From positions 608,001 through 672,000 of the forward strand of contig CAWCMR010000025.1 of assembly GCA_963796685.1 (NCBI GenBank): a stretch of DNA of 64,000 nucleotides. The letters are read 5' to 3'. Within the stretch, counting starts at the first letter, position 1. Each line of letters opens with the position of its first letter. The notes beneath the pieces were generated by a model. The model was not told the DNA's origin and made no database searches. It saw only the letters and a list, made by a program, of their open reading frames with translations. A program made the translations under genes and the position numbers. Below are positions 1 to 64,000 of this stretch, one piece after another. Source of the stretch: an uncultured delta proteobacterium (GTDB lineage Bacteria > Myxococcota_A > Polyangia > Fen-1088).

Positions 1-2159
1 AGCTGCTCGCCTCGGTGTCGCGGTTCGAGGATTTTCCCATCGTGCTCGAGACCTGGCGCGACCTACTCGAGGACGAATTCGAGATTCCTACCCTGGCGGG
101 TCTGCTCGACGACATCGCGCAAAAACGCATCGCCCTGCACCTGACCCGGCCGGCCCACCCGACGCCCTTCACCGACGGCATCGTCTTTCGCCAGACCAAC
201 TACCACATGTACCTCGACGATGCGCCGACCTCGGGCGTGCGTTCGGGCCTGGCGGACGAGCTCTTTCGCGATCTGTTCCACGGCGCGAGCAGCTACCCCG
301 CCGTGCCTGCGCAACTCGCGGCCGCGTTCACGGGCAAGCTCCTGCGCACCCACCCCGGTTACCAGCCGACCACGCGCGAGGAGATCCTGCTCGCCGTGCG
401 CGAGATCCTCCTGACGCCCGCCGCAGCTGTCGACAGATGGCTGGCCGAGCTTCCACCCGACGAGCACGTCGCGGCGAACGAAGATCTTCTTTCCGCGCTC
501 CTTGCCTATACCCTTCCCGGGGCCAGAGAAGAGCTGGTGTCCGACCTTGGCGATGTACCGCGCATTCTCGCTTTGCGTGGCATCGGCGTCGACGACCTGC
601 GCACGCTGCGCCCGCTGCTCGGCGGAGCGGCTGCGCGGTCCGTGGAGCATCTACGGGCCCATCCCCATGGCACGGATTCCGAGTCCGGGGCCACGCTGGT
701 CGGCGAGTATCTGCGCACGCGCGCGGCGGTCTCTGCCGATGAGATTTCCGCCGCCCTGGGTTTCGACGGCGCGGACCTGCCTGCGCTCCTCGACGAGCTG
801 CTCGAGACCGAGAGCATCGTCGCCGGGCAGCTGCTCGAAGGGCGGACCGAGCGCTGCTTCTGCGACGCCGACAACGCCGAGCGCTTGCTCCGCCTGCATC
901 GAGCGGCTCGGCGCGCGTCCGCCGAACAGGCGCTCCGCCCGCGGCCCATGGAGGATCTGCCGCATTTCTTCAACGAATGGCAGGGGCTTGGCCGGCAAGG
1001 TGGCGACCTCGAAGCACTGCAAGGCGCGCTCGACCGCCTGTTCGGCTTTCCCCTGTCCGCCGGGCTGTGGGAAGAGGCCGTGCTGCCGAGCCGACTTACG
1101 CCGTACTACCCGTCGTGGCTCGACACCCTCTTTCAGTCCTACGGTCTCGCCTGGTTCGGCTGTGGCAAGGAGAGGGTCGCTCTTGCGTTGGCCAGCGACC
1201 AGGAGCTGTTCCTGGACAAGCCCGAATCCGATGCCGGGGGCGACGAGCAGGCCCAATCCGCGCTCGTGCGCCGCCTGGAAGAATCGGAGCGCGGGCTTGG
1301 CTTCTTCGATCTCGCGCCAGCCACGGGGCTCGGCACGGCCCGCGTGGCCGAGATGTTGTGGGATCTGGCATGGCACGGCCGCGTCGCCACCGACAGCTAC
1401 GAAACCATCCGGCGCGGTATCGCGAGCAACTTCGCGCCGGACGAGGTGAGCCCGGCCGGAGGCGGTGGCCGCGCAGGGTTTCGTCGCTGGGAGCGCTCGC
1501 GTCCGAGCGCCGGCACTTGGCGCCTGTTGCACGACGGGCGGGATCGGAGCCCGGTCGAAAACGCCGAGCTGGAAAAAGAACGCGCACGCCTGGTGCTCGC
1601 CCGCTACGGGGTGGTCTTTCGCGAGCGGCTCGAGCACGAATTGCCGCTCTTGCGCTGGGCCCGGCTCTTCCGTGCCCTGCGCCTGCTCGAGCTGTCGGGC
1701 GAGATCGTCTCGGGGCACTTCTTCGAAGGCGTTCCCGGCATTCAGTTCGCAACCCACGAGGCCCTTCGTCGCTTGCCCGAGCCGCTACCAGGCGAGCGCC
1801 TGTATTGCATGAACGCGTGCGATCCGGCCTCGGTGTGCGGCCTCGGCATGGGCGGATTCCCTGCCCAGCTCCCGCGCCGCATCGCGAGCAACTGGATGGT
1901 GTTTCAGGGCAGGCAACTCGTGCTGGTGTTGCAGAAGAACGGCAGGGAATTGTCGGTCCTGGTCGAGGCGCACCATGCTGCGCTCGTGCCTGCGCTCGAG
2001 ATGTACCGCTTCTTCCTTCGTCGGGAGACCTCTCCCCTGTCCTCGGTCACCGTGGAGACCGTCAATGGCGTGAATGCCGGCGCCTCGCCCTTCGCCGATG
2101 CGCTGCGGGCGGCGGGCTTTGCCAACGACTACCGCGGGATGATCCTGTGGAAACGCTGA
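1..2159 (+). CDS. lhr: Lhr-family ATP-dependent helicase, C-terminal part (5' end outside window)
   Basis: Open frame from the window edge. Lhr C-terminal motifs: 'WEEAVLPSR..Y.P.WLD', 'LWDLAWHGRVATDSY', 'LARYGVVFR', 'LE.SGEI..G.F.EG..G.QFA', 'A.DPA'. Confidence 0.85.
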   Translation, partial: LLASVSRFEDFPIVLETWRDLLEDEFEIPTLAGLLDDIAQKRIALHLTRPAHPTPFTDGIVFRQTNYHMYLDDAPTSGVRSGLADELFRDLFHGASSYPAVPAQLAAAFTGKLLRTHPGYQPTTREEILLAVREILLTPAAAVDRWLAELPPDEHVAANEDLLSALLAYTLPGAREELVSDLGDVPRILALRGIGVDDLRTLRPLLGGAAARSVEHLRAHPHGTDSESGATLVGEYLRTRAAVSADEISAALGFDGADLPALLDELLETESIVAGQLLEGRTERCFCDADNAERLLRLHRAARRASAEQALRPRPMEDLPHFFNEWQGLGRQGGDLEALQGALDRLFGFPLSAGLWEEAVLPSRLTPYYPSWLDTLFQSYGLAWFGCGKERVALALASDQELFLDKPESDAGGDEQAQSALVRRLEESERGLGFFDLAPATGLGTARVAEMLWDLAWHGRVATDSYETIRRGIASNFAPDEVSPAGGGGRAGFRRWERSRPSAGTWRLLHDGRDRSPVENAELEKERARLVLARYGVVFRERLEHELPLLRWARLFRALRLLELSGEIVSGHFFEGVPGIQFATHEALRRLPEPLPGERLYCMNACDPASVCGLGMGGFPAQLPRRIASNWMVFQGRQLVLVLQKNGRELSVLVEAHHAALVPALEMYRFFLRRETSPLSSVTVETVNGVNAGASPFADALRAAGFANDYRGMILWKR

Positions 2160-3175
2160 CCTCCCCGTCCGCGCGACAACGCGCGCTCCTGGCCTTCTAC
2201 GACAAGCACGCACGCGATCTGCCTTGGCGCCGAACACGCGATCCCTACGCCATCTGGGTTTCCGAGGTCATGCTCCAGCAGACCCAAGTCCAGACCGTGA
2301 TTCCACGTTTCGCCGGGTTTCTGCGACAGTTTCCGACCGTCGCGGCCCTGGCCGCCGCGGACGAGCGCACGGTGTGCGAGGCATGGGCCGGCCTTGGCTA
2401 CTACCGGCGCGCACGCAACCTGCACAAGGCCGCGCGCATGATGGTGGCCGAGTTGCACGGCGAGCTACCCGGCCGCGAATCGGCGCTGAGGCAACTGCCC
2501 GGCATCGGGGCGTACACGGCCGCCGCCATCGCCTCCATCGCCTTCGCCGAGAGGACCCCCGCGGTCGACGGCAATCTGGTGCGCGTGCTCGCGCGCGTGC
2601 ATGCCCTGCCCGGCCGGGCCGACGATCGCGCCCTGACGCTCGCGGTGCGGGAGCAGGCCCGGTCCCTCGTGGATTGCCGCCAGCCAGGAGAGATCAATCA
2701 AGCGCTCATGGACATCGGCGCGACCCTGTGCCGACCGGAAAATCCCGTTTGCCGAGAATGCCCGTTGCGCCGGGCCTGCCTGGCTTTCAACCAAGGAACG
2801 CCGACGGCATATCCAGGCGGCAAGTCGAAGGCCGCGCGCAAATCCCTACGCATCGCCTTCGCCTGGATAGAAGACAAGGGAGCCTTGCTGCTCGAACAGC
2901 GCCCCCTCGAAGGACTATGGGCCGGCCTGTGGGAACTGCCCAGCGCAAGCGGCGCGCGTGCCAAGCATTCGCTGGAACAGCGCCTGGAACAACCGTTGGG
3001 CGAGCCCTTGGCGCGAATTTTCCACGAGCTGACTCACCGCCATGTGACAGCCAACATTTATCGGGCAAGCGCGAAACCGCGACCGGGACAGCGCTGGTGG
3101 AAGGAGCCGCTGGGCGCGCCGTTGTCGTCGCTGGCGCGCAAGGCGATCATGGCCGTCGAACAGCGACGGTCGTGA
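2147..3175 (+). CDS. mutY: A/G-specific adenine DNA glycosylase MutY
   Basis: GTG start overlaps the lhr stop. Motifs 'RDLPWR..DPY.IWVSEVMLQQT', 'LPGIG.YTA', 'VDGN..RVL.R', the 4Fe-4S loop 'C.PENP.C..CPL...C' and the NUDIX-like 'GLWELP'. Confidence 0.95.
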   Translation: METLTSPSARQRALLAFYDKHARDLPWRRTRDPYAIWVSEVMLQQTQVQTVIPRFAGFLRQFPTVAALAAADERTVCEAWAGLGYYRRARNLHKAARMMVAELHGELPGRESALRQLPGIGAYTAAAIASIAFAERTPAVDGNLVRVLARVHALPGRADDRALTLAVREQARSLVDCRQPGEINQALMDIGATLCRPENPVCRECPLRRACLAFNQGTPTAYPGGKSKAARKSLRIAFAWIEDKGALLLEQRPLEGLWAGLWELPSASGARAKHSLEQRLEQPLGEPLARIFHELTHRHVTANIYRASAKPRPGQRWWKEPLGAPLSSLARKAIMAVEQRRS

Positions 3176-3739
3176 ACGGACGGGCCACTCGAGATACGCC
3201 GCGAGACCGGTCGGCCATTCGCTATTCCACCACCGCCCGAGGCCGCTCCCGGCCCATCCGCAGCTGAACCTTGCAGGCACCGAGAAGCAGGCCCTCTCTG
3301 CGGGCTCAGGGGGCTTGAGCCCCCTTCACGCAAGTAAGGGTGCTTTCAGGCACCTTCCCTCAGGAGTCAGGAAAGACCTCCAGCGGCATAGACTGAAGGT
3401 GGTAATGTTCTAGGAACTGGTCATAACCAGGGCCAAACGAGATACTACATGCCGGATATGTGGTTCAGATATCAATTCACCATGCACCGAACCCGCCGTG
3501 GGCTGCAGCGACATGAGCAGTGGCATAGTAACCTGTGCGTGCTTCGGGATTGCCTCGGACGCCTCGATTGGGACCTGGCAGTGCAGCTCTGTAATCTAAT
3601 CGACTGATCGCGTGCTGCAGGGTGAAGGACAGATATCTGTTCCGTATCCCATAATACACCGTGGCGAAATGTATTCTCTACACTGTTTGGGCGAAGGCTC
3701 TGCTCGGTGCGCTCTTTGCCAACCCGGAGCAGTCCGATT

Positions 3740-4738
3740 CTACACGAACGACCATTCCCTTGCGGTCGGGGCCGTTCGCGCCAACGGCATCGGACACGGT
3801 GTCGCCGTTTCTTCCACCGCAAAGGCCCAGGGGTGCTCTCGGGCCTTCACCGCCTCCTCCAACGCCTGGGCGAATGCGAGCACGCTGTCGAAACGACCTT
3901 CCTTCTTCTTGCAGAGCGCCCGCAGGAGCACGCTTTCGAGTCTCGGAGCGAGTCCGCGCGCCAAGCAAAGGGCCGCGGGCGCTTCGTAGACGACCTGAAA
4001 GAGGAGGGATTGGATAGAATTTGCGGCGAATGCCGTGCGTCCCGACAACGCTTCCCATGCGATGCAGGCCAATGCCCACTGGTCGGTACGTTCGTCGACG
4101 GTGTCGACTTGGCCAAGCGCCTGTTCGGGAGACATATAGTGGGGTGTTCCCATGATGGGCTCGGGCTGCGCGGCAAGCTCACTTGCCCTGCAGGCCTTGT
4201 TGACCCCGAAGTCGATCACCTTCACGTAATCCACTTTGCAGGCAGCGTCGCACAGGAAGATGTTCGCAGGCTTGAGGTCCCGGTGGACGACGCCCTTGGC
4301 ATGAATTGCGGCGAGCGCCGCAGCCGTTTGCTTGATCACGCGTAGCGCAGTCCTCGACGAGAGTCTCCCCGCGCGGCGAAGGCGGCTGTCGAGATCTTCT
4401 CCCTCGAGGAATTCCATCACCAGGTAGGGCTGGCCGGTGTGCATGACGCCGAAGTCGAAGGCATGGACTATGTGCGGATGATCCAGTTGGATCGTGACCT
4501 CTGCCTCGCGGCGGAACAACGCGACAGCCTCCTTATCCGTTGCGAGAGCATGATGCATCGCCTTGAGAGCGACGCGTTTGTTGCAATGAAGCTCCGCGGC
4601 CTCGTAGACGTTGCCCATTCCGCCCTGCCCGAGAAGGCGGTCGATGCGGTAGGCACCGTTGATGGTTTGGCCGAGAAGAGGATCCGCAGGGTCGGCGCGC
4701 GGGACATCCCGCGCCGGAGTGGGCGTCTCCGCGCGCAT
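3740..4738 (-). CDS. Hanks-type Ser/Thr protein kinase, cytoplasmic
   Basis: GQGGMG, VALK, HRDLKPAN, DFG, GTPHYMSPE. Start chosen at ATG 4738; the ORF is open to 4882. Confidence 0.9.
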   Translation of the reverse strand: MRAETPTPARDVPRADPADPLLGQTINGAYRIDRLLGQGGMGNVYEAAELHCNKRVALKAMHHALATDKEAVALFRREAEVTIQLDHPHIVHAFDFGVMHTGQPYLVMEFLEGEDLDSRLRRAGRLSSRTALRVIKQTAAALAAIHAKGVVHRDLKPANIFLCDAACKVDYVKVIDFGVNKACRASELAAQPEPIMGTPHYMSPEQALGQVDTVDERTDQWALACIAWEALSGRTAFAANSIQSLLFQVVYEAPAALCLARGLAPRLESVLLRALCKKKEGRFDSVLAFAQALEEAVKAREHPWAFAVEETATPCPMPLARTAPTAREWSFV

Positions 4739-4959
4739 GGAGCGCGGACGCAGGTACCGATCCAGCTTCTCGCGTTTGTGTGATCCTGATGTGGGCGGAA
4801 GACGCAGACACCGCCCGAAGCGGGATCGAGCCCCGCCCCTCTGACCCCGATAGGCCGTTAGGCCCACCGGGGTCCCCCCCATCCATCAGCCGGAGGCGGC
4901 GGCTGACCGTTCGCCCATCGGCCGTACAGGCTAGTCTGTTCATAGGCAGCGCAGGCCTA

Positions 4960-4975
4960 TGCAAGGCGAGTGCCC
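4960..4975 (-). promoter_or_regulatory. sigma54 (-24/-12) promoter candidate for the kinase gene
   Basis: Minus strand reads GGGCACTCGCCTTGCA, matching GGCAC-N5-TTGCA with exact GG-N10-GC spacing. Confidence 0.6.
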
Positions 4976-5031
4976 CGCACGTGGCCCCGGATATCCGCCA
5001 AGTGCGTGCTGGCCTTATCCACGGCCAGGTG

Positions 5032-5051
5032 GGAATGCGATCACATTCGCG
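5032..5051. promoter_or_regulatory. Palindromic operator/enhancer-like site, copy 1
   Basis: GGAATGCGATCACATTCGCG. The core GAATG-C-GATC-A-CATTC is an inverted repeat, and the site is 19/20 identical to 11746-11765. Confidence 0.55.
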
Positions 5052-5189
5052 AAAGCACTTTCGGAAATGGATGTTGGCGTCATGCGCGACGGACGCGTGA
5101 TAACGAAATCGATGCAGCGCCGTGACTCGCTCTTGACCGCGAGCGCGGACGCGGTATGGATAGCGTCACAGCATCTCCGGGAGCGTCAC

Positions 5190-5840
5190 ATGAAGCAGAA
5201 GATTGGAATCATCGGAACTGGAGACGTCGGAAAGGCGCTGGCCCGAGGGTTTCTTCGGCGTGGCCACCCAGTGATGGTCGGATCGCGCAGTGCCGAAAAG
5301 CTCGCGGCGCTACGGAGCAGCATCGGCCAGCAGCTGGCAACCGGAACCCTCAAGGAAGCGGCCGGCTTCGCAGAAGTCGTCGTCTTGGCGGTCAAGGGGA
5401 CCGGTGCCAAGGACGCGATCGCCAGCATCTCGGGCCCTGAGCTTGCGGGAAAGGTGATCATCGATACCACCAACCCCATCGCCGATGCACCGCCCGTCAA
5501 TGGGGTGCTCCAGTTCTTCACCGGGCACAACGAATCGCTGCTGGAACAGCTCCAGCAAGCTGCCCCGAGCGCCCGCTTCGTCAAGGCGTGGAGCTCCGTG
5601 GGCAGCGCGCACATGGACGACCCGCACTTCGCGGCGGGCAGGCCCACTATGTTCATCTGCGGCAATGACCAAGACGCCAAGGTCCTGGTCACCGAGATCC
5701 TGAAGGACTTCGGCTGGGACGCCGAGGACATGGGGGCGGCGGAAAGCGCGCGCGCCATCGAACCGCTGTGTCAGCTCTGGTGCATTCCCGGGCTGCGCTC
5801 GAATCAGTGGAACCACGCGTTCAAGCTCCTCAAGGCCTGA
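5190..5840 (+). CDS. NADPH-dependent F420 reductase-like / dinucleotide-binding oxidoreductase
   Basis: Rossmann 'IGIIGTGDVG', 'GSR', 'GKVIIDTTNP', 'VKAW', 'ARAIEP'. Confidence 0.85.
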   Translation: MKQKIGIIGTGDVGKALARGFLRRGHPVMVGSRSAEKLAALRSSIGQQLATGTLKEAAGFAEVVVLAVKGTGAKDAIASISGPELAGKVIIDTTNPIADAPPVNGVLQFFTGHNESLLEQLQQAAPSARFVKAWSSVGSAHMDDPHFAAGRPTMFICGNDQDAKVLVTEILKDFGWDAEDMGAAESARAIEPLCQLWCIPGLRSNQWNHAFKLLKA

Positions 5841-5879
5841 GCCGGCCTTCGCCAGCGCTCGCCCGCCGAAGATCGGCTC
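5839..5879. terminator. Possible bidirectional hairpin between convergent genes
   Basis: Imperfect inverted repeat GAGCCG..CTTCG...CGAAG..CGGCTC spanning the gap between two stop codons. No U-tract. Confidence 0.3.
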
Positions 5880-7632
5880 AACGAACGAAGCGCTCGAAGT
5901 AGCGCGCGAGCTGTTTGACGGCGGTCCCCCGGTCGGCCTGCAGTCGCGCCGCGGTCTGCGAAGCGAAGGACGACATCGCCTCCTCGTCCATCGGCTCCGA
6001 ATCGCCGCCCGAATTGCCGAGATGGAAGAAGAGCAGCGGCTTGAGGTACTTCTCGTTCCACTCCTTCTGGTCGTCCCAGCTCCTTGGCTCGTGACCGTGG
6101 TCTTCGAAGAAGGCCTCGACAGCCTTGACGGCGAGATCGGCCCACTGGGGGCGCGCCGAGTCGTCGCTGTCCACGGTCGTCGGCGCGGGCGGTGCCCGCA
6201 AGGCGCCTGCCTGCAGAGCCTGCTTGCAGCTCTCCGGATCGATCGACCCGTGGGTCGCGTCGCGCGGGAGCCGCAGCCCGAAGTTCATCAGCTCGCGGAA
6301 ATTCCCCTCCCAGGCGTGATTCTGAAGCACCTTGAGCGCGTCCGCGGTGAGCGCGTCGCGCGCAGAGGTACCTGGGTTGAGGCGCGTGTTCTCCAAGCAG
6401 GCGAGCACGTCTTCCCAGCGCGAGCGCAGCGAGGGCACCTCGACGACGTAGACCGACAGTCGGTACCACAGATCGACCCGAAAATTCCCTGCCCGCGTGG
6501 CCGCACGCAGATCGCGGTTGGTCGCGGCCACGACGCGGACATCGGCGCTGCGGGCGCGACCCGATTCGCCGACGCGCTCGTACTCTCGGCGGTCGAGAAA
6601 GCGCAGGACCATGGCCTGCACGTCAATCGGCAGCTCTCCGATCTCGTCGAGGAACAGCGTGCCTCCCTGCGCCCGCTCGACGGCCCCGACGATCCGCCGC
6701 GTGGCGCCCGTGAACGATCCCGGTTCGGCCCCGAACAGCTCCGAGCGAAGCAGCTCCTTGCTGAAGGTGGAGCAGTTCGTGGTGACCAAGGGGCCGCTTC
6801 GACCCGACTCCCGATGGAAGACCTCGGCCAGCACCTCTTTTCCGGCCCCCGATGGCCCCATCAAAAGCAGCGTCTTCGCATCCCTTTGCGCGGCTTCGAC
6901 GACGTCGCGATGGGCTTTCCGAATTGCGCGCGAGGCCAGGATCATGCCTTCGTTGCGCGTATTCTCCTCCGACTCGAAAAGCGAATTCTGGCGACCGACC
7001 CAGCGCCAGACGTGCTCCAGTGTCCCCGCCCAGGTCGCGTCGGCGGTCGCGAGAGCGACGACGTCGAGCACCGCGCCGTTGGCGAGAGGGATCTGGCTCG
7101 GAGAGTGGTTCGTCGCGGGGTCGTCGTCTCGAACCATCACGCGCGCGTCCACCTCGCGGACGGAGAGCCAGTCCTCGATCGATCGCGCGATGGCCGGGGC
7201 GAAGTCGTGACGATCGTGCCAGACCGGCGGCTCAGGGTCATCCGCGCGCAGGAGGTTGGCCTTGGCCTTCCCGAGCTGCAGCACGACATCCGAATCGCCG
7301 ACGTCGATGGGACGGTCCTTGGGAAGCAAGAGCCACGTGCCATTCCGGCTTCCAAGATCCCGGACCTGGGATTGCCCGTCATGGTTCGATACGAGGACAT
7401 GGTTGGCGGACACGCTCGGGGACAGGATGCGCACCGGATCGATGGGCGGCGACTGGTCGCCGCCCGGGATCCCCGGCGCGTGCGCATCAGGGTTCCGCCC
7501 CAAAAGAAAGGCCCGCGCCGGCTCGAGCTCGGCCGCGTACGCCGCATGTCCTTCGGGTGCAAGAACGGTCAATCGCGTCACGAACGGTGCCTCCTTGGCG
7601 GCATCGTAGACCACCTCGCACGGATTCGGCAA
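5878..7632 (-). CDS. FHA-domain sigma54-dependent enhancer-binding protein
   Basis: FHA motifs 'LGR', 'VSANH', 'DLGSRNGT'. AAA+ Walker A GPSGAGKE, 'ELFG.E.GSFTGA', 'GTLFLDEIG', 'W.GN.REL'. Divergent Fis-like HTH '[13 protein letters not shown]'. Confidence 0.9.
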
Positions 7633-7668
7633 TCTGTCTGCCTTCGGCTACCACGACCGTCGGCGCGA

Positions 7669-9036
7669 CTACTCCGGCCCGTTCTCCCCACCCCGTTTGC
7701 GCCCACCCCGTTTGCGGATGTAGGCTTCGCGCAGCACCGCGGCTCGCAGCTGTGCCTTCCCCTCTCGAAAACCGCAGCTCACGGCGAATCCCTCCATGTC
7801 CGGAGGCATCGCGCACCCTCGGCAGGCTTCGAAGTACCATTGCCAAAGCTCGGCCTCGGACATTCCGACATCGGCAAGGGAGGGCGTGACAAGACCGGCA
7901 TCGCGCAACTTTTGGGCCTTGTGCTCCACCTTTTGCAGCCAGCGGCCGTACTGCCCGGTTCCGCGCAGATAGTCCACCAGGTGGTTGCGGGCAATGCCTT
8001 CTTTGATGGGCCAGGCCCAGCTCAGCCTGGCTTCCGTCTCGAAGAAGTGTCGGTACTCGTCGTCCTCCAGCTGCTGGGCCGTACACCAGCGCTCGAAATC
8101 GTCGCGACTGCGCAGACCGCGGCGGAACCGGAACTCGGAACGAGCGCGTTGCACGACGGCGGCGTCGGGATGGGCTCCCGCCCGCATCGCCAATTCGAGC
8201 GCCAACCCGCGCGCAGCTGCGCCGTCGACCGCGCCTTCGTAGGCTCCGGCCAGCTTGAGCTCTTCTTCGAGCAGGGCATCCCCCGAGAGCGTTGGACCGA
8301 GGTCGGAGCCCTCCTCTGCCAGGACCATCCGCGTGGCCTCGTGCCACGAATCGGTGGGTTCGAAGCGGAAGGTGACCTGCTTGCGTGGCGGATCGCCGGC
8401 TGCCCATTCCCGTAGATAGGTGAGCAGTGCGATCGCGTCGTCTCGCTTCTGGTCCACCTTGCCGAGGGCAAGCCAGTCGCCGAGAGCTTCAACCTCGACT
8501 CCTCTCGCTGCCGCTTGCTTCAACAAGCCTGCGAAGCTGCGCCCCGCGTAGAACTGCCGCTTGGCCACCTCGAGCAAGGCGGCCTCGGTGGCTTGCGCGA
8601 TCACCTTCGCGCGCACGGCCGCGCGCAGCGACGCGCGGATGTTGACCAGGGCGTCCGAAAGTACCCGAAACTCGCCCTCCGCCGGAGCGTGCGCGACCGC
8701 AACCTCGTCGTCGTCCTCGAGCGTGCCGTCGCGGAACGCTTCGTAGACGGCACCAACGCCAACCATGCCGAAGGCATCGAGCTCTGCGGCGCGAAGCGCG
8801 CCCATGCTGCTCGCCCCGAACACATGGACGCCCTCGCTCATCGCCCAAAGAATCTCCTTGTGCCAAACCGCCGGCACCCGCTCGAAGTACCCGTCGATGA
8901 TGGCGATCGCCTCTCGCCCTTGCATGACGGCGCGGTACACGTCCCCAAACTTGGCCGGTCCAGACACGTCGGCGTCGACGATTTCGCGAACCGCCCGAGC
9001 TGCGAGCGTCGGCCCGACGAAGACGAGGAATCTCAC
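7669..9036 (-). CDS. tfuA: TfuA-like protein with long C-terminal extension
   Basis: GTG start overlaps the ycaO stop (GTGA). Motifs 'VF.GPTL', 'GP...GD', 'IIDG.F...PAVWHKEIL', 'GASSMGALRAAEL', 'DDDEVAV.H', 'DQKR.DA'. Confidence 0.93.
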   Translation of the reverse strand: MRFLVFVGPTLAARAVREIVDADVSGPAKFGDVYRAVMQGREAIAIIDGYFERVPAVWHKEILWAMSEGVHVFGASSMGALRAAELDAFGMVGVGAVYEAFRDGTLEDDDEVAVAHAPAEGEFRVLSDALVNIRASLRAAVRAKVIAQATEAALLEVAKRQFYAGRSFAGLLKQAAARGVEVEALGDWLALGKVDQKRDDAIALLTYLREWAAGDPPRKQVTFRFEPTDSWHEATRMVLAEEGSDLGPTLSGDALLEEELKLAGAYEGAVDGAAARGLALELAMRAGAHPDAAVVQRARSEFRFRRGLRSRDDFERWCTAQQLEDDEYRHFFETEARLSWAWPIKEGIARNHLVDYLRGTGQYGRWLQKVEHKAQKLRDAGLVTPSLADVGMSEAELWQWYFEACRGCAMPPDMEGFAVSCGFREGKAQLRAAVLREAYIRKRGGRKRGGENGPE

Positions 9037-10259
9037 GACAAACGCCCGAGCAGGCGCTTGCCCGGTGTAAACCCGCTCGACCCTGCGATGCCTTCGAGGC
9101 CGGGGATCACGACCCGCACCACCGGGATGTGCAGCTCCGGCAGGGTCAGGTCGACAACCGCGATCTCCGCGATGCCGCTCGAACGCAGGCACTCGAGCTC
9201 CCACGCCACGTCCTCGTGAAAGGTCGCCGCGCTGTAGCTCGGGCCGTCGCCGAAGTTCCGGCCTGCCCCGGCCGCGGTGATCATCTCGGCGGCTTCCGCG
9301 GCGATGGTCGGATCGTGTCCGCGTCGATAGGTGGCGATGCTGAGATCGTCCCGGCTGCCCGCGATGACGGTCAAGCGTGTCTGTGCCGCTTCCGTCAGGG
9401 CTCGCAAGAGCGCGATGCCGCGAGCAGGATGGCATCCCGAGCCGGTCGCCGATGCAAGGGGACGCAATTGGCCGTTCGCGGGATCGTCCGCGATCATGCA
9501 AACGAACACCGGGATGCCGGTGTCGGTGGTGACGTCCCACACGCCGACTCGAATTCCCGCGTCCGTGAACTTCTGCAAGACGGACAGGCACGCGACGTCG
9601 TCAATCGTCCGCACATCCACCTTGCGGGTTTGTTGCTGAGCCCTCGGGCTGTATTCCCACAAGGTGACCGCGTCGCGTTCGGCCAGCTCGCAGATGGCAT
9701 GGCTCGTCGCCTCGAGGGGATGGTTTCCCGACGCCACGCCGCTGTCGTTCATCTGAAACGCGCCACTGGCAGTGGGCAGGGGCAGCGTGTACGCCGTGTG
9801 TACGAGCTCGAATGGTATCCAGATGGACGTGCGACCGAGGATTTCATGGCCCTGCACCCAGAGGAACGGCAAACGCGGATCCAGCATGCTGCCGGCGAGC
9901 CGCGGCAGCGCCGTCAAGTCGAGGGTCCGACCGCGCCCGCGCATCTCCTCCCACGAGGCCAGCATGAGGGGCAGGCGCACGCGCTCGGCGTGGTAGTTCT
10001 CGAGCGATTCCATGATCCCCGACACCTTCGCCGCGACCAGATCGAGCCCTTTGCCCTGTGCGACGGCAATCGAGCGCGAATTGGGCCGCACGACCGCCAC
10101 CACCGGGACGCCGATCACGTCGAGCCCGGTCACGTTCGCCACCCTGGTGATGCCGACCCGGTGCAAAAGCGGCTCAATCCGCCGGAGCGTCTCCTCGGGC
10201 GCGACGGCCCGGTGCGTGCCGAGCGTGTGCTGCTTGAATGTCTCGCTGGGCAACGGCAT
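9033..10259 (-). CDS. ycaO: YcaO-family protein, TfuA-associated (thioamide-forming) type
   Basis: 'GITRVANVTGLD.IG.PV....RP', 'QGKG', 'ES.E', 'G.ASGN...EA..HA.CE..ERD', 'RALTEAAQTR', 'PVVRVVIPGLEG'. No C-terminal PxPxP. Translationally coupled to tfuA. Confidence 0.95.
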   Translation of the reverse strand: MPLPSETFKQHTLGTHRAVAPEETLRRIEPLLHRVGITRVANVTGLDVIGVPVVAVVRPNSRSIAVAQGKGLDLVAAKVSGIMESLENYHAERVRLPLMLASWEEMRGRGRTLDLTALPRLAGSMLDPRLPFLWVQGHEILGRTSIWIPFELVHTAYTLPLPTASGAFQMNDSGVASGNHPLEATSHAICELAERDAVTLWEYSPRAQQQTRKVDVRTIDDVACLSVLQKFTDAGIRVGVWDVTTDTGIPVFVCMIADDPANGQLRPLASATGSGCHPARGIALLRALTEAAQTRLTVIAGSRDDLSIATYRRGHDPTIAAEAAEMITAAGAGRNFGDGPSYSAATFHEDVAWELECLRSSGIAEIAVVDLTLPELHIPVVRVVIPGLEGIAGSSGFTPGKRLLGRLS

Positions 10260-10282
10260 GACCAGTTCCGCGGGTCAGGGAA

Positions 10283-10885
10283 CTAGCGCTTGTGCGCTGT
10301 ATGCCCGCGGTGGATCGCATCGCGCACGCGATGGGCGTGGTCGGTCTTGTTTTCGTAGCCCTTGAGCATGCCCGATCGCAAGCTGACCAGGCTCAACAGG
10401 ATACAAGTACAACCTTGCGGCGTTACTTTCGGTACGTTCGCCAAGACGGCGCCTTCCTCGCGCGCCATGAATTCCAAGTCCGGAATCTCGGTCGGCGACA
10501 ACGCCTGGCACTCTTCATATTCTGCCCGCGTCACCTGAAAGCAAGAATCGGGATCCTCGGGTGGAAAGACGATGAGGTCGCCGGGGCCAGGCTCGCTCTT
10601 CGAATGGGCCGGCGCCTTCGCCCGCGACTTCTTCGCAGCGCGTGTCTCGTCCGGCGGCACGAGCCGTGCCAGGTTGGCCACGTAGTAGTGCTTGCCCTGC
10701 TTGCCCAGGCTCGGCTCCGACAAAACAGCGTCCTGCCATCCCGGCTTCACCGCAACTCTTCGCGCCTCGTTCGTATAATAGTCGTGCGGGATCCAGCGAT
10801 TGACGATTGTCTCGTTGTCGTGATCGTCCAAGCCGCGGAAGAATAGGATCAAATCGTCGAGCTCGATCTTGTCGTTGTCTCTCAT
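10283..10885 (-). CDS. Uncharacterised 200-aa two-module protein (candidate YcaO/TfuA substrate)
   Basis: RBS GAGG upstream of the ATG. Short gaps to both neighbours in the operon. Internal duplication 'DDLILF...YYVANLARL' / 'GDLIVF...CILLSLVSL'. Confidence 0.75.
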   Translation of the reverse strand: MRDNDKIELDDLILFFRGLDDHDNETIVNRWIPHDYYTNEARRVAVKPGWQDAVLSEPSLGKQGKHYYVANLARLVPPDETRAAKKSRAKAPAHSKSEPGPGDLIVFPPEDPDSCFQVTRAEYEECQALSPTEIPDLEFMAREEGAVLANVPKVTPQGCTCILLSLVSLRSGMLKGYENKTDHAHRVRDAIHRGHTAHKR

Positions 10886-10900
10886 GGTTTCCTCACGTGT

Positions 10901-11635
10901 CTAGGTCGTGGGCGTATCCGCGAGTTGGGCTAGGCGTTCCGTGTAGATGGGGTAATACACCCGCCGCCTCGTCGTCTGCAAAAGCGTCATCATCTGGGCG
11001 TTGTAACGTCGGTATTCCTGCGCGACCTCGACGAGGTCCTGCGGAATACCCCTTGCGCTGCAGCCGCGAGGGTCGGGTACCCGCCACAGAACGGAGATCT
11101 CTGCGGGCTGGGCCGTGATTTGCGACGCCCACCAGATCAATTCCCAACCCGCCCGCCCTGCCATCACCGAACTAAGCCAGTTGAGCTCACGAAGGTAGGC
11201 ATGCGTGTCGCCCTCGCACGGCCGAGATACCTCGTAGAGGTAGGTGTAACCAGGCTCGTCGTCGGCCCGCCAACGAAGACCGGGTGCGGGTTGGAGAACC
11301 GCCGCATTGGTAAGAAGCTCCTGATCTTCCGACGCGAGCGATTCGCCGAGGGCGCGATACCACCCGGTCTCCGACAAATCCACCATCGTCTGGTAGAGCG
11401 TGTGCCAGGTCTCCAGACGCCATATCTGAATCATCTCGAAGCCGGGCTCGACAACATGCTTGTGTTGGAGCACGGGCCACTCGGCAAAGGCTGCAATGAG
11501 CGACCACCCCTTGTGCTTGGTGTGCTCGATGAACTTCCGCTTCCCCTCGATGAACATGTCCAGATAGGTGTTGTGCTTGTCCCACTTCATCCTGAACACG
11601 TTTCGCAGGTAGATCGTCGGCGTGTAGCCTGCCAT
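10901..11635 (-). CDS. Tandem NIPSNAP-like (dimeric alpha+beta barrel) protein
   Basis: RBS AAGGAG. Two repeats of the pattern 'Y(L)..V...(20 aa)..GW.LI...(I/L)WR', as in NIPSNAP-like ferredoxin folds. The family call is an inference. Confidence 0.6.
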   Translation of the reverse strand: MAGYTPTIYLRNVFRMKWDKHNTYLDMFIEGKRKFIEHTKHKGWSLIAAFAEWPVLQHKHVVEPGFEMIQIWRLETWHTLYQTMVDLSETGWYRALGESLASEDQELLTNAAVLQPAPGLRWRADDEPGYTYLYEVSRPCEGDTHAYLRELNWLSSVMAGRAGWELIWWASQITAQPAEISVLWRVPDPRGCSARGIPQDLVEVAQEYRRYNAQMMTLLQTTRRRVYYPIYTERLAQLADTPTT

Positions 11636-11686
11636 TGCCTTCTCCTTGCCGTCGGCGCGACTTGGGCTTCAGGTGCAACAACCCCA

Positions 11687-11702
11687 AGCAAGGCCTGGAC
11701 CA
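11687..11702 (-). promoter_or_regulatory. sigma54 (-24/-12) promoter candidate for the NIPSNAP-like/hypothetical/ycaO/tfuA/EBP operon
   Basis: Minus strand reads TGGTCCAGGCCTTGCT (TGG-N8-TTGCT, exact GG-N10-GC spacing), about 50 bp upstream of ATG 11635. Confidence 0.6.
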
Positions 11703-11745
11703 TACAAATACGACGTGGGCACAACGAAATCCACCGGTTTTGGAC

Positions 11746-11765
11746 GGAATGCGATCACAATCGCG
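11746..11765. promoter_or_regulatory. Palindromic operator/enhancer-like site, copy 2
   Basis: GGAATGCGATCACAATCGCG, 19/20 identical to 5032-5051 and in the same orientation relative to a minus-strand sigma54 box. Confidence 0.55.
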
Positions 11766-11776
11766 GAGCCGACTCC

Positions 11777-11852
11777 CCTGAAAACACCTCGCCCCGCGGA
11801 GCGGGGAGAGGTCGCCGAGCGCAGCGAGGCGGGTGAGGGGCTGTCACGTCTC
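11777..11852 (+). repeat. Palindromic intergenic repeat (REP/RIME-like), intact copy
   Basis: CCTGAAAACACCTCGCCCCGC-GGA-GCGGGGAGAGGTCGCCGAGCGCAGCGAGGCGGGTGAGGGGCTGTCACGT. A near-identical inverted copy is split by the intron (18401-18444 + 20520-20560). Confidence 0.85.
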
Positions 11853-11890
11853 ACACCTGAAGGATCCGGGCTTCGGCCCGGCGGCGTTGC

Positions 11891-14800
11891 TCACAGGTAC
11901 CTGAGCCCGATCGCCAGCTCGACCACACCGCTTGCGGACAGCATCGCGGTTTCATGGTTCCCGCGCGAGCACGCTTCAATCGCGTGCTCCATGAGCTCTC
12001 GAAGCGGTGTCGGCAGAAGGTGCTGCGTCGGCGCCAACAGGGCTTTCCACTGCTCGACCGCCTTGTCGAGCTCTCCGTCAGCGGCGTGCCGGGCAGCCAA
12101 CGGCATTCGCACCAACCAGTGAAGGGGGTACTCGTAGGCGGGGAGAAGCTTGGCCCAAGCGGCGAGACAGACTGCCGCGTGGTGCTCGAGCTCGGGCTTA
12201 TCGCCGCCCTTCCAGGCCGCCCAGGCAAGACACGCGTGCGAGACTCCGACATAGTCGTGCATCCCTCCCTGGGCAGCGATGGAGGCCGCACGTTCCGCCA
12301 TCGTGCGCGACTGCACGAGACGCCCCGCGCGTCGATGAAGCACGGCATAGTACGACAGGAAGCGCGCCTGAAGCGTGGCATCGCCGATGCGATCGGCGCC
12401 GGCGATGGCGGCCTGGAACAGCGGTTCCGCCTCCTCCAGGTGTCCTGCACACAGCAGCGGGAAGGCCAAGAAGAACCGCGCCAGGGCCAGCTCCCGCGGG
12501 TCCTCGCACTGCTCCGCCGCAGCCAGCGATTTCCGACCGTACGCGATCGCCTGGTCGAGGTGCGCGTACCTTTCACGTCGCAAGGCCGTGTGAACGAGCG
12601 CCTGGAAAAATTGCGCGCGCTGCGATGCGACCCCGCGTCGCTCGACCACCGGGCGAACGCGCTCTACCAACTCGGACAGCTCGTCCACCCTGGCAAGCCA
12701 ATAGAGGTCCCAGGTCTTGTCGACCTGCACCTGCACCCATTCGAGCCACCACGCGTCCGCGTGCTCCTCGGCGAGCGCGGTGTCGCCGAGCTGTTCCTCC
12801 GCTCTCGCGAATTCCCGCAGTGCCTGCCCATGCTGGTGTTGGCGCTCCCAGGTGCGCGCGCACTTCCGCAGGCGTCTGCCCCGCGCGACCGAGGGGGCTT
12901 CGCGAGAGTCGATCAGCGCGGCTTCGAAAGCATCCCGCGCACCCTGCGCCTCGCCGGTGATGAGCAACAGATCGCCGATGGCTTCGTGGAGAGCAGCACG
13001 CGCCGCCGCCCGCTCGGTCGGACCGCGGAAGGCACGGTCGATCTGGTCGATTTGACCGATGGCCAGCCGGTACAACTTGACCGCGTCGCCGTTGGCATAG
13101 GTGCTGCGGGCGAGGTCGGCCGCCCGCCCGAAATAGTCGGCGGCGCGGTCCGGGGCTCCGGCTTTCGCCAAGTGGAAGCCGAGTGCGCCAAGGTGGGGAT
13201 GGAGCTCGCGCCCCGCGTAGCGTTCCTCGATCGACGTCGCTGCCCGCCGGTGCCGGTGGGCGCACGTGTCCGCTGCCATGGCCGAATAGGCGGCGTCCCG
13301 GAGTTGATCGTGCACGAAGCGAAGGATGCCCGACGGATCCTCCTCGAAGATCTGCCGTTGTCGGAGCGTTCCGTACGCCTCGTGGATGTCCGATACGTCC
13401 AGCTCCGCGGTGTGGGCCAGAAGCTCGGGGTCGAAGCCTCGGCCCAAGACCGCGGCAGCGTCGATGATCTGCCGAATCTTCGGACTCAGCCCTTCGATGC
13501 GCGAACGAATCAGCGCAGAGATCGCGGTCGGGATGGCCACGCCCATGAGGCGAGGATCGCGCAACACCCAGCGACCGCCTGCATTGCGCTCGAGTCGCCC
13601 TTCGGCGATAGCAGTCCGCAAGTACTCGGCGAGAAAGAACGGATTTCCCCCGGATACGGCGTGCAGGAACTCGACGAGCTCCGGCGGCGGCGCGCGCAGC
13701 GCAAGCATTCCGCCCACCATGCGTCCCACCTCTTCCTTGCCCAGTCGGTCGAGCTCCACGTAGAGGTTGCCAGGCTCGCGAAAGAGCCGCTGCAACCCCG
13801 AGGTCATCTCCTCGAGTCGACACGTCCCGAGCAGCAGCAGCGGCGCCCCCGCGCACTCTGCCGCCGCGATCGAGGACAGCAGGTCCAAGGATAGCTCGTC
13901 TGCCCACTGCAGATCGTCGATGACGAAAAAGAGCGGTCGCTCGCGAGCATAGTCCAGCACCAGCGAGGCCAAGGCACCGAGCATGCGCGCACGGGCGGCG
14001 TCGTGGGGAAGCGGCGGGGGTTCTGCCTCGTGCAGTTGGTCGGCGAGATCCTCCAGCAGTCGCTCGTGCGGCGCGAGCAGGCGAGCCCGGCCGGCGAGCA
14101 GCCTCCTGGCAATCGCCCCGTCCCCGCCACGGCAATAGTCGGCAACGCCCGTCAAAAGGCGCCGGACCGGGTGGAGCGGAGCACTCAGGGCCCGATGCCC
14201 GCCCTCGGCGGTGCCGGAAGGCAGACACTCGCCCGTGATCACCGCCATCCCCTTTTCCGCGGCCAGGGCGGCGGCCTCGAGCACGAGGCGCGTCTTACCC
14301 GCGCCGCTCGCCGCGGCGACGAAGACCTTGCTCCCTCGTCCACCGAGCGCACGATCGACGGCCTGTGCAAGGAGCGCGAACGCCTCTCGCCGACCGACGA
14401 GCTCGGAGCGGTACAAGTACGTCGTGGGCTTCGGCGACGGCGACCGCTCGTCCAATCCGCCCACGGATGCGAGCAGCGCCGCGACATCGTCGGCATAGCC
14501 GATACGGTCCGGCGGGCTGCGCGCCAGCAGGCCGAGGACCAGCGTGTCCAGCGCGACCGGGATCCCGGCGACCTTGGTGGAGGGCACCGGGGGATCGGGC
14601 GAAAGCTCGTGAACCCCCGCCGGCCCGAAGGGCAACACCCCGGTCAGAGATTCGTACAAGACGCAGCCCAGGGAAAAGAGGTCGGCGCGCGCGTCCACGA
14701 ATCGCCCGAAGCGCTGCTCGGGGGCCATGTAGGCGAGTGTTCCCAAGCCCGCATCGGCAAGGTCGAGCGTTTCCCTACCCATTCCTCCAAAGGAAAAACC

Positions 14801-15376
14801 CAGTCCGAAATCGGCGAGCACGGGTGTCCCGTCGGCGCGAATCAGGATGTTCTCGGGTTTCAGATCGCGATGCACGACGCCGCACCCGTGCAGAAAGGCG
14901 AGGCCCCGGCAGATCGGGATCGCCAAGCGAACCATCTCGGCGATCGACAGCCGGACGATGGCGGCCGGTTGAAAGGTTTCAGCACGCGCCTGCGCCACGA
15001 CACCCTCGGCGTCGGCCAGGGTCTCGGCTGCTCGGGCATCTTCCGTTTCGCGAAGCGACCTGGTCGGTTCTCGCCGCGGCCAGAGCAATGCACGGAGGCT
15101 GGTGCCGTCGACCATCTCCATGGCAAACCAGGGAACACCGCCGCTCGACCCCTGATCGAGAATACGCACGATGTTCGGGTGTCGCAGCCCCGCGAGGATA
15201 TGAACCTCACGACGGAACGAGGCGAGTAATCCCGGAGCTTGGGTGCGCAGCACCTTGACCGCCACCGCCTCCCCGCTGACGGTATGACGAGCGCGGTAGA
15301 CGATCCCCATCGCGCCGGATCCGATCGACCCTTCCACCTCGTATGGGCCGAAGCTCCTGCCCGCCGGGATCGCCAT
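11891..15376 (-). CDS. Ser/Thr kinase - STAND-type AAA ATPase - TPR multidomain protein
   Basis: Kinase motifs [22 protein letters not shown]. ATPase motifs 'LVGR', Walker A ASGAGKT, Walker B IDDLQWAD, 'GGNPFF', 'F.HD..R'. Helical repeat C-terminus. Confidence 0.92.
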   Translation of the reverse strand: MAIPAGRSFGPYEVEGSIGSGAMGIVYRARHTVSGEAVAVKVLRTQAPGLLASFRREVHILAGLRHPNIVRILDQGSSGGVPWFAMEMVDGTSLRALLWPRREPTRSLRETEDARAAETLADAEGVVAQARAETFQPAAIVRLSIAEMVRLAIPICRGLAFLHGCGVVHRDLKPENILIRADGTPVLADFGLGFSFGGMGRETLDLADAGLGTLAYMAPEQRFGRFVDARADLFSLGCVLYESLTGVLPFGPAGVHELSPDPPVPSTKVAGIPVALDTLVLGLLARSPPDRIGYADDVAALLASVGGLDERSPSPKPTTYLYRSELVGRREAFALLAQAVDRALGGRGSKVFVAAASGAGKTRLVLEAAALAAEKGMAVITGECLPSGTAEGGHRALSAPLHPVRRLLTGVADYCRGGDGAIARRLLAGRARLLAPHERLLEDLADQLHEAEPPPLPHDAARARMLGALASLVLDYARERPLFFVIDDLQWADELSLDLLSSIAAAECAGAPLLLLGTCRLEEMTSGLQRLFREPGNLYVELDRLGKEEVGRMVGGMLALRAPPPELVEFLHAVSGGNPFFLAEYLRTAIAEGRLERNAGGRWVLRDPRLMGVAIPTAISALIRSRIEGLSPKIRQIIDAAAVLGRGFDPELLAHTAELDVSDIHEAYGTLRQRQIFEEDPSGILRFVHDQLRDAAYSAMAADTCAHRHRRAATSIEERYAGRELHPHLGALGFHLAKAGAPDRAADYFGRAADLARSTYANGDAVKLYRLAIGQIDQIDRAFRGPTERAAARAALHEAIGDLLLITGEAQGARDAFEAALIDSREAPSVARGRRLRKCARTWERQHQHGQALREFARAEEQLGDTALAEEHADAWWLEWVQVQVDKTWDLYWLARVDELSELVERVRPVVERRGVASQRAQFFQALVHTALRRERYAHLDQAIAYGRKSLAAAEQCEDPRELALARFFLAFPLLCAGHLEEAEPLFQAAIAGADRIGDATLQARFLSYYAVLHRRAGRLVQSRTMAERAASIAAQGGMHDYVGVSHACLAWAAWKGGDKPELEHHAAVCLAAWAKLLPAYEYPLHWLVRMPLAARHAADGELDKAVEQWKALLAPTQHLLPTPLRELMEHAIEACSRGNHETAMLSASGVVELAIGLRYL

Positions 15377-15447
15377 GGCCGGTCATTGTCGTCGCCGGTC
15401 TTTTACCCAGCAAGAGAAAAGCGAGGCTGGCGAGCGCCCCCTGCCCC

Positions 15448-15756
15448 TTATCGGGTGCCGCCCGATGTGCCACGCGATGTGCCGCCTGCAATGGCCAGAA
15501 CCAGGGTGAGCACGTCGCCGTCGCGCACGCCCACCGCTTGACACGGCCCCAAGGCGCGGACGTTCTCGCTACCCACGAACACGTTGACGAAGCTGCGAAG
15601 GCGCCCCTGGTCGTCGAACAGTTGACGGCGCAAGTCGTTGCTCCGGTCGGCCAGTGCGGCAAGCGCGCCGGACACGTTGTCCGCGGCGACTTCGATTCTC
15701 TCGCTGCCATCCACGAAACGCCGAAGAGGCGTGGGGATGAGGATGGTCACGGGCAT
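15448..15756 (-). CDS. ThiS/MoaD/CysO-family ubiquitin-like sulfur carrier with C-terminal extension after GG
   Basis: 'IPTPLR.F', 'L.DD.G.LR.FVNVFV', 'DGD.L....AIAGG' followed by TSRGTSGGTR. Start overlaps the end of the JAB gene. Confidence 0.88.
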   Translation of the reverse strand: MPVTILIPTPLRRFVDGSERIEVAADNVSGALAALADRSNDLRRQLFDDQGRLRSFVNVFVGSENVRALGPCQAVGVRDGDVLTLVLAIAGGTSRGTSGGTR

Positions 15757-16211
15757 GACGGGACCTGCCCCGCGAACGGGTTGAAAGCGCGAGCCGGCTC
15801 CGCGCGAGCACGGCGAAAGGCCCCTCCCTGGCCGGTCAACGTGAACAGGCCCAAGTCCACCGCGCGTGCCTTCGCCACGGAGCAGATGATGTAGAGGTAG
15901 CCTGGCCACGCTTGCGCACGGTCGCAGTCCGACGGCAGGGCTTCACAATCGGGATGGCTGTGATAGTAGCCCACCACGTCTTCACCCGCTTCCCGGGCCT
16001 GGCGTTCGGCGGACAACTGAAATTCCGGCGCGACGAGGTAACGGCAACGCGGATCATCGTCGTCATTACGGGCCGCGATTGACCGTGTGACGTGCCAGGG
16101 CACACGTTCCCCATTTCCCCGACCGAGCAGCACCCCACAGGCCTCGAGCGGATAGGCTGCTTCGCAAAGGCCGGAAATCTGCGCCCGTATGGCCTCGGAG
16201 AGTCGGACCAC
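15747..16211 (-). CDS. JAB/Mov34/MPN (M67) metalloprotease, Mec-like
   Basis: 'YP.EACG.LLG' and JAMM motif 'GYYHSHP....PS..D'. Start is uncertain (GTG 16211; ORF open to 16376). Confidence 0.9.
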   Translation of the reverse strand: MVRLSEAIRAQISGLCEAAYPLEACGVLLGRGNGERVPWHVTRSIAARNDDDDPRCRYLVAPEFQLSAERQAREAGEDVVGYYHSHPDCEALPSDCDRAQAWPGYLYIICSVAKARAVDLGLFTLTGQGGAFRRARAEPARAFNPFAGQVPSCP

Positions 16212-16394
16212 CCTTGCCGATGCATACCGACCGGGATGGGGCGCGGGATCTCGGCGTGACACGCGCGCGAGTCTGCCAGTATTCGAGCCTCCTGGGAAGG
16301 CTGACGGAAGGCGCGATAAACCGGCTTTGCCAGGTCCTCTTTTGCGTGGCAGGTTCGGTTCGTTCGGTTCGTTCATTGGAAAGGAGGAATGCTC

Positions 16395-17276
16395 ATGATT
16401 TGCGTGTTTGGAGCTTCTGGAAATACGGGTCGGGCCGTTGCGACGTCCCTGCTCAAGGTTGGAAAGAAGGTTCGCGTGGTGGGCCGGCAGCGCGAGAAAC
16501 TGGCCACCTTGGCCCAGGCTGGCGCGGAAAGCTGCGTGGGCGATATCGAGAATCCTGGCTTCGTGCGCGAGGCGTTGTCAGGCGCGGAGGCCGCCTACCT
16601 TCTGATCCCGCCCAACGCGGTGACCGACGATTTTCGCGCCTACCAGAACCACTTGGCCGAGACCTTGTCGGGCGGCATCGAAGCAACCAAGGTGCGCCAC
16701 GTCGCGCTCCTCAGCAGCCAGGGCGCGCACCACAGCGCGGGAACCGGCCCCATCGTCGGCCTCCACAACTTCGAAGAGCGATTGAAGAAGATCGCCGGCC
16801 TGAACGCGCTCTTCGTGCGAGCCGGCTTCTTCATGGAGAACGTCCTCATGGGCCTGGGCACCATCAAAGCCCAGGGCATCTACTCGAGCCCCATGCCCGC
16901 GGAAGCCGCGGTGCCCATGATCGCATCGTCCGACATCGGCACCTACGCGGGTTCGCGGCTCGGCCGCCTGGACTTCAACGGCACCAGCGTCGTGCACCTC
17001 GTTGGTCCGAAGGCCATCAGCCAGACCGAGCTCGTGGCCACCCTGGGACGAGCCGTCGGCAAGCCGATTCGCTACGTGCAGGCTTCCTTGGCCGACGTGG
17101 AGCAGGGAATGAAGCAGGCCGGCCTCAAGCCATCCGTGGTTTCGGTGTACCTGGAAATGTACCAGGGCGCAGGCAAGGGCCTCGTCGCACCGGAAGAAGG
17201 AGGCGTGGTGCTGCCCATGGCGACCACGTTCGAAACCTTCGCCAAGCAGGTGTTCGCGCCCGCCTATCGCGCATAA
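16395..17276 (+). CDS. NmrA-family NAD(P)-binding protein
   Basis: RBS AGGAGG, 'VFGASGNTG', 'V.LLSS.GA', 'R.GFFMEN', 'IA..DIG'. Confidence 0.88.
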   Translation: MICVFGASGNTGRAVATSLLKVGKKVRVVGRQREKLATLAQAGAESCVGDIENPGFVREALSGAEAAYLLIPPNAVTDDFRAYQNHLAETLSGGIEATKVRHVALLSSQGAHHSAGTGPIVGLHNFEERLKKIAGLNALFVRAGFFMENVLMGLGTIKAQGIYSSPMPAEAAVPMIASSDIGTYAGSRLGRLDFNGTSVVHLVGPKAISQTELVATLGRAVGKPIRYVQASLADVEQGMKQAGLKPSVVSVYLEMYQGAGKGLVAPEEGGVVLPMATTFETFAKQVFAPAYRA

Positions 17277-17288
17277 CCACGCGAGGGT

Positions 17289-18227
17289 TCACCCGCGCAG
17301 CTTGGTCACCATGGCAACAAACTCGGGCGGCGGCGGCGCGCTGAAGCGCAGCCGCTCGCCCGTGACCGGGTGATCGAACCCGAGGGTCGCCGCGTGCAGC
17401 AGCAGACGGTCCGAGGGAATGGGCTTTCCATTGCGGCGCAGGAGATCGCGGATGTAGACGGACTCGCCCACCAGGGGATGGCCCTGTTCGGACAAGTGGA
17501 TGCGGATCTGATGCGTGCGGCCGGTCCGCAGGCGTACCCGGCACAGCGTGGCGCCGCGCAGGCTCTCGATGACCTCGACATCGGTGATGGCGTGCTGGCC
17601 GTCGCCGAAACGCTTGGAGCTGCCGCGCAGCCCGTCGCCGCGGTTCTCGATCAGGCGCGATTCGATGCGGCCGGCCCGCACCTGCCCTTGCGCCACCGCG
17701 GTGTACTCGCGCTCGGCCAAGTGCTCCTTGAAGATCTTGTGCAGGCCACGCTCGGCCAATTTGGTCTTGGCAAAACAAACCAAGCCCGAGGTGTCCTTGT
17801 CGATTCTGTGAACGGTGTAGAGCGGCGTGGCCGTGGCGCGCCTGCCCTGTCTGCGCCAGGCTTCACGGACGAGGTCGAGGGCGCTGCCGCTTTCCTTGCG
17901 CTCGTAGGGCACGGTGGACACGCCCTCGGGCTTCTCGATCACGATGAGGTGCCCGTCCTCGAAGACGATGCGAAAGCCCGGGCGCTCCACGCGCCGCCGC
18001 GGATCGGGCCTGCCCATGTTCCAGGCCACGTTTTCGCCCCCGGCCAAGCGGTGGGCGGGCTCGATCACGCGTTCGCCGTCCACCGTCACCTTCCCCGACG
18101 CGCACAGCTCGCGCACCTGCCGCCAGCTGTGGTCCGGCAGGTGCTCGCGCAAGGCTGCGGCGAGGGTGATGGCCGGGGACGCCTTGAATTCGCCTTGACC
18201 GCAGGGCGCGCGCGTAGCGGGTGTCAT
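17289..18227 (-). CDS. RluA-family pseudouridine synthase with S4 domain
   Basis: 'KP.G', catalytic 'VHRIDKDTSG', 'TGRTHQIR.H....GHP.VG', 'LHA..LGF.HP'. Confidence 0.93.
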   Translation of the reverse strand: MTPATRAPCGQGEFKASPAITLAAALREHLPDHSWRQVRELCASGKVTVDGERVIEPAHRLAGGENVAWNMGRPDPRRRVERPGFRIVFEDGHLIVIEKPEGVSTVPYERKESGSALDLVREAWRRQGRRATATPLYTVHRIDKDTSGLVCFAKTKLAERGLHKIFKEHLAEREYTAVAQGQVRAGRIESRLIENRGDGLRGSSKRFGDGQHAITDVEVIESLRGATLCRVRLRTGRTHQIRIHLSEQGHPLVGESVYIRDLLRRNGKPIPSDRLLLHAATLGFDHPVTGERLRFSAPPPPEFVAMVTKLRG

Positions 18228-18400
18228 TCCTTCATTCCGTCGTTCAAGCTGCCATTTCTGCCACTCGGGCTGCCGATTGGCCAGCAGGCTTCCAGTCGCG
18301 TGGGCAGCCCGCCAGCTTTGCTGGCGGCGTACCATCGCGGGAAGGTATGGAAACCCTCTCAGTACCGCCGCCGGGCCGATGGCCCGGACCCTTCGGTCAT

Positions 18401-18444
18401 GAAACGTGACAGCCCCTCACCCGCCTCGCTGCGCTCGGCGACCT
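18401..18444 (-). repeat. 3' part of the palindromic repeat (3' exon of the intron)
   Basis: Reverse complement matches 11809-11852. Confidence 0.85.
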
Positions 18445-20519
18445 GTCGAGTAGCCAGGGGAGGTTACCCTCCCCCAGCTCTCACAGAACCGGACTTGTGG
18501 GCCTCACATCCGGCTCTTCGGGACGCTGGCGTTCGGGAGCGACCCGTAGTCCAGCGCCGGCATTGCTGCCCGCAGCTATCCTGGCTCCAGGGCCGGGTCC
18601 ATGAAGTCCAAGGCGTGATGGTCCTTCCACCGCTCGGCCAGGCTGACAAGCCCGCGTTCGGCAAAATATGCGTTGCGCAGTCCTCGTTCAACTACCGATG
18701 TGTGGCTCAGCGCCCACCAGGAGCGATGCCCCTTGTAGACCCCTTGCCACGCGGTTTTCGGTCTCACCCCCAGGCTGATGAGGTGTCGTGCGATGAAGCG
18801 TCTGCGTTTCCAGTGCCGTAGCACTATCGCTCGCAGCCGCCGCCTGATGTGTGCGTCGAGTGCCTGCAGCGTCCGCTCTTCCGCGGCCGTGCAGATACAG
18901 AAGAAGCCGATCCATCCGAGCAAATACGCGTTGACCTGTTTGATGCAGCCCTTGAGGGACTGCCCAAGGTTTCGCGGCGTCAGCTCTCGGACCTTCTCGT
19001 CAATGCGGCTTTTGCTCCGCGCCGACGGCAGCACCTCCGCTTCCCCCGTCAGCGGCTCGCGCCGCAGCCGGAATCCCAGAAAGTGCCGCTCTTCCGGTCG
19101 GGCCACCGCGCTCTTGGCCAAGTTCACCTTCAACCGCATCCGGCCTTCGATGAACTTGACCACGCTGGCCATCACACGCTGACCCGAGCGCTCGCTTCCG
19201 ACGTAGATGTTGCAGTCGTCCGCATAGCGCACGAAGCGGTGACCGCGTTGGGCAAGCTCGCGGTCGAGCTCGTCCAGCACGATATTGCTCAGTAACGGCG
19301 AAAGCGGACCACCTTGTGGCACTCCTTCTTCCGTCGCCACCACCACTCCGTCGGGCATCACCACCTTGGCTTTCAGCATCTGCCAGATGAGCTCGATGAG
19401 CCGCCGGTCCTTAACCCTCTGTTCTAGCCGCGCCACCAGCCGTTGCCAGTGGACCCGGTCAAAGAACTTTTCCAGGTCGAGGTCGACCACCCATTCGTAC
19501 CCTTCCTCCAGATACTGCTTGGCCTCGGCGATGGCCGTGTGACAGCTGCGCCCAGGTCGGAAACCGTGGCTCGACGGGTGAAACGTCGGCTCATAATGCG
19601 GACCGAGCACTTGGTGCACGGCCTGCTGAACCACGCGGTCCACCACGTTCGGTATGCCAAGGCCCCGCCGCCCGCCACCGCTCTTCGGTATCCATACCCG
19701 CCGGATGTCTCCGACTCGGTATGTCCCGTCGAGCAGCGACCGCGACAGCGCCGGTATCAGCGTCCCCAACCCCTTCGCCACTTCCCCCACGCTTTGCCGG
19801 TCCGGTCCAGGTGCGCCTTTGTTGGCCTTCACTTGCTCGAACGCTCTTTTCAGGTTTCCTTCGCTCGCTACCTCCTCCATCGTCATGGGCGGCAAGGTCC
19901 TCTCTTCCTCGTTCCCCGACTTCGGCACCTCGCTCCGCGCAGGCACGGGTTGGCCCGGATCCGCTTGGGCGGTGGTCCCTTTCGGGTTGTCGGCTGTCTC
20001 GGGAAACAGTCCGAGCTGCCTTGCCTCTTTGCTGGCCGTGGTCGCCTTCCCTCCCCGCCTTCTGGCGGTTGGAACCGGCTTTCGCCGGCCTTCCGGTATT
20101 ACGCGACCATCCGACTCCTCTTGTCCCTTCTTCATCTCGTCCTTTCGTTCTCGATGAATTCCGCTTGCGATTCCTCGCCGCGGAGGCCAAGAGGTCTCTC
20201 CGGGTAAGAACGCAGAACTTCGCACCGACTCCGTCGCCACTACGCGGGCCGCCCGACGAATATTGGGCTTTGCCGCCGAAGGCCAGCTTGCCCAGCGGTA
20301 CCCACGCCTTACGGCGCTTCACTTTCGTTCGGTTCGGCGCTGCACCATAGACTTCCACCAGACACCTCCTCGCGGGAGACGGGCCTTGCGGCCCGTCTGG
20401 CCTGGTGCTCCAGACCGGCGCCCTTGTCTCGTAGGTGGGAGGTTCCCTCCGTCAGGGTCCCCAGAGGACTTGGCTATTTCATGGCTTCACCTCTTGTTCT
20501 GCGTCCATGCCGGACGCAC
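18445..20519 (-). mobile_element. Group II intron (IIC-like), full length
   Basis: 5' end GTGCGTCCGGCATGG at 20519. Short domain V GAGCCGGATGTGAGGCCCACAAGTCCGGTTC at 18516-18486. Domain VI ends ...CTACTCGAC at 18445. Removing the intron restores the repeat seen at 11777-11852. Confidence 0.93.
18576..20135 (-). CDS. ltrA: Group II intron reverse transcriptase/maturase (no HNH endonuclease)
   Basis: 'KGAPGPD', 'R.LGIP.V.DR..QQA', 'S.GFRPGRS', 'DLEKFFD', 'G.PQGGPLSPLL.NI', 'RYADD', 'FLGF', maturase X domain. Start at 20135 (RBS AAAGGA) or 19886. Confidence 0.95.
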   Translation of the reverse strand: MKKGQEESDGRVIPEGRRKPVPTARRRGGKATTASKEARQLGLFPETADNPKGTTAQADPGQPVPARSEVPKSGNEEERTLPPMTMEEVASEGNLKRAFEQVKANKGAPGPDRQSVGEVAKGLGTLIPALSRSLLDGTYRVGDIRRVWIPKSGGGRRGLGIPNVVDRVVQQAVHQVLGPHYEPTFHPSSHGFRPGRSCHTAIAEAKQYLEEGYEWVVDLDLEKFFDRVHWQRLVARLEQRVKDRRLIELIWQMLKAKVVMPDGVVVATEEGVPQGGPLSPLLSNIVLDELDRELAQRGHRFVRYADDCNIYVGSERSGQRVMASVVKFIEGRMRLKVNLAKSAVARPEERHFLGFRLRREPLTGEAEVLPSARSKSRIDEKVRELTPRNLGQSLKGCIKQVNAYLLGWIGFFCICTAAEERTLQALDAHIRRRLRAIVLRHWKRRRFIARHLISLGVRPKTAWQGVYKGHRSWWALSHTSVVERGLRNAYFAERGLVSLAERWKDHHALDFMDPALEPG

Positions 20520-20560
20520 CTCCCCGCTTCGCTTCGCTACGCGGGGCGAGGTTTTTCAGG
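20520..20560 (-). repeat. 5' part (hairpin) of the palindromic repeat (5' exon of the intron)
   Basis: Minus strand reads CCTGAAAAACCTCGCCCCGC-GTAGCGAAGCGAA-GCGGGGAG, matching 11777-11808 with a longer loop. Confidence 0.85.
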
Positions 20561-20600
20561 TCAGGGTTTCCATATCGGTGATCTGGTATAGACAAACGTC

Positions 20601-20951
20601 ATGGACACCGCCCCATCGCTTGTCGACGAGCTTCGCGCATTCGTTGCCGAGCGCGACTGGAGTCAGTTCCACGATCCCAAGAACCTGGCCATGCTGCTGG
20701 CCTCGGAGGCCGGCGAGCTTCTGGCCGAATACCGCTGGGTGCGAAACGACCAGGCCGACGCCTTCTCGCACGAACCCGAGGCCCGCCAGCGCATCGCCAA
20801 CGAGATTGGCGACGTCGGCATCGCGCTCATGCTGCTCTGTGACCGCACCGGGATCGATCTGCGGGCGGCCATGCGCGACAAGCTGGCGAGAAATCGAATT
20901 CGCTACCCCGTGGAACAGTCGAGGGGCCGGGCCACCCGGCCGGTGGGCTGA
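20601..20951 (+). CDS. MazG-like nucleotide pyrophosphohydrolase (dCTP pyrophosphatase 1 type)
   Basis: 'F.AERDW.QFH.PKNLA.....EAGEL', 'E.GDV', 'K...N..RYP'. Confidence 0.92.
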   Translation: MDTAPSLVDELRAFVAERDWSQFHDPKNLAMLLASEAGELLAEYRWVRNDQADAFSHEPEARQRIANEIGDVGIALMLLCDRTGIDLRAAMRDKLARNRIRYPVEQSRGRATRPVG

Positions 20952-20981
20952 GCGCTGCGAGCGGTCATCCTGCCACGAACC

Positions 20982-20997
20982 TGGCACCCTTCTTGAA
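20982..20997 (+). promoter_or_regulatory. Weak sigma54-like promoter candidate
   Basis: TGGCACCCTTCTTGAA has a perfect -24 box, but GA replaces GC at -12. It lies about 40 bp upstream of ATG 21037. Confidence 0.3.
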
Positions 20998-21036
20998 GAC
21001 TAGGAGTATGCTTCCATCAACCGCAAGGAGTTACAA

Positions 21037-21957
21037 ATGAGGTCATCCGCGATGACTCCCAGATTCCGCGTCTTTTCCTTCATGACTCTAGCCGGGGCAT
21101 CTGTGCTGGTTTTTCACAGTGCCGCCTTTGCGCAACAGGCGGAGCCGGCAGCCAAGGACGCCAGCACGACCAAGCCCGAGGCGACCAAGGCCGAGGCGAC
21201 CAAGGCCGAGGCGACCAAGCCGGAAGCGGCGGCTGAAGCCGGAACCAAGCAACAGCCGGCCCAGGAATTGCCGCCCGAGTACGGCCCACCGCCCGGCTAT
21301 CGCCACGGACCGCCAGCGCCGCCGCCGCCGCCACCCGGATACGGTCCCTACTACCATGAGTACTATGGACAGCCCGGATACCCACCGCCGCCACCACCCC
21401 GCTACTACCGATCGCGCTACTACCAGCCCGCGCCCCCGATGCGCTATTACCAGGAGCCTGAAACGTATCGGCCGTTCTTCTTCGGTTTCGGCCTGGGCGT
21501 CGGTGGGGTCGGCATCATCTTCAACGACACCAGCCAGAACAGCAATGCCTCCCGCGCGGGCCTCGGCTACAACCTGCGCTTCGGCTTCGGGGTTTCGCCC
21601 CGCTGGTCGATCCTCCTGTCCGCGGACGGCGCGCAAGCCTATTTCTACGGTTCCAGCGTGACCGAGACTGCGTGGACCATCGGGCCGCAAGTGTTCATCA
21701 CGCGCCAGCTTTACGCCCGAGCCGGCGTGGGTGCCGCGACCTACTCGGAAGATGCCGGCAACTGCGATAGCTACGGCAACTGCTATGACGGCAGCGCAAG
21801 CGATTCGGGCATGGCCGGCACCGCGGCCATCGGGTTCGAATTCATGCAGCACTACCACACCGCGCTGGCTCTGGAGGCCGCGGGCACCATCGGCTATTTC
21901 CCCAACAAAGATAAAGTGAGCACCTTCGGATTAAACTTCGTGCTCAATCTGTTCTAG
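21037..21957 (+). CDS. Secreted Pro/Tyr-rich protein with C-terminal outer-membrane beta-barrel-like domain
   Basis: RBS AAGGAG, signal peptide ending AFA, EATKA repeats, Pro-rich linker, alternating beta strands ending in Phe. Confidence 0.7.
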   Translation: MRSSAMTPRFRVFSFMTLAGASVLVFHSAAFAQQAEPAAKDASTTKPEATKAEATKAEATKPEAAAEAGTKQQPAQELPPEYGPPPGYRHGPPAPPPPPPGYGPYYHEYYGQPGYPPPPPPRYYRSRYYQPAPPMRYYQEPETYRPFFFGFGLGVGGVGIIFNDTSQNSNASRAGLGYNLRFGFGVSPRWSILLSADGAQAYFYGSSVTETAWTIGPQVFITRQLYARAGVGAATYSEDAGNCDSYGNCYDGSASDSGMAGTAAIGFEFMQHYHTALALEAAGTIGYFPNKDKVSTFGLNFVLNLF

Positions 21958-21966
21958 TGTTGAGGG

Positions 21967-23345
21967 GTGGCGCACAGACTGGTCCCTCGGTTCCCTCCAA
22001 ACCTGGAAGCCTCCTTGCGTCACCTCCCAGGACGACGCCTAGCGTGCCCGTTTCTGCTGGGTGTCGTCCTTTTATTCGACGGCTGCATGGGACATGTGCC
22101 ACAGCCGCCCGTGCCCGAGGGCTGCGGGTCGGACAAGGACTGCAAGCTCGACCGCGTGTGCGAAGCCAACCGCTGCGTGTGGCCGCGGCGACCCGCCGAG
22201 GTGACGACGAAGCCCGCACGCCCGGCGGCCCCGGTCGGGGCGGCACAGGAAGCCAGGCCAACCGGCCCGCCCGCGCAAGGCATGTTCCGCTTCGATCCGC
22301 GCCATCGCGGCCGATCGCCCTTCCTGTTGCCCAAACAGAAACCCGACATTCTCTGGACCCTGGAGACCCCCGCGCCCGTGACCTCGTCTCCGACGGTCTT
22401 CGCCGATGGCCGTGTGCTGGTGGGCAGTCACAGCGGCATGGTCGTCGCGCTGGGAGGCGAGGGCAAGCCCGCCTGGACCTTCTTGGCCGCCGATTCTCGT
22501 GTGGAGCACGCCCGCCATCGCCGCCGACGGCACCGTGTACGTCGGCTCGGACGACGACAACCTGTACGCCCTGGAGGGCAAGACCGGCAAGCTCTTGTGG
22601 AAGTACCGCGTGGGCGCTTGCCAGCAGACCATCGGCATCGGCCCTGAAGCCACCCGCTGCGACGTGGACGCGGGCCCGACTATCGGCCCCGACGGCGCCC
22701 TGTACACCGGCGGCGATGGCATCTACGCCATCAACCCGAACGGAAGTCTACGCTGGCGCTTCGCCACGGGTGGCCACGTGGCAAGCACGCCCGCCCTGGC
22801 CGCCGATGGAACCGTGTACGCTGGCAGCCAGGACAACAGCATTTATGCCATCAATCCGGACGGCCGGCGGCAGTGGGAGTTCCGCGCGCGCGACGACGTG
22901 GATTCGACCCCGGCTATCGAGGAGGACGGCACGATCTACATCGGCTCCGACGATAACCGCCTCTACGCCCTGAGCCCGCAAGGACAGGCTGCTGTGGGCC
23001 TTCACCACCGGCGACGACGTGCGCGCCTCGCCCGCCATCGGGCGCGACGGCACCGTGTATATCGGATCCTACGACGGCCTGCTATACGCGATTCGCCGCG
23101 ACGGCACCCTCTTGTGGGCCTTCCGCACCGGCGATCGAATCCAGTCCTCGGCGCTCGTCGATGGCAACGGCGCCATCCTGGTCGGCTCGCAAGACGACCG
23201 CCTGTACGCCATCGAGCCCGACGGCAAATTGCGTTGGTCGATCGAGCTTGGCGGCGACGTGGACAGCTCGCCCATCATCGCCCCGGATGGCACCATCTAC
23301 GTCGGCTGCGACGACGGCAAGCTGTACGCCCTGCGTGGCAAGTAA
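21967..23345 (+). CDS. PQQ-like beta-propeller lipoprotein, split by two apparent +1 frameshifts (~22495, ~22988)
   Basis: 'SSP.I..DG..Y.GS.D..LYA....G...W' repeats continue across three frames (ORFs 21967, 22406, 23019). Removing one base at each site restores the repeat register. Confidence 0.8.
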
Positions 23346-23356
23346 ACCGAGCGGAT

Positions 23357-24676
23357 TCAGGCGGCGCGCAGGCGTTCCAGCACCGCAGGGTGCGCGCGCA
23401 CGTCGAAGATGACCGCGTCCTCTTGGTAGCGCTCGCCCAGCACCTCGCAGGACGCGAAGATCTCGCCGCGCAGGTGCTGCCTATCGTAGGGCACGCGCAG
23501 CTCGCCCACGATCAGCTCTCGGCCGAAGAAGGCCATCAGGCGTTCGCGCAGGCGCGCCACGTCCTCGGGACGGCGCGCCGACATGGCAAAGGCGTCCGGC
23601 CAGCGCCCGAGCAGCTTCTCGATCGCCGCGGCCTCACTGGGCGCGTCGCCCACACGGTCCATCTTGTTGAAGACAACCAGGCGCGGAATGTCGCCGGCGC
23701 CGATGTCGGCCAGGACCTCACGCGTGACCTCCAGCTGGCGTTCGAACGCCGGATCCGAGGCATCCACCACGTGCACCAGAAGCCCCGCCTCCAGGGCTTC
23801 ATCGAGCGTGCTCTTGAACGAAGCCACCAGGCCGTGCGGCAGCTTGTCGATGAAGCCCACGGTGTCGGAAACCAGGATGCGCGGAAGTGATTCGGGCACC
23901 AGCGTCCGCACCGTGGTGTCGAGCGTCGCGAACAGCTTGTCGGCGACGTACACCTCGCTGCCGGTCAGGGCGCGCATCAGCGTGGATTTTCCGGCGTTGG
24001 TGTACCCCACCAAGGCCACGCGGTTCATGTCGCCGCGTCGGGCTCGCTGCGTGGCTTGCTCCGCCGCCATGGACGAGAGCTCGCCCGTCAGCTCGGCGAT
24101 GCGATCGCGAATCTTGCGCCGATCCAGCTCCAAGCCGGACTCGCCCGCGCCTTTGCCGCCGATGCCACCGCGCTGGCGATCCTTGCCCGCGCCGGTTTCG
24201 CGCATGCGCGGCGCCATGTACTGCAGGCGGACGATTTCGACCTGGGCCTTGGCCACGCGCGAGCGGGCATGGCGGCGGAAGATCTCAAGAATCACGGCCG
24301 TGCGATCCATGACCTCGGCGCCGGTCGCTTTTTCCAGGTTGCGCGCCTGGGAAGGACTGATGTCGTGATCGACCAGCACGACCTTGATGGGCCCGGCATC
24401 GTCGGGCGCGCGCGTCGCCTCGGCTGATTCCTCGTCCGTCGCCACGCCGGTGAGTGCCTGCAGCTCTTGGAGCTTGCCGCTGCCGATCACCGTGCCGGGG
24501 TGAAACGAGGTTCGCCGCTGCGTGAGGGTGGCCGCGACCGCGAGCCCGAGCGTGTGCGCAAGCCGGTGCAGCTCGGCCAGCGAGGCCGCGAAGGCCACAT
24601 CGTCCACGCCTTGCACCTGCACCGCGAGCAAGACCGCGCGCAGCGGCTCGGATTCCCGTTCGGACTGATACGACAT
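23357..24676 (-). CDS. hflX: GTPase HflX
   Basis: 'ILEIF..HA', 'GE..LE.DRR', 'GYTNAGKST', 'LFATLDTT', 'DTVGFI', 'NKMD'. Confidence 0.96.
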   Translation of the reverse strand: MSYQSERESEPLRAVLLAVQVQGVDDVAFAASLAELHRLAHTLGLAVAATLTQRRTSFHPGTVIGSGKLQELQALTGVATDEESAEATRAPDDAGPIKVVLVDHDISPSQARNLEKATGAEVMDRTAVILEIFRRHARSRVAKAQVEIVRLQYMAPRMRETGAGKDRQRGGIGGKGAGESGLELDRRKIRDRIAELTGELSSMAAEQATQRARRGDMNRVALVGYTNAGKSTLMRALTGSEVYVADKLFATLDTTVRTLVPESLPRILVSDTVGFIDKLPHGLVASFKSTLDEALEAGLLVHVVDASDPAFERQLEVTREVLADIGAGDIPRLVVFNKMDRVGDAPSEAAAIEKLLGRWPDAFAMSARRPEDVARLRERLMAFFGRELIVGELRVPYDRQHLRGEIFASCEVLGERYQEDAVIFDVRAHPAVLERLRAA

Positions 24677-24764
24677 AGGCCGCGTAGTATAGGCGACCCT
24701 GACACCTTCGCCCGACCTACTTGCACGGGCCGGTCGCTGGCGACCCGGTCGAGTGGCGGGTCGT

Positions 24765-26264
24765 CTACAGCAGCTGCCCGCGAACCCAGGTCAGCAGATC
24801 GGCGCTGCCCGGGGTGGGCGCCACCGTGCTCGGCAGGTAACGCAACATCCAATGCATGGTCCACACCAGCGTGCCGCCCGCGGGGATTGACTGGTAGAGC
24901 CCCTGCTGCTCGAACTCCTCATAGGTGTTGCTTTGGTCGACGTAGATCTCGACCTCTCGCTCGGTCGGGTTCACGGTTTCATCGGACACGGGGGTGTCGG
25001 TCCACTGCTTGATCAAGATCGGGCTCTTCGCGCCCGAGGCGCAGGTCTTCTTCAGCCCGGTCCCACACACGATGTGCGCCGCCCAGCCTTCCAGACCGTC
25101 GGCGCCGCCCTTCACGTTCGAGGTGTAGCTCGCGGCATTGTCATTGAACCAGACCGCGCCCTGCGACGTGGTGACGGGGAGGATGCTGAAGCTGGCGTCG
25201 CCTTGCTTGATCCAATCATCCCCGTTGGGGAAGAACGAGAGCCCGCCGGGATAGACGCGCGTGATCTCCCAGGGCGCGTTCGACACCGGGGTCGAGTTGG
25301 TGTTGTGGATGGTGTACTCGAGGGTAATCGCTTGGTTGTCGACGTTGCCCCAGTAGCGTTTGGAAATGGAGATTTTGTCGGTCGACCCGACCGGCCCGGT
25401 CATGGTCAGGATGTTGTCTTTCGAGCTCGGCGTGTACGCCGTGCCATCCGCCATCTCGGTCGGCGGCGGCCAATGCCCGCTCGTGTACCAGTCACTCTGC
25501 GGGCTGGTCCAGAACACGGAGCCGTTGCTGGCCGAGTTCTTGACGACGATATCCGTGCCGTCGATGGTGAGGGAGGAGACCATGCCGGTCGAGGAGGCGT
25601 CCACCGCCAAGACCACCGTACCGAGGGTGATGGTCCACATGTTCGACCCGTTGTTGTTGGTCACGGTGGCGGTCGCGGCGAAGGGATCGGCGCACTTGCC
25701 CGAGGCGCAGCTCCCGCCGCGACAATCGCCGTCCACCTTGCAGCTTTGTCCCGCGCCGCACTTCGGGCAGGTCGAGCCGCCACAGTCGTTGTCGGTTTCA
25801 TCGCCGTTCGTCGTGTTGTCCGTGCAACTGATGCCACCACCGACCTCGCCGCCCGAGTCATCGTTCGACGTGACCGTGTCGCCGCCACCGTCTTGATCGC
25901 CCGGGTTGCCGCCGGTCCCACCATCGCGGGGCGAGGTCCCGCCTGTGCCACCGCCCGTCGCCGCGCCACCCGTCCCGCCACTGCCGTCGCCGCCCGTGCC
26001 CGCGGAGCCGCCAGCAGCGCCGCCGGTGGCCCCGGAAGTCCCGCCGACCGCCGTCGCGGATGTGCCCCCGCCGCCGCCGCTCGCGCTCGAGCCACCGCCG
26101 CTGCCACCGCTCGCCTTCGTCGCGCCGCCGGTCCCGCCACCCTGACTGCTGCCACCCGCGCCGCCGCTGCCCGACGGTGGCGGGCTGGAAGACGATGTGC
26201 ATCCGAGCGGCAACACCGACAAGATCAGGAACGCGAACGATAGACGAAGGCTGGTCCTCTGCAT
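24765..26264 (-). CDS. Lipoprotein with Gly-rich linker, Cys-rich module and DUF4380-like domain
   Basis: Lipobox LPLGC, 'NGDETDNDCGG..C..C', 'FW.SPQSDW..WPPP', 'APWEITRV', 'E.EQQG'. Confidence 0.75.
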   Translation of the reverse strand: MQRTSLRLSFAFLILSVLPLGCTSSSSPPPSGSGGAGGSSQGGGTGGATKASGGSGGGSSASGGGGGTSATAVGGTSGATGGAAGGSAGTGGDGSGGTGGAATGGGTGGTSPRDGGTGGNPGDQDGGGDTVTSNDDSGGEVGGGISCTDNTTNGDETDNDCGGSTCPKCGAGQSCKVDGDCRGGSCASGKCADPFAATATVTNNNGSNMWTITLGTVVLAVDASSTGMVSSLTIDGTDIVVKNSASNGSVFWTSPQSDWYTSGHWPPPTEMADGTAYTPSSKDNILTMTGPVGSTDKISISKRYWGNVDNQAITLEYTIHNTNSTPVSNAPWEITRVYPGGLSFFPNGDDWIKQGDASFSILPVTTSQGAVWFNDNAASYTSNVKGGADGLEGWAAHIVCGTGLKKTCASGAKSPILIKQWTDTPVSDETVNPTEREVEIYVDQSNTYEEFEQQGLYQSIPAGGTLVWTMHWMLRYLPSTVAPTPGSADLLTWVRGQLL

Positions 26265-26280
26265 GGCGAGCTCCAAGAGT

Positions 26281-26320
26281 CGTTGAGCCCCGTTGAGCCC
26301 CGTTGAGCCCCGTTGAGCCC
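26281..26320. repeat. Tandem repeat (CGTTGAGCCC)x4
   Basis: Four perfect 10-bp units immediately upstream of the 26264 start codon. Confidence 0.95.
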
Positions 26321-26519
26321 GTGCAGTATACCGCGCACCCGGACATACCGGACGTTTCTTTTCCCCAGGTGCCGGAGCGGGCGGCACCCTTCAGCTTCGG
26401 GCCGGCCGCGGAACAACGAGATCCCGACCGGGCGGCGAACCCGCGCGAGGCAAGGGTGGCCTTTATCGTCGCAGCGCCGGTAGCGGAGTCGCCGAGGACG
26501 TGTATGATCGCGAAAACTT

Positions 26520-28637
26520 ATGACTACATCCAGCGAAAGTGCGACGGCGCGAATCGTCTCGGGCCGGATCAAGCTTCACCCCGACGGCTATGGTTTCGTG
26601 GTTCCGGACGATCGTTCCGAAGACATCCACGTTAGCGTCCGCAACCGCGGCTCGGCCATGGACAGCGATCGCGTCGAGGTCGACTGGTGGGTTGGCGGGC
26701 GTGGGCTCGAAGGCCGCGTGACCCGGGTGCTCGAACGCGGGCGCGGAAAGATCACCGGCCAGCTCGCGGGGCACGGCAACAGCCTGCGCTTCGAACCCGA
26801 CGATGCGCGTATCCAGGCGCAAGTCGTGGTTCGCGGCGGGATCAGTGCGCGCCCCGGCCAGTCCGTGGTCGCCGAGATCGTCGGCTATCCCGAGTCTCCC
26901 CAGGCGCCCATCGAGGTCACGCTGCTCAAGGTTCTGGGCAGCCCCGACGACCCGCGTACCGAGGTCGAGAAGACCCTGGCTTGCGCCGACATCTCCGAGG
27001 AGTTCCCCGCTGCGGTGGTCAGCGAGGTCGGCCAAATTCCGAGCGTCGTGCAGCCAGCGGACTTCCACGACCGAACCGACTTGCGCAAGGTGCCCTTCAC
27101 CACCATCGATCCCGAAACCGCGCGCGACTTCGATGATGCCGTGGCCCTGGAAGAGCTTCCCCGCGGCGGGCATCGCCTGTGGGTCGCGGTGGCCGACGTT
27201 TCCCACTACTTGCGCGAGGGCACCGCCCTCGACCACGAGGCCCAGGCGCGCGGCGTGAGCGTGTACCTGCCGAATCGTGCCATCCCCATGCTGCCCGAGG
27301 CGCTGTCCGGGCACTTGTGCTCGCTGGTTCCCGGCGAGGATCGCCTGGCCATGGTGGTGCGCATCGACTACGACCGTGGCCTGGCCATCACCGAGGTGGA
27401 CTTCTGCGCGGCGGTCATTCACTCGCACGGCCGCCTCGACTACCCCGGCGTGGCGGCGGCCCTGGCCGGCGATGTCCGTGGCAAGCGCAAACACTACGAA
27501 CCTTTCTTGCCCAGCCTGCGCGCCATGGATGCCCTGGCCGGCAAGCTGCGCGTGCGCCGACAAGAGCGCGGGGCGTTGGATTTGGATCTGCCCCAGGTCG
27601 TGGTCGAGCTGGACCACGACGATCCGGCCCTGGTGCGCGATGTGCGCCGCGCCCGCCGCGATCCGGGCGAGCGCCAGGCCTACGCCATGATCGAGGAATG
27701 CATGCTCGCGGCCAACGAGGCCGTGGGCGACAGCTTCCGCGATCGCAACGAGGACACCGCCTGGCGCGTTCACGAAGTTCCCGATGAAGAAAAGGTGGCC
27801 GCCTTCGCCGTGGTGGCCGAGCGCTATGGCATCAAGTTCGACCCGGCGGAGGCCGCAACGCCGCTCGGGCTGGCCGCGGTCCTCAAGCGCTTGCGTGGAC
27901 ACCCGGCGGAAAAGCCGCTGTCCTTTCTGCTTCTGCGCGCGCTCAAACAGGCCACCTACGACGTGGTCAACGTGGGCCACTTCGGCCTGGCCTCGCCCGC
28001 GTACCTGCACTTCACCTCGCCCATCCGCCGCTATCCCGACGTCATCGTGCACCGGTTGCTCAAGCACCGCCTGGCCAGCCTGGGCAAGCCCGCGGGCGGG
28101 TTTGCGCCCATGGCCGCCACGGACATGCCGGCCAGCGAGATCCTGCAACGGGCCTCCACCCACGCCTCGTTCTGCGAGCGCAAGGCCATGGAGGTCGAAC
28201 GCGAGGTGGTGGATCTCTACCGCGCCTTCTTCATGCGCGATCGGGTGGGCGACGTGCTCGAAGGCGCCATCACCGGCGTGACCTCGTTCGGCGTCTTCGT
28301 GGTCATGGACGAGCCCTTCGTCGAGGGTCTGGTGCGCACCGACTACCTGGCGCCCGACGATTTCTACGACTTCGACGAGATCGCGTGTCGCCTCATCGGC
28401 CGCAGGAGCGGCAAGAGCTTTTCCCTCGGCGATCGGGTGAAAGTCGAGGTCCTGCAAGTCAGTGTGGCCCGCCGACGCATCGAACTGCGCCTCGCCGGCG
28501 CCACCGCGCATGGACCACGTGGCAAGCGACAGGACAAGCAACGCGACCGGCCCCAGGACAAGCCCAAACCCGGCCGTCAGGAACGCCGCCAAAAGACTCG
28601 CGGACAGAACCGCCGACGAAGCAAGGCGCGGAAGTAG
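26520..28637 (+). CDS. rnr: Ribonuclease R
   Basis: 'HPDGYGFV', 'TIDPETARDFDDA', 'SVYLP', 'IEE.MLAAN', 'HFGLA...Y.HFTSPIRRYPD', S1 domain, basic tail. Confidence 0.95.
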   Translation: MTTSSESATARIVSGRIKLHPDGYGFVVPDDRSEDIHVSVRNRGSAMDSDRVEVDWWVGGRGLEGRVTRVLERGRGKITGQLAGHGNSLRFEPDDARIQAQVVVRGGISARPGQSVVAEIVGYPESPQAPIEVTLLKVLGSPDDPRTEVEKTLACADISEEFPAAVVSEVGQIPSVVQPADFHDRTDLRKVPFTTIDPETARDFDDAVALEELPRGGHRLWVAVADVSHYLREGTALDHEAQARGVSVYLPNRAIPMLPEALSGHLCSLVPGEDRLAMVVRIDYDRGLAITEVDFCAAVIHSHGRLDYPGVAAALAGDVRGKRKHYEPFLPSLRAMDALAGKLRVRRQERGALDLDLPQVVVELDHDDPALVRDVRRARRDPGERQAYAMIEECMLAANEAVGDSFRDRNEDTAWRVHEVPDEEKVAAFAVVAERYGIKFDPAEAATPLGLAAVLKRLRGHPAEKPLSFLLLRALKQATYDVVNVGHFGLASPAYLHFTSPIRRYPDVIVHRLLKHRLASLGKPAGGFAPMAATDMPASEILQRASTHASFCERKAMEVEREVVDLYRAFFMRDRVGDVLEGAITGVTSFGVFVVMDEPFVEGLVRTDYLAPDDFYDFDEIACRLIGRRSGKSFSLGDRVKVEVLQVSVARRRIELRLAGATAHGPRGKRQDKQRDRPQDKPKPGRQERRQKTRGQNRRRSKARK

Positions 28638-28639
28638 CC

Positions 28640-29275
28640 GTGATCGCCAAGCCGGTGCCAAACCGCCCGCCCACGGGCGCGAACGCAACCACGATCCTGG
28701 AGGCGTGGCTGCCCGAGGTCTTTTCCTCGGCAGGCAAGGCCATGGAAGGCACCTCGCCTCGCCTTCGTCTTTCCTTGTCCGGTCCGGAGGGCGGCGAATG
28801 GGATCTGCAGATCGCGGATGGAGTCTTCCTCGCCGCACGCTACACGCGGACCATCGGTCCCCGTCGCAACGATCCCGACGTGTGGATTCGCCAGCCCGCC
28901 ACCGATTTTCTGGCCGTGATCTTCCCCAGCGAGGATCTTTTCGAGCTCATGCCGGCAACCGTCGACGTGGTCGACTTGCTTCGCCCGGACTCGCAGGAAA
29001 TGGAGCTGCTGGAAAAGCTCGATGGTCGCATCAAGTTCGAGCTGGAAGGCCGGCGGCGACGCCGCTGGTCCGTCGACGCAGCCTTCGGCCGAGCGGGCAT
29101 GCTGGCGGGCCGACCGCGCACCACCGTGAACATCGACGCCGGCACCTGCGAGAAGCTGGCCGCGCGTACGCTCAACCCGCTGCAGGCCCTGCTCGCCGGC
29201 CGCCTGCGCGTCGACGGCGACAAGACCTTCGCCATGCAAGTGCTCATGCTGCTAGCGATGCGAATCGGCGGCTGA
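28640..29275 (+). CDS. SCP2 sterol-binding-like domain protein
   Basis: 'LSG.EGGEW.L' and 'LNPLQA.L.GRLRV.GD..FAM'. Directly follows rnr. Confidence 0.65.
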   Translation: MIAKPVPNRPPTGANATTILEAWLPEVFSSAGKAMEGTSPRLRLSLSGPEGGEWDLQIADGVFLAARYTRTIGPRRNDPDVWIRQPATDFLAVIFPSEDLFELMPATVDVVDLLRPDSQEMELLEKLDGRIKFELEGRRRRRWSVDAAFGRAGMLAGRPRTTVNIDAGTCEKLAARTLNPLQALLAGRLRVDGDKTFAMQVLMLLAMRIGG

Positions 29276-29593
29276 GAGCCGACCCGTCGCCCGCGACCCC
29301 GATCCAAGGCCCGAGAGCCAGACGCCAGGATCCTCACGAGCACAACAGCGTGAAATGCTGTGGAACCGACCGGCCCAATTGAAGATGATCCATCTGAAGG
29401 ACAAGAAATTCCCGGGTAATCCGACAAAGTCACACTGCTCCCGCGATCCGCTCCTTGTCACCGGCGAAATCTTCGATTGGCCGAAACCTACCGCTGCCTG
29501 ATTCAGACGGACGGTCTTGGCGGAGATCTGGCCCTCGGTCAGGGACTTAAGGTTACGCGTCATTCTGCCGATGTCTGGACCGGGAACCCCTCG

Positions 29594-30655
29594 ATGAAAA
29601 CGCCATTTCGCCAGGAACGGTTTCGACCCTTCCTGGCAAGACAAGCCCATGCGTCTCTCCTTCTCCTGATGGTCACGTTTGCATCGTCGTGTTCTTTCGA
29701 CGCGAGCAAGCTGCGCGCTTCACCGACGCGGGTGCTGGATGGGGCCATCAATCGTTGGGCTGGTGCGGATGGCGTACAGGCCGGCACCGGGGGAACAATG
29801 GAGGTCGGGCAGGTCGACTCTGGCCAGGAGGATCCGTCGCTTCCTGCCGCTGGAACCGATGCGGCTCTTGAAGACGGCCCGGATAGCAGCGGCCCGCACC
29901 TCGATGTCGCGCCGGGTGGGGCCATCGATCCTTCGGCTGATGCCGGTGCGGTAGAAGCCGCCAACGGCGAACCAATGGAGGTCGGGCAGACCGATTCCAG
30001 TGCGGTGGATCAGTCGCCTCCTACCACCGGAGTTGATGCGGCTGTGGGCCAGGCCAGTCAGGACGGCAGCGGCGCGCAACCTGACACCTCCCTCGATTGG
30101 GCCTCCGACGATACGGCCGGTGGGACGGATCAGGCTCCGCCCTCCGCCGGGGCTGACGCGGCTGCGGGCCCGGACAGCAGTGACGTGAATCCTGACACGA
30201 GCACCGGCGCCGGGATCATCCCCGATGGCACCTACCGCGTGACTGCGCGTCACAGCGGCAAGGTCCTTGATGTCTACAATGCCGTCACAGGGGACGGCAC
30301 CAACGTCGATCAGTGGTCGTATAACGGGGGCAATAACCAGCTCTGGACGTTCACGCACCTCGGTGGGAACGTGTACAAGATTCTTGGTGTCCAGAGCCGC
30401 AAGGCGCTCGAGGTGGCCACCGCCTCTACAACAGACGGCACCAACGTCGACATTCGGACGTACACTGGAGCTGCAAATCAGCAGTGGACGATCAGCTCTC
30501 TCACCGGCGGCAACTTTCGATTGTCGCCGGTAAGCAACAGCGGCTCGGCACTCGATGTTGTCGGCGCTTCGACTGCGGACAGTGCCAATGCCTGTCAATA
30601 TGCCTGGTTGGGCGGCAACAATTACAACCAGCAGTGGAGCATCCAGCCGCCCTAG
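29594..30655 (+). CDS. Putative lipoprotein with acidic linker and C-terminal ricin-B (CBM13-like) lectin domain
   Basis: 'HSGKVLDV', 'NQLW', 'NQQW', 'NQQW' QxW repeats. Start is uncertain. Confidence 0.82.
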   Translation: MKTPFRQERFRPFLARQAHASLLLLMVTFASSCSFDASKLRASPTRVLDGAINRWAGADGVQAGTGGTMEVGQVDSGQEDPSLPAAGTDAALEDGPDSSGPHLDVAPGGAIDPSADAGAVEAANGEPMEVGQTDSSAVDQSPPTTGVDAAVGQASQDGSGAQPDTSLDWASDDTAGGTDQAPPSAGADAAAGPDSSDVNPDTSTGAGIIPDGTYRVTARHSGKVLDVYNAVTGDGTNVDQWSYNGGNNQLWTFTHLGGNVYKILGVQSRKALEVATASTTDGTNVDIRTYTGAANQQWTISSLTGGNFRLSPVSNSGSALDVVGASTADSANACQYAWLGGNNYNQQWSIQPP

Positions 30656-30738
30656 CAGTCCGTGGTTCCAATGAGAACGATAACGGGCGGGTCGTTGACC
30701 TGCTTGCGCCTGGTCGCCGAGCTGCCACAATAGTCAGG

Positions 30739-31488
30739 GTGTTCATCGCTTCGCACAAGCCGGGTTCTGCGTTGGGTGTATTGTGTTTTCTCTCTTCGAC
30801 CCTGGTAGGATGCCAGCACGGCAATGGTCCAAACGCCCCGACCCAAGTCCCGGCACCGACCCCGGCGGGCAATCCCGCCATCGATTTCGATTCTCGCGTG
30901 CATGACTTCGGCACCGTGAACGAGGGCACGGCGCTCAGGTATGTGTTCACGGTGAAGAACACCGGGACCTCGCCGCTGGGGCTGACCGGCGTCATCACTT
31001 CCTGCGGTTGCACCGCGGCCACCCTTGGGGTCCACGAGATTTCTCCGGGAGGAAGCGGACCGATCGAATTGAAATTCGATACGCACGGATTCCAAGGGAT
31101 TGGCAGCAAGACCATCTCGGTCTCCTCCAACGACCCACAGAATCCGACATCAACCTTGGTGATCAGGTACGACGTCGAACGCTTGCTCGGGCTCGATAGG
31201 GTGTTCGTTCGTTTGGATACGAAGCGTGGGGCCGACGCCATCGAGAAGGTTTGGCTGACAGGCAAGCTCGCGGAACAGGCCAGGCCGCGTGTTGCCAAGA
31301 TCGAGGGCGGCGACAAGCAAGTGATGGTGGAAACCATCGAAGCCCGTCACGATGGCAAGATCAGAAGAGGGCTGGAGATCAAGCTCAAAGGAAGAAGGCC
31401 GGTTCCCGGCAATGGCAACATCACGATAGCAACCGGCATCCCAGACCCTGCCCAGTTGGTTGTTGGGTTCGATGTTGCGGCGAATTAG
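30739..31488 (+). CDS. DUF1573-domain lipoprotein
   Basis: Lipobox LVGC, 'HDFG', 'F.VKNTG..PL....V.TSCGCT', 'K.I.V.SNDP'. Confidence 0.82.
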   Translation: MFIASHKPGSALGVLCFLSSTLVGCQHGNGPNAPTQVPAPTPAGNPAIDFDSRVHDFGTVNEGTALRYVFTVKNTGTSPLGLTGVITSCGCTAATLGVHEISPGGSGPIELKFDTHGFQGIGSKTISVSSNDPQNPTSTLVIRYDVERLLGLDRVFVRLDTKRGADAIEKVWLTGKLAEQARPRVAKIEGGDKQVMVETIEARHDGKIRRGLEIKLKGRRPVPGNGNITIATGIPDPAQLVVGFDVAAN

Positions 31489-31559
31489 CCACCGCACGGC
31501 AGTCGCACCAATAACGCAACGGGACCACTCACGCCGAGCTGCTCACACTACCGGCATCC

Positions 31560-31790
31560 CTACGGCGCTTTGTCGCCCGGCTTGGCGGATTCCTTCTTTT
31601 CCGCCTGAGCTGCGCTATCCGTATCGGGCTTCTTGGCTGTGGCCACGATTTCGTTCGCGCCTCCTATGGCGCGTTTGAAGCTCCCGATGGCGCGCCCAAG
31701 ACCGTCGCCCAAGGCAGGCAGCTTGCTGGCCCCAAATACGAGCATGACCACCACAACAATCAGGATGATTTCGCCGGTGCCGAGTCCCAT
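31560..31790 (-). CDS. tatA: Twin-arginine translocase TatA/E subunit
   Basis: 'G.GE....LVFGA.KLP.LG..LG.AI..FK'. RBS AGGAG. Confidence 0.93.
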   Translation of the reverse strand: MGLGTGEIILIVVVVMLVFGASKLPALGDGLGRAIGSFKRAIGGANEIVATAKKPDTDSAAQAEKKESAKPGDKAP

Positions 31791-31808
31791 GGATCGCTCC
31801 TAAACGGT

Positions 31809-31837
31809 CAATACCACCCAATACCACCCAATACCAT
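31809..31837. repeat. Tandem repeat (CAATACCACC)x~3
   Basis: 10-bp units about 20 bp upstream of the tatA start. Confidence 0.9.
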
Positions 31838-32040
31838 CACAGGCAACCCGAAAGCCAGGGACTCGAGATCCAGGCACAGGACCGCACAAAAGTGCCTTCG
31901 TCGTGCTGTTGATGAAATGCGAGCTGGATCCAGCATCGCACATCTCTACCCAAGACCGCCCGAATATGCTCCAAATGGTGATTGTGATCCGCGATCTGCA
32001 TTTGATACCAATTATTACTCACTATTGTCGCGAGGATGCC

Positions 32041-33767
32041 ATGCGGAATAGATCACGGAAGACCTCAGCTGTTGCCGGAAGCAAGTCGCCTGACCAGGGA
32101 GCCGACGCCATCGCCGAATCGCGCCGAGGCTTCCTGATGCTGGGTGGTGCCGCAGTGGTCGCGGGCCTCGTCGATGCTTGCACGAGCACAACCACGGCTG
32201 GTTCCGGCAGCGGAGGACGTCCCGGAGCGGGCGGAGCTGCCGCAGGAGGGACCGGGTCCGGCGGTGCAACCGGAAATGGGGGCACCTCTGGAAATGGGGG
32301 CATCTATGGAAGCGGCGGCGCGTCCGCAAGCGGAGGCGCGTCTGGATCGGGTGGCAAGCCAGGATCGGGTGGTGCACCGGATCCGGAGGGACCTCCGCGA
32401 ATGGCGGCTCGTCCGGAAACGGCGGTTCATCCGCAAGTGGTGGCGCACCTGGATCAGGCGGAAAACCTGGAAGTGGCGGCGCCCCAGGCGGCGGCGGCGC
32501 ACCTGGAACAGGTGGCAAGCCGGGATCCGGCGGCGCATCCGGAAGCGGTGGATCCGGTGTGGGTGGAAGTGGCGGCCCGGATGGCGGCGGGGGTGGAACA
32601 GCGAAGTGGCCCGCCGAGGATACCAGCGCGGGCGTCTGCACCGTCGGCACCGTTCCCTCCGTGAACAATGCCAAGCTCCCCGATCCGTTCATGCTCTTCA
32701 GTGGGAAGAGGATCTCCACGAAGGAAGAGTGGACGTGCCTACGGGCCGAGCTCAGCGCCGCGTTGCAGAAGGGCGTCTACGGGCCGAAGATGCCTCCGCC
32801 CGATACCCTGACCGCTACCTACAGCGGTGGCAAGATGACCGTCACCATGAAGGTCGGCAGCACCTCGGCCAACTTCAGCGTGACAATCACCGGCGGAGGC
32901 AGCCAGGCTAGCCCGGTGCCTTGCCTCATTACCTGCGGCGGCTCGTCTCTGCCCAAGCTTTCTGGCGTGGCGCAAATCGACATGTCGAACAACAGCTTTG
33001 CCAGCGAGACGGACCTGAGCGGCATCGTCAAGAACCTGTATGGGAGCGCCTGCACCAAGAGCGGCGCCTTGATTGGTTGGGCGTGGGGATGTAGCCGCAT
33101 CATCGACGGGCTTGAGCTGTGCCCCGAAGCCGGGATCGACACGAAACGCCTCGCCGTCACGGGCTGCTCACGAAACGGCAAGGGCGCTCTCGCCATGGGT
33201 GCGTTCGACGAGCGCGTCGCGCTCACGCTCATGCAAGAGGGTGGCTCCGGTGGCAGCGCGCTGTGGCGCGTCTCCTCGAAGGAGAAGAGCTTGGGTGAGA
33301 ATATCCAAGAGTGCGGAGAAATCACCGGTGAGGCCAAGTGGCAGGGCAGCGATTTCAAGAGCTACTGCAGCACGACGTGCGCCACCTTGCCGTGCGATCA
33401 GCACTTCGCCGTTGCGCTCTGCGCCCCACGCGCGGTGCTGCTCATCGAGAACGACATCGACTGGCTGGGGCCCGTCGCGAGCTACGGCGGAGGCATCGCC
33501 GGGAGGGCGATTTTCGAGGGTCTTGGAATCAAGGACCGCTGTGGCGTGACCCTCAGGGGCAATCACTCCCACTGCGCGTTCCCGTCGAACCAGCAGGCCG
33601 ATCTCGATTGCTTCGTGAACCGATTCCTGAAGGGGCAAAACGTCACCACCAGCGTGGACGCGTTCCAGGCGACGAACACCAAGCTGGGCTCGTTCAAACC
33701 CGCCGATTGGATCGACTGGACCACCCCGACCTTGACCGGCAATCTCCCGTTCGACCCGTTCGCTTAG
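32041..33767 (+). CDS. CE15 glucuronoyl esterase, Tat-exported lipoprotein with Gly-rich linker; apparent frameshift ~32379
   Basis: Tat motif SRRGFL and a Cys after the hydrophobic region. CE15 motifs 'LPDPF', 'WAWG.SR.ID', catalytic 'GCSRNGKG', 'QEGGSGG', 'DQH', 'HSHC.FP'. The Gly-linker switches frame near 32379. Confidence 0.85.
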
Positions 33768-33795
33768 GGCCGCGCGGAAACGGCCGCTCAGGCGG

Positions 33796-35391
<1,596 letters not shown>

Positions 35392-35454
35392 GGGGCTAAC
35401 CTGCATGCGGCCAACCTAGTTGTGGGCTGCACGTGGAGGTATCATACTCCGCCC

Positions 35455-36282
35455 ATGTTCCGCATTCTTCCTATCCTACTTGTCTTCGCAACATCGGTTT
35501 CCACGACGGTGGTTTCGTCGCCGGCATGGGCCGGCGGAAAGAAGAAGTCCGCCGGCGCGGCCAGCCTCGGCGAAAAGCAGCCCGATGCCGTCGACATAGG
35601 CGAGGCCAAGAAGGATCTGGTCGTGCTTTCCGACGGCAAGCAGCACTTCATCGTGGTGATCCCGTTCGGCGACTTCTACACCCACTTCTACTACGGTGAC
35701 GGCAAGCGCTTCTATGCGCAGCGGGTGACCGGCGGCGGCGCCAACGGCAAGGAATCGTGGGACCGGGTCTTCTGGGAGCCGCGGGTCGTCGAGCGCTGGA
35801 AGGCCGGCATCACCTTCGCCAAGGACCAGTACAAGGTGCAGTGTGGAGACCGGGCCACCGAGTTTTCGCCCGTCGACGGCGACCAGCGCGCCAAGATCCT
35901 CGACTCCGCGTCGTTTTTCAAGCCGCTGTGGCTGCACCAACCCTACTCGCTTTCGCGCGACAACAAGGGCAACTACTACTTCGTGGATCGGCTGCGCGAG
36001 CCCGAGAACAACAAGAGCTTCCGCCTCTACGCCGGGACACGCGGCAATCTCAAGTTGCTCCGAATGACCAACGTGGTCAGCGATTCCCAGGGCGACATCT
36101 TCACCACCAAGAAGGGCGAGCTGCGTCTGGTTCTCGACCGCAAGAAGTCGAGCTGGTTTCAGGGCAAGGCCGAGACCGACCTCATCAACCTGCCGCTCGA
36201 TGACAACCGGGTCATGATCTACACCGACCTCGGCGTCTATGCCGGCCAGCGCCTGGGCACGCCCTGCGACGATCTGCTGTGA
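35455..36282 (+). CDS. Secreted hypothetical protein
   Basis: Signal peptide ending AWA, strong GC3 codon bias, stop overlaps the trpB start. Confidence 0.75.
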   Translation: MFRILPILLVFATSVSTTVVSSPAWAGGKKKSAGAASLGEKQPDAVDIGEAKKDLVVLSDGKQHFIVVIPFGDFYTHFYYGDGKRFYAQRVTGGGANGKESWDRVFWEPRVVERWKAGITFAKDQYKVQCGDRATEFSPVDGDQRAKILDSASFFKPLWLHQPYSLSRDNKGNYYFVDRLREPENNKSFRLYAGTRGNLKLLRMTNVVSDSQGDIFTTKKGELRLVLDRKKSSWFQGKAETDLINLPLDDNRVMIYTDLGVYAGQRLGTPCDDLL

Positions 36283-37532
36283 TGTCCACATCCCTTTCTC
36301 CCGATAAAGCACGCGGCTACTTCGGCGATTTCGGCGGCGCCTACCTGCCCGAGATCCTGGTGGCGACCTTCCGCGACCTCGAGGCCGCCTTCGCCCAGGC
36401 GCAGGCCGACCCGGCGTTCTGGCGCGAATACGAAACTCTCATGGGCGAATACTCGTGCCGGCCGACGCCGCTCACCTTCGCCGAGAATCTGACCCGCCAC
36501 TTCGGTGGGGCGAAGATCTTCGTCAAGCGCGAGGATCTCAACCACACCGGCGCGCACAAGGCCAACAACGTGATGGGGCAAGGCTTGCTCGTGCGCCGCA
36601 TGGGCAAGCAGCGCGTGATCGCGGAGACCGGCGCCGGCCAGCACGGCGTGGCCACCGCGACCATGGCGGCGAAGTTCGGTTTCGACTGCACCGTCTACAT
36701 GGGCGAGGTCGACGTCGAACGCCAGCGCCCCAACGTGTTCTGGATGGAGCGCCTCGGGGCCGAGGTGGTGGCGGTGAAGGACGGCGCGCGCACGCTCAAG
36801 GACGCCATCAACGAGGCCTTCCGCGACTGGGCCGCCAACATGGACACCACCCACTACGTGCTCGGTACGGCGTGCGGACCGCACCCGTTCCCCACCATGG
36901 TAGCGTACTTTCAATCGATCATCGGCAAGGAGCTGCGCGGCCAGGTCTTGCGGCGCGCGGGCCGGCTGCCGCGACGGATCTACGCCTGCGTAGGTGGCGG
37001 CTCGAACGCGCTCGGCGTGTTCGGCGCTTTTCTCGACGATCCTGCGGTCGAGCTCGTGGGCGTCGAAGCCGGCGGCCGCGGTCTCGAGACCCACCAGCAC
37101 GCCGCGCGCTTGGCTTCGAAGGACGCAAGCGTGGGCGTTGCCCAAGGCTACCGCACCTATTTCCTGCAAAATCCCGATGGGCAAATGCTCGACACGCACT
37201 CCGTCGCCGCGGGCCTGGACTACATCGGCGTGTCGCCCATCCTGGCCCACCTGCGCGACACGGGGCGCGTGCGCTTCGAGGCCGCCACGGACAAGGAGGT
37301 GGTCGAGGCCCTGGCCCTCACCGTGCGCAGCGAGGGTCTCATTCCCGCCCTCGAATCGGCGCACGCCTTCGTGCAGGCCTTCAAAGAGGCACCTACGCTC
37401 GGGGCCGACGACGTCATCGTGATCAACCAATCCGGACGCGGTGACAAGGACATCTTCACCGTGGCCGAGGCCTTCGGCGACCCGGCCTGGGAAGATTTCA
37501 TTTGCCGCAAGGCCAACAAGTACACACGCTAA
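36282..37532 (+). CDS. trpB: Tryptophan synthase beta chain
   Basis: 'KREDLNHTGAHK.NN', 'AETGAGQHG', 'VGGGSNA', 'GLDY.GV.P', 'PALESAHA', 'SGRGDKD'. Confidence 0.97.
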   Translation: MSTSLSPDKARGYFGDFGGAYLPEILVATFRDLEAAFAQAQADPAFWREYETLMGEYSCRPTPLTFAENLTRHFGGAKIFVKREDLNHTGAHKANNVMGQGLLVRRMGKQRVIAETGAGQHGVATATMAAKFGFDCTVYMGEVDVERQRPNVFWMERLGAEVVAVKDGARTLKDAINEAFRDWAANMDTTHYVLGTACGPHPFPTMVAYFQSIIGKELRGQVLRRAGRLPRRIYACVGGGSNALGVFGAFLDDPAVELVGVEAGGRGLETHQHAARLASKDASVGVAQGYRTYFLQNPDGQMLDTHSVAAGLDYIGVSPILAHLRDTGRVRFEAATDKEVVEALALTVRSEGLIPALESAHAFVQAFKEAPTLGADDVIVINQSGRGDKDIFTVAEAFGDPAWEDFICRKANKYTR

Positions 37533-37537
37533 ACACC

Positions 37538-38305
37538 ATGCTCGAAGCCCGAATCCGCGACGCACGCGCCAAGAAAGAGGTCCTGCTCATGACCCACATC
37601 GTGGTGGGTTATCCGAGCTTCGAGGCCTCGCTGCAAATCGTGGACGCCATGGTGGAGGCGGGCGTGGATCTGATGGAGCTGCAGATCCCCTTTTCCGAGC
37701 CCATGGCCGACGGCCCGGTCATCCTGGCCGCCAACCAGAAAGCGCTGGCCCAGGGCTCGACCGTCGAGCGCTGCTTCGACTTCGCCGCCAGGGTCACCCG
37801 TCGCCACGGCATTCCGTTTCTCTTCATGAGCTACTACAACGTGCTCTTCCACGCCGGCGTCGCCGGCTTCGTCGACCGAATGAAGGCCGCCGGGCTTGGT
37901 GGAGCCATCGTGCCCGACCTGCCGCCCGAGGAGGCGGGCACGTACTTGCCCGCCATGGAGCGCGCGGGGCTCGACCCCGTCTTCATCTACTCGCCCAGCA
38001 CCAGCGACGAGCGCATGCGCCTCATTGGCGACCAGGGCCGCGGCTTCATCTACTGCGTGGCCCGCAAAGGCGTGACCGGCGTGCACACCACGTTTTCCGC
38101 CGAGCTCGACGCCTACCTCGCGCGCTGTCGGGCCGCCACCCGGTTGCCCTTGGCCGTCGGCTTCGGCGTGCAAGCCGCATCCGACGTAGACTTCCTGCGC
38201 GGCAAGGTCGACATCGCTGTGGTGGGCTCGGCCACCCTGCGCCTGATCGACGAAAAGGGCGTCGCCGCCGTGGGCGACTTCATCCGCGGGCTGCGTCGGG
38301 GCTGA
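37538..38305 (+). CDS. trpA: Tryptophan synthase alpha chain
   Basis: 'ELQIPFSEPMADGPVI', 'IVPDLPPEE', 'GVTG', 'VGFG', 'VVGSA'. Confidence 0.95.
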   Translation: MLEARIRDARAKKEVLLMTHIVVGYPSFEASLQIVDAMVEAGVDLMELQIPFSEPMADGPVILAANQKALAQGSTVERCFDFAARVTRRHGIPFLFMSYYNVLFHAGVAGFVDRMKAAGLGGAIVPDLPPEEAGTYLPAMERAGLDPVFIYSPSTSDERMRLIGDQGRGFIYCVARKGVTGVHTTFSAELDAYLARCRAATRLPLAVGFGVQAASDVDFLRGKVDIAVVGSATLRLIDEKGVAAVGDFIRGLRRG

Positions 38306-38353
38306 TCGGAAATGGCAAGGCGCCACAGCGAGATGGTGCACGAAGGAGGCACC

Positions 38354-39292
38354 ATGCCCCGATCCATCGTCTTCGCCGGTTGGTTCGCGTTCACCCTGGG
38401 TTGCGGCGGCGGCAGCGACAGCGGCGCGCGGGACGGAGGGGGGAGCGGGTTCGGCAACGTTGCCATGCTGAGTGGCGATCCGGTCGGCCTGGGGTTGGAT
38501 TCGAGCGACAAGCTCACCCGCGTGATTCCCGCCGCCATCGGCGGTTCGGACGTCACCGGCACGGCGGCCGTCCTTGGCCGGTGGAGTGCCACGTCGACCT
38601 CGACCATGTTCATTGCGCTGGTCACCAACCGCGGCAGCCGCCGCCAGTGCTTCATCCAGACCAGCACCTACGAGCTGCTCGACTCCACCGGCGCCACCCT
38701 CGGCACGAACCCGGAGATGTTCGTCACCGGCTCGGTGGGCAAGCTCAAGGACGGGAGCATGTACACCGCGACCTGCCTCGACGTGGGGGAAGCCGGCTAC
38801 CTACTCGATCTCCCCGTGACCCCGGACTTCGGGGCGGTTGCGGGTGCGCGCATTACGCTGACCACCTCGACCAGCGACTGGGTGGCGCCGGAGACCGCCA
38901 TCATCCCAGTTTCCTACGCCGCCTCCGCGCGCAAGCAGGAATACACGGTCACCGTCGCCAACCGGGGCGCCGTGACCGGCACGGTGAACATGGGCACCGC
39001 CATCTTCTTCGACGACACCGACACCCCCGCCTTCTGGGATTTCCTCTCCCCCGGCACCGACATCAACGTCGTCCCCTACGACCTCGCCCCGGGCCTCACC
39101 CACCCACTGATCTCCATGGGGAGCAGCAACGTCTGGACCGGCAACTCGACCAGGCAACTGGTGCTGGTCGACTTCAACGTCCCTTCAACCGTGAAAGCCC
39201 TGACCCTGTCCCCGGATCCCGACGCCGAATCCGCCGCCGCCGAGGAGCGTTGGCGCGAAGAATTGGCGACGAAGCTCGCTGCCCGCAGATAG
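38354..39292 (+). CDS. Hypothetical lipoprotein
   Basis: RBS AGGAGG, lipobox TLGC, beta-rich body. Confidence 0.7.
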   Translation: MPRSIVFAGWFAFTLGCGGGSDSGARDGGGSGFGNVAMLSGDPVGLGLDSSDKLTRVIPAAIGGSDVTGTAAVLGRWSATSTSTMFIALVTNRGSRRQCFIQTSTYELLDSTGATLGTNPEMFVTGSVGKLKDGSMYTATCLDVGEAGYLLDLPVTPDFGAVAGARITLTTSTSDWVAPETAIIPVSYAASARKQEYTVTVANRGAVTGTVNMGTAIFFDDTDTPAFWDFLSPGTDINVVPYDLAPGLTHPLISMGSSNVWTGNSTRQLVLVDFNVPSTVKALTLSPDPDAESAAAEERWREELATKLAARR

Positions 39293-39391
39293 CCCACGGA
39301 CACGGGCAGCGCGAGAAGCTGCTCTCGAAGAAGACGGCGAGGCGCCCGAGATCCCGGCGACTGGTGCGGAACTCCGTGGTAGCACGTCGGC

Positions 39392-39877
39392 ATGGCCCAT
39401 CGGATCAGAAATGCGCGCGAGGAGGACCTGGCCACGGTCGGCCAGCTGGCCGGGCAGCTGGTGCGCATGCACCACGCCTGGGATCGCCAGCGCTGGATGA
39501 TGCCCGACGGGGTCGAAGAGGGCTATGCCCGATTCTTCGCCAGCCAACTCGACGATCCCGACACGGTCATTCTGGCCGCCGAGAACCGCCTTGGCGAAGT
39601 CGTCGGCTATGCCTACGCTGCCCTCGAGCCGCGCAGTTGGGCCGACCTGCGCGAGGCATGCGGCAAGCTGCACGACGTGTTTGTGGCCACCCCTGCGCGC
39701 CGCCAGGGCATTGGCGGGGCGCTGGCCCGCGAAGCCATGGCGCGCCTGCGCGACCTAGGCGCGCCGCGCGTGGTACTGACCTCGGCCTGGCAGAACCACG
39801 AAGCGCACGCTCTCTTCCACGCGCTCGGCTTTCGCGAAACCATGATCGAGATGGCCAAGGAGCTGTCAGGGAATTGA
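39392..39877 (+). CDS. GNAT-family N-acetyltransferase
   Basis: 'V.....RRQGIG..L' and 'N..A..L...LGF'. Confidence 0.9.
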   Translation: MAHRIRNAREEDLATVGQLAGQLVRMHHAWDRQRWMMPDGVEEGYARFFASQLDDPDTVILAAENRLGEVVGYAYAALEPRSWADLREACGKLHDVFVATPARRQGIGGALAREAMARLRDLGAPRVVLTSAWQNHEAHALFHALGFRETMIEMAKELSGN

Positions 39878-39899
39878 GGGAAGGGCTGGCGGCGGGCGT

Positions 39900-40088
39900 T
39901 CAGCGTTTCTCGGCCTGGTGGCGCAGCACGGTCTTGAGCTTTTCGGGCGCGCTCCGGCGCGGATCGCCGAGATAGATTTCGTGGTGCTGGTTGGCAAGCA
40001 AATATCCGTGGTCCTGTGCGAAGGCCTGCATGCGCTCCACGGTCGCCTGCTCGGCACTGTAGGGGCCGATGTCACTTGCCGCGCGCAC
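39900..40088 (-). pseudogene. C-terminal remnant of a GyrI-like small-molecule-binding protein
   Basis: 'IGPY..E..T', 'HHEIYLGDPRR.APEKLKTVLR'. The N-terminal two-thirds is absent. Confidence 0.7.
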
Positions 40089-40494
40089 CCCAGAATGTGT
40101 CTGGATCGATCCTTCGTCAACCAGCCGCTGGGGCGAAGGGAAGAACCTTTGGCACCCACCGACTACTGGCGCCGACTACCGCCGCATCGAGCCGTCGCGT
40201 CGCGCTGTAGAAGCCATTGCCGGCGAGCGGCATCGCCGGTAACCCTGCCTTTCCAAGTGCCATATCTCCCTGAATTCCTGTGAGCATTTCGGCGATCACG
40301 TTCCGAAAAGCGCGGGGTTGGCTGGGATTCGCAGACTGGGTCCCGCACCGCCAGTGTCACCGCCGCAACGTTCGGTTTCGCTCTCACGGATCGAGTTCTT
40401 CCGACAGCCAACGCTGGGAATGGTATATTCGCCTGCTACTGGGCCTGCCAAGAATCGGCCATGTTCGGTTTACCTGTTGTTCGAAGGAGCGCTC

Positions 40495-41655
40495 ATGACA
40501 TCGTCGTCTCTTGACCGCAGAGTATCCTCGTCGACCTCCATTCTCGGGCCAGCTCTGGCGCTCCTGCTCGCAGCGGGTTGCTCGAGTGGGGGAGGAACCA
40601 TCAACGGCGCTGGTGGCACCGCTGCCGGCGGCGCCACCGGCAGCGGCGGCTCCTCCACGCTTGGTGGGGCTGGCGGAACCGGCGGCGCAAACCCCTCCGG
40701 AGGAACTCCCGGCGCTGGCGGAACCACCGGAAAAGGCGGAACCACCGGCAGCGGCGGCGTCCCATCCTCGGGCGGAGTCACCGGCTCTGGCGGCACTCCT
40801 GGCAGCGGCGGCACACACGGCAGCGGCGGCACTCCTGGCAGCGGCGGCGTCCCTGGCAGCGGCGGCGTCCCTGGCAGCGGCGGCACCGGGAAAGGTGGAA
40901 CCACCGGCTCGGGTGGCAACGCCGGCAGGGATGGTGGCGCCGGAAGCGGCGGCGCCCCTGGAACCGACGCTGCGGCCACGACGGACGGCGGAAGTTGCTC
41001 GACCACCATGCCGAGCGGCGGTCAGACGTGCAGTGGAGGCAATTGTAATGGCACGGCCGACGGCCTGGGCTATGGCATCTGGGAGAGTGGAAGCGGGGGC
41101 AGCATCACGTACTTCACCAATGCTCACGCGTTTTCCGCATCTTGGACCGCCAGTAGTGCTGACTTCCTGGCCCATCTCGGCCTGGATTTCAGGCCCGCCA
41201 AGGCTTCCACCGCCTACGGAACGATTGTGGCCGATTTCTCCGAGGTCAAGAAAGTCACGAGCAATCCTCCCTGGTCATCCATTGGAATGTACGGATGGAT
41301 GAACAGTCCATGTATTGAATGGTACATCAATGAGGATTCGTTCAATGGTATGGGCGGGCGGGGCAGTGTCACCGCCACGATTGATGGAGCTACCTACTAC
41401 TTGTCCACACAACAAACGACCGGAACCGGAGGCGCCAATGCTTGCGAATCCGGTCACACGGGCAGCTGGACTCAGATCCACAGCACTCGGTCCGCGGCTC
41501 GCCAATGCGGAACCATTACCGTCAGCGACCACTTCAAGGCGTGGGCGGCGCAGGGCTGGAGCCTGGGAAGCCTGACCATGGTTCATATCAATGTGGAAGT
41601 GGGGGGCGGCGCCGGAACGATTGACTTCCCGGTGGCGAACGTTACGGCGAACTGA
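40495..41655 (+). CDS. GH11 endo-1,4-beta-xylanase lipoprotein with Gly-rich linker
   Basis: Lipobox AAGC, 'YGW...P.IEWYI.E', 'TIDG.TY', 'GTITV.DHF.AW...G..LG', 'VE'. Both catalytic Glu are present. Confidence 0.85.
   Translation: MTSSSLDRRVSSSTSILGPALALLLAAGCSSGGGTINGAGGTAAGGATGSGGSSTLGGAGGTGGANPSGGTPGAGGTTGKGGTTGSGGVPSSGGVTGSGGTPGSGGTHGSGGTPGSGGVPGSGGVPGSGGTGKGGTTGSGGNAGRDGGAGSGGAPGTDAAATTDGGSCSTTMPSGGQTCSGGNCNGTADGLGYGIWESGSGGSITYFTNAHAFSASWTASSADFLAHLGLDFRPAKASTAYGTIVADFSEVKKVTSNPPWSSIGMYGWMNSPCIEWYINEDSFNGMGGRGSVTATIDGATYYLSTQQTTGTGGANACESGHTGSWTQIHSTRSAARQCGTITVSDHFKAWAAQGWSLGSLTMVHINVEVGGGAGTIDFPVANVTAN
40792..40885 (+). repeat. 18-bp coding tandem repeat (GGxPGS linker)
   Basis: Variants of GGCACTCCTGGCAGCGGC repeated about five times. 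Confidence 0.85.
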
Positions 41656-41666
41656 GGCTCTGTTCC

Positions 41667-42761
41667 CTACCACCGCACAATCGCCCGCAACATCGTCAGC
41701 ATCAGCTTCCACACGGGCTCGATGACTTTGGTGAGCACCGGGCTGCGAAAATCGGGAAAGTCGATGACCGCGGTGAAGTGGCGCAGGATCTCGCGGTCGG
41801 GAACCCGGCGCATGCGCGCGACGTCGCGCCGGCCGCGCCACAGGTAGCGCCACGCCGACGGGCGCAGGAACCAGGCGAGCGAACGGACCTTGGCGCCGAG
41901 CCAACCCGCCTTGGCCGCCATCAGCAGAAGCCCGCAGTCGGCCACCAGCATGGCCGGCAGGAGCAGCAGCAGGGTGGCCAAACGGTAGTTCTTCAGCACC
42001 ACGATCCAGCGGTTGCGCTCCATCCAGTACCATTTGGACGAGGCCCGCGAGAACTCGTAGAAGTGCCGGCACACGCTCTTCGGGGCGATGAGATTGCGAA
42101 AGCCGGCCAGGCGGATACGCCAGCCCAAGTCCAGATCCTCGTGATAGAGCCACAGGGTCTCGTCGAGAAGACCGACCTTGCGCAGGACTTGCGCCGGCAA
42201 GAGCACGCACGCCCCCGAGGAAAAGGCGATGTCGTGCGACTCGCGCGCAACCTCGGCGCGCGCGCCCCGGTAGCCGCCCACGTAGCCGAAGCCGAGAAAG
42301 TGGATGTGGTTGCCGCTGGTGTTCACCACCTCGGGCTCGTCGCCCAGCACCAGCAGCGACTGCACCGACCCGACCTCGCGCGCGCTTTCGGCCACGCCCA
42401 CGATTTCCTTCAAAGCCGCGGGCTCGAAGGTCGCGTCGGGATTGAGAAGGAAGCAATAGTCCACACCGCGTTCCAGGGCCGCGCGCAGGGCGATGTTGTT
42501 GCCCACGGCGAACCCCAGGTTGGTCCCCGGTTCGTGGATCACCACCGCGGGCAGGCTCGCGCCCAGACGCTCGATCTCGCTCTTGGCGGCGGCCAAGCTG
42601 CCGTCGCCGGGGCCATTGTCGACCAAGTGGAGCTCGAGGCGATCGCGCGGATAGTCCACGAGCGCCAGGCTCTCCATCAGCCCACGCATGAACTTTCCGC
42701 AGCGGTAGATGACCGTTACCACGGCCACGCGAGGAGGAAGAGCAATCGCGTTGGCAGTCAA
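41667..42761 (-). CDS. Glycosyltransferase family 2
   Basis: 'VDN', 'NLGFA.GNN', 'LLNPD', 'SGAC', 'Y.ED.DL.WR'. Confidence 0.92.
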   Translation of the reverse strand: MTANAIALPPRVAVVTVIYRCGKFMRGLMESLALVDYPRDRLELHLVDNGPGDGSLAAAKSEIERLGASLPAVVIHEPGTNLGFAVGNNIALRAALERGVDYCFLLNPDATFEPAALKEIVGVAESAREVGSVQSLLVLGDEPEVVNTSGNHIHFLGFGYVGGYRGARAEVARESHDIAFSSGACVLLPAQVLRKVGLLDETLWLYHEDLDLGWRIRLAGFRNLIAPKSVCRHFYEFSRASSKWYWMERNRWIVVLKNYRLATLLLLLPAMLVADCGLLLMAAKAGWLGAKVRSLAWFLRPSAWRYLWRGRRDVARMRRVPDREILRHFTAVIDFPDFRSPVLTKVIEPVWKLMLTMLRAIVRW

Positions 42762-42768
42762 TGCCGGC

Positions 42769-43992
42769 CTACTTGCGCGAATCCGGAGGCGCGTCGGCGG
42801 CCGCGAGCTCGGCCAGCACGTGAAGCGCGGCCTCGCGCTTGGCCCGCTTGCGCGACTCGGGGTCTTTCATGTTGGGCACGTGCCCACCGGGAGGGGTGGG
42901 CGGAACGGCCATCCTGGGCATTTCGGCGCTGGAGCGGCGGGCGCCCCCACCTTCTCGCCGGCGTGAAAGAGGCACGGGCGGCGGGGTGCGCACCGGCGCT
43001 GGCGTGGCGGCTGCGCGGAACGACGGCAACACCTCCTTGAGAAAGCGCTCGCGCTCGGCGGCCTCCTCGACCATGGCCTTGCCGTAGATGGCGTGCATGA
43101 GCTCGGACACACGCGCGGCGTCGGTGCGAGGCGCCGCCTCGGCGATGGCGTCCGAGAGCGCGAAACGAAACTCCTCGGCGTTGGCGAAGCGCTTGCTGCG
43201 GTCCGGGGCCAGGGCGCGCATGAGCACCTCGTCGAGGGCCGGTGTCACCCACGGCGCGCGCGTCGACGGCGGCATGGGCTTGGGGTGGCGGACCATGGCC
43301 AACGCCGCGGCGGGATCGAGACCCGAGATCTGCAGGTACTGGTGCCCGGTGAGAAGCTCCCACAACACCACCGCCAGCGAATACACGTCGGTGCCGGGAT
43401 CGGCAACCTCGCCACGCGCCTGCTCGGGGGCGAGGTACGCCGCGCGGCCGAACACCACGCCCGGCTGGGTGTGCTCTTGCTTGAGCGCGCTGCGGGCCAG
43501 ACCGAAATCGGTCAGCTTCACGTCGCCGTTGTAGGCCAGCATGATGTTGGGCGGGGCCACGTCGCGATGGACCAGGTTGAGCTCACCGTAGGTGTGCACG
43601 TAGTAGAGCGTCCTGGCCAACTCGCGCGCGACGTGCAAGGCCACCTCGATGGGAATGCGGTGACGGACGCGCACGCAGCGATTCCACACCTCGCGCAGAT
43701 CCTTGCCCTCGACCATTTCCATGGCGATGTAGAACTCGCGCTCGACCTGGCCGGCGTCGAAGGTGTTCACCAAGCCCGAGTGGGCGAGCCGCAACACGAC
43801 CTTGGCCTCGTCGAGGAAGCGCTTGGCCTTGCCCTCGTCGGACTTCTCCGGAATGACCTTCTTGATCACGCACAGCTTGTCGAAGCCGTCGATTTGCCCG
43901 AGCGCCGCGACGTAGATCTCGCCCATGCCGCCCTTGGCCAGCGGTTTGAGCAGGACATATTTGCCGAACTGTCGCGGGTAACTGACAGCCAT
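42769..43992 (-). CDS. Ser/Thr protein kinase
   Basis: AKGGMG, HRDVAPPN, DFG, YLAPE. Paralogous to the first kinase domain of the upstream gene. Confidence 0.92.
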   Translation of the reverse strand: MAVSYPRQFGKYVLLKPLAKGGMGEIYVAALGQIDGFDKLCVIKKVIPEKSDEGKAKRFLDEAKVVLRLAHSGLVNTFDAGQVEREFYIAMEMVEGKDLREVWNRCVRVRHRIPIEVALHVARELARTLYYVHTYGELNLVHRDVAPPNIMLAYNGDVKLTDFGLARSALKQEHTQPGVVFGRAAYLAPEQARGEVADPGTDVYSLAVVLWELLTGHQYLQISGLDPAAALAMVRHPKPMPPSTRAPWVTPALDEVLMRALAPDRSKRFANAEEFRFALSDAIAEAAPRTDAARVSELMHAIYGKAMVEEAAERERFLKEVLPSFRAAATPAPVRTPPPVPLSRRREGGGARRSSAEMPRMAVPPTPPGGHVPNMKDPESRKRAKREAALHVLAELAAADAPPDSRK

Positions 43993-44123
43993 CGTTCTCC
44001 GAAGCAAAGACTCTGGGGGGTTCTTTCGAGCCCCCGCGAGGGACGCCCCCGGGCAAAGCCCACCGGCGCCCACGCGAGCGTAGCTTATCAGCGCCGGGCG
44101 CACGCGGACAGTCGGCGGTAGCG

Positions 44124-46947
<2,824 letters not shown>

Positions 46948-47096
46948 GTAACAGCGTGCTGCTTGTTGATCTTACGGGAACGGGCGCAAGATTCCTAGAG
47001 ATCTGGCCCGCGTGAAGGCCAAACCATACACCGATCTGTTCCCTGGGACAGCCCAGAAGGTGCGGGATTCCGCCAGGTTCGCCGCCTGCCGCCGGG

Positions 47097-48107
47097 TCAA
47101 GGGCAGGCACGGGTGCTGGCGTTGCACGACGTTCCCGCGTTGCAGGATCCTGTGCCCGCGCAGGAAACCTGGCAGGAGGTGCCGCTGCAGCTCACCGGCC
47201 GGGCGCACGAGCTTCTGCCCGAACAGGTCACGATGTTGGCGGCCGCGTAGGTCGAGACGCCCCCTCCGCACGAGCGAGAGCCCGAGCAGTCGGTGTTGCA
47301 CTGGTTGCCCGAACAAGTAACCCCCGCGGCGCAGCTGTTCTGGCCGCTGCACGTGATCCGCGAGGTGGCGGCGTTGCTGGAGACGCCCCCCGAACAAGAG
47401 GCACCCTCGGCGCAGGTGACCTGGCACTCCTTGCCGCCGCAAAGGATCGCACCGGCGCAAGAACCGGCCTGGCCGCAGGTGATATCGCAGGTCTTGCCTT
47501 GCGAGCAGTCAACGCCGAGCGGGCATCCGTCAGCCCCGCAGGTCACCTGGCAGGCCTGGTTGTCTGGACAAGTCACCACCGCCAAGCACGTACCCGAAGC
47601 GCTGCAGTCGAACACGCATCCCGTCGTTCCGTATTGGCCGCCGTGCTCTTCGCAAATCGAAGCCGGGGTAACCTCCGGCCCTGAATCGTGGGGCGCGGCA
47701 TCCACCGGCTCTCCTCCGTCCGCACCGGGCAGCCCTCCCGTGCCGGGCAGCCCTCCCGTACCAGGCAGTCCTCCCGTGCCGGGCAGTCCTCCCGTGCCGG
47801 GCAGTCCTCCCGTACCCATGGCACCACCGGTCCACACCAGGCCGCCGCTCGTCGAGACGCCGCCGCTGCCGATGGCGCCGCCTGCCGCGCTGCCAGTCCC
47901 CAGGGCATCCGCCCCGCCGGCCCCCGCGTCTGTCCCAAAGCTCTCGCCTCCTGTGTCCCCGATGGTTGTACCCCCAGCTCCAGCGGGGCTCGCGACCCCC
48001 AGTCCGGACTTGTCCACTTGGCAGGCGAGCGGGCACAACAGTGCTGCTGCCAAGAAAAACCATCCTGTTGTCGTGCGCATTGTGCTCCAGCTAGCGGCCA
48101 CGGCCAT
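47097..48107 (-). CDS. Cys-rich repeat lipoprotein with Gly-rich linker
   Basis: Lipobox PLAC, (GTGGLP)n linker, 'C.v.C.G..SC...v.C' repeats. Confidence 0.75.
   Translation of the reverse strand: MAVAASWSTMRTTTGWFFLAAALLCPLACQVDKSGLGVASPAGAGGTTIGDTGGESFGTDAGAGGADALGTGSAAGGAIGSGGVSTSGGLVWTGGAMGTGGLPGTGGLPGTGGLPGTGGLPGTGGLPGADGGEPVDAAPHDSGPEVTPASICEEHGGQYGTTGCVFDCSASGTCLAVVTCPDNQACQVTCGADGCPLGVDCSQGKTCDITCGQAGSCAGAILCGGKECQVTCAEGASCSGGVSSNAATSRITCSGQNSCAAGVTCSGNQCNTDCSGSRSCGGGVSTYAAANIVTCSGRSSCARPVSCSGTSCQVSCAGTGSCNAGTSCNASTRACP
47725..47816 (-). repeat. 18-bp coding tandem repeat (GTGGLP)x5
   Basis: CCGGGCAGYCCTCCCGTR units. Confidence 0.9.
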
Positions 48108-48316
48108 CAGCGCCCCCCCCGAGTCCCTCGTCGAACGGCGTCCCCGGCCGTGGAGAAGACGGGGCCCCCGGTAATTGTGATGCCACTGGCTCGAGCGTAC
48201 AAGCGAGAAACAGACTGTAAGGAAGGTTGCAACGCATTGCCAACAAAAAGCAAGTGCGCCGAGCCAGGTCCCCGGTCGTCACCCCATTCGAACCCGTGCC
48301 CCGATGACCGATTTCT

Positions 48317-49057
48317 TCACTGCTTGAACAGGCCGGTCTGAAGAACGCCCATCTTGCTCAGGCGGAATTGTAGGGCCGTCCACAGGCAGCCAAGGCCGTA
48401 GCGCATGCTGCGGAGAAAGTTGATCGATGACGCCTCTTCGAAATACTTCGCGGGGCAGGTGACCTCGGCGATGTTGAAGCCGAAGTAATGGATCTGCGAC
48501 AGCATTTGATTGTCGAACACGAAGTCGTCCGAGTTGCGGTCGATGGGCACGGTCTCGAGCACCTTGCGCGTGAAGGCGCGATAGCCGGTGTGGTACTCGG
48601 AGAGCTTGGCGCCCATCAAGACGTTCTGGGCCATGGTGAGAAAGCGGTTGCTGATGTACTTGTAGAGCGGCATGCCGCCCTTGAGCGCCTGCCCGCCCAG
48701 GATGCGCGAGCCCAACACGACGTCGTAGAGCCCCGATTCCAGGATGTAGGCCATGGCCGAGACCAGCTTGGGCGTGTACTGGTAGTCGGGGTGAAGCATG
48801 ATGACGATCTCGGCGCCGGCTTCGAGCGCCGTCTTGTAGCAGGATTTCTGATTGCCGCCGTAGCCCCGGTTGCGCGGGTGCACGATGGTCTTGAGCCCCA
48901 ACTCCTTGGCCACCGCCACGGTCTCGTCGCGGCTGGCGTCGTCGACGAGGATGATCTCGTCCACGATATCCATGGGAACTTCTGCGCACGTGGTACGCAG
49001 GGTCTTGCCGGCGTTGTAGGCGGGCATGACAACGACCACTTTCTTCCCACGTATCAC
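48317..49057 (-). CDS. GT2 DPM1-like glycosyltransferase
   Basis: 'VVMPAYNA', 'VDDAS.D', 'N.GYGGNQK', 'HPDYQY', 'GSR', 'TGYRAF'. Confidence 0.92.
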   Translation of the reverse strand: MIRGKKVVVVMPAYNAGKTLRTTCAEVPMDIVDEIILVDDASRDETVAVAKELGLKTIVHPRNRGYGGNQKSCYKTALEAGAEIVIMLHPDYQYTPKLVSAMAYILESGLYDVVLGSRILGGQALKGGMPLYKYISNRFLTMAQNVLMGAKLSEYHTGYRAFTRKVLETVPIDRNSDDFVFDNQMLSQIHYFGFNIAEVTCPAKYFEEASSINFLRSMRYGLGCLWTALQFRLSKMGVLQTGLFKQ

Positions 49058-49184
49058 GGCGGCGAACCTCCTCGGGAGATCTGAGAAATCGGATGACCAG
49101 GCCATGATCCAGCCCATCGGGTCGAAGGACAAGCCTCTCGGCGCATAAATCGGCCTGGGCCTACGGGCCCGTTGCCGCACGTGG

Positions 49185-49876
49185 TCACTTCTCGAAGTGT
49201 TGGTAGTCCTTCATCGAATCCCAGGCTCCGCCCCAAAGCCAGCCGCGGCGGGCGAACGCGCGCACCGCTTGGTCGCCGGCGCGCAGGATTCCGGGCGCCT
49301 TCTTCTCCCTGTCCAAGAATGCCGAGCCGGCGGGAGGGAAAACCTGGCCGTCCATGACCATGGGATTGGTGCGCGGATTGATATCGATGGCGCGGCCGAA
49401 GCTGTGCTTGGAGAAGACGCCGGGCTTTCCCGCTACGAATCGGCAGTTGAAGGCCGAGGTGTTGTTGTCGGCCATGGAGGCATCGTCGTCGCCTTGGTAG
49501 TCGTCGATGACCTTCATCTTCTCGATGGCAAATCGCCGGGCGAAGAGCACCTTGAAGATGGCCAAGACGTCGCTGACCACATCCTTGTGCACCACGGCTC
49601 GCCCTCGTGGACGGCCCCGTCGTAGCCATAGTGAGCGAGGCGGACATAGACCAAATCGGCGATGGGCGTGGGGCACTCCGGTCGCCACGAATGCTGGCGC
49701 ATGCGCCTGGCAAGCGATTCGGGAACGGGGCCTTGCGTGAGGTGGAAAGACGAAGGGGTGGTACGGCCCACCTGGGGCGCGTCGGCCGCTTCGGCCGCTC
49801 GAAGCCCTTGCGGCGCACGCGGCGCATATGGATCGCTGGCCAGGATGAGCAGCAGCGCTATCCCGAGCGCGCTCAC
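49185..49876 (-). CDS. M15-family peptidoglycan peptidase; apparent frameshift ~49597
   Basis: Signal peptide and 'SWR..CP' in ORF 49514-49876. 'NNTSAFNCR', 'S.HS.G.AIDINP', 'WGG.W', 'DYQHFE' in ORF 49185-49688. Confidence 0.85.
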
Positions 49877-50064
49877 GACCGTGATTTCCTTCTGGCCAGC
49901 GGGCTCATGGCTAGATCAGCAGCTTGTTTCTCCTGGGGCGTTTGTCAAATTCGGTGCGGCAGACCTGGACTTTTCGAGGCACGATTCATCAGAATTCTGA
50001 AGCCGTGCACCCCGTTCGAGGCACAACGCCAAGTAGATAAGCCTATTGCGTGGCGACGAACCGC

Positions 50065-50080
50065 TGGCACGCAAGATGCT
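50065..50080 (+). promoter_or_regulatory. sigma54 promoter candidate
   Basis: TGGCACGCAAGATGCT with exact GG-N10-GC spacing, about 45 bp upstream of ATG 50126. Confidence 0.7.
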
Positions 50081-50125
50081 GTGCTTGAGGCGGTAGCCCA
50101 CCAACCCGAGTCAAAGGAACACGTC

Positions 50126-51262
50126 ATGATGCTTGCGAAGCCACTCCTGGGGATTGCCTCTTTGGTCACGGTTCTTGCCCTCCCAGGGCTCGCCGCCGCG
50201 CAGACTTGTGCCAGCGATAGCGACTGCGCCAAGGGTCTGACCTGCCAGGCCAGCCCCGTGGCGCCGCCCCCCACGCCGGCGTGCCCGGCCGGGACCGACT
50301 GCCTTCCAACCGGCGTGGCCCCTTCGCCGTCCATGAGCTGCCTGCCCGCTCCCTGCCAGACGGACACCGACTGCGGCCAAGGGATGGTCTGCCACAGCCA
50401 AACGAGCTCCGTGTGCAGCGGCGGAACGGCCGTCGCGGTCAAGTGCGATCCCAACACGGTGTGTGACCCCGCGCCCCCCACCGTGCCCCCCGTGTGCACC
50501 GATACCACGACCTCGCAATGTGTCTACAAGTCGAGCCTGCCCTGCAACGCCGACGCTGACTGCGGCGACGGCTTCGTATGCCAGCCGTCGACCGTGGGCA
50601 CTTGTTCCGGCTCATCGGGTTCTGCCTCGGGCGGCTCGGCGGCCTCGTCGTCGGGGGCCGGGGGCGGAACTGGCTCGGGCGCGTTGCCGCCCACCCTGGC
50701 CACGCCGGATGGAGGCGCCACGACCACGTGCACGACCGTGACCTCCTATCCGGGTTCCTGCCAGCCGAAAGTGACTATCTGCAACGCGGACTCGGACTGC
50801 CTCCCCACTTGGAAGTGCGTGACGACCATGGTCTCGAATACCGCGACCGGCGCCCCGATGCCGGTCGACGGCGGCGGCGCGTCCGCTCAGCCCCCCACCA
50901 TCACGGCCACTGAGACCTCGACCGCGACGTCGGTCAGCACTTGCCAACCCCCCACGTCGTATCCGCCACGTACCGTCGGAGGCACCGAGGGTGGAACGGG
51001 AACGGGAACCACGCAGACGACGAACACGGCCCCTGCGACTCCCGATGCCGGGGCCACGACCAAGGGCGCGACCACGCCGCCCACCACCGCAACGCCTGGT
51101 GGTGGCCCCACCTCGACCGACACCAAGACCACCGCCGCGGCGACAGGTGGCGGTGGCGGCTGCTCCCTGGGCGCTGGCACGCCCTCTCACGGCTCGGCCG
51201 TCCTGCTGGGCCTGTTCGGGGCCTTGCTCGCCCTCCGCGCTCGACGGGGACGCCAGGGGTAG
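50126..51262 (+). CDS. Cys-rich surface protein with MYXO-CTERM sorting signal
   Basis: Signal peptide, four 'C..D.DC..G..C' repeats, C-terminal 'GGGC...hydrophobic...RARR'. Confidence 0.85.
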   Translation: MMLAKPLLGIASLVTVLALPGLAAAQTCASDSDCAKGLTCQASPVAPPPTPACPAGTDCLPTGVAPSPSMSCLPAPCQTDTDCGQGMVCHSQTSSVCSGGTAVAVKCDPNTVCDPAPPTVPPVCTDTTTSQCVYKSSLPCNADADCGDGFVCQPSTVGTCSGSSGSASGGSAASSSGAGGGTGSGALPPTLATPDGGATTTCTTVTSYPGSCQPKVTICNADSDCLPTWKCVTTMVSNTATGAPMPVDGGGASAQPPTITATETSTATSVSTCQPPTSYPPRTVGGTEGGTGTGTTQTTNTAPATPDAGATTKGATTPPTTATPGGGPTSTDTKTTAAATGGGGGCSLGAGTPSHGSAVLLGLFGALLALRARRGRQG

Positions 51263-51392
51263 CCTATCCCGGTAGGTACCCAAACTCGATGCCGCACGGC
51301 GCGGGACGTGCAGGCTACCGTCGATTCAAAGGGAGCAATGTTGTCCTGTCCCGTATGCAGGAGCACGGTGTTACTGACAGCGAAATTCACGT

Positions 51393-52592
51393 TCAAGGCG
51401 ACTTCGACCCGTAGACCATCGTGGATGTGGTGTTACTCCTGCCATCGGGAACGAGCGACAGCTCTGTTGTCTCCGATTTCTCCAGGCTTGCAGGCGATGA
51501 GGTTGGAAAAGCGATGCGGCTCGCATTGGGGTGGGCCGACGTTGCAGGCGAGCAGATGCCGGTGGCGTACGACGACCCGAATACCGAGGGGGCTCCCGAC
51601 GATGTATCCATCTCTGCGCGGAACACCATGTTGGCGCCGGCGGATATGGTCGGGTAGGTACCGGAAGCGACGGTTGTGTTTCCGTCCATCAGGGACAGCG
51701 ACACGTTCGTGCCGCTTGGGATGGATGTACATGCCCCGATCGGCGAACAGCTCCCACTCATGGCGGAAAAGCTCGCGCCGCCAACATTGAGCGTCAAGAG
51801 GAAGTCCTTATTGCTCTTCTGGAGGAAGTTGCAGAACTTGGCCATGGTTCCCGCCGTGCCGGTTCCACCCGAGCAGATCCCCCCGGCTCTGTTCGACTCG
51901 AACGTCGGTGAGCTGCTGCTATCGAGAATCGCTCGTATCAGCAGCTCAGTCCCGGCAGTGAGGTCGATGGTGCCCGAGGAAAGCGTTGTCGAACCGTTCA
52001 TAAGCACGAATGGGGTTGCGGCTCCAGCTGGAACCGCAAGGCAGTAGCCTACAGGCTCGCAATTGCTTGATGTCGCCGAGATCTTGGTGCCGTTGACGCT
52101 CAGGGTGAGGGTTAGCGACTCTCCACCCGAGGCGGAGAGCTGGTTGCAGAACTTGACATTCGCGGAGTCCGAGGATGTACCTGTGCTTCCTCCGCCTCCA
52201 GTCGTTTGGCCCCCCGAACCAGCCTCTCCCCCGCTTCCTCCCGTCCCTGCGCTGGTACCGACCCTGGTACATTTATCGGAGTTAGAGCAATCGGGAACAT
52301 AGCCTTCGCTCACGCAAGCCGCGGCGCCATCCGCACAGTTGACAACCGTGTCACAGGCCACTTGTGAAGCCCAACAGGTAGCCGACCCAGGGCAGTAGTA
52401 GGCAGGCGCAGAGGGGCAGGTGGTTTGGCCAATTTCGTAGCACACGCTCTGTGAGCCGGTATAACTGTCGTCACCGCATACAAAGCCGCTGGGGCATGTT
52501 CCGGCGGGGGAACACTTCGTGCTTCCGCTTTGGTAATCGGGGCTGCAGTTCACTAAGATCGCGACAATACTGACCAGCACAAATCGACTCAT
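51393..52592 (-). CDS. Cys-rich lipoprotein with duplicated 'KFCN.L' domain
   Basis: Lipobox LVNC and two ~90-aa homologous modules. Confidence 0.75.
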   Translation of the reverse strand: MSRFVLVSIVAILVNCSPDYQSGSTKCSPAGTCPSGFVCGDDSYTGSQSVCYEIGQTTCPSAPAYYCPGSATCWASQVACDTVVNCADGAAACVSEGYVPDCSNSDKCTRVGTSAGTGGSGGEAGSGGQTTGGGGSTGTSSDSANVKFCNQLSASGGESLTLTLSVNGTKISATSSNCEPVGYCLAVPAGAATPFVLMNGSTTLSSGTIDLTAGTELLIRAILDSSSSPTFESNRAGGICSGGTGTAGTMAKFCNFLQKSNKDFLLTLNVGGASFSAMSGSCSPIGACTSIPSGTNVSLSLMDGNTTVASGTYPTISAGANMVFRAEMDTSSGAPSVFGSSYATGICSPATSAHPNASRIAFPTSSPASLEKSETTELSLVPDGRSNTTSTMVYGSKSP

Positions 52593-52607
52593 GACGTTGG
52601 GTCTCCC

Positions 52608-53762
52608 TTAGTATGTGTAGTGAACTACGGCGCCCACGGTGTCGGGACGAACGACTGGTGCGAGCGCTATGGAGGATTGTTGATGATCCTTCATCGCCAT
52701 CATGATGACGGCCGTGACCACACCTGCAGCGCCCACCCCATAACAAATTCCCGAGAGGTCGGCGTAGGTCTTTCCCGAGCTCTCTTTGCTGGAATCGTAT
52801 TGCTTGACCGTGTCGGAAAAGGCGCTTTGCGACAGGTAGGTAAAGACCCCGCCCGTCGCGAGCACCGCAACGCCAAGACCGCCGACGAGCCATGCGGCAT
52901 TGTTGTTCGTCGCTTGTGCCTGGTGCCCGCTGTCCGTGCCCACGTAGGCGCTAGGGGCACTTTGACTTTGACTCGGGTAGGGTGACGAAGAAGGGCTGGC
53001 AGATTGATTCGGGTACGGCTGTTGGACAGGCCCCGAAGCAGGAGGATAGCCCTGAGCGTAGCCGTAGCCGGCCGCTGGAGGCAAAGCGGTTGGAGAGCCG
53101 GGAGGCGCGCTGTAGGCCTGCGGAGGGAATCCGGCGGTTGGAGATTGACCCGGGTCTACGGGTTGCGGTGTACCCGGCGGCGGTCCGACAGGTGGGGCCG
53201 GGGCGATGGGATAACCTGGGCCATAGCCATACCCCGGCGCACTGGTCGCGGGTGGCGGAACAGCCGCCGTTCCGTAGCCCTGCGGTCCGGTGTTTGGAAG
53301 TCGACCAGGATCCGCCGCAGGTTGAGCAGCAGTTGGGGAGGAGATGCCTGTTGGGCCGGGGACCGTTGGGCCGGGGACAGGAGCGTTTTGATCCCGCAGC
53401 TTCTCCATCTCCGAGATCCATCCTTCGACCTCCGTGCGGTCTTCGGCAGTTATGCGCTTTTGCGTATGCAGGTAATCTCGCAAATTGCTCAGTGCTGGTT
53501 CTGCCCGTTGCAGATAGTAGTAGCAAGCTCCGGCATTGCGGGAGAAGACCGGAAAATCCGGGTGCGCCGCACTTAGGCGAGAGAAGATTTCGGCCGCCTG
53601 CTCATATCTCCCGCTTTTGTATAGGCGCTTGGCTTCCTGAAGCTCTCCGGCCGCTTTGTCGTCCAGTCCCGCGGCCAGTGCGCGCCCGGTGCTCCACACG
53701 GGTATTGCTACGACGAAAAGGAGAAGTCCTCCGATAGTCAAGTTCCTCAACGTGCAGTTCAC
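52608..53762 (-). CDS. Secreted TPR protein with Pro-rich linker and hydrophobic C-terminus
   Basis: Signal peptide, TPR 'A..LY..G.YE.A...F', two hydrophobic segments and terminal beta strands. Confidence 0.78.
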   Translation of the reverse strand: MNCTLRNLTIGGLLLFVVAIPVWSTGRALAAGLDDKAAGELQEAKRLYKSGRYEQAAEIFSRLSAAHPDFPVFSRNAGACYYYLQRAEPALSNLRDYLHTQKRITAEDRTEVEGWISEMEKLRDQNAPVPGPTVPGPTGISSPTAAQPAADPGRLPNTGPQGYGTAAVPPPATSAPGYGYGPGYPIAPAPPVGPPPGTPQPVDPGQSPTAGFPPQAYSAPPGSPTALPPAAGYGYAQGYPPASGPVQQPYPNQSASPSSSPYPSQSQSAPSAYVGTDSGHQAQATNNNAAWLVGGLGVAVLATGGVFTYLSQSAFSDTVKQYDSSKESSGKTYADLSGICYGVGAAGVVTAVIMMAMKDHQQSSIALAPVVRPDTVGAVVHYTY

Positions 53763-53819
53763 TTAAGTCCCCTCTCTTCCTCGTCTGGTCTTTTGTTGTC
53801 AAGCCGAGCGAATTGTTTG

Positions 53820-55259
53820 CTAATGGGCAAGCCACCGTTCATCCGAGTTCCATTCCTTGATGCTTGTTGGAGAAGCCATTTGACCTGCGGCCTGATGCTT
53901 GCGCTTCGCAGGTTGGGTCCTTGCAGATGGTGCGGTCTTCGGCCGCTTCGTCGCGGGTAACTCGCCCTCCCCCTCCACCGGCAGCAAGGTATGAGGATCG
54001 TTGGCGGCCTTGCTGGGCATGGCGACCTGTTCCGTTGCCTCCGCCTTCTGCAATGCTACTTCGCGAACTGGCACACTCGGGGGGGCGATTGCAACCGAGC
54101 CGGCTGCAACCCTTCCGGTGTCCGCAATCGGACGGGTCGCGGAATCGCGCTTTGGCCGTAGCATCAGCAGCATTGCAATAGCAAGGATAGCTACGGCACC
54201 TAGCGCAAAAGCCGGCCAACGCCTGTTTCGTGTCACTGCCAGCATTTCCTCTTCAGTCTCGGGAGATTCCCCAACCTCCCCAGTGGCTCTCGAAAGGGTG
54301 GTACTTCTCGATGACATTGCCATCCGATTCAAGCCCGCGTCGAGAGTTGGACCTGTTGCCGAAAGAACCTGTGCCGGAACGCTCGGGCCCGGCGCTGGCG
54401 AGTCCAGGCCCCCGCGCAATGCGGCCACGAAAGATTCCACGCTGTCGAATCGGTCTTCACGGTCCCTTGCAAGACCGCGCATAATTGGGGCCTCGATGCT
54501 CACCGGTACGCGAGGAGCAAACTCACGCAACGATGGGGGCGTCGTGGTGAGGTGCATGAACAGTAGCTCGGTGCCGGACGCCGCCACGTGCGGCGTTCTT
54601 CCCGCCAGCATTTCGTAAAGAATGGTCGCGAAAGAATACACGTCAGAGCGCACATCGACGTCCGCGCTGTCCTTGCACTGCTCCGGCGACATATATGCCG
54701 GGCTGCCGATGATCATTCCGGTGCGCGTCCGAACCGTTCCACCCGTGCCGCCACCGAGGCGAATCTTTGCGATGCCGAAATCCAAAACCTTCACCCGCTC
54801 GCCACTGGGCACCCCTGTATCGGGCACCAGAAACAGGTTTTCTGGTTTCAAATCCCGGTGGACGATACCGGCCGCGTGGGCAGCTACCAAGGCAGAGCCT
54901 GCCTGGTTTGCAATGTCCAGGACTTGTCGCAGAGCGAGTCGACCTCGGTCCGCCAACCGCTTCTGCAACGACACCCCTTCGAGAAACTCCATGAGAATGT
55001 AGGGAGCGCCTTCGGGAGTTCCCCCAGCGTCCAACACTTCGACGATGTTGGGATGACAGATAGCGCTCGCCGCACGCGCTTCGTTGAGAAACCTTCGGAC
55101 CAACTCCGCGTCCTGCGCCAGCGCCGGGTGCAGTACCTTCACGGCGGCTCGACGTTGGATCAATTCGTTTTCGACCAGGTAGACTTCCCCGAAGCCCCCC
55201 TCGCCAATCAGCCGGACCACACGGTAGTTCCCGAAGCGTTGTCCCGCCTGCAGCGTCAT
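53820..55259 (-). CDS. Membrane Ser/Thr protein kinase
   Basis: [24 protein letters not shown] segment, C-terminus KEWNSDERWLAH. Confidence 0.93.
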   Translation of the reverse strand: MTLQAGQRFGNYRVVRLIGEGGFGEVYLVENELIQRRAAVKVLHPALAQDAELVRRFLNEARAASAICHPNIVEVLDAGGTPEGAPYILMEFLEGVSLQKRLADRGRLALRQVLDIANQAGSALVAAHAAGIVHRDLKPENLFLVPDTGVPSGERVKVLDFGIAKIRLGGGTGGTVRTRTGMIIGSPAYMSPEQCKDSADVDVRSDVYSFATILYEMLAGRTPHVAASGTELLFMHLTTTPPSLREFAPRVPVSIEAPIMRGLARDREDRFDSVESFVAALRGGLDSPAPGPSVPAQVLSATGPTLDAGLNRMAMSSRSTTLSRATGEVGESPETEEEMLAVTRNRRWPAFALGAVAILAIAMLLMLRPKRDSATRPIADTGRVAAGSVAIAPPSVPVREVALQKAEATEQVAMPSKAANDPHTLLPVEGEGELPATKRPKTAPSARTQPAKRKHQAAGQMASPTSIKEWNSDERWLAH

Positions 55260-55485
55260 GTGTCAGACCTGGGCATATGGTACGCCGATCTGCGTTGTGG
55301 ACAAGCTAATTGGGTACCTCTTTACCTATTTAGCTGGCAATCGAGCTCCAGCATGATAACGGCACGCCGGCACAATGCGTTGTCGCCTTGGCTCACCCAT
55401 CACTTTCGCGCTCTTGCGGCAGGTTTTGCCGAGTAGAAAATGCCGAGCACGGGCCGCGAAGCTCACGGCTTCGCCATCACCAGTG

Positions 55486-55501
55486 CGGCACAGGGATTGC
55501 T
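55486..55501 (+). promoter_or_regulatory. sigma54 promoter candidate
   Basis: CGGCACAGGGATTGCT matches GGCAC-N5-TTGCT, about 70 bp upstream of ATG 55569. Confidence 0.55.
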
Positions 55502-55568
55502 GGTTTCGAGATGTGAATCATCCACACGGTAGATGCTCTTAACCAGGTGCGCTATTGCGGAGTCACTC

Positions 55569-56180
55569 ATGAACATCAGCACTATCAACAGCACGAATTC
55601 CACGGATATCTCGCCGTTTGTCGTGATGGCGCAGCTCCGTCGGCTGCGGCGGAGCGATCCGATTCGATTCAAGGCGGTCCTCGCGAGCATCTCCAGCGCC
55701 GTATTCTCGGAAGACACAACCCTTCCTCATGCCGCTGAAGCTGTTGGGAAAACTAGCGAAACCGATAGGACGTTTCTGATGGCGACTCGGTCTCGGCGCT
55801 GGCCGGTTGCCACGTTCGGAGGGATGGCGCTGGTCGGTGCTGTAACGCTGATTCTCCTTCGGCCAAACGAGCACGTCGTGGCGCATCTGGTAACGGCTGG
55901 GGGGAACACTGCGGTAGCGCGTACCATCGTTCCGGTTCGAGAGGAAGCGGTCAAGAAGACCGAGCCGAGAGTCGCAGTTGCTGCTAGCAAGACAACGGCC
56001 GGGCCACTGACCGAGTTAGCGCCTTTCGCCGGAACGTTGCCCATCCCAAAGCGGCTATTTCCCACGACCACATCTCAAACAACCGAAGACGCGAAGCGGA
56101 GTCAGCACGGAACACGCCGGACAACCTTGTCGCCAGCCACCAAGGACTGGAGTCCAGAAGAACGATGGCTTGCGCACTAG
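55569..56180 (+). CDS. Kinase-less paralog of the adjacent kinase's TM/periplasmic region
   Basis: RBS GGAG. Collinear similarity to the kinase C-terminal half (TTL...TR.RRWP, TM, LRP, VPVRE, K.W...ERWLAH). Confidence 0.75.
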   Translation: MNISTINSTNSTDISPFVVMAQLRRLRRSDPIRFKAVLASISSAVFSEDTTLPHAAEAVGKTSETDRTFLMATRSRRWPVATFGGMALVGAVTLILLRPNEHVVAHLVTAGGNTAVARTIVPVREEAVKKTEPRVAVAASKTTAGPLTELAPFAGTLPIPKRLFPTTTSQTTEDAKRSQHGTRRTTLSPATKDWSPEERWLAH

Positions 56181-56333
56181 TTCTTCGTTCTTGGAGTCGA
56201 GTGCACCAGTAATCACCTCCGAGCGATTCTGCCAAGCGGTAGTTCAGGCAGCCACGACCTCGGCGATGCCTCCGTGGCTGTTCCATGTCGATGGGGACTC
56301 AAAGTGAGTCATTGGGTGATACCCACGATGACT

Positions 56334-58331
56334 TCAAAATTCGATCTGCGCGCCGATCTCGACCACGCGATTGGGCGGAATGGCGAAAAAGTCGGTGGCC
56401 GATCGGGAGTTGCGCGACAAGAAGCGGAACAGGAACTTGCGCCAGTCCGCCATGCCCTTGCGGCTGTGCTTGATGATCAAGGTCTCGCGCCCAAGGTAGA
56501 AGCTGGTGTCGGCGACATCGGTCTCCAACCCGCGGGCGCGGCACCGGCGCAAAATGTCCGTCACGTCCGGGCTTTCCATGAACCCGTAGTGCGCGGTCAC
56601 CGCCCAGAAGCCCAGCTCGAAACGTTTGAGCCTGATCTTCTGCTGGTCGGGAACCTCGGGGACCGCGTCGGTGGTGACCGAGAGGATGACGACCTGTTTG
56701 TGCAGCACCTTGTTGTGCTTGAAATGGTGCAGAAGCACGCTCGGGGTTCCGCGCCGGGTAGAGGCCAGAAAGACCGCGGTGCCGGACACGCGGTAGGGCT
56801 TTGTTGCCACCACGTCGGCCACGAACACCGACAGGGGCAAGGTGTCGGCCGCGATCTTCTCGCCGAGCAGCGTGCGGCCTCGGTTCCAGGTCACCATCAC
56901 GCTGAACATGCCGCCCGCCAAGGCCAAGGGGACCCAGCCCCCATCGGCGATCTTGACCGAGCAGGCGGCGAAGAAGGACAGGTCGATAGCGAGGAGGAAC
57001 AACAACATGCCGCCCGCGCGCAACACGCTCCATCCCCAGCGATCGCGGGCCACCCAGTACGACAAGATCGACGTGATGGCCATGGTGCCGGTGACGGCGA
57101 TGCCGTAGGCGGAAGCCAGGTTGCTCGACGCGCGGAAATTCAGGACCAGGGCCACGCACACCACCATCAGCATGCGGTTCACCTCGGGTATGTAGATTTG
57201 GCCTTCGGTCTTGCCCGAGGTGTGCACCACCGTGACGCGAGGAAGGTAGCCGAGCTGAACCGCCTGGCGGGTCAGGGAAAAGGCGCCTGAAATGAGGGCC
57301 TGCGACGCCACCACCGTGGCCGCGGTGGCCAGCCCGACCATGGGATAGAGCCACCCCGACGGCACCATGGCGTAGAAGGGATTGCTGACCGCGCCGGGGC
57401 GTTCGAGAAGAAGCGCGCCCTGCCCGAAGTAGTTGAGCAAGAGTGCGGGAAACACGCAGACGTACCAGGCGAGCCTGATGGCGCGCGTGCCGAAGTGTCC
57501 CATGTCCGCGTAGAGGGCCTCGCCCCCGGTGACGCATAGAACCACCGAGCCGAGCACGAGAAATCCGTGCTTGCCGTGGGCGGCGAAGAACCGCACGGCG
57601 TGAATGGGATTGATGGCGCCCAAGATCGCGGGGTGGCGAAGCACCCAGGCCAGGCCCGTGGCACCGATGGCAATGAACCAGCACAGCGTCACCGGGCCGA
57701 ACACACTGCCGATGCCGCCCGTACCCCGTTTCTGTACCCAGAACAGGGCGACCAGAATCACGCAGGTCAAAGGCGCGACCACGGGCGTGAACGCGTGGGT
57801 CGCCACCTCCAGACCTTCCACCGCGGATAACACCGAGATGGCGGGCGTGATGACGCCATCGCCGTACAGCAGCGCGGAGCCGAAAAGCCCGAGCATGATG
57901 AGCACGTATTTCGCGCGCTTGACCTCCTGCCAGCTTGCGCGTTTGGGTCTTTTCCCTTGCTCGCTTCCGGTGAAGTCCCTCGGCTGGCCCACGCGCGCCG
58001 CCAGGGCCATGAGCGCGAGCACGCCGCCCTCGCCGTTGTTGTCGGCGCGCATGACGTAAAGAATGTACTTCACCGAAATGACGAGCGTGATGGACCAGAA
58101 GATCAGGGAGAGCAGACCGAGGATGTTCTCCGCCATGGGCGACACTCCGTGTGGAAGCGTCACGCACTCCTTGAGCGCGTAGAGGGGCGACGTCCCGATG
58201 TCGCCGTACACCACGCCCAGAGCCCCCAGGGCCAGCTTGGCGGTGTCCGAGCTGTGCCTTCTTTCCGTCTTGCCACTGTCCTGCATTTCGGGGGATACGC
58301 CGGCAGGAGTGGTCGCTTTGGCTTCGTTCAT
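56334..58331 (-). CDS. kup: Potassium transporter Kup
   Basis: 'LGVVYGDIGTSPLY', 'DN.GEGG', 'GDGVITPAISVLSAVEG', 'GEALYADMGHFG', 'GQIYIP'. Confidence 0.97.
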   Translation of the reverse strand: MNEAKATTPAGVSPEMQDSGKTERRHSSDTAKLALGALGVVYGDIGTSPLYALKECVTLPHGVSPMAENILGLLSLIFWSITLVISVKYILYVMRADNNGEGGVLALMALAARVGQPRDFTGSEQGKRPKRASWQEVKRAKYVLIMLGLFGSALLYGDGVITPAISVLSAVEGLEVATHAFTPVVAPLTCVILVALFWVQKRGTGGIGSVFGPVTLCWFIAIGATGLAWVLRHPAILGAINPIHAVRFFAAHGKHGFLVLGSVVLCVTGGEALYADMGHFGTRAIRLAWYVCVFPALLLNYFGQGALLLERPGAVSNPFYAMVPSGWLYPMVGLATAATVVASQALISGAFSLTRQAVQLGYLPRVTVVHTSGKTEGQIYIPEVNRMLMVVCVALVLNFRASSNLASAYGIAVTGTMAITSILSYWVARDRWGWSVLRAGGMLLFLLAIDLSFFAACSVKIADGGWVPLALAGGMFSVMVTWNRGRTLLGEKIAADTLPLSVFVADVVATKPYRVSGTAVFLASTRRGTPSVLLHHFKHNKVLHKQVVILSVTTDAVPEVPDQQKIRLKRFELGFWAVTAHYGFMESPDVTDILRRCRARGLETDVADTSFYLGRETLIIKHSRKGMADWRKFLFRFLSRNSRSATDFFAIPPNRVVEIGAQIEF

Positions 58332-58479
58332 TCGGTGGCTCGCCACGCCCACGGGGTGGTCGCGGGAGATTATGCCAAAGAAAGTCTTTCTGCGACGTTT
58401 CCGTCCTATAGCATCGCCGTAGATTCTTCCGGCGGCGGCCCAAGTGCTGCTAACCTATGGACTTCAAAGGAGCCTACCC

Positions 58480-58686
58480 GTGCCTCTGTATGAGTATGTG
58501 TGTCGCAAGTGTTCGCGTCAGTTCGAGGAGCTGATCTTCGGAGACGCCAAGCCGTCTTGCCCGGCCTGCCAATCGAAGGATCTCGAGCGGGTCATGTCGG
58601 TGGTGGCCGTGGGTAAGGGCCAGCCCGACCTGCCACCCGGCCCGTGCGGCTCGTGCAGCCGCCGCGGCGGTTGCGGAATGAACTAG
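58480..58686 (+). CDS. FmdB-family zinc-ribbon protein
   Basis: RBS AAGGAG, 'P.YEY.C..C...FE', 'CP.C.S..L.R..S'. Confidence 0.9.
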   Translation: MPLYEYVCRKCSRQFEELIFGDAKPSCPACQSKDLERVMSVVAVGKGQPDLPPGPCGSCSRRGGCGMN

Positions 58687-58708
58687 CCGGACCAGCCGGA
58701 AGAGCACG

Positions 58709-60553
58709 ATGACCATCACCTCCATGCGCGAGTGCGCCCTCGATCTCGCGCGGGCCGGTCATCTGCTCCGCGTCGAAAGCGAGGTCGACCCGAACCTCGA
58801 AATGGCCGAGATCCACCGTCGCGTCTTCCGTGCGGGCGGACCGGCGCTGTACTTTGCCAAGGTGCGCGGGTGCCGCTTCCCCATGGCGAGCAACCTCTTC
58901 GGCACCATCGAGCGCGCCCGCTTCATCTTTCGCGACTCGCTGGAAAAGGTCCGCCGGCTCATCGAGCTGCGCGTCGATCCATCGGCGTCGTGGAAGCGCC
59001 CGCTGCGCTACACGTCGGTGCCATGGACCTTGCTGCGCACGCGTCCGCGCAAGGTTGCGGGCGGGCCGCTCTTCGCCAACCAAACCTCGGTCAGCGAGCT
59101 GCCGCCGCTCAAGTGCTGGCCCGACGACGGCGGCGCCTTCATCACCCTGCCCGAGGTCTACACCGAGGACCCCAATCACCCCGGACACCGGTTCTCGAAT
59201 CTTGGCATGTACCGGGTGCAGCTTACGGGTGGCAGCTACGAAAAGGATCGCGAGGTCGGGCTGCACTACCAGCTCCATCGCGGCATCGGCATCCACCACG
59301 CCGCCGCGCTCGAACGCGGACAGCCCCTGCCCGTGAACATCTTCGTCGGCGGGCCGCCCGCCCTCGCCATCGCGGCCATGATGCCCTTGCCCGAGGGCAT
59401 GTCCGAGCTGGCCTTCGCCGGTGTCTTGGGGGGACGGCGCGTTCGCCTCACCGAGCAAAAAGGCTGGCCGCTGCCCATCTGTCCCGACGCCGACTTCTGT
59501 ATCCTGGGCGAAGTCCATCCCGGCGAGCTCAAGCCCGAAGGACCCTTCGGCGACCACCTTGGCTACTACAGCCTCAAGCACGATTTCCCGGTGCTGCACG
59601 TCCGCCGCATCTACCATCGCAGCGATGCGGTCTGGCCCTTCACCGTGGTCGGCCGCCCTCCCCAAGAGGACAGCGTCTTCGGCCAGCTCGTGCACGAGCT
59701 GACCGGACCCCTCATCCCGGCGCTGCTTCCAGGCGTGCGCCAAGTCCACGCCGTGGACGCTGCCGGTGTACACCCGCTTCTGCTCGCTATCGGCAGCGAG
59801 CGCTACGTTCCCTTCGCCGAGCGTAGCGAACCGCAAGAGCTGCTCACGCAGGCCAGCGCGCTTCTGGGTCAGGGACAACTTTCACTCGCCAAGTATCTCT
59901 TCATCGTGGCCGAGAACGACGATCCCGCGCTGCGAGCGGCCGAGATCCCGGCGTTCTTCCGCCACCTGCTCGAACGGGTGGACTGGCAGCGCGATCTGCA
60001 TTTTCACACCCGCACCACCATCGACACGCTCGATTATTCGGGCTCGGGGCTGCACCGAGGCTCGAAGGTCGTGGTGGCGGCGGTGGGTGCAAAGCGGCGC
60101 GCACTGCCCACGACGGTACCCGCCGATCTTCACCTGCCGGGTGGCTTTTCAGAGCCGCGGGTCACGCTTCCCGGGGTGCTGGCCGTGCGCGCGCCTACCC
60201 ACGTGACGAGCAGCGACGGAGTCGCGGCGGATCTGGGCGCCTTCTGCGCTGGTTTTGCCGCGACGAACGCCATCAACGCCTTTCCCCTCGTCGTGCTTGT
60301 CGACGACAGCGAATTCGCCGCGCGGACCCTGGACAATTTCCTGTGGGTGACCTTCACCCGCTCGAACCCGGCGCTGGACCTCGACGGCATCGGCGCCTCC
60401 ACCTTGCACAAGCACTGGGGCTGCACGGGCGCGCTGGTCATCGATGCCCGGCAAAAGAGCCATCACGCGCCGCCGCTGATCGAGGATCCTTCCATCAAAG
60501 CCCGCGTCGACGCCCTGTTCGCCGAGGGCGGCCCGCTGGCCGGAATCGAGTAG
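58709..60553 (+). CDS. UbiD-family (prFMN-dependent) decarboxylase, long menaquinone-pathway type
   Basis: 'EVDP.LE..EI', 'DGG.FITLP', 'NLGMYR.Q', 'EGPFGDH.GYYS', 'VGRPPQED', duplicated C-terminal 'VDD' region. Confidence 0.9.
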   Translation: MTITSMRECALDLARAGHLLRVESEVDPNLEMAEIHRRVFRAGGPALYFAKVRGCRFPMASNLFGTIERARFIFRDSLEKVRRLIELRVDPSASWKRPLRYTSVPWTLLRTRPRKVAGGPLFANQTSVSELPPLKCWPDDGGAFITLPEVYTEDPNHPGHRFSNLGMYRVQLTGGSYEKDREVGLHYQLHRGIGIHHAAALERGQPLPVNIFVGGPPALAIAAMMPLPEGMSELAFAGVLGGRRVRLTEQKGWPLPICPDADFCILGEVHPGELKPEGPFGDHLGYYSLKHDFPVLHVRRIYHRSDAVWPFTVVGRPPQEDSVFGQLVHELTGPLIPALLPGVRQVHAVDAAGVHPLLLAIGSERYVPFAERSEPQELLTQASALLGQGQLSLAKYLFIVAENDDPALRAAEIPAFFRHLLERVDWQRDLHFHTRTTIDTLDYSGSGLHRGSKVVVAAVGAKRRALPTTVPADLHLPGGFSEPRVTLPGVLAVRAPTHVTSSDGVAADLGAFCAGFAATNAINAFPLVVLVDDSEFAARTLDNFLWVTFTRSNPALDLDGIGASTLHKHWGCTGALVIDARQKSHHAPPLIEDPSIKARVDALFAEGGPLAGIE

Positions 60554-60558
60554 TCAGG

Positions 60559-61485
60559 TCACTCGGCGTGGCCATCGTTCGGGATTCCGGGAGCTAGATC
60601 GACGGGGCGAGGCAGAGCATCGAGCCCGAAGACCGGCAGGGCGACCTCCGACCGAAGCGGCAAGGCATCGACCTTGATGATGACCGATCCGAGATCCGAG
60701 GTCACGTGGGCGTCGGGCTTGTAGGGAGCGGCGTCCGGGGTTTGCGGAGCGATCGGCCCGGCGTCGAGCTTGCTGGCTGCCGCGCCACCCGCGCCACCGG
60801 CACCAAGGTAGCCGCCCGAGCCGCCCGCCGCGGCATAGCCACCCGACACCCCTCCGCTGCTCGCTTCACCCGTCGAAGAGGAGCAGGCCGTTTGCGGCGG
60901 ACAATTGAACGCGCTCACGCAGGCGTAGAGGTTGAGCAAGCAGGTCGCGCAAGGATCGGACATGGCGTAGTTCATCAGGCAAGCATCCTCGCACGCGGAC
61001 TTGCCCGCGTCGCACGGGCAAGAAAGCATGCACGTGGCATAGGACTGACATTTGCCGCCCGCGGCTTTGGACATCCCGTCGGAGTAGTAGCAGGCGACAA
61101 GATTCGTCGTGCAGTTGTCTTCGACACAGGCCAGGTAGCTGCCCGAAACCGGGCAGGTACCACCGCTGGTCGAGACGCACTGGGTGGTCGCGAGGTCGCG
61201 CGTTCCCCCGGTGACGCGGACGGTTCCGCCGAGGATCGAACCGCCCGCGCCGCCCGAGCCTCCGAAGGAAAGAGTGACGCCGCCACCCGAGCCCCCGTCG
61301 TAGCCGACCTGACCAGACAATCCCTGTCCGCCCTGTCCGCCCTGTCCGCCCTGGCCACCGGTGCCGCCAGATGGCTGCCCGCTCCCCACGCCGCTGTCAT
61401 TCCACACCGACATGAGTGCGCTGGAGTCGCCACAACCGACGACAGCAAGAGATCCGGTCACGAGGAGGTAGGCTAAAGAACGCAT
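60559..61485 (-). CDS. Cys-rich hypothetical lipoprotein
   Basis: Lipobox VVGC, GQG repeats, Cys-rich helical core. Confidence 0.72.
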   Translation of the reverse strand: MRSLAYLLVTGSLAVVGCGDSSALMSVWNDSGVGSGQPSGGTGGQGGQGGQGGQGLSGQVGYDGGSGGGVTLSFGGSGGAGGSILGGTVRVTGGTRDLATTQCVSTSGGTCPVSGSYLACVEDNCTTNLVACYYSDGMSKAAGGKCQSYATCMLSCPCDAGKSACEDACLMNYAMSDPCATCLLNLYACVSAFNCPPQTACSSSTGEASSGGVSGGYAAAGGSGGYLGAGGAGGAAASKLDAGPIAPQTPDAAPYKPDAHVTSDLGSVIIKVDALPLRSEVALPVFGLDALPRPVDLAPGIPNDGHAE

Positions 61486-61614
61486 GATTCACCTTGGGCG
61501 AGAGGGCCTGCGCTTCGAGTGTGAGCACCGCGGGCGATTCTGTCAAACCGCGCACGGCCCGGGCGTCAACGCGCTGTGATGGCGATCCCATGCCAGCCCG
61601 CGGATTGCCCGTGC

Positions 61615-63312
61615 TCACGGCACCGTTGACTGTTGCGAAACCTGCGTGCCGGCGTGCAAGCCGGGCGCGGGGTCGACAATGATGTGGTCGCCCGCATCCA
61701 GGCCCTGAACCACGACGGCCTCCGCGGCGTCGCGCTCCGCAATGGTCACGGGGCGCGGCTCGACGCGCGATTGAGCCGAGACCAGGAGAAGCTCATCCCT
61801 GCTCCCGGTGCCCACGATCGCCGTCAAGGGGACCACGTACGCGCCCTCGAATCGGGCGCGGGCCAGGCGCGCCGCCTTGCCAACCAGCGAGTGGGGAAGC
61901 GAGGCGATCTCCACACTGAGGTGGGTCGCGTCGCCAGCGTCTTGGATGCGCGAGCAGTCGAAAATATAGCCGCCCGATTCGACCTGGCAGAACCCGAGCT
62001 TGCGCGCCTGCGTTGCCTGCTGGCGCGAGAGCTCGAAGGTGGCGCGAAACCCCACGGAGCGCAGGCGCAAGGCCGGGCTGCCCGCCTCGACGGTGTCCCC
62101 CTCGCGCGCGAAGGTCTCGTCCACCACGCCCGAGGCGTCCATGACCACTGCCACGCCGGCCAAGGCCTGCAAGGTCTTGGCGATGCTGGCGCTGCGGATC
62201 TCGGCCTTGGCAGCTTGCTGCTCTTCTTCCTTGGAGTTGCCGACCTGGTGCATGGCCTCGGCCATCTGCTGGTAGTAGGCCAGGCGTTCGCGCTGGCGTG
62301 CAAGTTGGTCCTGCAAGGGCTTGGCGCTGGCCACGGCCGCCGCCACGTCGCCGGTGGCGAGGGTGCTGCCCACGCTCGCCATGCGGGTGACCTTGCCCGC
62401 GGCCGGGAACTTCAGGGTCAACCCGGGCACGGACTCGACGACGCCCGCGCCGTCGAAGTAACGCAGAACGGTCGAAGGCGCCGCGGTCAACGTTCGCACC
62501 CTGGGCCGCGGTGGCTCCGGTCGGGAGAAGAGAAACGGCAGGACCAGGGCAAGAATAGCCGCCGCGGCGAGAACGCCGAGGGAGCCAAAGAGTATCAGCG
62601 AACGGCGCAACCGTTTGCGCGTTGACGGTCGCTCGACAATAGGTCCGAAGGTGACCGGCACGGGCGTCATCAGCGGCCTCGGTGTCGCCCACGGCGGTGG
62701 GGCACTCGGCGGCGACGCCTCGGGCACCGGCACCCACAAGACGGGCGCAGGCAGCACGGGAAAGGCGGTCGAGTCCGCTGCGACGGTCGGGGGCGAACCG
62801 GTTTCCGACGCGGCGCCGTCCTCGAGCTTCGTGGCCGCGACCGCGATGATTTCCCCCGCCTCGCCGGCGGCGGGTAGCGGGCTCGGCTCGGAGGGCGACA
62901 CGCCCGGCTCGACGGGTGGCGCCGCGAAAACATCGTCGCCTCCCGCGCTTGGCTGCGCCAGCGCCTCGCCGGTCTCGGGCGACGCGGGCGGCCCCGCGAG
63001 CTCGACGACTTCACCTTCTTCGAGAGCCGCTACCTCTTCGATGGCTCCTTCGAGAAACCCCAGCTCTTCCAGGCGCGCTGCGAAGGCCTGCAGCTGCTCC
63101 ACGCTCAGCTCCAGCCCGGTCGAGAGCCTCACCCAAGGGACCACCTTGTCGAGGGCCAGGCCATCGAAGGCAAGCGCCACGCGGTACTCGAAATCGTAGA
63201 AAACGAAGGTTCCACCCGTGCGAGGATCGCGAACCTCGACGTAGCGCTCGCCATCCGCCTCCAAGGGAACGGCTTCGAGATCGTGGCGAAAGCTCGGTCT
63301 TTCCAGGGACAT
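61615..63312 (-). CDS. Membrane-fusion (HlyD/RND adaptor-like) protein with N-terminal PqqD/winged-helix-like domain
   Basis: N-terminus 'R.DL......V.DP.TG..F...L..LGFLE', acidic Pro linker, TM, lipoyl half-motifs 'G.V......G' flanking a coiled coil, 'VP..A', 'V..GL..GD.I'. Confidence 0.7.
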   Translation of the reverse strand: MSLERPSFRHDLEAVPLEADGERYVEVRDPRTGGTFVFYDFEYRVALAFDGLALDKVVPWVRLSTGLELSVEQLQAFAARLEELGFLEGAIEEVAALEEGEVVELAGPPASPETGEALAQPSAGGDDVFAAPPVEPGVSPSEPSPLPAAGEAGEIIAVAATKLEDGAASETGSPPTVAADSTAFPVLPAPVLWVPVPEASPPSAPPPWATPRPLMTPVPVTFGPIVERPSTRKRLRRSLILFGSLGVLAAAAILALVLPFLFSRPEPPRPRVRTLTAAPSTVLRYFDGAGVVESVPGLTLKFPAAGKVTRMASVGSTLATGDVAAAVASAKPLQDQLARQRERLAYYQQMAEAMHQVGNSKEEEQQAAKAEIRSASIAKTLQALAGVAVVMDASGVVDETFAREGDTVEAGSPALRLRSVGFRATFELSRQQATQARKLGFCQVESGGYIFDCSRIQDAGDATHLSVEIASLPHSLVGKAARLARARFEGAYVVPLTAIVGTGSRDELLLVSAQSRVEPRPVTIAERDAAEAVVVQGLDAGDHIIVDPAPGLHAGTQVSQQSTVP

Positions 63313-63479
63313 GGTCAGATCATCACCAGGCCCACAGACTATCGCCAAACTCGATTGACCGCGAGCTAACCGATGTCTAGTTGACGGCATCCATAAACAT
63401 GGATAAATGAGTCGCGTTCGACCCGGCGTAGGGTCTCCGCCAGTCGGCGGAGGTTCCGCGCCGTAAAGAAAGGTGCACC

Positions 63480-64000
63480 ATGGCTGACTTGAAGACGACG
63501 TATATGGGAATTCCGCTCGCCAATCCCCTGGTGGTCGGCGCGTGCTCGCTGTCGAAGACTGTCGACAGCATCAAGGCGCTCGAGGCCGCCGGGGCCGGAG
63601 GGCTGGTCATCAAGTCCCTGTTCGAGGAGCAGGTCCAGATCGAAGAAGAGGACTTCGAGCGCAAGCTCGCCGCGCACGACAACACCGACTCGGAGGCGCA
63701 GTCGTTCTTCCCCCAGCTCCGCCATGGCGGTCCCAAGGAGCACGTCTTCTGGGTGAAGGAAGCGCGCAAGGCGGTCAAGTTCCCGCTCTTCGCCAGCCTG
63801 AACTGCATCAACGGCGGCTCGTGGATCGAGTACGCCAAGCAGCTCGCCGACACCGGTGTCAACGGGCTCGAGCTGAACTTCTACTCGCCGGCCCTGAGCC
63901 CCGAGGTACTGTCGAGCGACATCGAGAAGGCGGAGGCGGACGTGGTCGCGCAGGTGCGGGCCGCGGTCAAGCTGCCCATCGCGGTCAAGCTGCATCCCTA
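63480..64000 (+). CDS. Dihydroorotate dehydrogenase-like protein (partial, runs off the window)
   Basis: Hand translation gives MADLKTTYMGIPLANPLVVGACSL...GAGGLVIKSLFEEQ...ASLN...LELN...PIAVKL. Confidence 0.88.
   Translation, partial: MADLKTTYMGIPLANPLVVGACSLSKTVDSIKALEAAGAGGLVIKSLFEEQVQIEEEDFERKLAAHDNTDSEAQSFFPQLRHGGPKEHVFWVKEARKAVKFPLFASLNCINGGSWIEYAKQLADTGVNGLELNFYSPALSPEVLSSDIEKAEADVVAQVRAAVKLPIAVKLHP

Follow-up and report, generated by a model that had tools for sequence, protein, structure and literature searches.

A sigma-54-type YcaO–TfuA operon in an uncultured myxobacterium with a candidate protein substrate for thioamidation

Gene organization of the locus

The window is a stretch of 64,000 nucleotides from a Myxococcota MAG, and its host is an uncultured soil myxobacterium. 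Inspection of the open reading frames and translations recovers the eight co-oriented genes described in the earlier note, all on the minus strand (Table 1), and the Pfam and NCBIfam domain calls agree with its outline of a YcaO–TfuA cluster accompanied by a JAB/MoaD module and by kinase and FHA-sigma-54 genes. The JAB and MoaD genes overlap by 10 nt, and ycaO and tfuA by 4 nt (GTGA), as previously noted; the gaps between genes are 15–255 bp, and the promoter sits in the sole large one. By open reading frames, translations and Pfam/NCBIfam models, the locus contains no short precursor with a recognisable leader, no protease and no exporter, which agrees with the first description. With PADLOC anti-phage models, matches are confined to the general kinase, JAB and AAA+ domains; YcaO, TfuA, U244 and U200 have none. 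No printed account of the cluster turned up in the literature searches made.

Table 1. Genes and sequence features of the YcaO–TfuA locus (window positions)
Feature	Position	Strand	Basis or remark
JAB/JAMM metalloprotease	15747..16262	-	Prok-JAB; start at 16211, 16262 or 16376, uncertain
MoaD/ThiS-like ubiquitin-like carrier	15448..15756	-	GG plus 10-residue tail; Pfam ThiS, SAMP1
Ser/Thr kinase with AAA_16 (STAND-type NTPase) and TPR-like C-terminal region	11891..15376	-	Pfam
Inverted repeat GCGAT-N4-ATCGC	11751..11764	-	block kept in 13-locus intergenic alignment
Sigma-54-type -24/-12 promoter TGGTCCAGGCCTTGC, upstream of U244	11688..11702	-	pattern match and conservation
U244, double ferredoxin-like alpha+beta barrel	10901..11635	-	AF2 model; family-less
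U200, candidate substrate protein	10283..10885	-	family-less; synteny with YcaO
U200 best-conserved stretch EEGAVLANVPKVTPQGCTCILLSLVSLR, residues 144–171, invariant Cys161	10373..10456	-	alignments
YcaO, TfuA-associated type	9033..10259	-	PF02624
TfuA with helical C-terminal extension	7669..9036	-	PF07812
FHA-domain sigma-54 enhancer-binding protein (EBP)	5878..7632	-	Sigma54_activat and FHA

YcaO and TfuA

YcaO matches PF02624 (E 9e-74) over profile positions 1–325 of 325, that is, with a full-length ATP-binding domain, and a genome-wide search returns it as the single YcaO. Its best NCBIfam match is TIGR03266, the YcaO of McrA-glycine thioamidation (227 bits; cut-off 365), and among solved structures it comes closest to MJ1094 (6pe3/6peu, E 1e-32, against 2.5e-18 for TruD and 3.3e-13 for LynD); the YcaO_for_S12 model gives E 0.0015 and 17 bits. 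TfuA has 455 aa, with the TfuA domain in residues 1–210 (PF07812, E 1e-48; NF033432, 212.5 bits against a cut-off of 235.2; PDB 6xp8, E 3e-40, residues 2–208 only), followed by a helical, uncharacterised C-terminal extension of ~245 residues. To judge from these comparisons, YcaO is nearer the thioamide-forming than the azoline-forming YcaOs, and the YcaO/TfuA pair is closest to the archaeal thioamide-forming pair. Both proteins score below the NCBIfam equivalog cut-offs and are therefore not the methanogen orthologues; these sub-cut-off scores count against the thioamidation reading set out here.

Conservation across related loci

The order kinase–U244–U200–YcaO–TfuA recurs in 19 related loci, as far as the contigs extend. 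Among loci with room, U244 lies upstream of U200 in 17 of 17, YcaO directly downstream of U200 in 13 of 13, TfuA after YcaO in 10 of 10, and U244 is preceded by the kinase in 13 of 14; one set of loci was fetched via U200, which biases these synteny counts towards U200. Because the same order is found in 19 other loci, the arrangement is far beyond chance. The surrounding genes are kept together with YcaOs of this clade, as the reading in the earlier note requires. Synteny is kept at L040 and L043/L044, where identity is 29–37% for U200 and 63–64% for YcaO.

In L058, L059 and L060, loci of other families with YcaOs 43–51% identical, the frame that scores best of 1275 with the U200-domain HMM is in every case the ORF that immediately precedes YcaO (E 8.8e-6, 0.019 and 0.16, respectively, the latter two not significant alone), and each of these ORFs carries the Cys motif at its C-terminus. 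Full-length profiles find nothing genome-wide in the L059 and L060 genomes; L059 has a U244-like ORF (E 6.7e-8). Furthermore, for 8 of the 10 closest YcaO clusters the contig has the same size as that of a U200 match, and two repeat-family proteins show the same size match to more distant YcaOs (7375 bp and 1,092,671 bp).

U200 and U244

U200 matches no Pfam or NCBIfam family. It has 31 close homologues and 60 representatives at E<=1e-3, and it founds a domain family for which these databases have no model; related repeat-family proteins hold two to four domain copies in tandem. The C-terminal motif, G-x-x-C-x-L-L-N/S-L-x-x-L-R, is far better kept in the family alignments than the remainder of the protein. 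The AF2 model is poor (pLDDT 58), with low confidence also in the Cys161 stretch, and this counts against the preferred reading. U200 is the best substrate candidate because it always lies directly upstream of YcaO, and residues 144–171 with Cys161 are the proposed modification site.

All 90 of the aligned U200 domain copies have the Cys, mostly after Thr, Ser or Ala, and it is also found in the L058–L060 ORFs. An invariant Cys is needed by an azoline-forming YcaO and not by a thioamide-forming one, which counts against the thioamidation reading. Since YcaO still reaches 108 bits on the SagD-type cyclodehydratase model TIGR03604 as well, it might be a cyclodehydratase that converts this Cys to a thiazoline, with TfuA and the carrier serving another step or none. 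However, TfuA adjoins YcaO in all 10 loci with room, YcaO is nearer the thioamide-forming type, and the E1-like/Ocin-ThiF partner or dehydrogenase of azole clusters is not seen at the locus with Pfam/NCBIfam models, making such a role rather unlikely.

Slightly more doubtful is the view that U200 and U244 are adaptors or regulators and that the true thioamidation target is encoded elsewhere, like McrA or uL16. Both characterised YcaO protein substrates, as presented by Rice et al. 2026 (PMC13063428), are encoded apart from their enzyme, and the poor U200 model also speaks for this view. The close-clade identities (83–92% for YcaO against 47–72% for U200) are what one would expect of an enzyme whose substrate is an unchanging housekeeping protein. 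A patchy cluster, with YcaO in 3 of 12 other genomes of the genus and the U200 profile in two of these, does not suggest a housekeeping target, however, and both the strict U200–YcaO adjacency across clades and the selective conservation of the motif speak for U200 itself. A protein-sized target, which the earlier note had suspected, is still the best reading, and the candidate can now be named as U200.

U244 likewise has no Pfam or NCBIfam match, and none of its 23 homologues is named. Its AF2 model (pLDDT 87) is a double ferredoxin-like alpha+beta barrel, with top Foldseek matches to PenE and putative ABM-type monooxygenases, HemQ/chlorite dismutase and sulfur oxygenase reductase (TM ~0.4–0.6). 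The former label "NIPSNAP-like" holds for the fold superfamily but not for the family: no Pfam NIPSNAP match is found at E<=0.01, and the dimeric alpha+beta-barrel fold is all that is shared. The metagenomic protein P0092 is a U244–U200 fusion.

JAB, the MoaD-like carrier and E1

JAB matches PF14464 (Prok-JAB, E 8e-23), and its translation contains the metal site HxHx7Sx2D, YHSHPDCEALPSDCD (HSHPD..S..D), together with an upstream PLEACG that contains a Glu. The MoaD-like protein reaches 22.1 bits on Pfam ThiS, just under the cut-off of 22.5, matches moaD_arch at E 1e-4, and ends in ..AIAGG followed by TSRGTSGGTR.

As reported before, no ThiF/MoeB is present in the window; the sole E1 match in the genome is a paralogue, an E1-rhodanese ~1.3 Mb off on the same contig. 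In the orthologues L018, L035 and L038, MoaD runs past the GG into ThiF and rhodanese, and in L030 into ThiF only. The MoaD of the window is the remnant of such a MoaD-E1-rhodanese fusion with the fused E1 deleted, and the E1 part was lost twice independently, here and in one relative. Because of this deletion the locus is not self-contained, contrary to the earlier note. JAB/MoaD were not detected at L040, L043/L044 or L058–L060 and are an add-on of one sub-clade outside the conserved core. Given the double loss of E1 and the loci in which JAB/MoaD were not detected, a dedicated carrier is not essential, and what ties it to TfuA is circumstantial.

MoaD has SAMP1 (E 3e-9) as its best NCBIfam match and JAB has desampylase (E 3e-25); these relatives also act in conjugation, which counts against a pure carrier role. 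Such matches, and the half of the cluster's clades without the module, would suit a SAMP/Urm1-type conjugation system in which JAB/MoaD, with an E1, tag U200 or other proteins and JAB is the deconjugase rather than part of TfuA's sulfur supply. This is quite unlikely: the orthologous E1 bears a rhodanese domain, no E2-like protein is found at the locus with Pfam/NCBIfam models, and in the neighbourhoods described by Iyer et al. 2006 (PMC1779556) the E2-bearing JAB/E1 sets never have an E1 rhodanese, whereas the sulfur-transfer operons do. The known TfuA partner, moreover, is thiocarboxylated ThiS (Rice et al. 2026, PMC13063428). Dual use for carriage and conjugation, as in Urm1/SAMP, may occur.

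The preferred reading draws on the literature as well. Outside high-sulfide settings, the usual sulfur supply of thioamide-forming YcaOs is a ThiS homologue in thiocarboxylated form together with the TfuA hydrolase (Rice et al. 2026, PMC13063428), and ThiS or MoeB genes stand beside some YcaO–TfuA RiPP clusters (Malit et al. 2021, PMC8120280). Operons of JAB, ThiS/MoaD and E1-rhodanese are sulfur-transfer modules, in which JAB is proposed to free fused ThiS/MoaD (Iyer et al. 2006, PMC1779556).

Kinase, activator and promoter

The kinase protein combines Pkinase (E 4e-39), AAA_16 (E 3e-23) and a weak TPR_12 in Pfam, and it partly matches the TOMM kinase/cyclase model TIGR03903 (231 bits; cut-off 706). 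The activator contains Sigma54_activat (E 3e-53) and FHA (E 1.5e-5) domains, and its translation displays the GSFTGA loop and the FHA residues GR..SxxH..NG. No Pfam HTH match is obtained for the activator, a C-terminal helix-turn-helix-like stretch being visible by eye only, and this absence counts against the proposed circuit.

The -24/-12 promoter was found with two mismatches, a level at which the window contains 79 matches against 73 expected. When the intergenic regions of 13 loci are aligned, however, the columns that do not vary are its GG and TTGC, which 12 of the loci have at the same spacing; this is the promoter footprint, and rpoN is present in the genome. The inverted repeat is a candidate binding site for the activator.

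Proposed pathway

We judge the chances to be about even that the locus is a sigma-54-dependent operon, U244–U200–ycaO–tfuA–EBP, in which YcaO/TfuA most likely thioamidate U200, supplied by a carrier route and governed by a kinase circuit. On perceiving a signal, the kinase-STAND-TPR protein would phosphorylate a target that the activator's FHA domain binds, and this would activate the -24/-12 promoter in front of U244; since the activator gene is the last in the operon, positive feedback is proposed. JAB would remove the residues that follow GG in the MoaD-like carrier, and E1-rhodanese would adenylate and then thiocarboxylate it; because the fused E1 of relatives is deleted in the window, this E1 must be the paralogue 1.3 Mb away. 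TfuA would then free sulfide for the ATP-activated amide on YcaO, giving a backbone thioamide in U200, within or beside the invariant C-terminal motif. U244 may act alongside U200, be it as its partner, as a chaperone or as a tailoring enzyme. If true, this would be a third kind of natural protein thioamidation.

Comparison with known systems

New here are the U200 family with its Cys motif, the fold and fusion of U244, the MoaD-E1 fusion in relatives and the conserved promoter. The methanogen McrA thioglycine system (MJ1094/methan_mark_1 and TfuA, with ThiS-COSH as donor) shares the adjacent YcaO–TfuA pair, is nearest both by family and among solved structures, and likewise acts on a protein rather than a leader-bearing peptide; in contrast, it is archaeal, its McrA is encoded elsewhere, and it includes neither a carrier of its own nor a JAB, a kinase or sigma-54 control. 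With E. coli YcaO acting on uL16, the locus would have in common the backbone thioamidation of a folded protein, but the E. coli system is described as lacking TfuA and having a housekeeping target (Rice et al. 2026, PMC13063428).

Thioamitide, thiovarsolin and other thioamidated RiPP clusters share the YcaO–TfuA core, immediately preceded by the gene of the probable substrate (Malit et al. 2021, PMC8120280, whose main text does not contain the terms myxo, kinase, JAB, MoaD or sigma). Compared with these thioamidated RiPP clusters, the locus lacks a short precursor, leader, protease and exporter, and the protein that it would modify has 200 residues and belongs to a new domain family. A conventional small RiPP, with U200 as a long-leader precursor whose C-terminal motif is excised and exported by proteins encoded elsewhere, is quite improbable: the motif does lie near the C-terminus with a variable tail behind it, relatives hold two to four tandem copies like multi-core precursors, and a Nif11-type leader peptide is encoded at L025, a distant YcaO–TfuA locus from the same class, but no protease, exporter or leader is found at the locus, the NHLP/Nif11 models are silent, the N-termini show no apparent signal peptide by eye, and the N-terminal half and domain body of U200 are conserved as in a folded protein.

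As to the control of the proposed thioamidation operon, Jelsbak, Givskov and Kaiser reportedly described in 2005 myxobacterial cascades from Ser/Thr kinases to FHA-domain sigma-54 activators. The FHA-EBP, the adjacent eukaryote-like kinase and the -24/-12 promoter are in common with them, whereas the kinase here has a STAND NTPase-TPR sensor, and its putative circuit would have a modification operon as its regulon.

CysO/Mec/MoeZ is another sulfur-transfer module of JAB, carrier and E1-rhodanese. PdtFGH/Qbs-type and row 4b operons share the post-GG carrier residues, the JAB and the E1 with C-terminal rhodanese (Iyer et al. 2006, PMC1779556). Compared with all of these modules, the carrier and E1-rhodanese of the relatives form one polypeptide, of which the E1 part is deleted in the window, and the presumed sulfur acceptor is TfuA/YcaO instead of a siderophore or cysteine pathway.

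Gene content of the cluster

The best-supported reading of the cluster, drawn from its sequence, is that U200 undergoes TfuA-dependent thioamidation of its backbone at a conserved motif, with U244 as partner; both are ORFs situated between the kinase and YcaO genes. Eight minus-strand ORFs occupy positions 5878–16262 of the window (G+C approximately 66%), separated by gaps of 15–255 bp, in a host MAG of 7.3 Mb in 26 contigs. Their families were assigned with Pfam and NCBIfam (table). The JAB and MoaD genes share 10 nt and ycaO and tfuA share 4 nt, in line with the earlier note, which had described overlaps at both junctions within a self-contained, signal-induced thioamidation locus. The C-terminus of the MoaD-like protein consists of GG followed by ten residues. 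The C-terminal extension of TfuA, which may serve substrate or carrier binding, is conserved in the related loci L040, L043/L044, and L058 and partly in L060 and L024. Assignment of the cluster to a known defence system was rejected with defence-system models.

Features of the cluster, its surroundings and related loci
Feature	Position	Strand	Residues	Match or remark
JAB protein		minus		Prok-JAB
MoaD/ThiS-like beta-grasp protein		minus		marginally below Pfam ThiS cut-off; top NCBIfam match SAMP1
Ser/Thr kinase-AAA_16-TPR protein		minus	1161	
U244		minus	244	no Pfam or NCBIfam family
U200		minus	200	no Pfam or NCBIfam family
YcaO		minus		Pfam match; sole YcaO of the genome
TfuA		minus	455	last ~245 residues match nothing
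FHA-Sigma54_activat protein		minus		
U244/U200 stretch	window 10001–12000			G+C 0.62 vs 0.67–0.69 elsewhere in the locus
TfuA C-terminal extension	window 7669–8400	minus	~211–455	long, helical; no Pfam or PDB match
Second, smaller Ser/Thr kinase	window 3740–4882	minus		Pkinase, E 4e-45
MutY-like ORF	window 977–3175	plus	732	HhH-GPD and NUDIX_4 domains; long N-terminal extension
ORF without Pfam match	window 17370–18821	plus	483	overlaps the RVT_1/GIIM ORF; may be spurious
RVT_1/GIIM ORF	window 18576–20240	minus		reverse transcriptase (RVT_1, E 6e-43) and group II intron maturase (GIIM) domains
Extra kinase gene	L038 1357–2163			opposite orientation, between MoaD-E1-rhodanese and kinase-STAND genes
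ORF directly upstream of ycaO	L025 4791–5108	minus	105	read as Nif11-type leader ending ..VAGG plus short core
ORF between kinase-STAND gene and ycaO	L020 8787–9863	plus		HEFGH zinc-protease motif

Conservation and synteny

A YcaO with 88–92% identity is present in just 3 of the 12 other genomes of the genus, and the versions in 6 further relatives are only 40–44% identical; hence, the cluster is accessory. Related loci from genomes (3) and metagenomes (16) were compared, the 16 having been retrieved via the U200 profile, so that the set is biased towards U200; L043 and L044 are apparently one sequence filed twice. Given the bias towards U200, the YcaO homologues were consulted as well, and for 8 of the 10 closest YcaO clusters the contig size is exactly equal to one recorded for a U200 match.

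By tblastn, among the loci with sufficient room, U200 is preceded by U244 in 17/17 and followed downstream by YcaO in 13/13, TfuA comes after YcaO in 10/10, and the big kinase lies upstream of U244 in 13/14, the exception being L037. The activator gene is situated downstream of TfuA in 6 loci and is placed divergently upstream of the kinase in L043/L044. The same synteny extends to a deep branch (L040 and L043/L044), with identities of 63–64% for YcaO, 45–46% for the kinase, 33–34% for U244, and 29–37% for U200. Ranked by decreasing identity to the window, the close-clade proteins run from YcaO (83–92%) through the activator, TfuA, kinase, MoaD, JAB, and U244 to U200 (47–72%).

U200 as candidate substrate and U244 as candidate partner

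U200 has 31 close homologues, none of them named, and its profile matched 60 proteins at E<=1e-3 among 1.84 billion representatives; no Pfam or NCBIfam model matches proteins of the family. In some relatives the C-terminal unit, approximately 72 residues long, is present as two to four tandem copies, and others are single-unit proteins of 105–118 residues. Three clusters of the family are named; their species are Archangium violaceum (KFA90036.1/WP_152622423.1), Hyalangium versicolor (WP_224365045.1), and Corallococcus macrosporus (WP_207050404.1), and two of these homologues are tied to YcaO matches, solely by equal contig size. Of the full-length U200 profiles, A1 and A7 matched none of 400 further genomes sampled from the phylum, and within the family A1 had matches in only 2 of 88 additional genomes.

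Across 95 domain copies from 88 proteins, an Asp close to the start, a single Gly, and a C-terminal G-x-x-C-x-L-L-N/S-L-x-x-L-R motif are near-invariant, and the motif Cys is present in 90/90 copies. AF2 modelled U200 poorly (pLDDT 58), particularly across this Cys motif. A proposal that the N-terminal half represents a second, degenerate C-terminal-type domain was unsupported (hhalign probability 0.7%).

U244 has 23 homologues and a good AF2 model (pLDDT 87, pTM 0.84) with two beta-alpha-beta-beta-alpha-beta lobes. Its Foldseek neighbours, at 8–13% identity, are cofactor-free monooxygenases (PenE, 3mcs, and 3f44), HemQ/chlorite dismutase, and sulfur oxygenase reductase; neither His nor Cys occurs among its invariant columns. 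An in-frame U244–U200 fusion occurs in one protein from a metagenome, P0092; it is a single case and possibly an artefact of assembly or gene calling.

In the proposed mechanism, U200 would be thioamidated on the backbone at the conserved motif in a TfuA-dependent reaction, and U244 would act as partner in this modification. The thioamide chemistry is assigned on the basis of family and structure similarity, together with what Rice et al. 2026 (PMC13063428) state on ThiS and TfuA. The same motif also offers a first rival, thiazoline formation, for which the invariant Cys of U200 would be the reacting residue. A second rival places the target protein in trans, outside the cluster in which U244, U200, YcaO, and TfuA are consecutive.

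More distant YcaO–TfuA loci

A wider YcaO search in 400 sampled genomes of the phylum yielded three further loci from other families, L058, L059, and L060, with YcaO 43–51% identical to that of the window and a kinase-STAND gene nearby in each. When 1275 frames from five loci were scored with the domain HMM of the C-terminal U200 unit, the top match in L058–L060 was an ORF that ends just before ycaO and carries the Cys motif C-terminally, with E-values of 8.8e-6, 0.019, and 0.16, respectively. The L059 and L060 matches amount to position plus a weak score, because genome-wide searches of G119, G176, G442, G029, and G021 with the full-length profiles A6 and A7 gave no match. L059 also contains a U244-like ORF (E 6.7e-8), and L061 and L062 gave nothing.

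Further YcaO–TfuA loci of the class, likewise distant, have neighbours of other kinds, for example an ORF in L025 that, from its sequence, looks like a Nif11-type leader peptide and would be a conventional thioamidated RiPP candidate. Two ORFs were dropped as U200 repeats: a 76-aa ORF upstream of YcaO in L022 (BLASTP unsupportive, no domain HMM match) and a 220-aa ORF beside YcaO in L020 (BLASTP unsupportive, best domain HMM E 2.6). Neither was recruited by a domain HMM rebuilt with the L058–L060 segments, a partly circular procedure. Comparison likewise gave no support for a 256-aa ORF of L022 as a U244 analogue. The L020 220-aa ORF adjoins the HEFGH ORF and contains a TCYVIN-like stretch, its similarity to U200 not being significant.

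Sulfur module

Sulfur would be supplied by the MoaD carrier once processed by JAB and charged in trans. In L018, L035, and L038, the GG of MoaD is followed in frame by ThiF (E 2e-82) and rhodanese domains, and in L030 by ThiF alone. In the window and L017, MoaD ends in short, unrelated tails, and homologous sequence begins again immediately ahead of the kinase gene. The kinase tree groups the window with L033/L035 (support 99/98) and L017 with L018 (94/94), placing the E1-bearing L030 and L038 outside; therefore, the E1 part was lost at least twice, with JAB and MoaD kept. One other ThiF–rhodanese gene exists in the genome, 45% identical and 1.3 Mb off on the same contig, with further ThiS-family genes nearby.

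JAB/MoaD precedes the kinase in L017, L018, L030, and L035 and, in part, in L038. With the queries used, it was undetected in L040 (5.5 kb available upstream), L043/L044, and L058–L060; hence, the module is an add-on of one sub-clade. In Iyer et al. 2006 (PMC1779556), operons of JAB, ThiS/MoaD, and E1-rhodanese are classed as sulfur-transfer systems, and release of fused ThiS/MoaD by JAB is proposed. A third rival would employ MoaD in ubiquitin-like conjugation. The presence of a MoaD-E1-rhodanese polyprotein with a JAB protease on a thioamidation cluster and the repeated loss of this polyprotein bear on sulfur delivery to TfuA.

Regulation

The sole sizeable gap, of 255 bp and upstream of U244, contains TGGTCCAGGCCTTGC. 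Invariant GG and TTGC at fixed spacing, with variable bases between, are present in 12 of 13 orthologous intergenic regions (L039 being too diverged) and are among the few invariant columns of the 13-region alignment. A GCGAT-N4-ATCGC repeat approximately 45 nt upstream of this element is also conserved. A sigma-54 consensus scan of the window gave 79 matches vs 73 expected, without enrichment, so only the phylogenetic footprint counts for the promoter. The genome has rpoN, and the translated activator contains FHA phosphothreonine-binding residues and a GSFTGA loop. Expression would be set by a kinase/FHA/sigma-54 circuit. The second, smaller kinase may be part of this circuit or merely shared chromosomal context; a kinase-like match 1.0–1.2 kb past the activator gene also occurs in L017, L018, L003, and L035.

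Relation to known systems

A full-text literature search found no published description of the cluster. The main text of Malit et al. 2021 (PMC8120280) lacks the terms myxo, kinase, JAB, MoaD, and sigma, its supplements may list myxobacterial cluster families, and its precursor search was directed at precursor peptides. A small peptide released from the cluster is the remaining rival. Among the parts, the TfuA-type YcaO, the JAB/MoaD/E1-rhodanese relay, and the myxobacterial kinase-FHA-EBP control are of known kinds. The new elements are a conserved family of protein-sized partners with a Cys motif, a partner with an alpha+beta-barrel fold, a STAND kinase that constantly accompanies them, and a thioamidation pair that has a MoaD-E1-rhodanese polyprotein next to it.

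It is conceivable, albeit rather doubtful, that proteins of the U200 type constitute a new class of enzymatic thioamidation targets. In them, a thioamide beside the invariant Cys would form a site that binds a soft metal (e.g., copper) or senses redox state, produced when needed under the control of the STAND kinase and sigma-54. Members of such a class in Myxococcota would have one domain, two domains, or up to four repeats, and would include those of the culturable Archangium, Hyalangium, and Corallococcus. If true, U200 would be the third natural protein thioamidation, after McrA and uL16, and the first whose enzyme, substrate, sulfur relay, and regulator are encoded together in a single cluster. 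Rice et al. 2026 (PMC13063428) give only two cases of protein backbone thioamides, and the substrate in both had to be found by structure or proteome-wide modelling. With a candidate substrate beside the enzyme, a sharply conserved motif, and homologues in culturable myxobacteria, what else TfuA-type YcaOs modify, and why, becomes directly testable.

Outside the cluster, the RVT_1 and GIIM domains of one ORF indicate a group II intron approximately 2 kb away.

Follow-up and report, generated by a model that had tools for sequence, protein, structure and literature searches.

The cassette and its neighbourhood

The window, by which we mean the whole analysed stretch of 64,000 nucleotides, carries on its minus strand an operon with the gene order P0002-P0001-ycaO-tfuA. 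P0001 (10283-10885, minus strand) is an open reading frame of 200 amino acids with an ATG start and its stop codon at 10283-10285, and a Shine-Dalgarno-like GAGGA lies 6 nt upstream of the ATG. Since its GC3 of 0.77 is similar to that of the neighbouring genes and homologues were found, P0001 is a real gene. The gaps are 15 nt between P0002 and P0001 and 23 nt between P0001 and ycaO; ycaO and tfuA overlap by 4 nt, where the GTG start of tfuA runs into the ycaO stop codon (GTGA).

The YcaO protein (9033-10259, minus strand) matches PF02624 with an E-value of 8.6e-74 over the complete profile (positions 1-325 of 325). TfuA (7669-9036, minus strand; 455 aa) is composed of an N-terminal TfuA domain (PF07812, E 1.5e-48) and an unannotated C-terminal extension of approximately 245 aa. 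The nearest NCBIfam model for YcaO is TIGR03266, which describes the YcaO of McrA-glycine thioamidation, at 226.8 bits and below the cut-off of 365; TfuA reaches 212.5 bits against NF033432, below the cut-off of 235.2. Judged by sequence similarity, both proteins are nearest to McrA thioamidation models, yet they are not equivalogs. As their scores fall below the equivalog cut-offs, we infer their chemistry by similarity.

A position of P0001 directly upstream of ycaO had been put forward in the preliminary description, and both this position and its conservation hold. In a homologous locus, L001, the gene order is the same, namely JAMM, ThiS-ThiF-rhodanese, kinase, P0002, P0001, YcaO, TfuA, and EBP. 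A second locus, L002, whose protein shares 28% identity with P0001, comprises kinase, P0002 and P0001 and then reaches the contig end. Linkage of P0001 to YcaO is thus directly visible in two genomes, and in eight further contigs it is inferred from the equal sizes of the contigs that carry the two homologues. Among the ten best YcaO homologues, eight match P0001-family contigs in this way, as does a further homologue with 62% identity; one of these nine pairs is L001 itself and serves as a check on the method. YcaOs with 52-65% identity also occur in Corallococcus and Archangium. The pairs include contigs of only 2,644 and 4,454 bp. In all three loci open to inspection, the P0001 family occurs solely in this context. 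The only extra open reading frame (61 aa, 11669-11854) lies in a window-specific insertion that is missing from L001, and within the conserved cassette there is no space for a further precursor gene.

The first gene of the operon, P0002 (10901-11635, minus strand), encodes a 244-aa protein with no Pfam match at E ≤ 10. The ESM Atlas provides NIPSNAP-like clusters as a lead (score 0.92), and a literature search found no paper joining YcaO with NIPSNAP. P0002 is conserved in L001 (68% identity) and L002 (34%), and in P0068 it forms an in-frame fusion with a P0001-like protein. It is an equally unannotated and equally tightly linked alternative substrate candidate.

Further upstream, a small ThiS-like protein (15448-15735, minus strand) matches PF02597 with an E-value of 0.0011 and 19.9 bits, below the cut-off of 22.5, and carries a 10-residue tail behind an AGG motif. 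It shares 79% identity with the N-terminal domain of the ThiS-ThiF-rhodanese fusion in L001, the ThiF part of which is recognised with an E-value of 1.9e-82; unlike in L001, the gene in the window has no adjoining ThiF. Next to it lies the gene of a JAMM/MPN+ (Prok-JAB) metalloprotease (15747-16376, minus strand; PF14464, E 1.4e-22) with an orthologue at the same place in L001, such that the ThiS-like and JAMM genes are adjacent in both genomes.

A Ser/Thr kinase with AAA_16 (STAND-like) NTPase and TPR domains according to Pfam (11891-15376, minus strand) is kept directly upstream of the P0002/P0001 homologues, with 79% identity in L001 and 45% in L002. An FHA-domain sigma-54 enhancer-binding protein, abbreviated EBP (5878-7632, minus strand; PF00158, E 2.5e-53, and PF00498, E 1.5e-5), is 82% identical in L001. 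PADLOC defence-system models returned no family for P0002, YcaO, TfuA, the ThiS-like protein and P0001, and only generic kinase, AAA+ and JAB domain matches for the kinase, the EBP and the JAMM protein.

Upstream of P0002, a motif scan revealed a sigma-54-type -24/-12 element, TGGTCCAGGCCTTGC (11688-11702, minus strand). The consensus scan alone is uninformative, with 79 matches in the window against 73 expected, and therefore only conservation at the homologous position carries weight: the same GG-N8-TTGCT element is found at the corresponding place in L001 (7226-7240) and L002 (6255-6269). A palindromic element further upstream, CGATTGTGATCGCATTC (11747-11763, minus strand), is conserved and a putative activator site. 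It has two matches in the window against 0.02 expected, a count reached in none of 100 shuffles, and L001 and L002 each contain a single exact copy at the corresponding position. The sigma-54-type promoter and the upstream palindrome thereby precede the operon in three of three loci. The palindrome and the -24/-12 element both recur ahead of a second kinase gene at 3740-4882. By this arrangement, P0002, P0001, YcaO and TfuA would be co-transcribed from the sigma-54 promoter, which the FHA-domain activator encoded nearby probably turns on, and this activator in turn may respond to the neighbouring Ser/Thr kinase.

The P0001 family, its modules and its conserved loop

P0001, which had been described as a protein of unknown kind, proved to be just that. 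Besides itself, it has 30 homologues at E ≤ 0.01, and an exhaustive search of 1.84 billion proteins gave a family of 48 representatives at E ≤ 0.001, which, where sources are named, stem from Myxococcota-type genomes. A profile search with alignment A2, limited by its word index, contributed few extra members. No Pfam or NCBIfam family matches P0001 at E ≤ 0.1, PADLOC gave no match, and a profile search of the PDB gave none at E ≤ 10. With the predicted structure, Foldseek found no match at E ≤ 0.001 either in the PDB (best E 3.2) or among viral structures (best E 0.29); the ESM Atlas returned no usable match, and a literature search found no paper on the family. P0001 founds a small, hitherto uncharacterised family of proteins. 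It is also the fastest-evolving protein of the cassette, with 55% identity between the window and L001 compared to 88% for YcaO.

The strings quoted earlier for two modules are all present in the translation (DDLILF, WIPHDYY and GKHYYVANLARL for the first, GDLIVF, FQVTRAEY, GAVLANVP and PQGCTCILLSLVSL for the second), and so is the Lys/Ala/Pro-rich linker between them. Module 1 (residues 10-78; 10652-10858, minus strand), delimited by alignments A1 and A2 and by its profile likeness to module 2, follows the pattern DDLILFF ... RWIPHxxYT ... W.DAVLSEP ... YYVANLARL and contains N71, which is invariant in 42 of 42 aligned family sequences. The variable linker (residues 79-101; 10583-10651, minus strand) is the least conserved part of P0001, with a majority-residue frequency of 0.24-0.34 and a pLDDT of 65-80. 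Module 2 (residues 102-172; 10370-10582, minus strand), recognised by alignments, profiles and a module-2 HMM, reads GDLVVFP ... CFRVPRxxY ... DLEFMAxEEGVVLANVPK-loop-GxTCxLLSLxSLRSG. Behind it follows a basic, His-rich C-terminal tail (residues 173-200; 10286-10369, minus strand), which is variable in the alignment, missing in some relatives, and contains a helix predicted at 180-196 by the AF2 model.

That the two modules are repeats of each other, as had been claimed, is visible at the level of profiles, whereas single-sequence self-alignment remains at chance. Smith-Waterman alignment of the halves scores 21, compared to 22.6-24.2 for shuffles, of which 688-828 per 1000 equal or exceed the observed value, and it aligns only DLILF with DLIVF. 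With hhalign, module 1 (residues 6-80) and module 2 (residues 98-175) from the 42-sequence alignment match collinearly over 65-70 columns (P about 0.0035 in local and 0.0017 in global mode). The scores of 18.3 (local) and 18.2 (global) stand against 10.2±2.1 and 3.4±2.5 for column shuffles, none of which (0/100 in either mode) reached the observed score. Because the HH probability of the match is only 6-9%, we regard an internal duplication as likely, old and weakly detectable.

Single-module homologues were anticipated as well, and no convincing one emerged. The short matches P0065, P0069, P0071, P0074 and P0200 look like contig-end fragments, as most of them begin with V or L or align with the interior of full-length relatives. 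What was found instead are proteins with multiplied second modules: the module-2 HMM detects four copies in P0073 and two in P0077, and the module-1 HMM weakly touches the module-2 repeats of P0073. Two other candidates were discarded, P0076 as a low-complexity chance match, and P0161, an apparent YcaO fusion, as a YcaO fragment joined to a beta-propeller without relation to P0001.

The AF2 model based on the 42-sequence alignment has a pLDDT of 80.5 and a pTM of 0.78. It replaces an earlier run with 28 close homologues, which reached a pLDDT of 58 and whose PDB fold search was meaningless. P0001 is predicted to consist of two modules of about 70 aa (beta-beta-alpha-alpha-beta-beta) that fold into one unit, and to judge from the model this fold is apparently new.

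Within the model, pLDDT drops below 50 only at the N-terminal residues 1-3 and at residues 156-159 (PQGC). The latter fall into the conservation peak of the protein, residues 135-172, with values of 0.88-0.89 in close relatives versus 0.34 in the linker. P152, K153, G158 and C161 are each conserved in at least 90% of the 42 sequences; C159 is not. On the basis of conservation and pLDDT, loop residues 153-160 (KVTPQGCT; 10406-10429, minus strand), with C161 just behind, constitute a candidate modification site. In P0073 and P0077, six of six module-2 repeats also keep a Cys immediately ahead of their final strand. The loop at this place in P0001, which had been singled out as a plausible thioamidation or metal site, stands out by its conservation and its low pLDDT; within PQGCTC only G158 and C161 are conserved. 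That the loop may bind metal, and that module 1 may serve as a recognition domain, are hypotheses. A reading of P0001 as a ubiquitin-like, ThiS/MoaD beta-grasp protein, suggested by its ...LVSLRSG stretch, was rejected, as neither a ThiS match nor a fold match exists; the SG of SLRSG is not conserved as GG and does not form the C-terminus.

Possible roles of P0001

We tentatively take P0001 to be a folded protein substrate of YcaO/TfuA thioamidation, a proposal to which we grant slightly less than an even chance. It is favoured because of the tight operon, the conserved linkage, the enzymes nearest to thioamidation models and the conserved flexible loop, and because P0001 matches none of the known enzymatic, RRE, ThiS or leader-peptide families. 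YcaOs are described to thioamidate folded proteins, namely McrA and uL16, via recognition of tertiary structure (PMC13063428, PMC5589413). Where habitats are not rich in sulfide, YcaOs that form thioamides tend to rely on TfuA together with a thiocarboxylated ThiS homologue, according to Rice et al. 2026 (PMC13063428).

The proposed mechanism would run as follows. P0001 would be a cytoplasmic protein of two anciently duplicated modules, with a role as gene-encoded substrate as the most likely one. With ATP, YcaO would activate an amide of the backbone within the loop that lies exposed ahead of the final strand of module 2 (P152-K153-x3-5-G158-x-[TS]-C161). In a putative relay, TfuA would deliver sulfide from the thiocarboxylated ThiS-like carrier after trimming of the carrier by the JAMM protein. 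This would leave a backbone thioamide, most plausibly on G158 or a residue beside it, in a protein that is folded, like McrA and uL16; alternatively, the conserved Cys may be turned into a thiazoline. To judge from the kinase/FHA/sigma-54 wiring, the cell may make the modification in response to a specific signal. The fast evolution of P0001 fits the pattern of a static substrate with a static enzyme, as for uL16, less well, although conservation of its core at residues 135-172 equals that of the enzyme.

Gene neighbourhood by itself does not tell whether a protein is a substrate, an adaptor or a partner. P0001 could be an accessory protein of YcaO/TfuA, i.e., an adaptor, scaffold, chaperone or recognition element, with P0002 or an unlinked protein as the true substrate. 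Synteny is equally compatible with such a role, the in-frame fusion P0068 suggests physical joint action of P0002-like and P0001-like proteins, and the well-folded two-domain model could represent a binding module. Furthermore, the YcaO of E. coli targets a protein encoded elsewhere (PMC13063428). However, P0001 bears no likeness to other known partners or to the PqqD-like winged-helix domain of the RRE type in Pfam, NCBIfam, Foldseek searches of the PDB (E ≤ 0.001) or PDB profiles (E ≤ 10), and in the characterised TfuA-type YcaOs covered by Nayak et al. 2017 (PMC5589413) TfuA itself is the partner. Conservation of P0001 is strongest not over a surface but in a flexible loop and the strand beside it, and tandem proteins with two or four second modules are unusual for an enzyme adaptor; by analogy, they resemble multi-core substrates more. 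Complex predictions of YcaO (alignment A3) with P0001 (alignment A2) scored 0.00 in both runs, gave no verdict and speak neither way on binding. All in all, we consider an accessory function rather unlikely.

Still more doubtful is a role of P0001 and P0002 as co-regulated proteins of a kinase/FHA-EBP regulon whose job is unrelated to YcaO chemistry, with modules and Cys loop serving, e.g., in metal or redox sensing. The shared regulatory elements ahead of the second kinase gene are in line with this, as are the His-rich tail and the single conserved Cys, but the operon-level spacing and stop/start proximity to ycaO in two genomes, the co-occurrence with YcaO even on contigs of 2.6-4.5 kb, and the restriction of the family to this context in the three loci argue against it. 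Finally, a long RiPP-type precursor, whose conserved C-terminal part would receive a thioamide, or a thiazoline at the conserved Cys, before being cut out as a small peptide, would agree with a gene just upstream of ycaO, a frequent precursor-gene position, with a short Cys-containing C-terminal stretch as the most conserved part, with multi-copy relatives reminiscent of multi-core precursors and with a JAMM protease nearby, but it is very improbable given a length of 200 aa, far above usual precursors, a compact two-module fold by prediction, conserved residues spread across both modules, no NHLP, Nif11 or other leader-model match in Pfam and NCBIfam, no transporter, exporter, leader peptidase or tailoring enzyme among the conserved neighbours, and a JAMM protein that is accounted for by the ThiS-like gene with its tail after GG.

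Under the substrate proposal, a function would be assigned to an orphan family with an apparently new fold. As the bacterial cassette is self-contained and its candidate substrate small and soluble, the system would also be easy to reconstitute, and usable to study folded-protein recognition by TfuA-type YcaOs and the feeding of ThiS-COSH.

Comparison with known systems

ThiS/MoaD-JAMM-E1 sulfur-carrier systems are represented by the CysO/Mec+ and QbsE/QbsD type. The neighbours at 15448-16376 are alike, with a ThiS-like protein tailed after GG and a JAMM protein in the window and the ThiS-ThiF-rhodanese fusion in L001. This likeness belongs to the neighbours and not to P0001, which has no ThiS match, C-terminal GG or beta-grasp match.

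Thioamidated RiPP clusters, such as those of thioamitides and thiovarsolins (PMC8120280), share the YcaO-TfuA core and an adjoining gene-encoded substrate, as proposed here. In contrast, their precursors are short peptides found with RiPPER, whereas P0001 is a 200-aa protein predicted to be folded, and the present cassette contains no conserved tailoring enzyme, protease or exporter genes of that kind. The survey by Malit et al. 2021 (PMC8120280) describes many uncharacterised clusters in Proteobacteria, including a Corallococcus cluster family; its passages on these clusters make no mention of the P0001 family.

Thioamidation of uL16 at Met82 by E. coli YcaO, as described by Rice et al. 2026 (PMC13063428), shares with our proposal a bacterial YcaO, a folded protein whose tertiary structure the enzyme acts upon, and an exposed loop. 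The E. coli enzyme possesses a TPR dimerisation domain, works with no TfuA and has its substrate encoded elsewhere, while the present locus itself encodes TfuA, a ThiS-like carrier and the candidate substrate.

Another close parallel is the archaeal thioamidation of a McrA glycine (Nayak et al. 2017, PMC5589413). There, too, YcaO and TfuA form an overlapping pair with sulfur-metabolism genes nearby, and the target is a full-size folded protein, like the candidate P0001; in McrA, the modified Gly precedes a hydrophobic residue, and a Cys comes a few positions later. The present system differs in being bacterial, in a candidate that shows no McrA similarity and is encoded inside the operon, in the additional C-terminal region of TfuA, and in its own kinase/FHA-EBP/sigma-54 control.

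Protein backbone thioamides are known from two proteins only, McrA and uL16, according to Rice et al. 2026 (PMC13063428). Neither substrate is encoded beside its enzyme together with sulfur-delivery genes. It is conceivable, though we would sooner doubt than assert it, that the P0001 family constitutes a third natural protein class with a YcaO-installed backbone thioamide, and the first in which substrate, enzyme pair, ThiS/JAMM relay and kinase-FHA-sigma-54 control are united in one inducible cassette, with a new module of about 70 aa that can be multiplied two to four times and a thioamide/Cys loop as functional site for metal or redox chemistry.

The P0001 gene and its modules

P0001 is encoded at 10283-10885 on the minus strand by 200 codons with an ATG start, preceded 6 nt upstream by a GAGGA motif, and its translation contains all amino-acid strings quoted in the preliminary description. 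Its GC3 (0.77) and GC2 (0.42) are similar to those of the neighbouring genes. The 65.5% GC of the window and the names of the relatives (Polyangiaceae, Corallococcus, Archangium), along with the several Ser/Thr kinase genes listed below, point to a genome of the Myxococcota type. P0001 is clearly a genuine gene.

Of 219 candidates from a word-indexed search, 30 other than P0001 were homologues at E≤0.01. An exhaustive HMMER search of 1.84 billion cluster representatives gave 48 family representatives at E≤0.001, 39 of them at ≤1e-10 and five at ≤1e-30. The window contains a single copy of the family (hmmsearch, six-frame translations). Relatives are labelled "hypothetical protein" wherever the source gives any name, no literature description of the family was found, and the ESM Atlas returned no usable match. 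Since no Pfam, NCBIfam or PADLOC model matched P0001, and no PDB sequence matched the family profile at E≤10, the designation as a protein of unknown type holds.

The proposed division into two modules (approximately residues 10-78 and 102-172, joined by a linker) finds no support in the single sequence and stands at the level of family profiles. Local alignment of the two halves of P0001 scores 21, at or below the shuffle mean, and 688-828 of 1000 shuffles do at least as well. In contrast, profiles of residues 6-80 and 98-175 from the wide alignment (42 sequences) align collinearly over 65-70 columns, pairing DDLILFF with GDLVVFP, RWIPHxxYT with YLVPRxxY, AVLSE-P with GVVLANIP, and YYVANLSRL with TCxLLSLxSLRS (P = 0.0035 local, 0.0017 global). 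Scores of 18.3 (local) and 18.2 (global) compare with 10.2±2.1 and 3.4±2.5 in 100 column shuffles each, none of which attains them; this control is lenient because it destroys strand periodicity. The HH probability between both profiles is only 6-9%.

Two relatives, P0073 (413 aa) and P0077 (316 aa), are composed solely of tandem copies of module 2. With the module-2 HMM, four full-length copies are detected in the former and two in the latter, so module 2 is a unit that stands on its own and can be repeated. These repeats also give weak matches to the module-1 HMM. From these comparisons we conclude that P0001 presumably arose by an ancient tandem duplication and that module 1 is the copy that diverged further.

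The majority-residue frequency is highest at residues 135-172 (0.88-0.89 among close relatives, 0.50-0.73 in the wide set) and drops to its lowest values in the linker (0.24-0.34) and in the tail. All 42 sequences share N71 and G145, and D11, F16, Y37, W50, L72, L75, D103, P108, D136, A149, N150, P152, K153, G158, C161, L164, L166 and L169 are conserved in at least 90%. In the family, the loop signature P-[KR]-x(3-5)-G-x-[TS]-C leads into a hydrophobic strand. As to the GCTC motif singled out previously, G158 and C161 thus belong to the family at large, whereas C159 is restricted to the close subfamily. A cysteine immediately precedes the last strand in all six module 2 repeats of P0073 and P0077.

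AlphaFold2 reached a pLDDT of 58 with 28 close homologues, and of 80.5 (pTM 0.78) with the 42-sequence alignment. Each module is predicted to consist of two strands, short helices and two further strands, and residues 180-196 of the tail to form a helix; given the whole-chain pTM, the two modules would pack together. Values below 50 are confined to residues 1-3 and 156-159, the latter being the PQGC loop. Foldseek retrieved no match to the model at E≤0.001 in PDB (best E 3.2) or BFVD (best E 0.29), so the predicted fold is possibly new. An RRE-like or beta-grasp fold was ruled out by the same searches.

The gene cassette and its conservation

P0002, P0001, YcaO and TfuA are tightly packed on the minus strand in that order. 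P0002 (10901-11635, 244 aa, without family) ends 15 nt before P0001, and YcaO (9033-10259) follows after 23 nt, which bears out the position claimed for P0001 directly upstream of ycaO. The GTG start of TfuA (7669-9036) overlaps the ycaO stop as GTGA, like the overlap of the archaeal tfuA/ycaO pair described in the excerpt of PMC5589413. The nearest NCBIfam models of YcaO and TfuA are those for McrA-glycine thioamidation, with scores under the equivalog cut-offs. At its C-terminus, TfuA is extended by about 245 aa (residues ~211-455; 7669-8400, minus strand) that match no family and may be a substrate-binding domain.

Further genes on the same strand encode an FHA-domain sigma-54 activator (EBP, 5878-7632) and, upstream of P0002, a Ser/Thr kinase of 1161 aa with AAA_16 and TPR domains (11891-15376), a ThiS-like ORF (15448-15735; PF02597, E 0.0011, below cut-off) and a JAMM/Prok-JAB protease (15747-16376). 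The ThiS-like ORF begins 11 nt after the JAMM gene and ends in AGG plus a 10-residue tail. The window lacks a ThiF gene here, the stop codon of the ThiS-like ORF and the start of the kinase gene being only about 70 nt apart. Together, the ThiS-like and JAMM genes look like a dedicated sulfur-carrier module for YcaO/TfuA. Additional Ser/Thr kinase genes lie at 3740-4882, 33788-34999 and 42769-44103, all on the minus strand. An ORF at 18576-20240 (minus strand) combines a reverse transcriptase (PF00078, E 5.7e-43) with a group II intron maturase (PF08388), which suggests a group II intron about 2 kb from the cassette.

A genome scan, in which 153 pattern matches were examined, confirmed two further loci, L001 and L002, so that three were inspected directly. 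L001, from a "delta proteobacterium" MAG, reads JAMM, ThiS-ThiF-rhodanese, kinase, P0002, P0001, YcaO, TfuA, EBP, second kinase; its equivalent ThiS domain is fused to ThiF and rhodanese in one protein of 477 aa, and its JAMM-ThiS region lies at 1540-3590. Identity to the window is 88% for YcaO, 82% for the EBP, 79% each for kinase and ThiS, 78% for TfuA across the entire protein including its extension, 69% for JAMM, 68% for P0002, 59% for the second kinase and 55% for P0001. L002, from a Polyangiaceae MAG, comprises a divergent FHA protein and EBP, the kinase, P0002 (34%) and P0001 (28%); YcaO is not visible there because the contig stops after P0001.

Among the best ten YcaO homologues (78-89% identity), eight share their exact longest-contig size with a P0001-family member, as does one further homologue (62%). 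The shared sizes are 1,866,838; 163,089; 8,893; 2,644; 44,412; 9,477; 14,145; 4,454; and 19,303 bp, and from these matches we infer linkage of P0001 and YcaO. The approach is validated by the 1,866,838-bp contig, which is L001, where the order was seen directly. On contigs as short as 2.6 and 4.5 kb, both genes would fit only side by side. Non-matching members lie mostly on contigs below 2 kb or are masked, since YcaO clusters formed at 90% identity show only a single contig; they were not counted as absence.

Candidate substrate or partner, and proposed regulation

According to excerpts of PMC13063428, YcaO phosphorylates the backbone amide oxygen following nucleophilic attack; sulfide as nucleophile, delivered by TfuA and a thiocarboxylated ThiS homologue, yields a thioamide. 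The same excerpts name two proteins only with such thioamides, McrA and uL16, and state that the uL16 enzyme recognises tertiary structure. By gene content, our cassette appears complete for thioamidation save for a named substrate. Nor is there space in it for an overlooked small precursor, as the only spare ORF (11669-11854, minus strand; 61 aa with the C-terminus WGCCT), situated in the spacer between kinase and P0002 and overlapping both promoter and palindrome described below, falls mostly within an insertion of about 110 nt absent from L001; on this account it is probably a chance ORF.

The loop of P0001 is conserved and flexible, with invariant residues around it, and it is this very module that is multiplied in relatives. 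For these reasons, and because the cassette offers neither a named substrate nor space for a precursor, we tentatively regard P0001 as the substrate of YcaO/TfuA, which on this reading would be modified at G158 or next to it. Formation of a thiazoline at C161 in place of the thioamide is a lesser alternative. All functional statements are deduced from sequence, synteny and predicted structure.

P0002 is an alternative candidate substrate or partner. It is Trp-rich, precedes P0001 in all three loci and matches no Pfam or PDB sequence; an ESM-Atlas lead (score 0.92) points to NIPSNAP-like clusters, in one of which 26% carries PF07978. In P0068, a P0001-like protein is joined in frame to the C-terminal portion of a P0002-like one. 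That P0001 acts as an adaptor, the substrate being P0002 or a distant protein, seems unlikely to us, if worth keeping in mind.

About 50 nt upstream of P0002, a -24/-12-type element, TGGTCCAGGCCTTGC (11688-11702, minus strand), shows the GG-N8-TTGC spacing typical of sigma-54 promoters; a generic sigma-54 consensus scan of the window is at chance (79 matches, 73 expected). The palindrome CGATTGTGATCGCATTC (11747-11763, minus strand) lies 44 nt further upstream. Each element has its counterpart at the corresponding position in L001 (7164-7240) and in the distant L002 (6192-6269; -24/-12 element GGCACGGCCCTTGCT), so that the palindrome CGATTGNGATCGCRTTC and a sigma-54-type element precede the P0002 operon in three of three loci. 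Across the window the palindrome is matched twice, where 0.02 matches are expected; the second (5033-5049, minus strand, one mismatch) lies 57 nt upstream of GGGCACTCGCCTTGC (4961-4975, minus strand), which precedes the second kinase gene (3740-4882). This arrangement suggests that the FHA-domain activator governs a small regulon of the P0002 operon and the second kinase gene; it would drive both promoters and in turn be governed by phospho-threonine signalling from the kinases. A co-regulated P0001, chemically unrelated to YcaO, is a still more doubtful reading of this neighbourhood. Least probable of all is an excised RiPP-type product of P0001.

Comparison with known systems

With P0001 as substrate, the proposed system would act like protein thioamidation of McrA and uL16. 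Its YcaO/TfuA, however, are equivalogs of neither enzyme set, and P0001 lies outside every known family, leader type, RRE and sulfur carrier checked. The global TfuA cluster survey relied on a short-peptide finder, and the P0001 family is not mentioned in the excerpts of that survey (PMC8120280). While the YcaO-TfuA enzyme pair was already known, the self-encoded, folded candidate substrate and the proposed regulatory wiring are new here.

Follow-up and report, generated by a model that had tools for sequence, protein, structure and literature searches.

In this work we describe a mobile group IIC intron that has recently multiplied in the genome of an uncultured delta proteobacterium to at least 11 nearly identical copies. 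Its targeting is by DNA structure plus about four nucleotides and not by homing to one repeat, since the insertion sites span at least six unrelated repeat families and 51 junctions of the family occupied by the copy under study stay empty. This copy is a group II intron of 2075 nt, located on the minus strand at positions 18445-20519 of the window, by which we mean the whole 64,000-nucleotide stretch of DNA that was analyzed. To the overall explanation, i.e., a mobile IIC intron, targeting by a hairpin plus about 4 nt, and recent multiplication, we assign a probability of roughly 0.85. The element is a clear example of known IIC behavior and not a new kind of element.

Group II introns are six-domain ribozymes that begin with GUGYG, end in AY and contain a conserved domain V. 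The window intron opens with GTGCG at 20519 and closes with ...CTCGAC at 18445, and the ten further full copies have ends identical to these to the base. The Rfam model RF02001, for the domain I-IV part, matches over the full model length at 20379-20209 on the minus strand (79.7 bits, E 2.7e-14), and RF00029, for domains V and VI, at 18518-18445 on the same strand (46.6 bits); both scores exceed the gathering scores and, taken with the GTGCG and ...GAC ends, identify the element as a group II intron, with about 515 nt of RNA outside the open reading frame. This frame (18576..20135, minus strand) encodes a protein of 519 aa from an ATG, or of 554 aa from an alternative upstream GTG start at 20240, with a reverse transcriptase (RT) domain, a YADD motif and a maturase (X) domain. 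Searches with Pfam returned RVT_1 (4.8e-43) and GIIM (2.4e-15) and no HNH or other endonuclease domain in the protein, and TIGR04416 scored 372 bits against a cut-off of 300. The best solved relative is the GsI-IIC RT (369 bits), with the E. rectale-type IIC maturase at 301 bits, whereas the solved non-IIC proteins score lower (LtrA of class IIA, 133 bits; the IIB maturase 6me0, 86 bits). Class C introns encode proteins with RT and X domains and without an endonuclease. Judged by domain content, solved relatives and the short domain V stem, the element is a class C (IIC) intron, as the initial annotation had it: RVT_1 and GIIM are the only domains present and IIC RTs are the closest solved proteins.

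The RF02001 match (20209..20379, minus strand) covers the distal part of domain I, with the EBS1 stem-loop and, in the region of the epsilon-prime bulge, the word UGGAA. This region in group IIC introns is an 11-nt bulge with AGGAA; the stretch aligned to it by Rfam reads UCUGGUGGAAG, with UGGAA at the position of the consensus AGGAA. Domain V (18486..18516, minus strand) was described from the outset as short and with an AGC triad, and the RF00029 alignment agrees: its 31 nt, versus the usual 34, are made up of the AGC triad, a 9-bp basal stem, an AA bulge, a 3-bp distal stem (GUG/CAC) and a 5-nt loop. According to the account of domain V in Toor et al. (2006; PMC1702495), the distal stem of IIC introns is 2 bp shorter than that of IIA and IIB introns and their usual triad is CGC in place of AGC. 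The CGC triad is absent from the window intron. Because the relative L015 (58% identical) combines AGC with a 3-bp distal stem and the relative L026 has CGC, the AGC triad looks like variation within the subclade, with CGC typical of the class and not defining it. Domain VI (18445..18483, minus strand), placed by the RF00029 alignment and by folding, contains a bulged A at 18451, 7 nt before the 3' end, which is a candidate branch point, and domains V and VI fold with z = -6.3. A contig of 2076 nt from the RNA library X16, spanning exactly 18445-20520 at about 95% identity, was considered as excised intron RNA and rejected, as DNA contigs break at the same ends and the boundary is that of a repeat; this library may also contain DNA. 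No RNA evidence for spliced exons was found in the reads and contigs examined.

Excision of the intron, joining 20520 to 18444 on the minus strand, restores an uninterrupted repeat whose counterpart stands intact at 11777-11852, 6.6 kb off, where the equivalent insertion site is 11808/11809. This reconstruction had been proposed at the start and is borne out by exact matches on both sides of the junction. The 5' hairpin half, CCCCGC-loop-GCGGGGAG, which ends at 20520 (minus strand), occurs elsewhere in the window only at 11792-11808 on the plus strand (shuffled sequences averaged 0.15 matches, with two of the 100 reaching 2). On the other side, the next 41 nt after 18444 (minus strand) are identical to 11809-11849 of the plus strand, with zero mismatches (any match in 0 of 100 shuffles). 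As read from the sequence, the composite repeat begins at its left end (20552..20571, minus strand) with GGAAACCCTGA and then CCTGAAAAA, a layout common to the C13 copy and the empty copy, and continues with the 5' exon hairpin CCTCGCCCCGC-13 nt-GCGGGGAG (20520..20551, minus strand), the intron starting right after the final G at 20520. The 3' exon part (18349..18444, minus strand) contains the 41 nt already mentioned, a second hairpin (CCGGGCCATCGGCCCGG) and the sequence AGGGTTTCC. The uninterrupted copy of the composite repeat extends over 11777..11890 on the plus strand. Genome-wide the uninterrupted form of the window junction occurs 51 times, and the composite repeat has 46 scored matches in its own genome and is present in 10 of 12 genomes of the same genus; the initial description of the hairpin as belonging to a dispersed palindromic repeat is supported, and empty copies of this repeat are numerous. 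The window copy of the intron lies between two divergently oriented genes and has a pseudouridine synthase gene next to it. Two contigs of the DNA run X1 join 18444 to 20520 and were rejected as an empty allele of the window locus, their shorter side being only 37 nt in a genome with 51 paralogous empty junctions.

Ten of the 11 full copies have readable insertion sites. At all ten the 45 nt upstream of the site fold with an energy of -8.6 to -14.8 kcal/mol into a stem that ends 0-10 nt short of the site, and the same fold criterion is passed by 9188 of 60000 (15%) RRAG/NAGG sites sampled genome-wide. The gap that separates the perfect stem from the site is not constant (0 to 10 nt). The placement of the intron on the 3' side of a hairpin, first seen at the window copy, therefore applies to every readable site. 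Taken singly, the window hairpin is not beyond chance (stability z = -1.1 and -1.7 versus shuffles, unremarkable in GC-rich DNA); it is the recurrence of a hairpin at 10/10 sites that rises above chance. The 5' exons end in ggag (four sites), gaag (two), atag, agag, gagg and tagg, and the first base of the 3' exon is c at seven sites, a at two and t at one. Across the ten sites no sequence is shared further upstream of the exon-end word, i.e., there is no IBS2, and at none of them does a T-run follow the hairpin. Group IIC introns pair with their target through an IBS1-EBS1 interaction of only 3-4 bp, have no IBS2-EBS2 pairing, and recognize the first 3' exon base via EBS3-IBS3. A terminator scan returned one site versus 2.7 expected in shuffles, on the strand opposite to the intron, and does not speak for a terminator on the same strand as the intron.

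The Rfam alignment places an 8-nt terminal loop, GCCUUCGG, at 20276..20283 (minus strand), within which CUUC at 20278-20281 is the proposed EBS1, complementary to the site words GGAG, GAAG and GAGG. The atag and agag sites would pair with EBS1 at only two or three positions. Across six intron lineages the EBS1 loop covaries with the exon end: GCCUUCGG in the window intron versus RRAG, GCAACGUA in L087/L057 versus CGTT, GCAACUGA in L026 versus GGTT/TGTT, GCCAACAG in L015 versus TTG, GCCAUCCA in L016/L017 versus TGAT/GGGT, and ACCUCCAG in L014 versus GAG. From this covariation we infer that the CUUC loop base-pairs with the final four nucleotides of the 5' exon. In other bacteria, related IIC introns are found after classical terminators or other hairpins.

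Each of the ten rebuilt empty sites is matched without interruption at 1 to 75 other places in the genome, and all hairpins used in this genome come from families of short palindromic repeats. These repeats are dispersed and genus-wide, and the ten sites fall into at least six unrelated families, each with empty copies. In the strict sense REP elements are dispersed extragenic palindromes with a REP-associated Y1 transposase; the target repeats are here called REP-like only, because PF01797, for the REP-associated transposase, gave no match in the genome, which is 88.6% complete. A 75-bp hairpin periodicity at C25:1059650-1060900 was suspected to be a CRISPR array and proved to be a tandem minisatellite of near-identical units without unique spacers.

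The initial annotation had suggested that the lineage uses the window repeat as its landing site, an idea that insertions of other copies at unrelated sites would contradict, and had proposed a genome-wide count of occupied and empty copies; for the window family this count is two versus 51. Homing by sequence into one REP-like repeat, with all other insertions as rare off-target events, would account for the window and C13 copies, which occupy the identical base in two members of one family and both carry the 13-nt loop variant, and perhaps for a third copy in a variant of the same hairpin. This third copy, however, is displaced by 3 nt along the hairpin, and the remaining seven of the ten are found in four or five further families whose stems and loops are unrelated to it. 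Of the 53 junctions in the window family two are occupied, and the copies have no more than the 4 nt before the site in common, which makes homing of this kind very improbable. What all sites have in common is a stem-loop followed by an RRAG-like word. Specific use of the window repeat is therefore abandoned, whereas the broader idea of repeats as landing sites retains the 10/10 occurrence in repeated palindromic DNA.

This last association may itself have a simple cause, for which we see a chance not far from even: any suitable hairpin followed by RRAG would be targeted without preference for repeats, and only the insertions in repeats would have survived, those in genes having been lost and repeats accounting for a large part of the non-coding hairpin DNA in which insertions are tolerated. 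A strict hairpin definition places 202 of 586 candidates (34%) in repeated DNA, a share that becomes 182 of 409 (44%) once candidates within a crude coding mask are set aside; none of the 11 copies falls within that mask, and apart from RRAG the used families have no sequence in common. Even at 44%, however, the chance of finding 10/10 in repeats is about 3e-4 if all insertions are independent and about 0.007 if six families are, and under a looser energy-based definition that captures all ten used sites only 658 of 9188 candidates (7.2%) lie in repeats. Both of these null models are weak, the strict definition being satisfied by just four of the ten used sites and the coding mask covering 45% of the genome. 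It is also possible, though we advance it only tentatively, that the intron represents a IIC sublineage specialized on dispersed GC-rich palindromic repeats, a niche that would be the third after terminators and attC sites: the EBS1 loop would be tuned to the purine-rich 3' flank of the stem, long imperfect stem-loops would be preferred over unique hairpins, and the genus-wide repeats would have served as neutral landing pads for a burst to at least 11 copies after a recent horizontal arrival.

The 11 full copies are 99.76-100% identical, the ten besides the window copy at 99.76-99.95%, and differ at only seven alignment columns; the open reading frame is intact in seven and broken by a 1-nt insertion in the other four. 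The intron is probably active at present. Among 30 related genomes none was found to contain a copy of more than 82% identity, which points to a recent arrival, and the encoded protein is 42-45% identical to those of the introns of the same genus that sit at an attC-like element versus 54-65% to relatives in other phyla. Two copies on C8 are mutually identical and lie 79 bp apart in neighboring units of a 79-bp tandem array, and duplication, not separate insertion, may account for some of the copies. That most of them arose by duplication or recombination of intron-carrying repeats and not by retrotransposition is nevertheless unlikely: the flanks of C25:1543397 and C11:75849 are, like the C8 pair, suggestive of such an origin in being identical over 80 nt, but beyond the repeat unit they diverge, as do those of the window and C13 copies, at least six different target families are involved, and in each family the empty copies far outnumber the occupied ones. 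The sense strand is the G-rich strand in 10 of the 11 copies when 100-kb flanks are considered and in nine with 25-kb flanks; this bias fits an entry into the lagging-strand template, and the orientation of genes or repeats could explain it equally well.

For insertion by retrotransposition at a hairpin plus about 4 nt the following pathway may be proposed. An RNA-protein particle would reverse-splice, as in other IIC introns, into the 3' flank of a stem-loop in single-stranded DNA, without homing to a long sequence; the CUUC of the EBS1 loop would read about 4 nt of the 5' exon (RRAG-like), and the first base of the 3' exon, mostly C, would be read as well. The cDNA would presumably be primed by a nascent strand at a replication fork. 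An EBS1 of CUUC would fit the purine-rich 3' flanks of GC-rich palindromes and would make the T-runs of classical terminators unusable. In this genome such palindromes are supplied by several genus-specific families of dispersed and tandem repeats, the window copy being one such insertion.

The IIC introns B.h.I1 of Bacillus halodurans and GsI-IIC of Geobacillus stearothermophilus insert after intrinsic terminators. The window intron resembles them in encoding RT and X only, with a match over the full length of the GsI-IIC RT, in its small ribozyme and short distal domain V stem, in an IBS1-EBS1 pairing of 3-4 bp without IBS2, and in its multi-copy, intergenic occurrence on the 3' side of stem-loops. 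Unlike them it uses ten hairpins that lack a T-run (in the window repeat the T-run is on the opposite strand) and that all belong to repeat families, and it differs in its purine exon end (RRAG), its EBS1 of CUUC, its AGC in place of a CGC triad and about 85 extra N-terminal residues relative to the GsI-IIC RT. Its relatives L026, L027 and L029 (46% protein identity) are sited after a hairpin and a T-run. Introns of the IIC-attC type (S.ma.I2) insert into the attC sites of integrons, and in the same genus IIC introns are found at the end of a ~95-nt element arrayed beside integron integrase genes (over the TIGR02249 cut-off). Like these, the window intron is a IIC intron that enters an imperfect stem-loop, itself a repeated element, with the site inside the extended stem and not beyond it; all ten of its target hairpins differ from the attC-like element of the genus, however, and it is thus not a member of the subclass defined by insertion into attC.

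Multi-copy group II introns partly tied to palindromic repeats have a precedent in Pseudomonas putida KT2440, for which a table row in Tobes and Pareja (2006; PMC1525189) lists two of nine intron copies as REP-associated, compared with 10/10 readable copies in palindromic repeats of several families here. The same source lists the insertion sequences ISPpu9, ISPpu10, ISPa11 and ISPsy8 as targeting REP elements, with an association of up to 100%. These likewise use dispersed palindromic repeats as sites, but they are DNA transposons with transposases, whereas the window element is a retroelement that would select a stem-loop and 4 nt by RNA pairing. Our literature search returned no paper that connects group IIC introns with repetitive extragenic palindromic sequences.

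The 11 near-identical copies, with ten readable sites in at least six unrelated hairpin families and dozens of empty paralogues per family, constitute a clean natural data set on the target choice of IIC introns. They indicate that a stem-loop and about 4 nt suffice to define a site, and that a change of the EBS1 loop shifts an intron from T-run terminators to purine-flanked palindromes. They also carry a warning for annotation, as many contig breaks or "repeat" calls in metagenome-assembled genomes of this sort are IIC introns inside repeats. If repeats are indeed preferred, those of the short palindromic kind would offer a store of safe sites in which a retroelement can expand without harm to genes, and this would bear on the co-accumulation of introns and repeats in large soil genomes as well as on how hairpin-directed targetrons are designed.

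The intron occupies 2075 nt of the minus strand, from its 5' GTGCG at 20519 to its 3' end, GGCTACTCGAC, at 18445. Two Rfam families match on this strand, RF02001 from distal domain I to domain IV (20379-20209, 79.7 bits) and RF00029 over domains V and VI (18518-18445, 46.6 bits), and an ORF of 519 amino acids from its ATG (18576-20135) lies between the two RNA parts. The hairpin half preceding the intron, CCCCGC-loop-GCGGGGAG (minus strand, ending at 20520), has one further occurrence in the window at 11792-11808, and the 41 nt of the minus strand past 18444 are identical to 11809-11849; excising 18445-20519 therefore restores the repeat whose uninterrupted copy lies at 11777-11852. These two matches bear out the junction claimed in the initial annotation; the equivalent empty site is 11808/11809 and target duplication is absent. 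The window copy is flanked by a pseudouridine synthase gene (17289-18335, minus) and a MazG-like gene (20601-20951, plus), and since this intergenic region is divergent no upstream gene on the intron's strand has the target hairpin as its terminator. Read on the other strand, the hairpin precedes a T-run and is thus terminator-like (20525-20558 plus; 11790-11803 minus), and the repeat may work as a one-way or two-way terminator; terminator-like counts are not above those of shuffled sequences. Around the intron there is also a 128-nt composite repeat, bracketed by GGAAACCCT...AGGGTTTCC (18349-18359 and 20561-20571). In two RNA-library runs containing a relative about 93% identical, contigs connect 18359 with 20563 through a single T, and this skipping of repeat and intron hints at nested insertions, with 21 nt on the short side.

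The RT/maturase of the intron (IEP) consists of the domains RVT_1 and GIIM and no others, and scores 372 bits with the group II RT/maturase model (cut-off 300). Among solved structures it matches the GsI-IIC RT over its full length (369 bits); another IIC maturase scores 301 bits, as against 133 bits for LtrA (IIA) and 86 bits for the 6me0 maturase (IIB). The IIC traits listed by Toor et al. (2006; PMC1702495) include small size, a domain V distal stem shorter by 2 bp, CGC usually replacing AGC, an AGGAA bulge and an IBS1-EBS1 pairing of 3-4 bp. Here the RNA outside the ORF amounts to about 515 nt, the bulge region reads UGGAA as against the listed AGGAA, and domain V (18486-18516) has 31 nt, a distal stem of 3 bp and the triad AGC, so that its initial description as short and AGC-bearing was correct. 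Since the related intron L015 (58% identical) also combines AGC with a short stem and L026 (46% identical) has CGC, we read AGC as a trait of the subclade and not as a ground for exclusion from IIC. At its N-terminus (residues 1-85; 19881-20135, minus) the protein carries an extension, basic and of low complexity, about 85 residues long, which is missing in the GsI-IIC RT; several relatives align from residue 3-14 on, and the extension is therefore common to the subclade. The nearest proteins found (65%, 59%, 58% and 54% identity) are all from metagenome-assembled genomes of other phyla.

Searching the genome of origin (7.3 Mb in 26 contigs, 88.6% complete) identified 11 full copies of the intron with 99.76-100% identity and only seven variable alignment columns; because one copy begins a contig, the true number may exceed 11. 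The ORF is intact in seven copies, while the other four (C25:483846-485921, C25:1381851-1383927, C13:680090-682165 and C12:26453-28528, by contig) carry one extra nucleotide near intron position 974. This insertion breaks the ORF near codon 196, always in the same place, with a C in three copies and a G in one; it may be real, the defective copies being mobilised by intact protein, or an assembly error. The 30 related genomes searched, 12 from the same genus, contained neither a full-length match nor any copy exceeding 82% identity, so the burst is a recent one confined to this genome. A related IIC intron has left one decayed 3' fragment (C25:1549877-1550238), which matches the final 146 nt with 88% DNA identity and residues 415-456 of the protein with 64%; it adjoins an attC-like array, and a full copy lies 4.6 kb away.

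Ten of the insertion sites are readable, the eleventh copy having just 1 nt of 5' exon. At all ten the 45 nt preceding the intron form a stem-loop with a folding energy between -8.6 and -14.8 kcal/mol (DNA parameters), its 3' end 0-10 nt upstream of the site, and in the rebuilt targets additional base pairs span the insertion site. An equally good hairpin in the same place accompanies 9188 of 60000 sampled RRAG/NAGG sites of the genome (15%), and its presence at 10/10 sites is therefore far beyond chance; the window hairpin taken alone is unexceptional against shuffles (z -1.1 and -1.7). The 5' exons end in ggag (four sites), gaag (two), atag, agag, gagg and tagg (one each), and the first 3' exon base is c in seven cases, a in two and t in one. 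A T-run after the hairpin is absent from all ten readable sites; the relatives L026, L027 and L029 show the classical placement after a hairpin and T-run. By the Rfam alignment the terminal loop with the proposed EBS1 is the 8-nt GCCUUCGG (20276-20283, minus), whose CUUC is complementary, with G-U pairs allowed, to GAAG, GGAG and GAGG, and to the other exon ends at 2-3 positions. When the equivalent loop of relatives was set against each lineage's own 5' exon end, GCCUUCGG went with RRAG in this intron, GCAACGUA with CGTT in L087/L057, GCAACUGA with GGTT/TGTT in L026, GCCAACAG with TTG in L015, GCCAUCCA with TGAT/GGGT in L016/L017 and ACCUCCAG with GAG in L014. Loop and exon end thus covary in six lineages, in support of the CUUC loop as EBS1, and the avoidance of T-runs would follow from it.

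For every one of the ten rebuilt empty sites the genome contains uninterrupted matches at other places; those that span the junction number 52, 30, 54, 10, 10, 66, 75, 6, 6 and 1. The sites belong to at least six repeat families, some of them tandemly arrayed with units of 75-80 bp. Of the GCGGGGAG|AGGTCGCC junctions that mark the window's family, 51 are uninterrupted and two occupied (the window and contig C13), a third copy lies 3 nt further along a variant of the hairpin, and the hairpin module occurs 167 times in the genome. The repeat of the window's family is present in 10/12 genomes of the genus and in 1/8 genomes of other families of the class, and thus predates the intron. As no Y1 transposase was found in the 88.6% complete genome, we term these repeats REP-like only. 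The earlier proposal of a dispersed repeat serving as landing site stands in so far as palindromic repeats are used at 10/10 sites, and falls as regards one repeat's sequence, given the six or more families; target recognition is thus by structure and about 4 nt, not by the sequence of the window repeat. Tandem palindromic modules with periods of 75-80, 102 or 372 bp, made of near-identical units with no unique spacers, are located at C25:1059650-1060900, C25:1054850-1055160, C25:2111413-2112051, C21:64201-66494 and C8:379087-383871, and in the 79-bp array of C8 two neighbouring units each hold an intron copy.

About 6.7% of genome positions are repeated 18-mers. Under a strict model, which requires a perfect stem of 7 bp or longer, a 3-5 nt loop and RRAG no more than 4 nt away and fits just 4/10 used sites, 202/586 candidates (34%) fall in repeats, or 182/409 (44%) outside a crude coding mask spanning only 45% of the genome; under an energy-based model covering all ten used sites the figure is 658/9188 (7.2%). 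The 10/10 observed exceeds each of these proportions, with the copies not all independent, as the C8 pair do not differ in sequence and are separated by 79 bp. This excess could come largely from the loss of insertions that landed in genes.

The IEP has no endonuclease domain. According to Zimmerly and Semper (2015; PMC4424553), endonuclease-less introns are primed by the nascent strands of replication forks, and the insertion sites of IIC introns are terminator motifs or attC sites. Judged over 100-kb flanks, the intron's sense strand coincides with the G-rich strand in 10/11 copies, and over 25-kb flanks in 9/11. On the 2.1-Mb contig the copies are on the minus strand at 0.48-0.63 Mb and on the plus strand at 1.38-1.54 Mb, the switch falling around the cumulative-skew minimum near 1.38 Mb. 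This pattern fits entry into the lagging-strand template; it could instead stem from gene or repeat orientation. The cumulative GC skew of C25 drops to this minimum and rises after it, which suggests a replication origin there, and the copy at C25:1381851-1383927 sits at the minimum.

The genus also appears to carry chromosomal integrons, with genes scoring 340-474 bits, above the cut-off of the integron integrase model TIGR02249. In three genomes such genes adjoin same-strand arrays of an imperfect palindrome of about 95 nt, and other IIC introns (42-45% protein identity to the IEP) sit at the end of this element. Integron-like loci lie in three same-genus genomes (G010:C15:282618-327121; G004:C17:93644-99300, L102 and L113; G001:C2:127252-134119) and in the intron's own (C22:232551-235640, C9:33503-34444, C6:1518-2459 and C25:1550984-1567071). 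The latter has six more reverse transcriptase genes, 34-40% identical to the IEP (C25:752675-753544, C8:663195-663995, C8:673029-673763, C11:68868-69737, C6:215457-216326 and C6:278225-279293), three of which align identically (304 residues, 37.8% identity) and some of which are near attC-like elements; these probably represent further group II introns or related RTs.

It is established that IIC introns insert downstream of terminators or of "other inverted repeats" (Toor et al., 2006; PMC1702495). For a group II intron of P. putida, a table in Tobes and Pareja (2006; PMC1525189) places 2/9 copies at REPs, in contrast to the 10/10 readable sites in repeats here. In the part of the literature covered, we found no description of an IIC intron with all of its sites in REP-like repeats. 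The intron described here is one of a known kind, and its target niche has possibly shifted.
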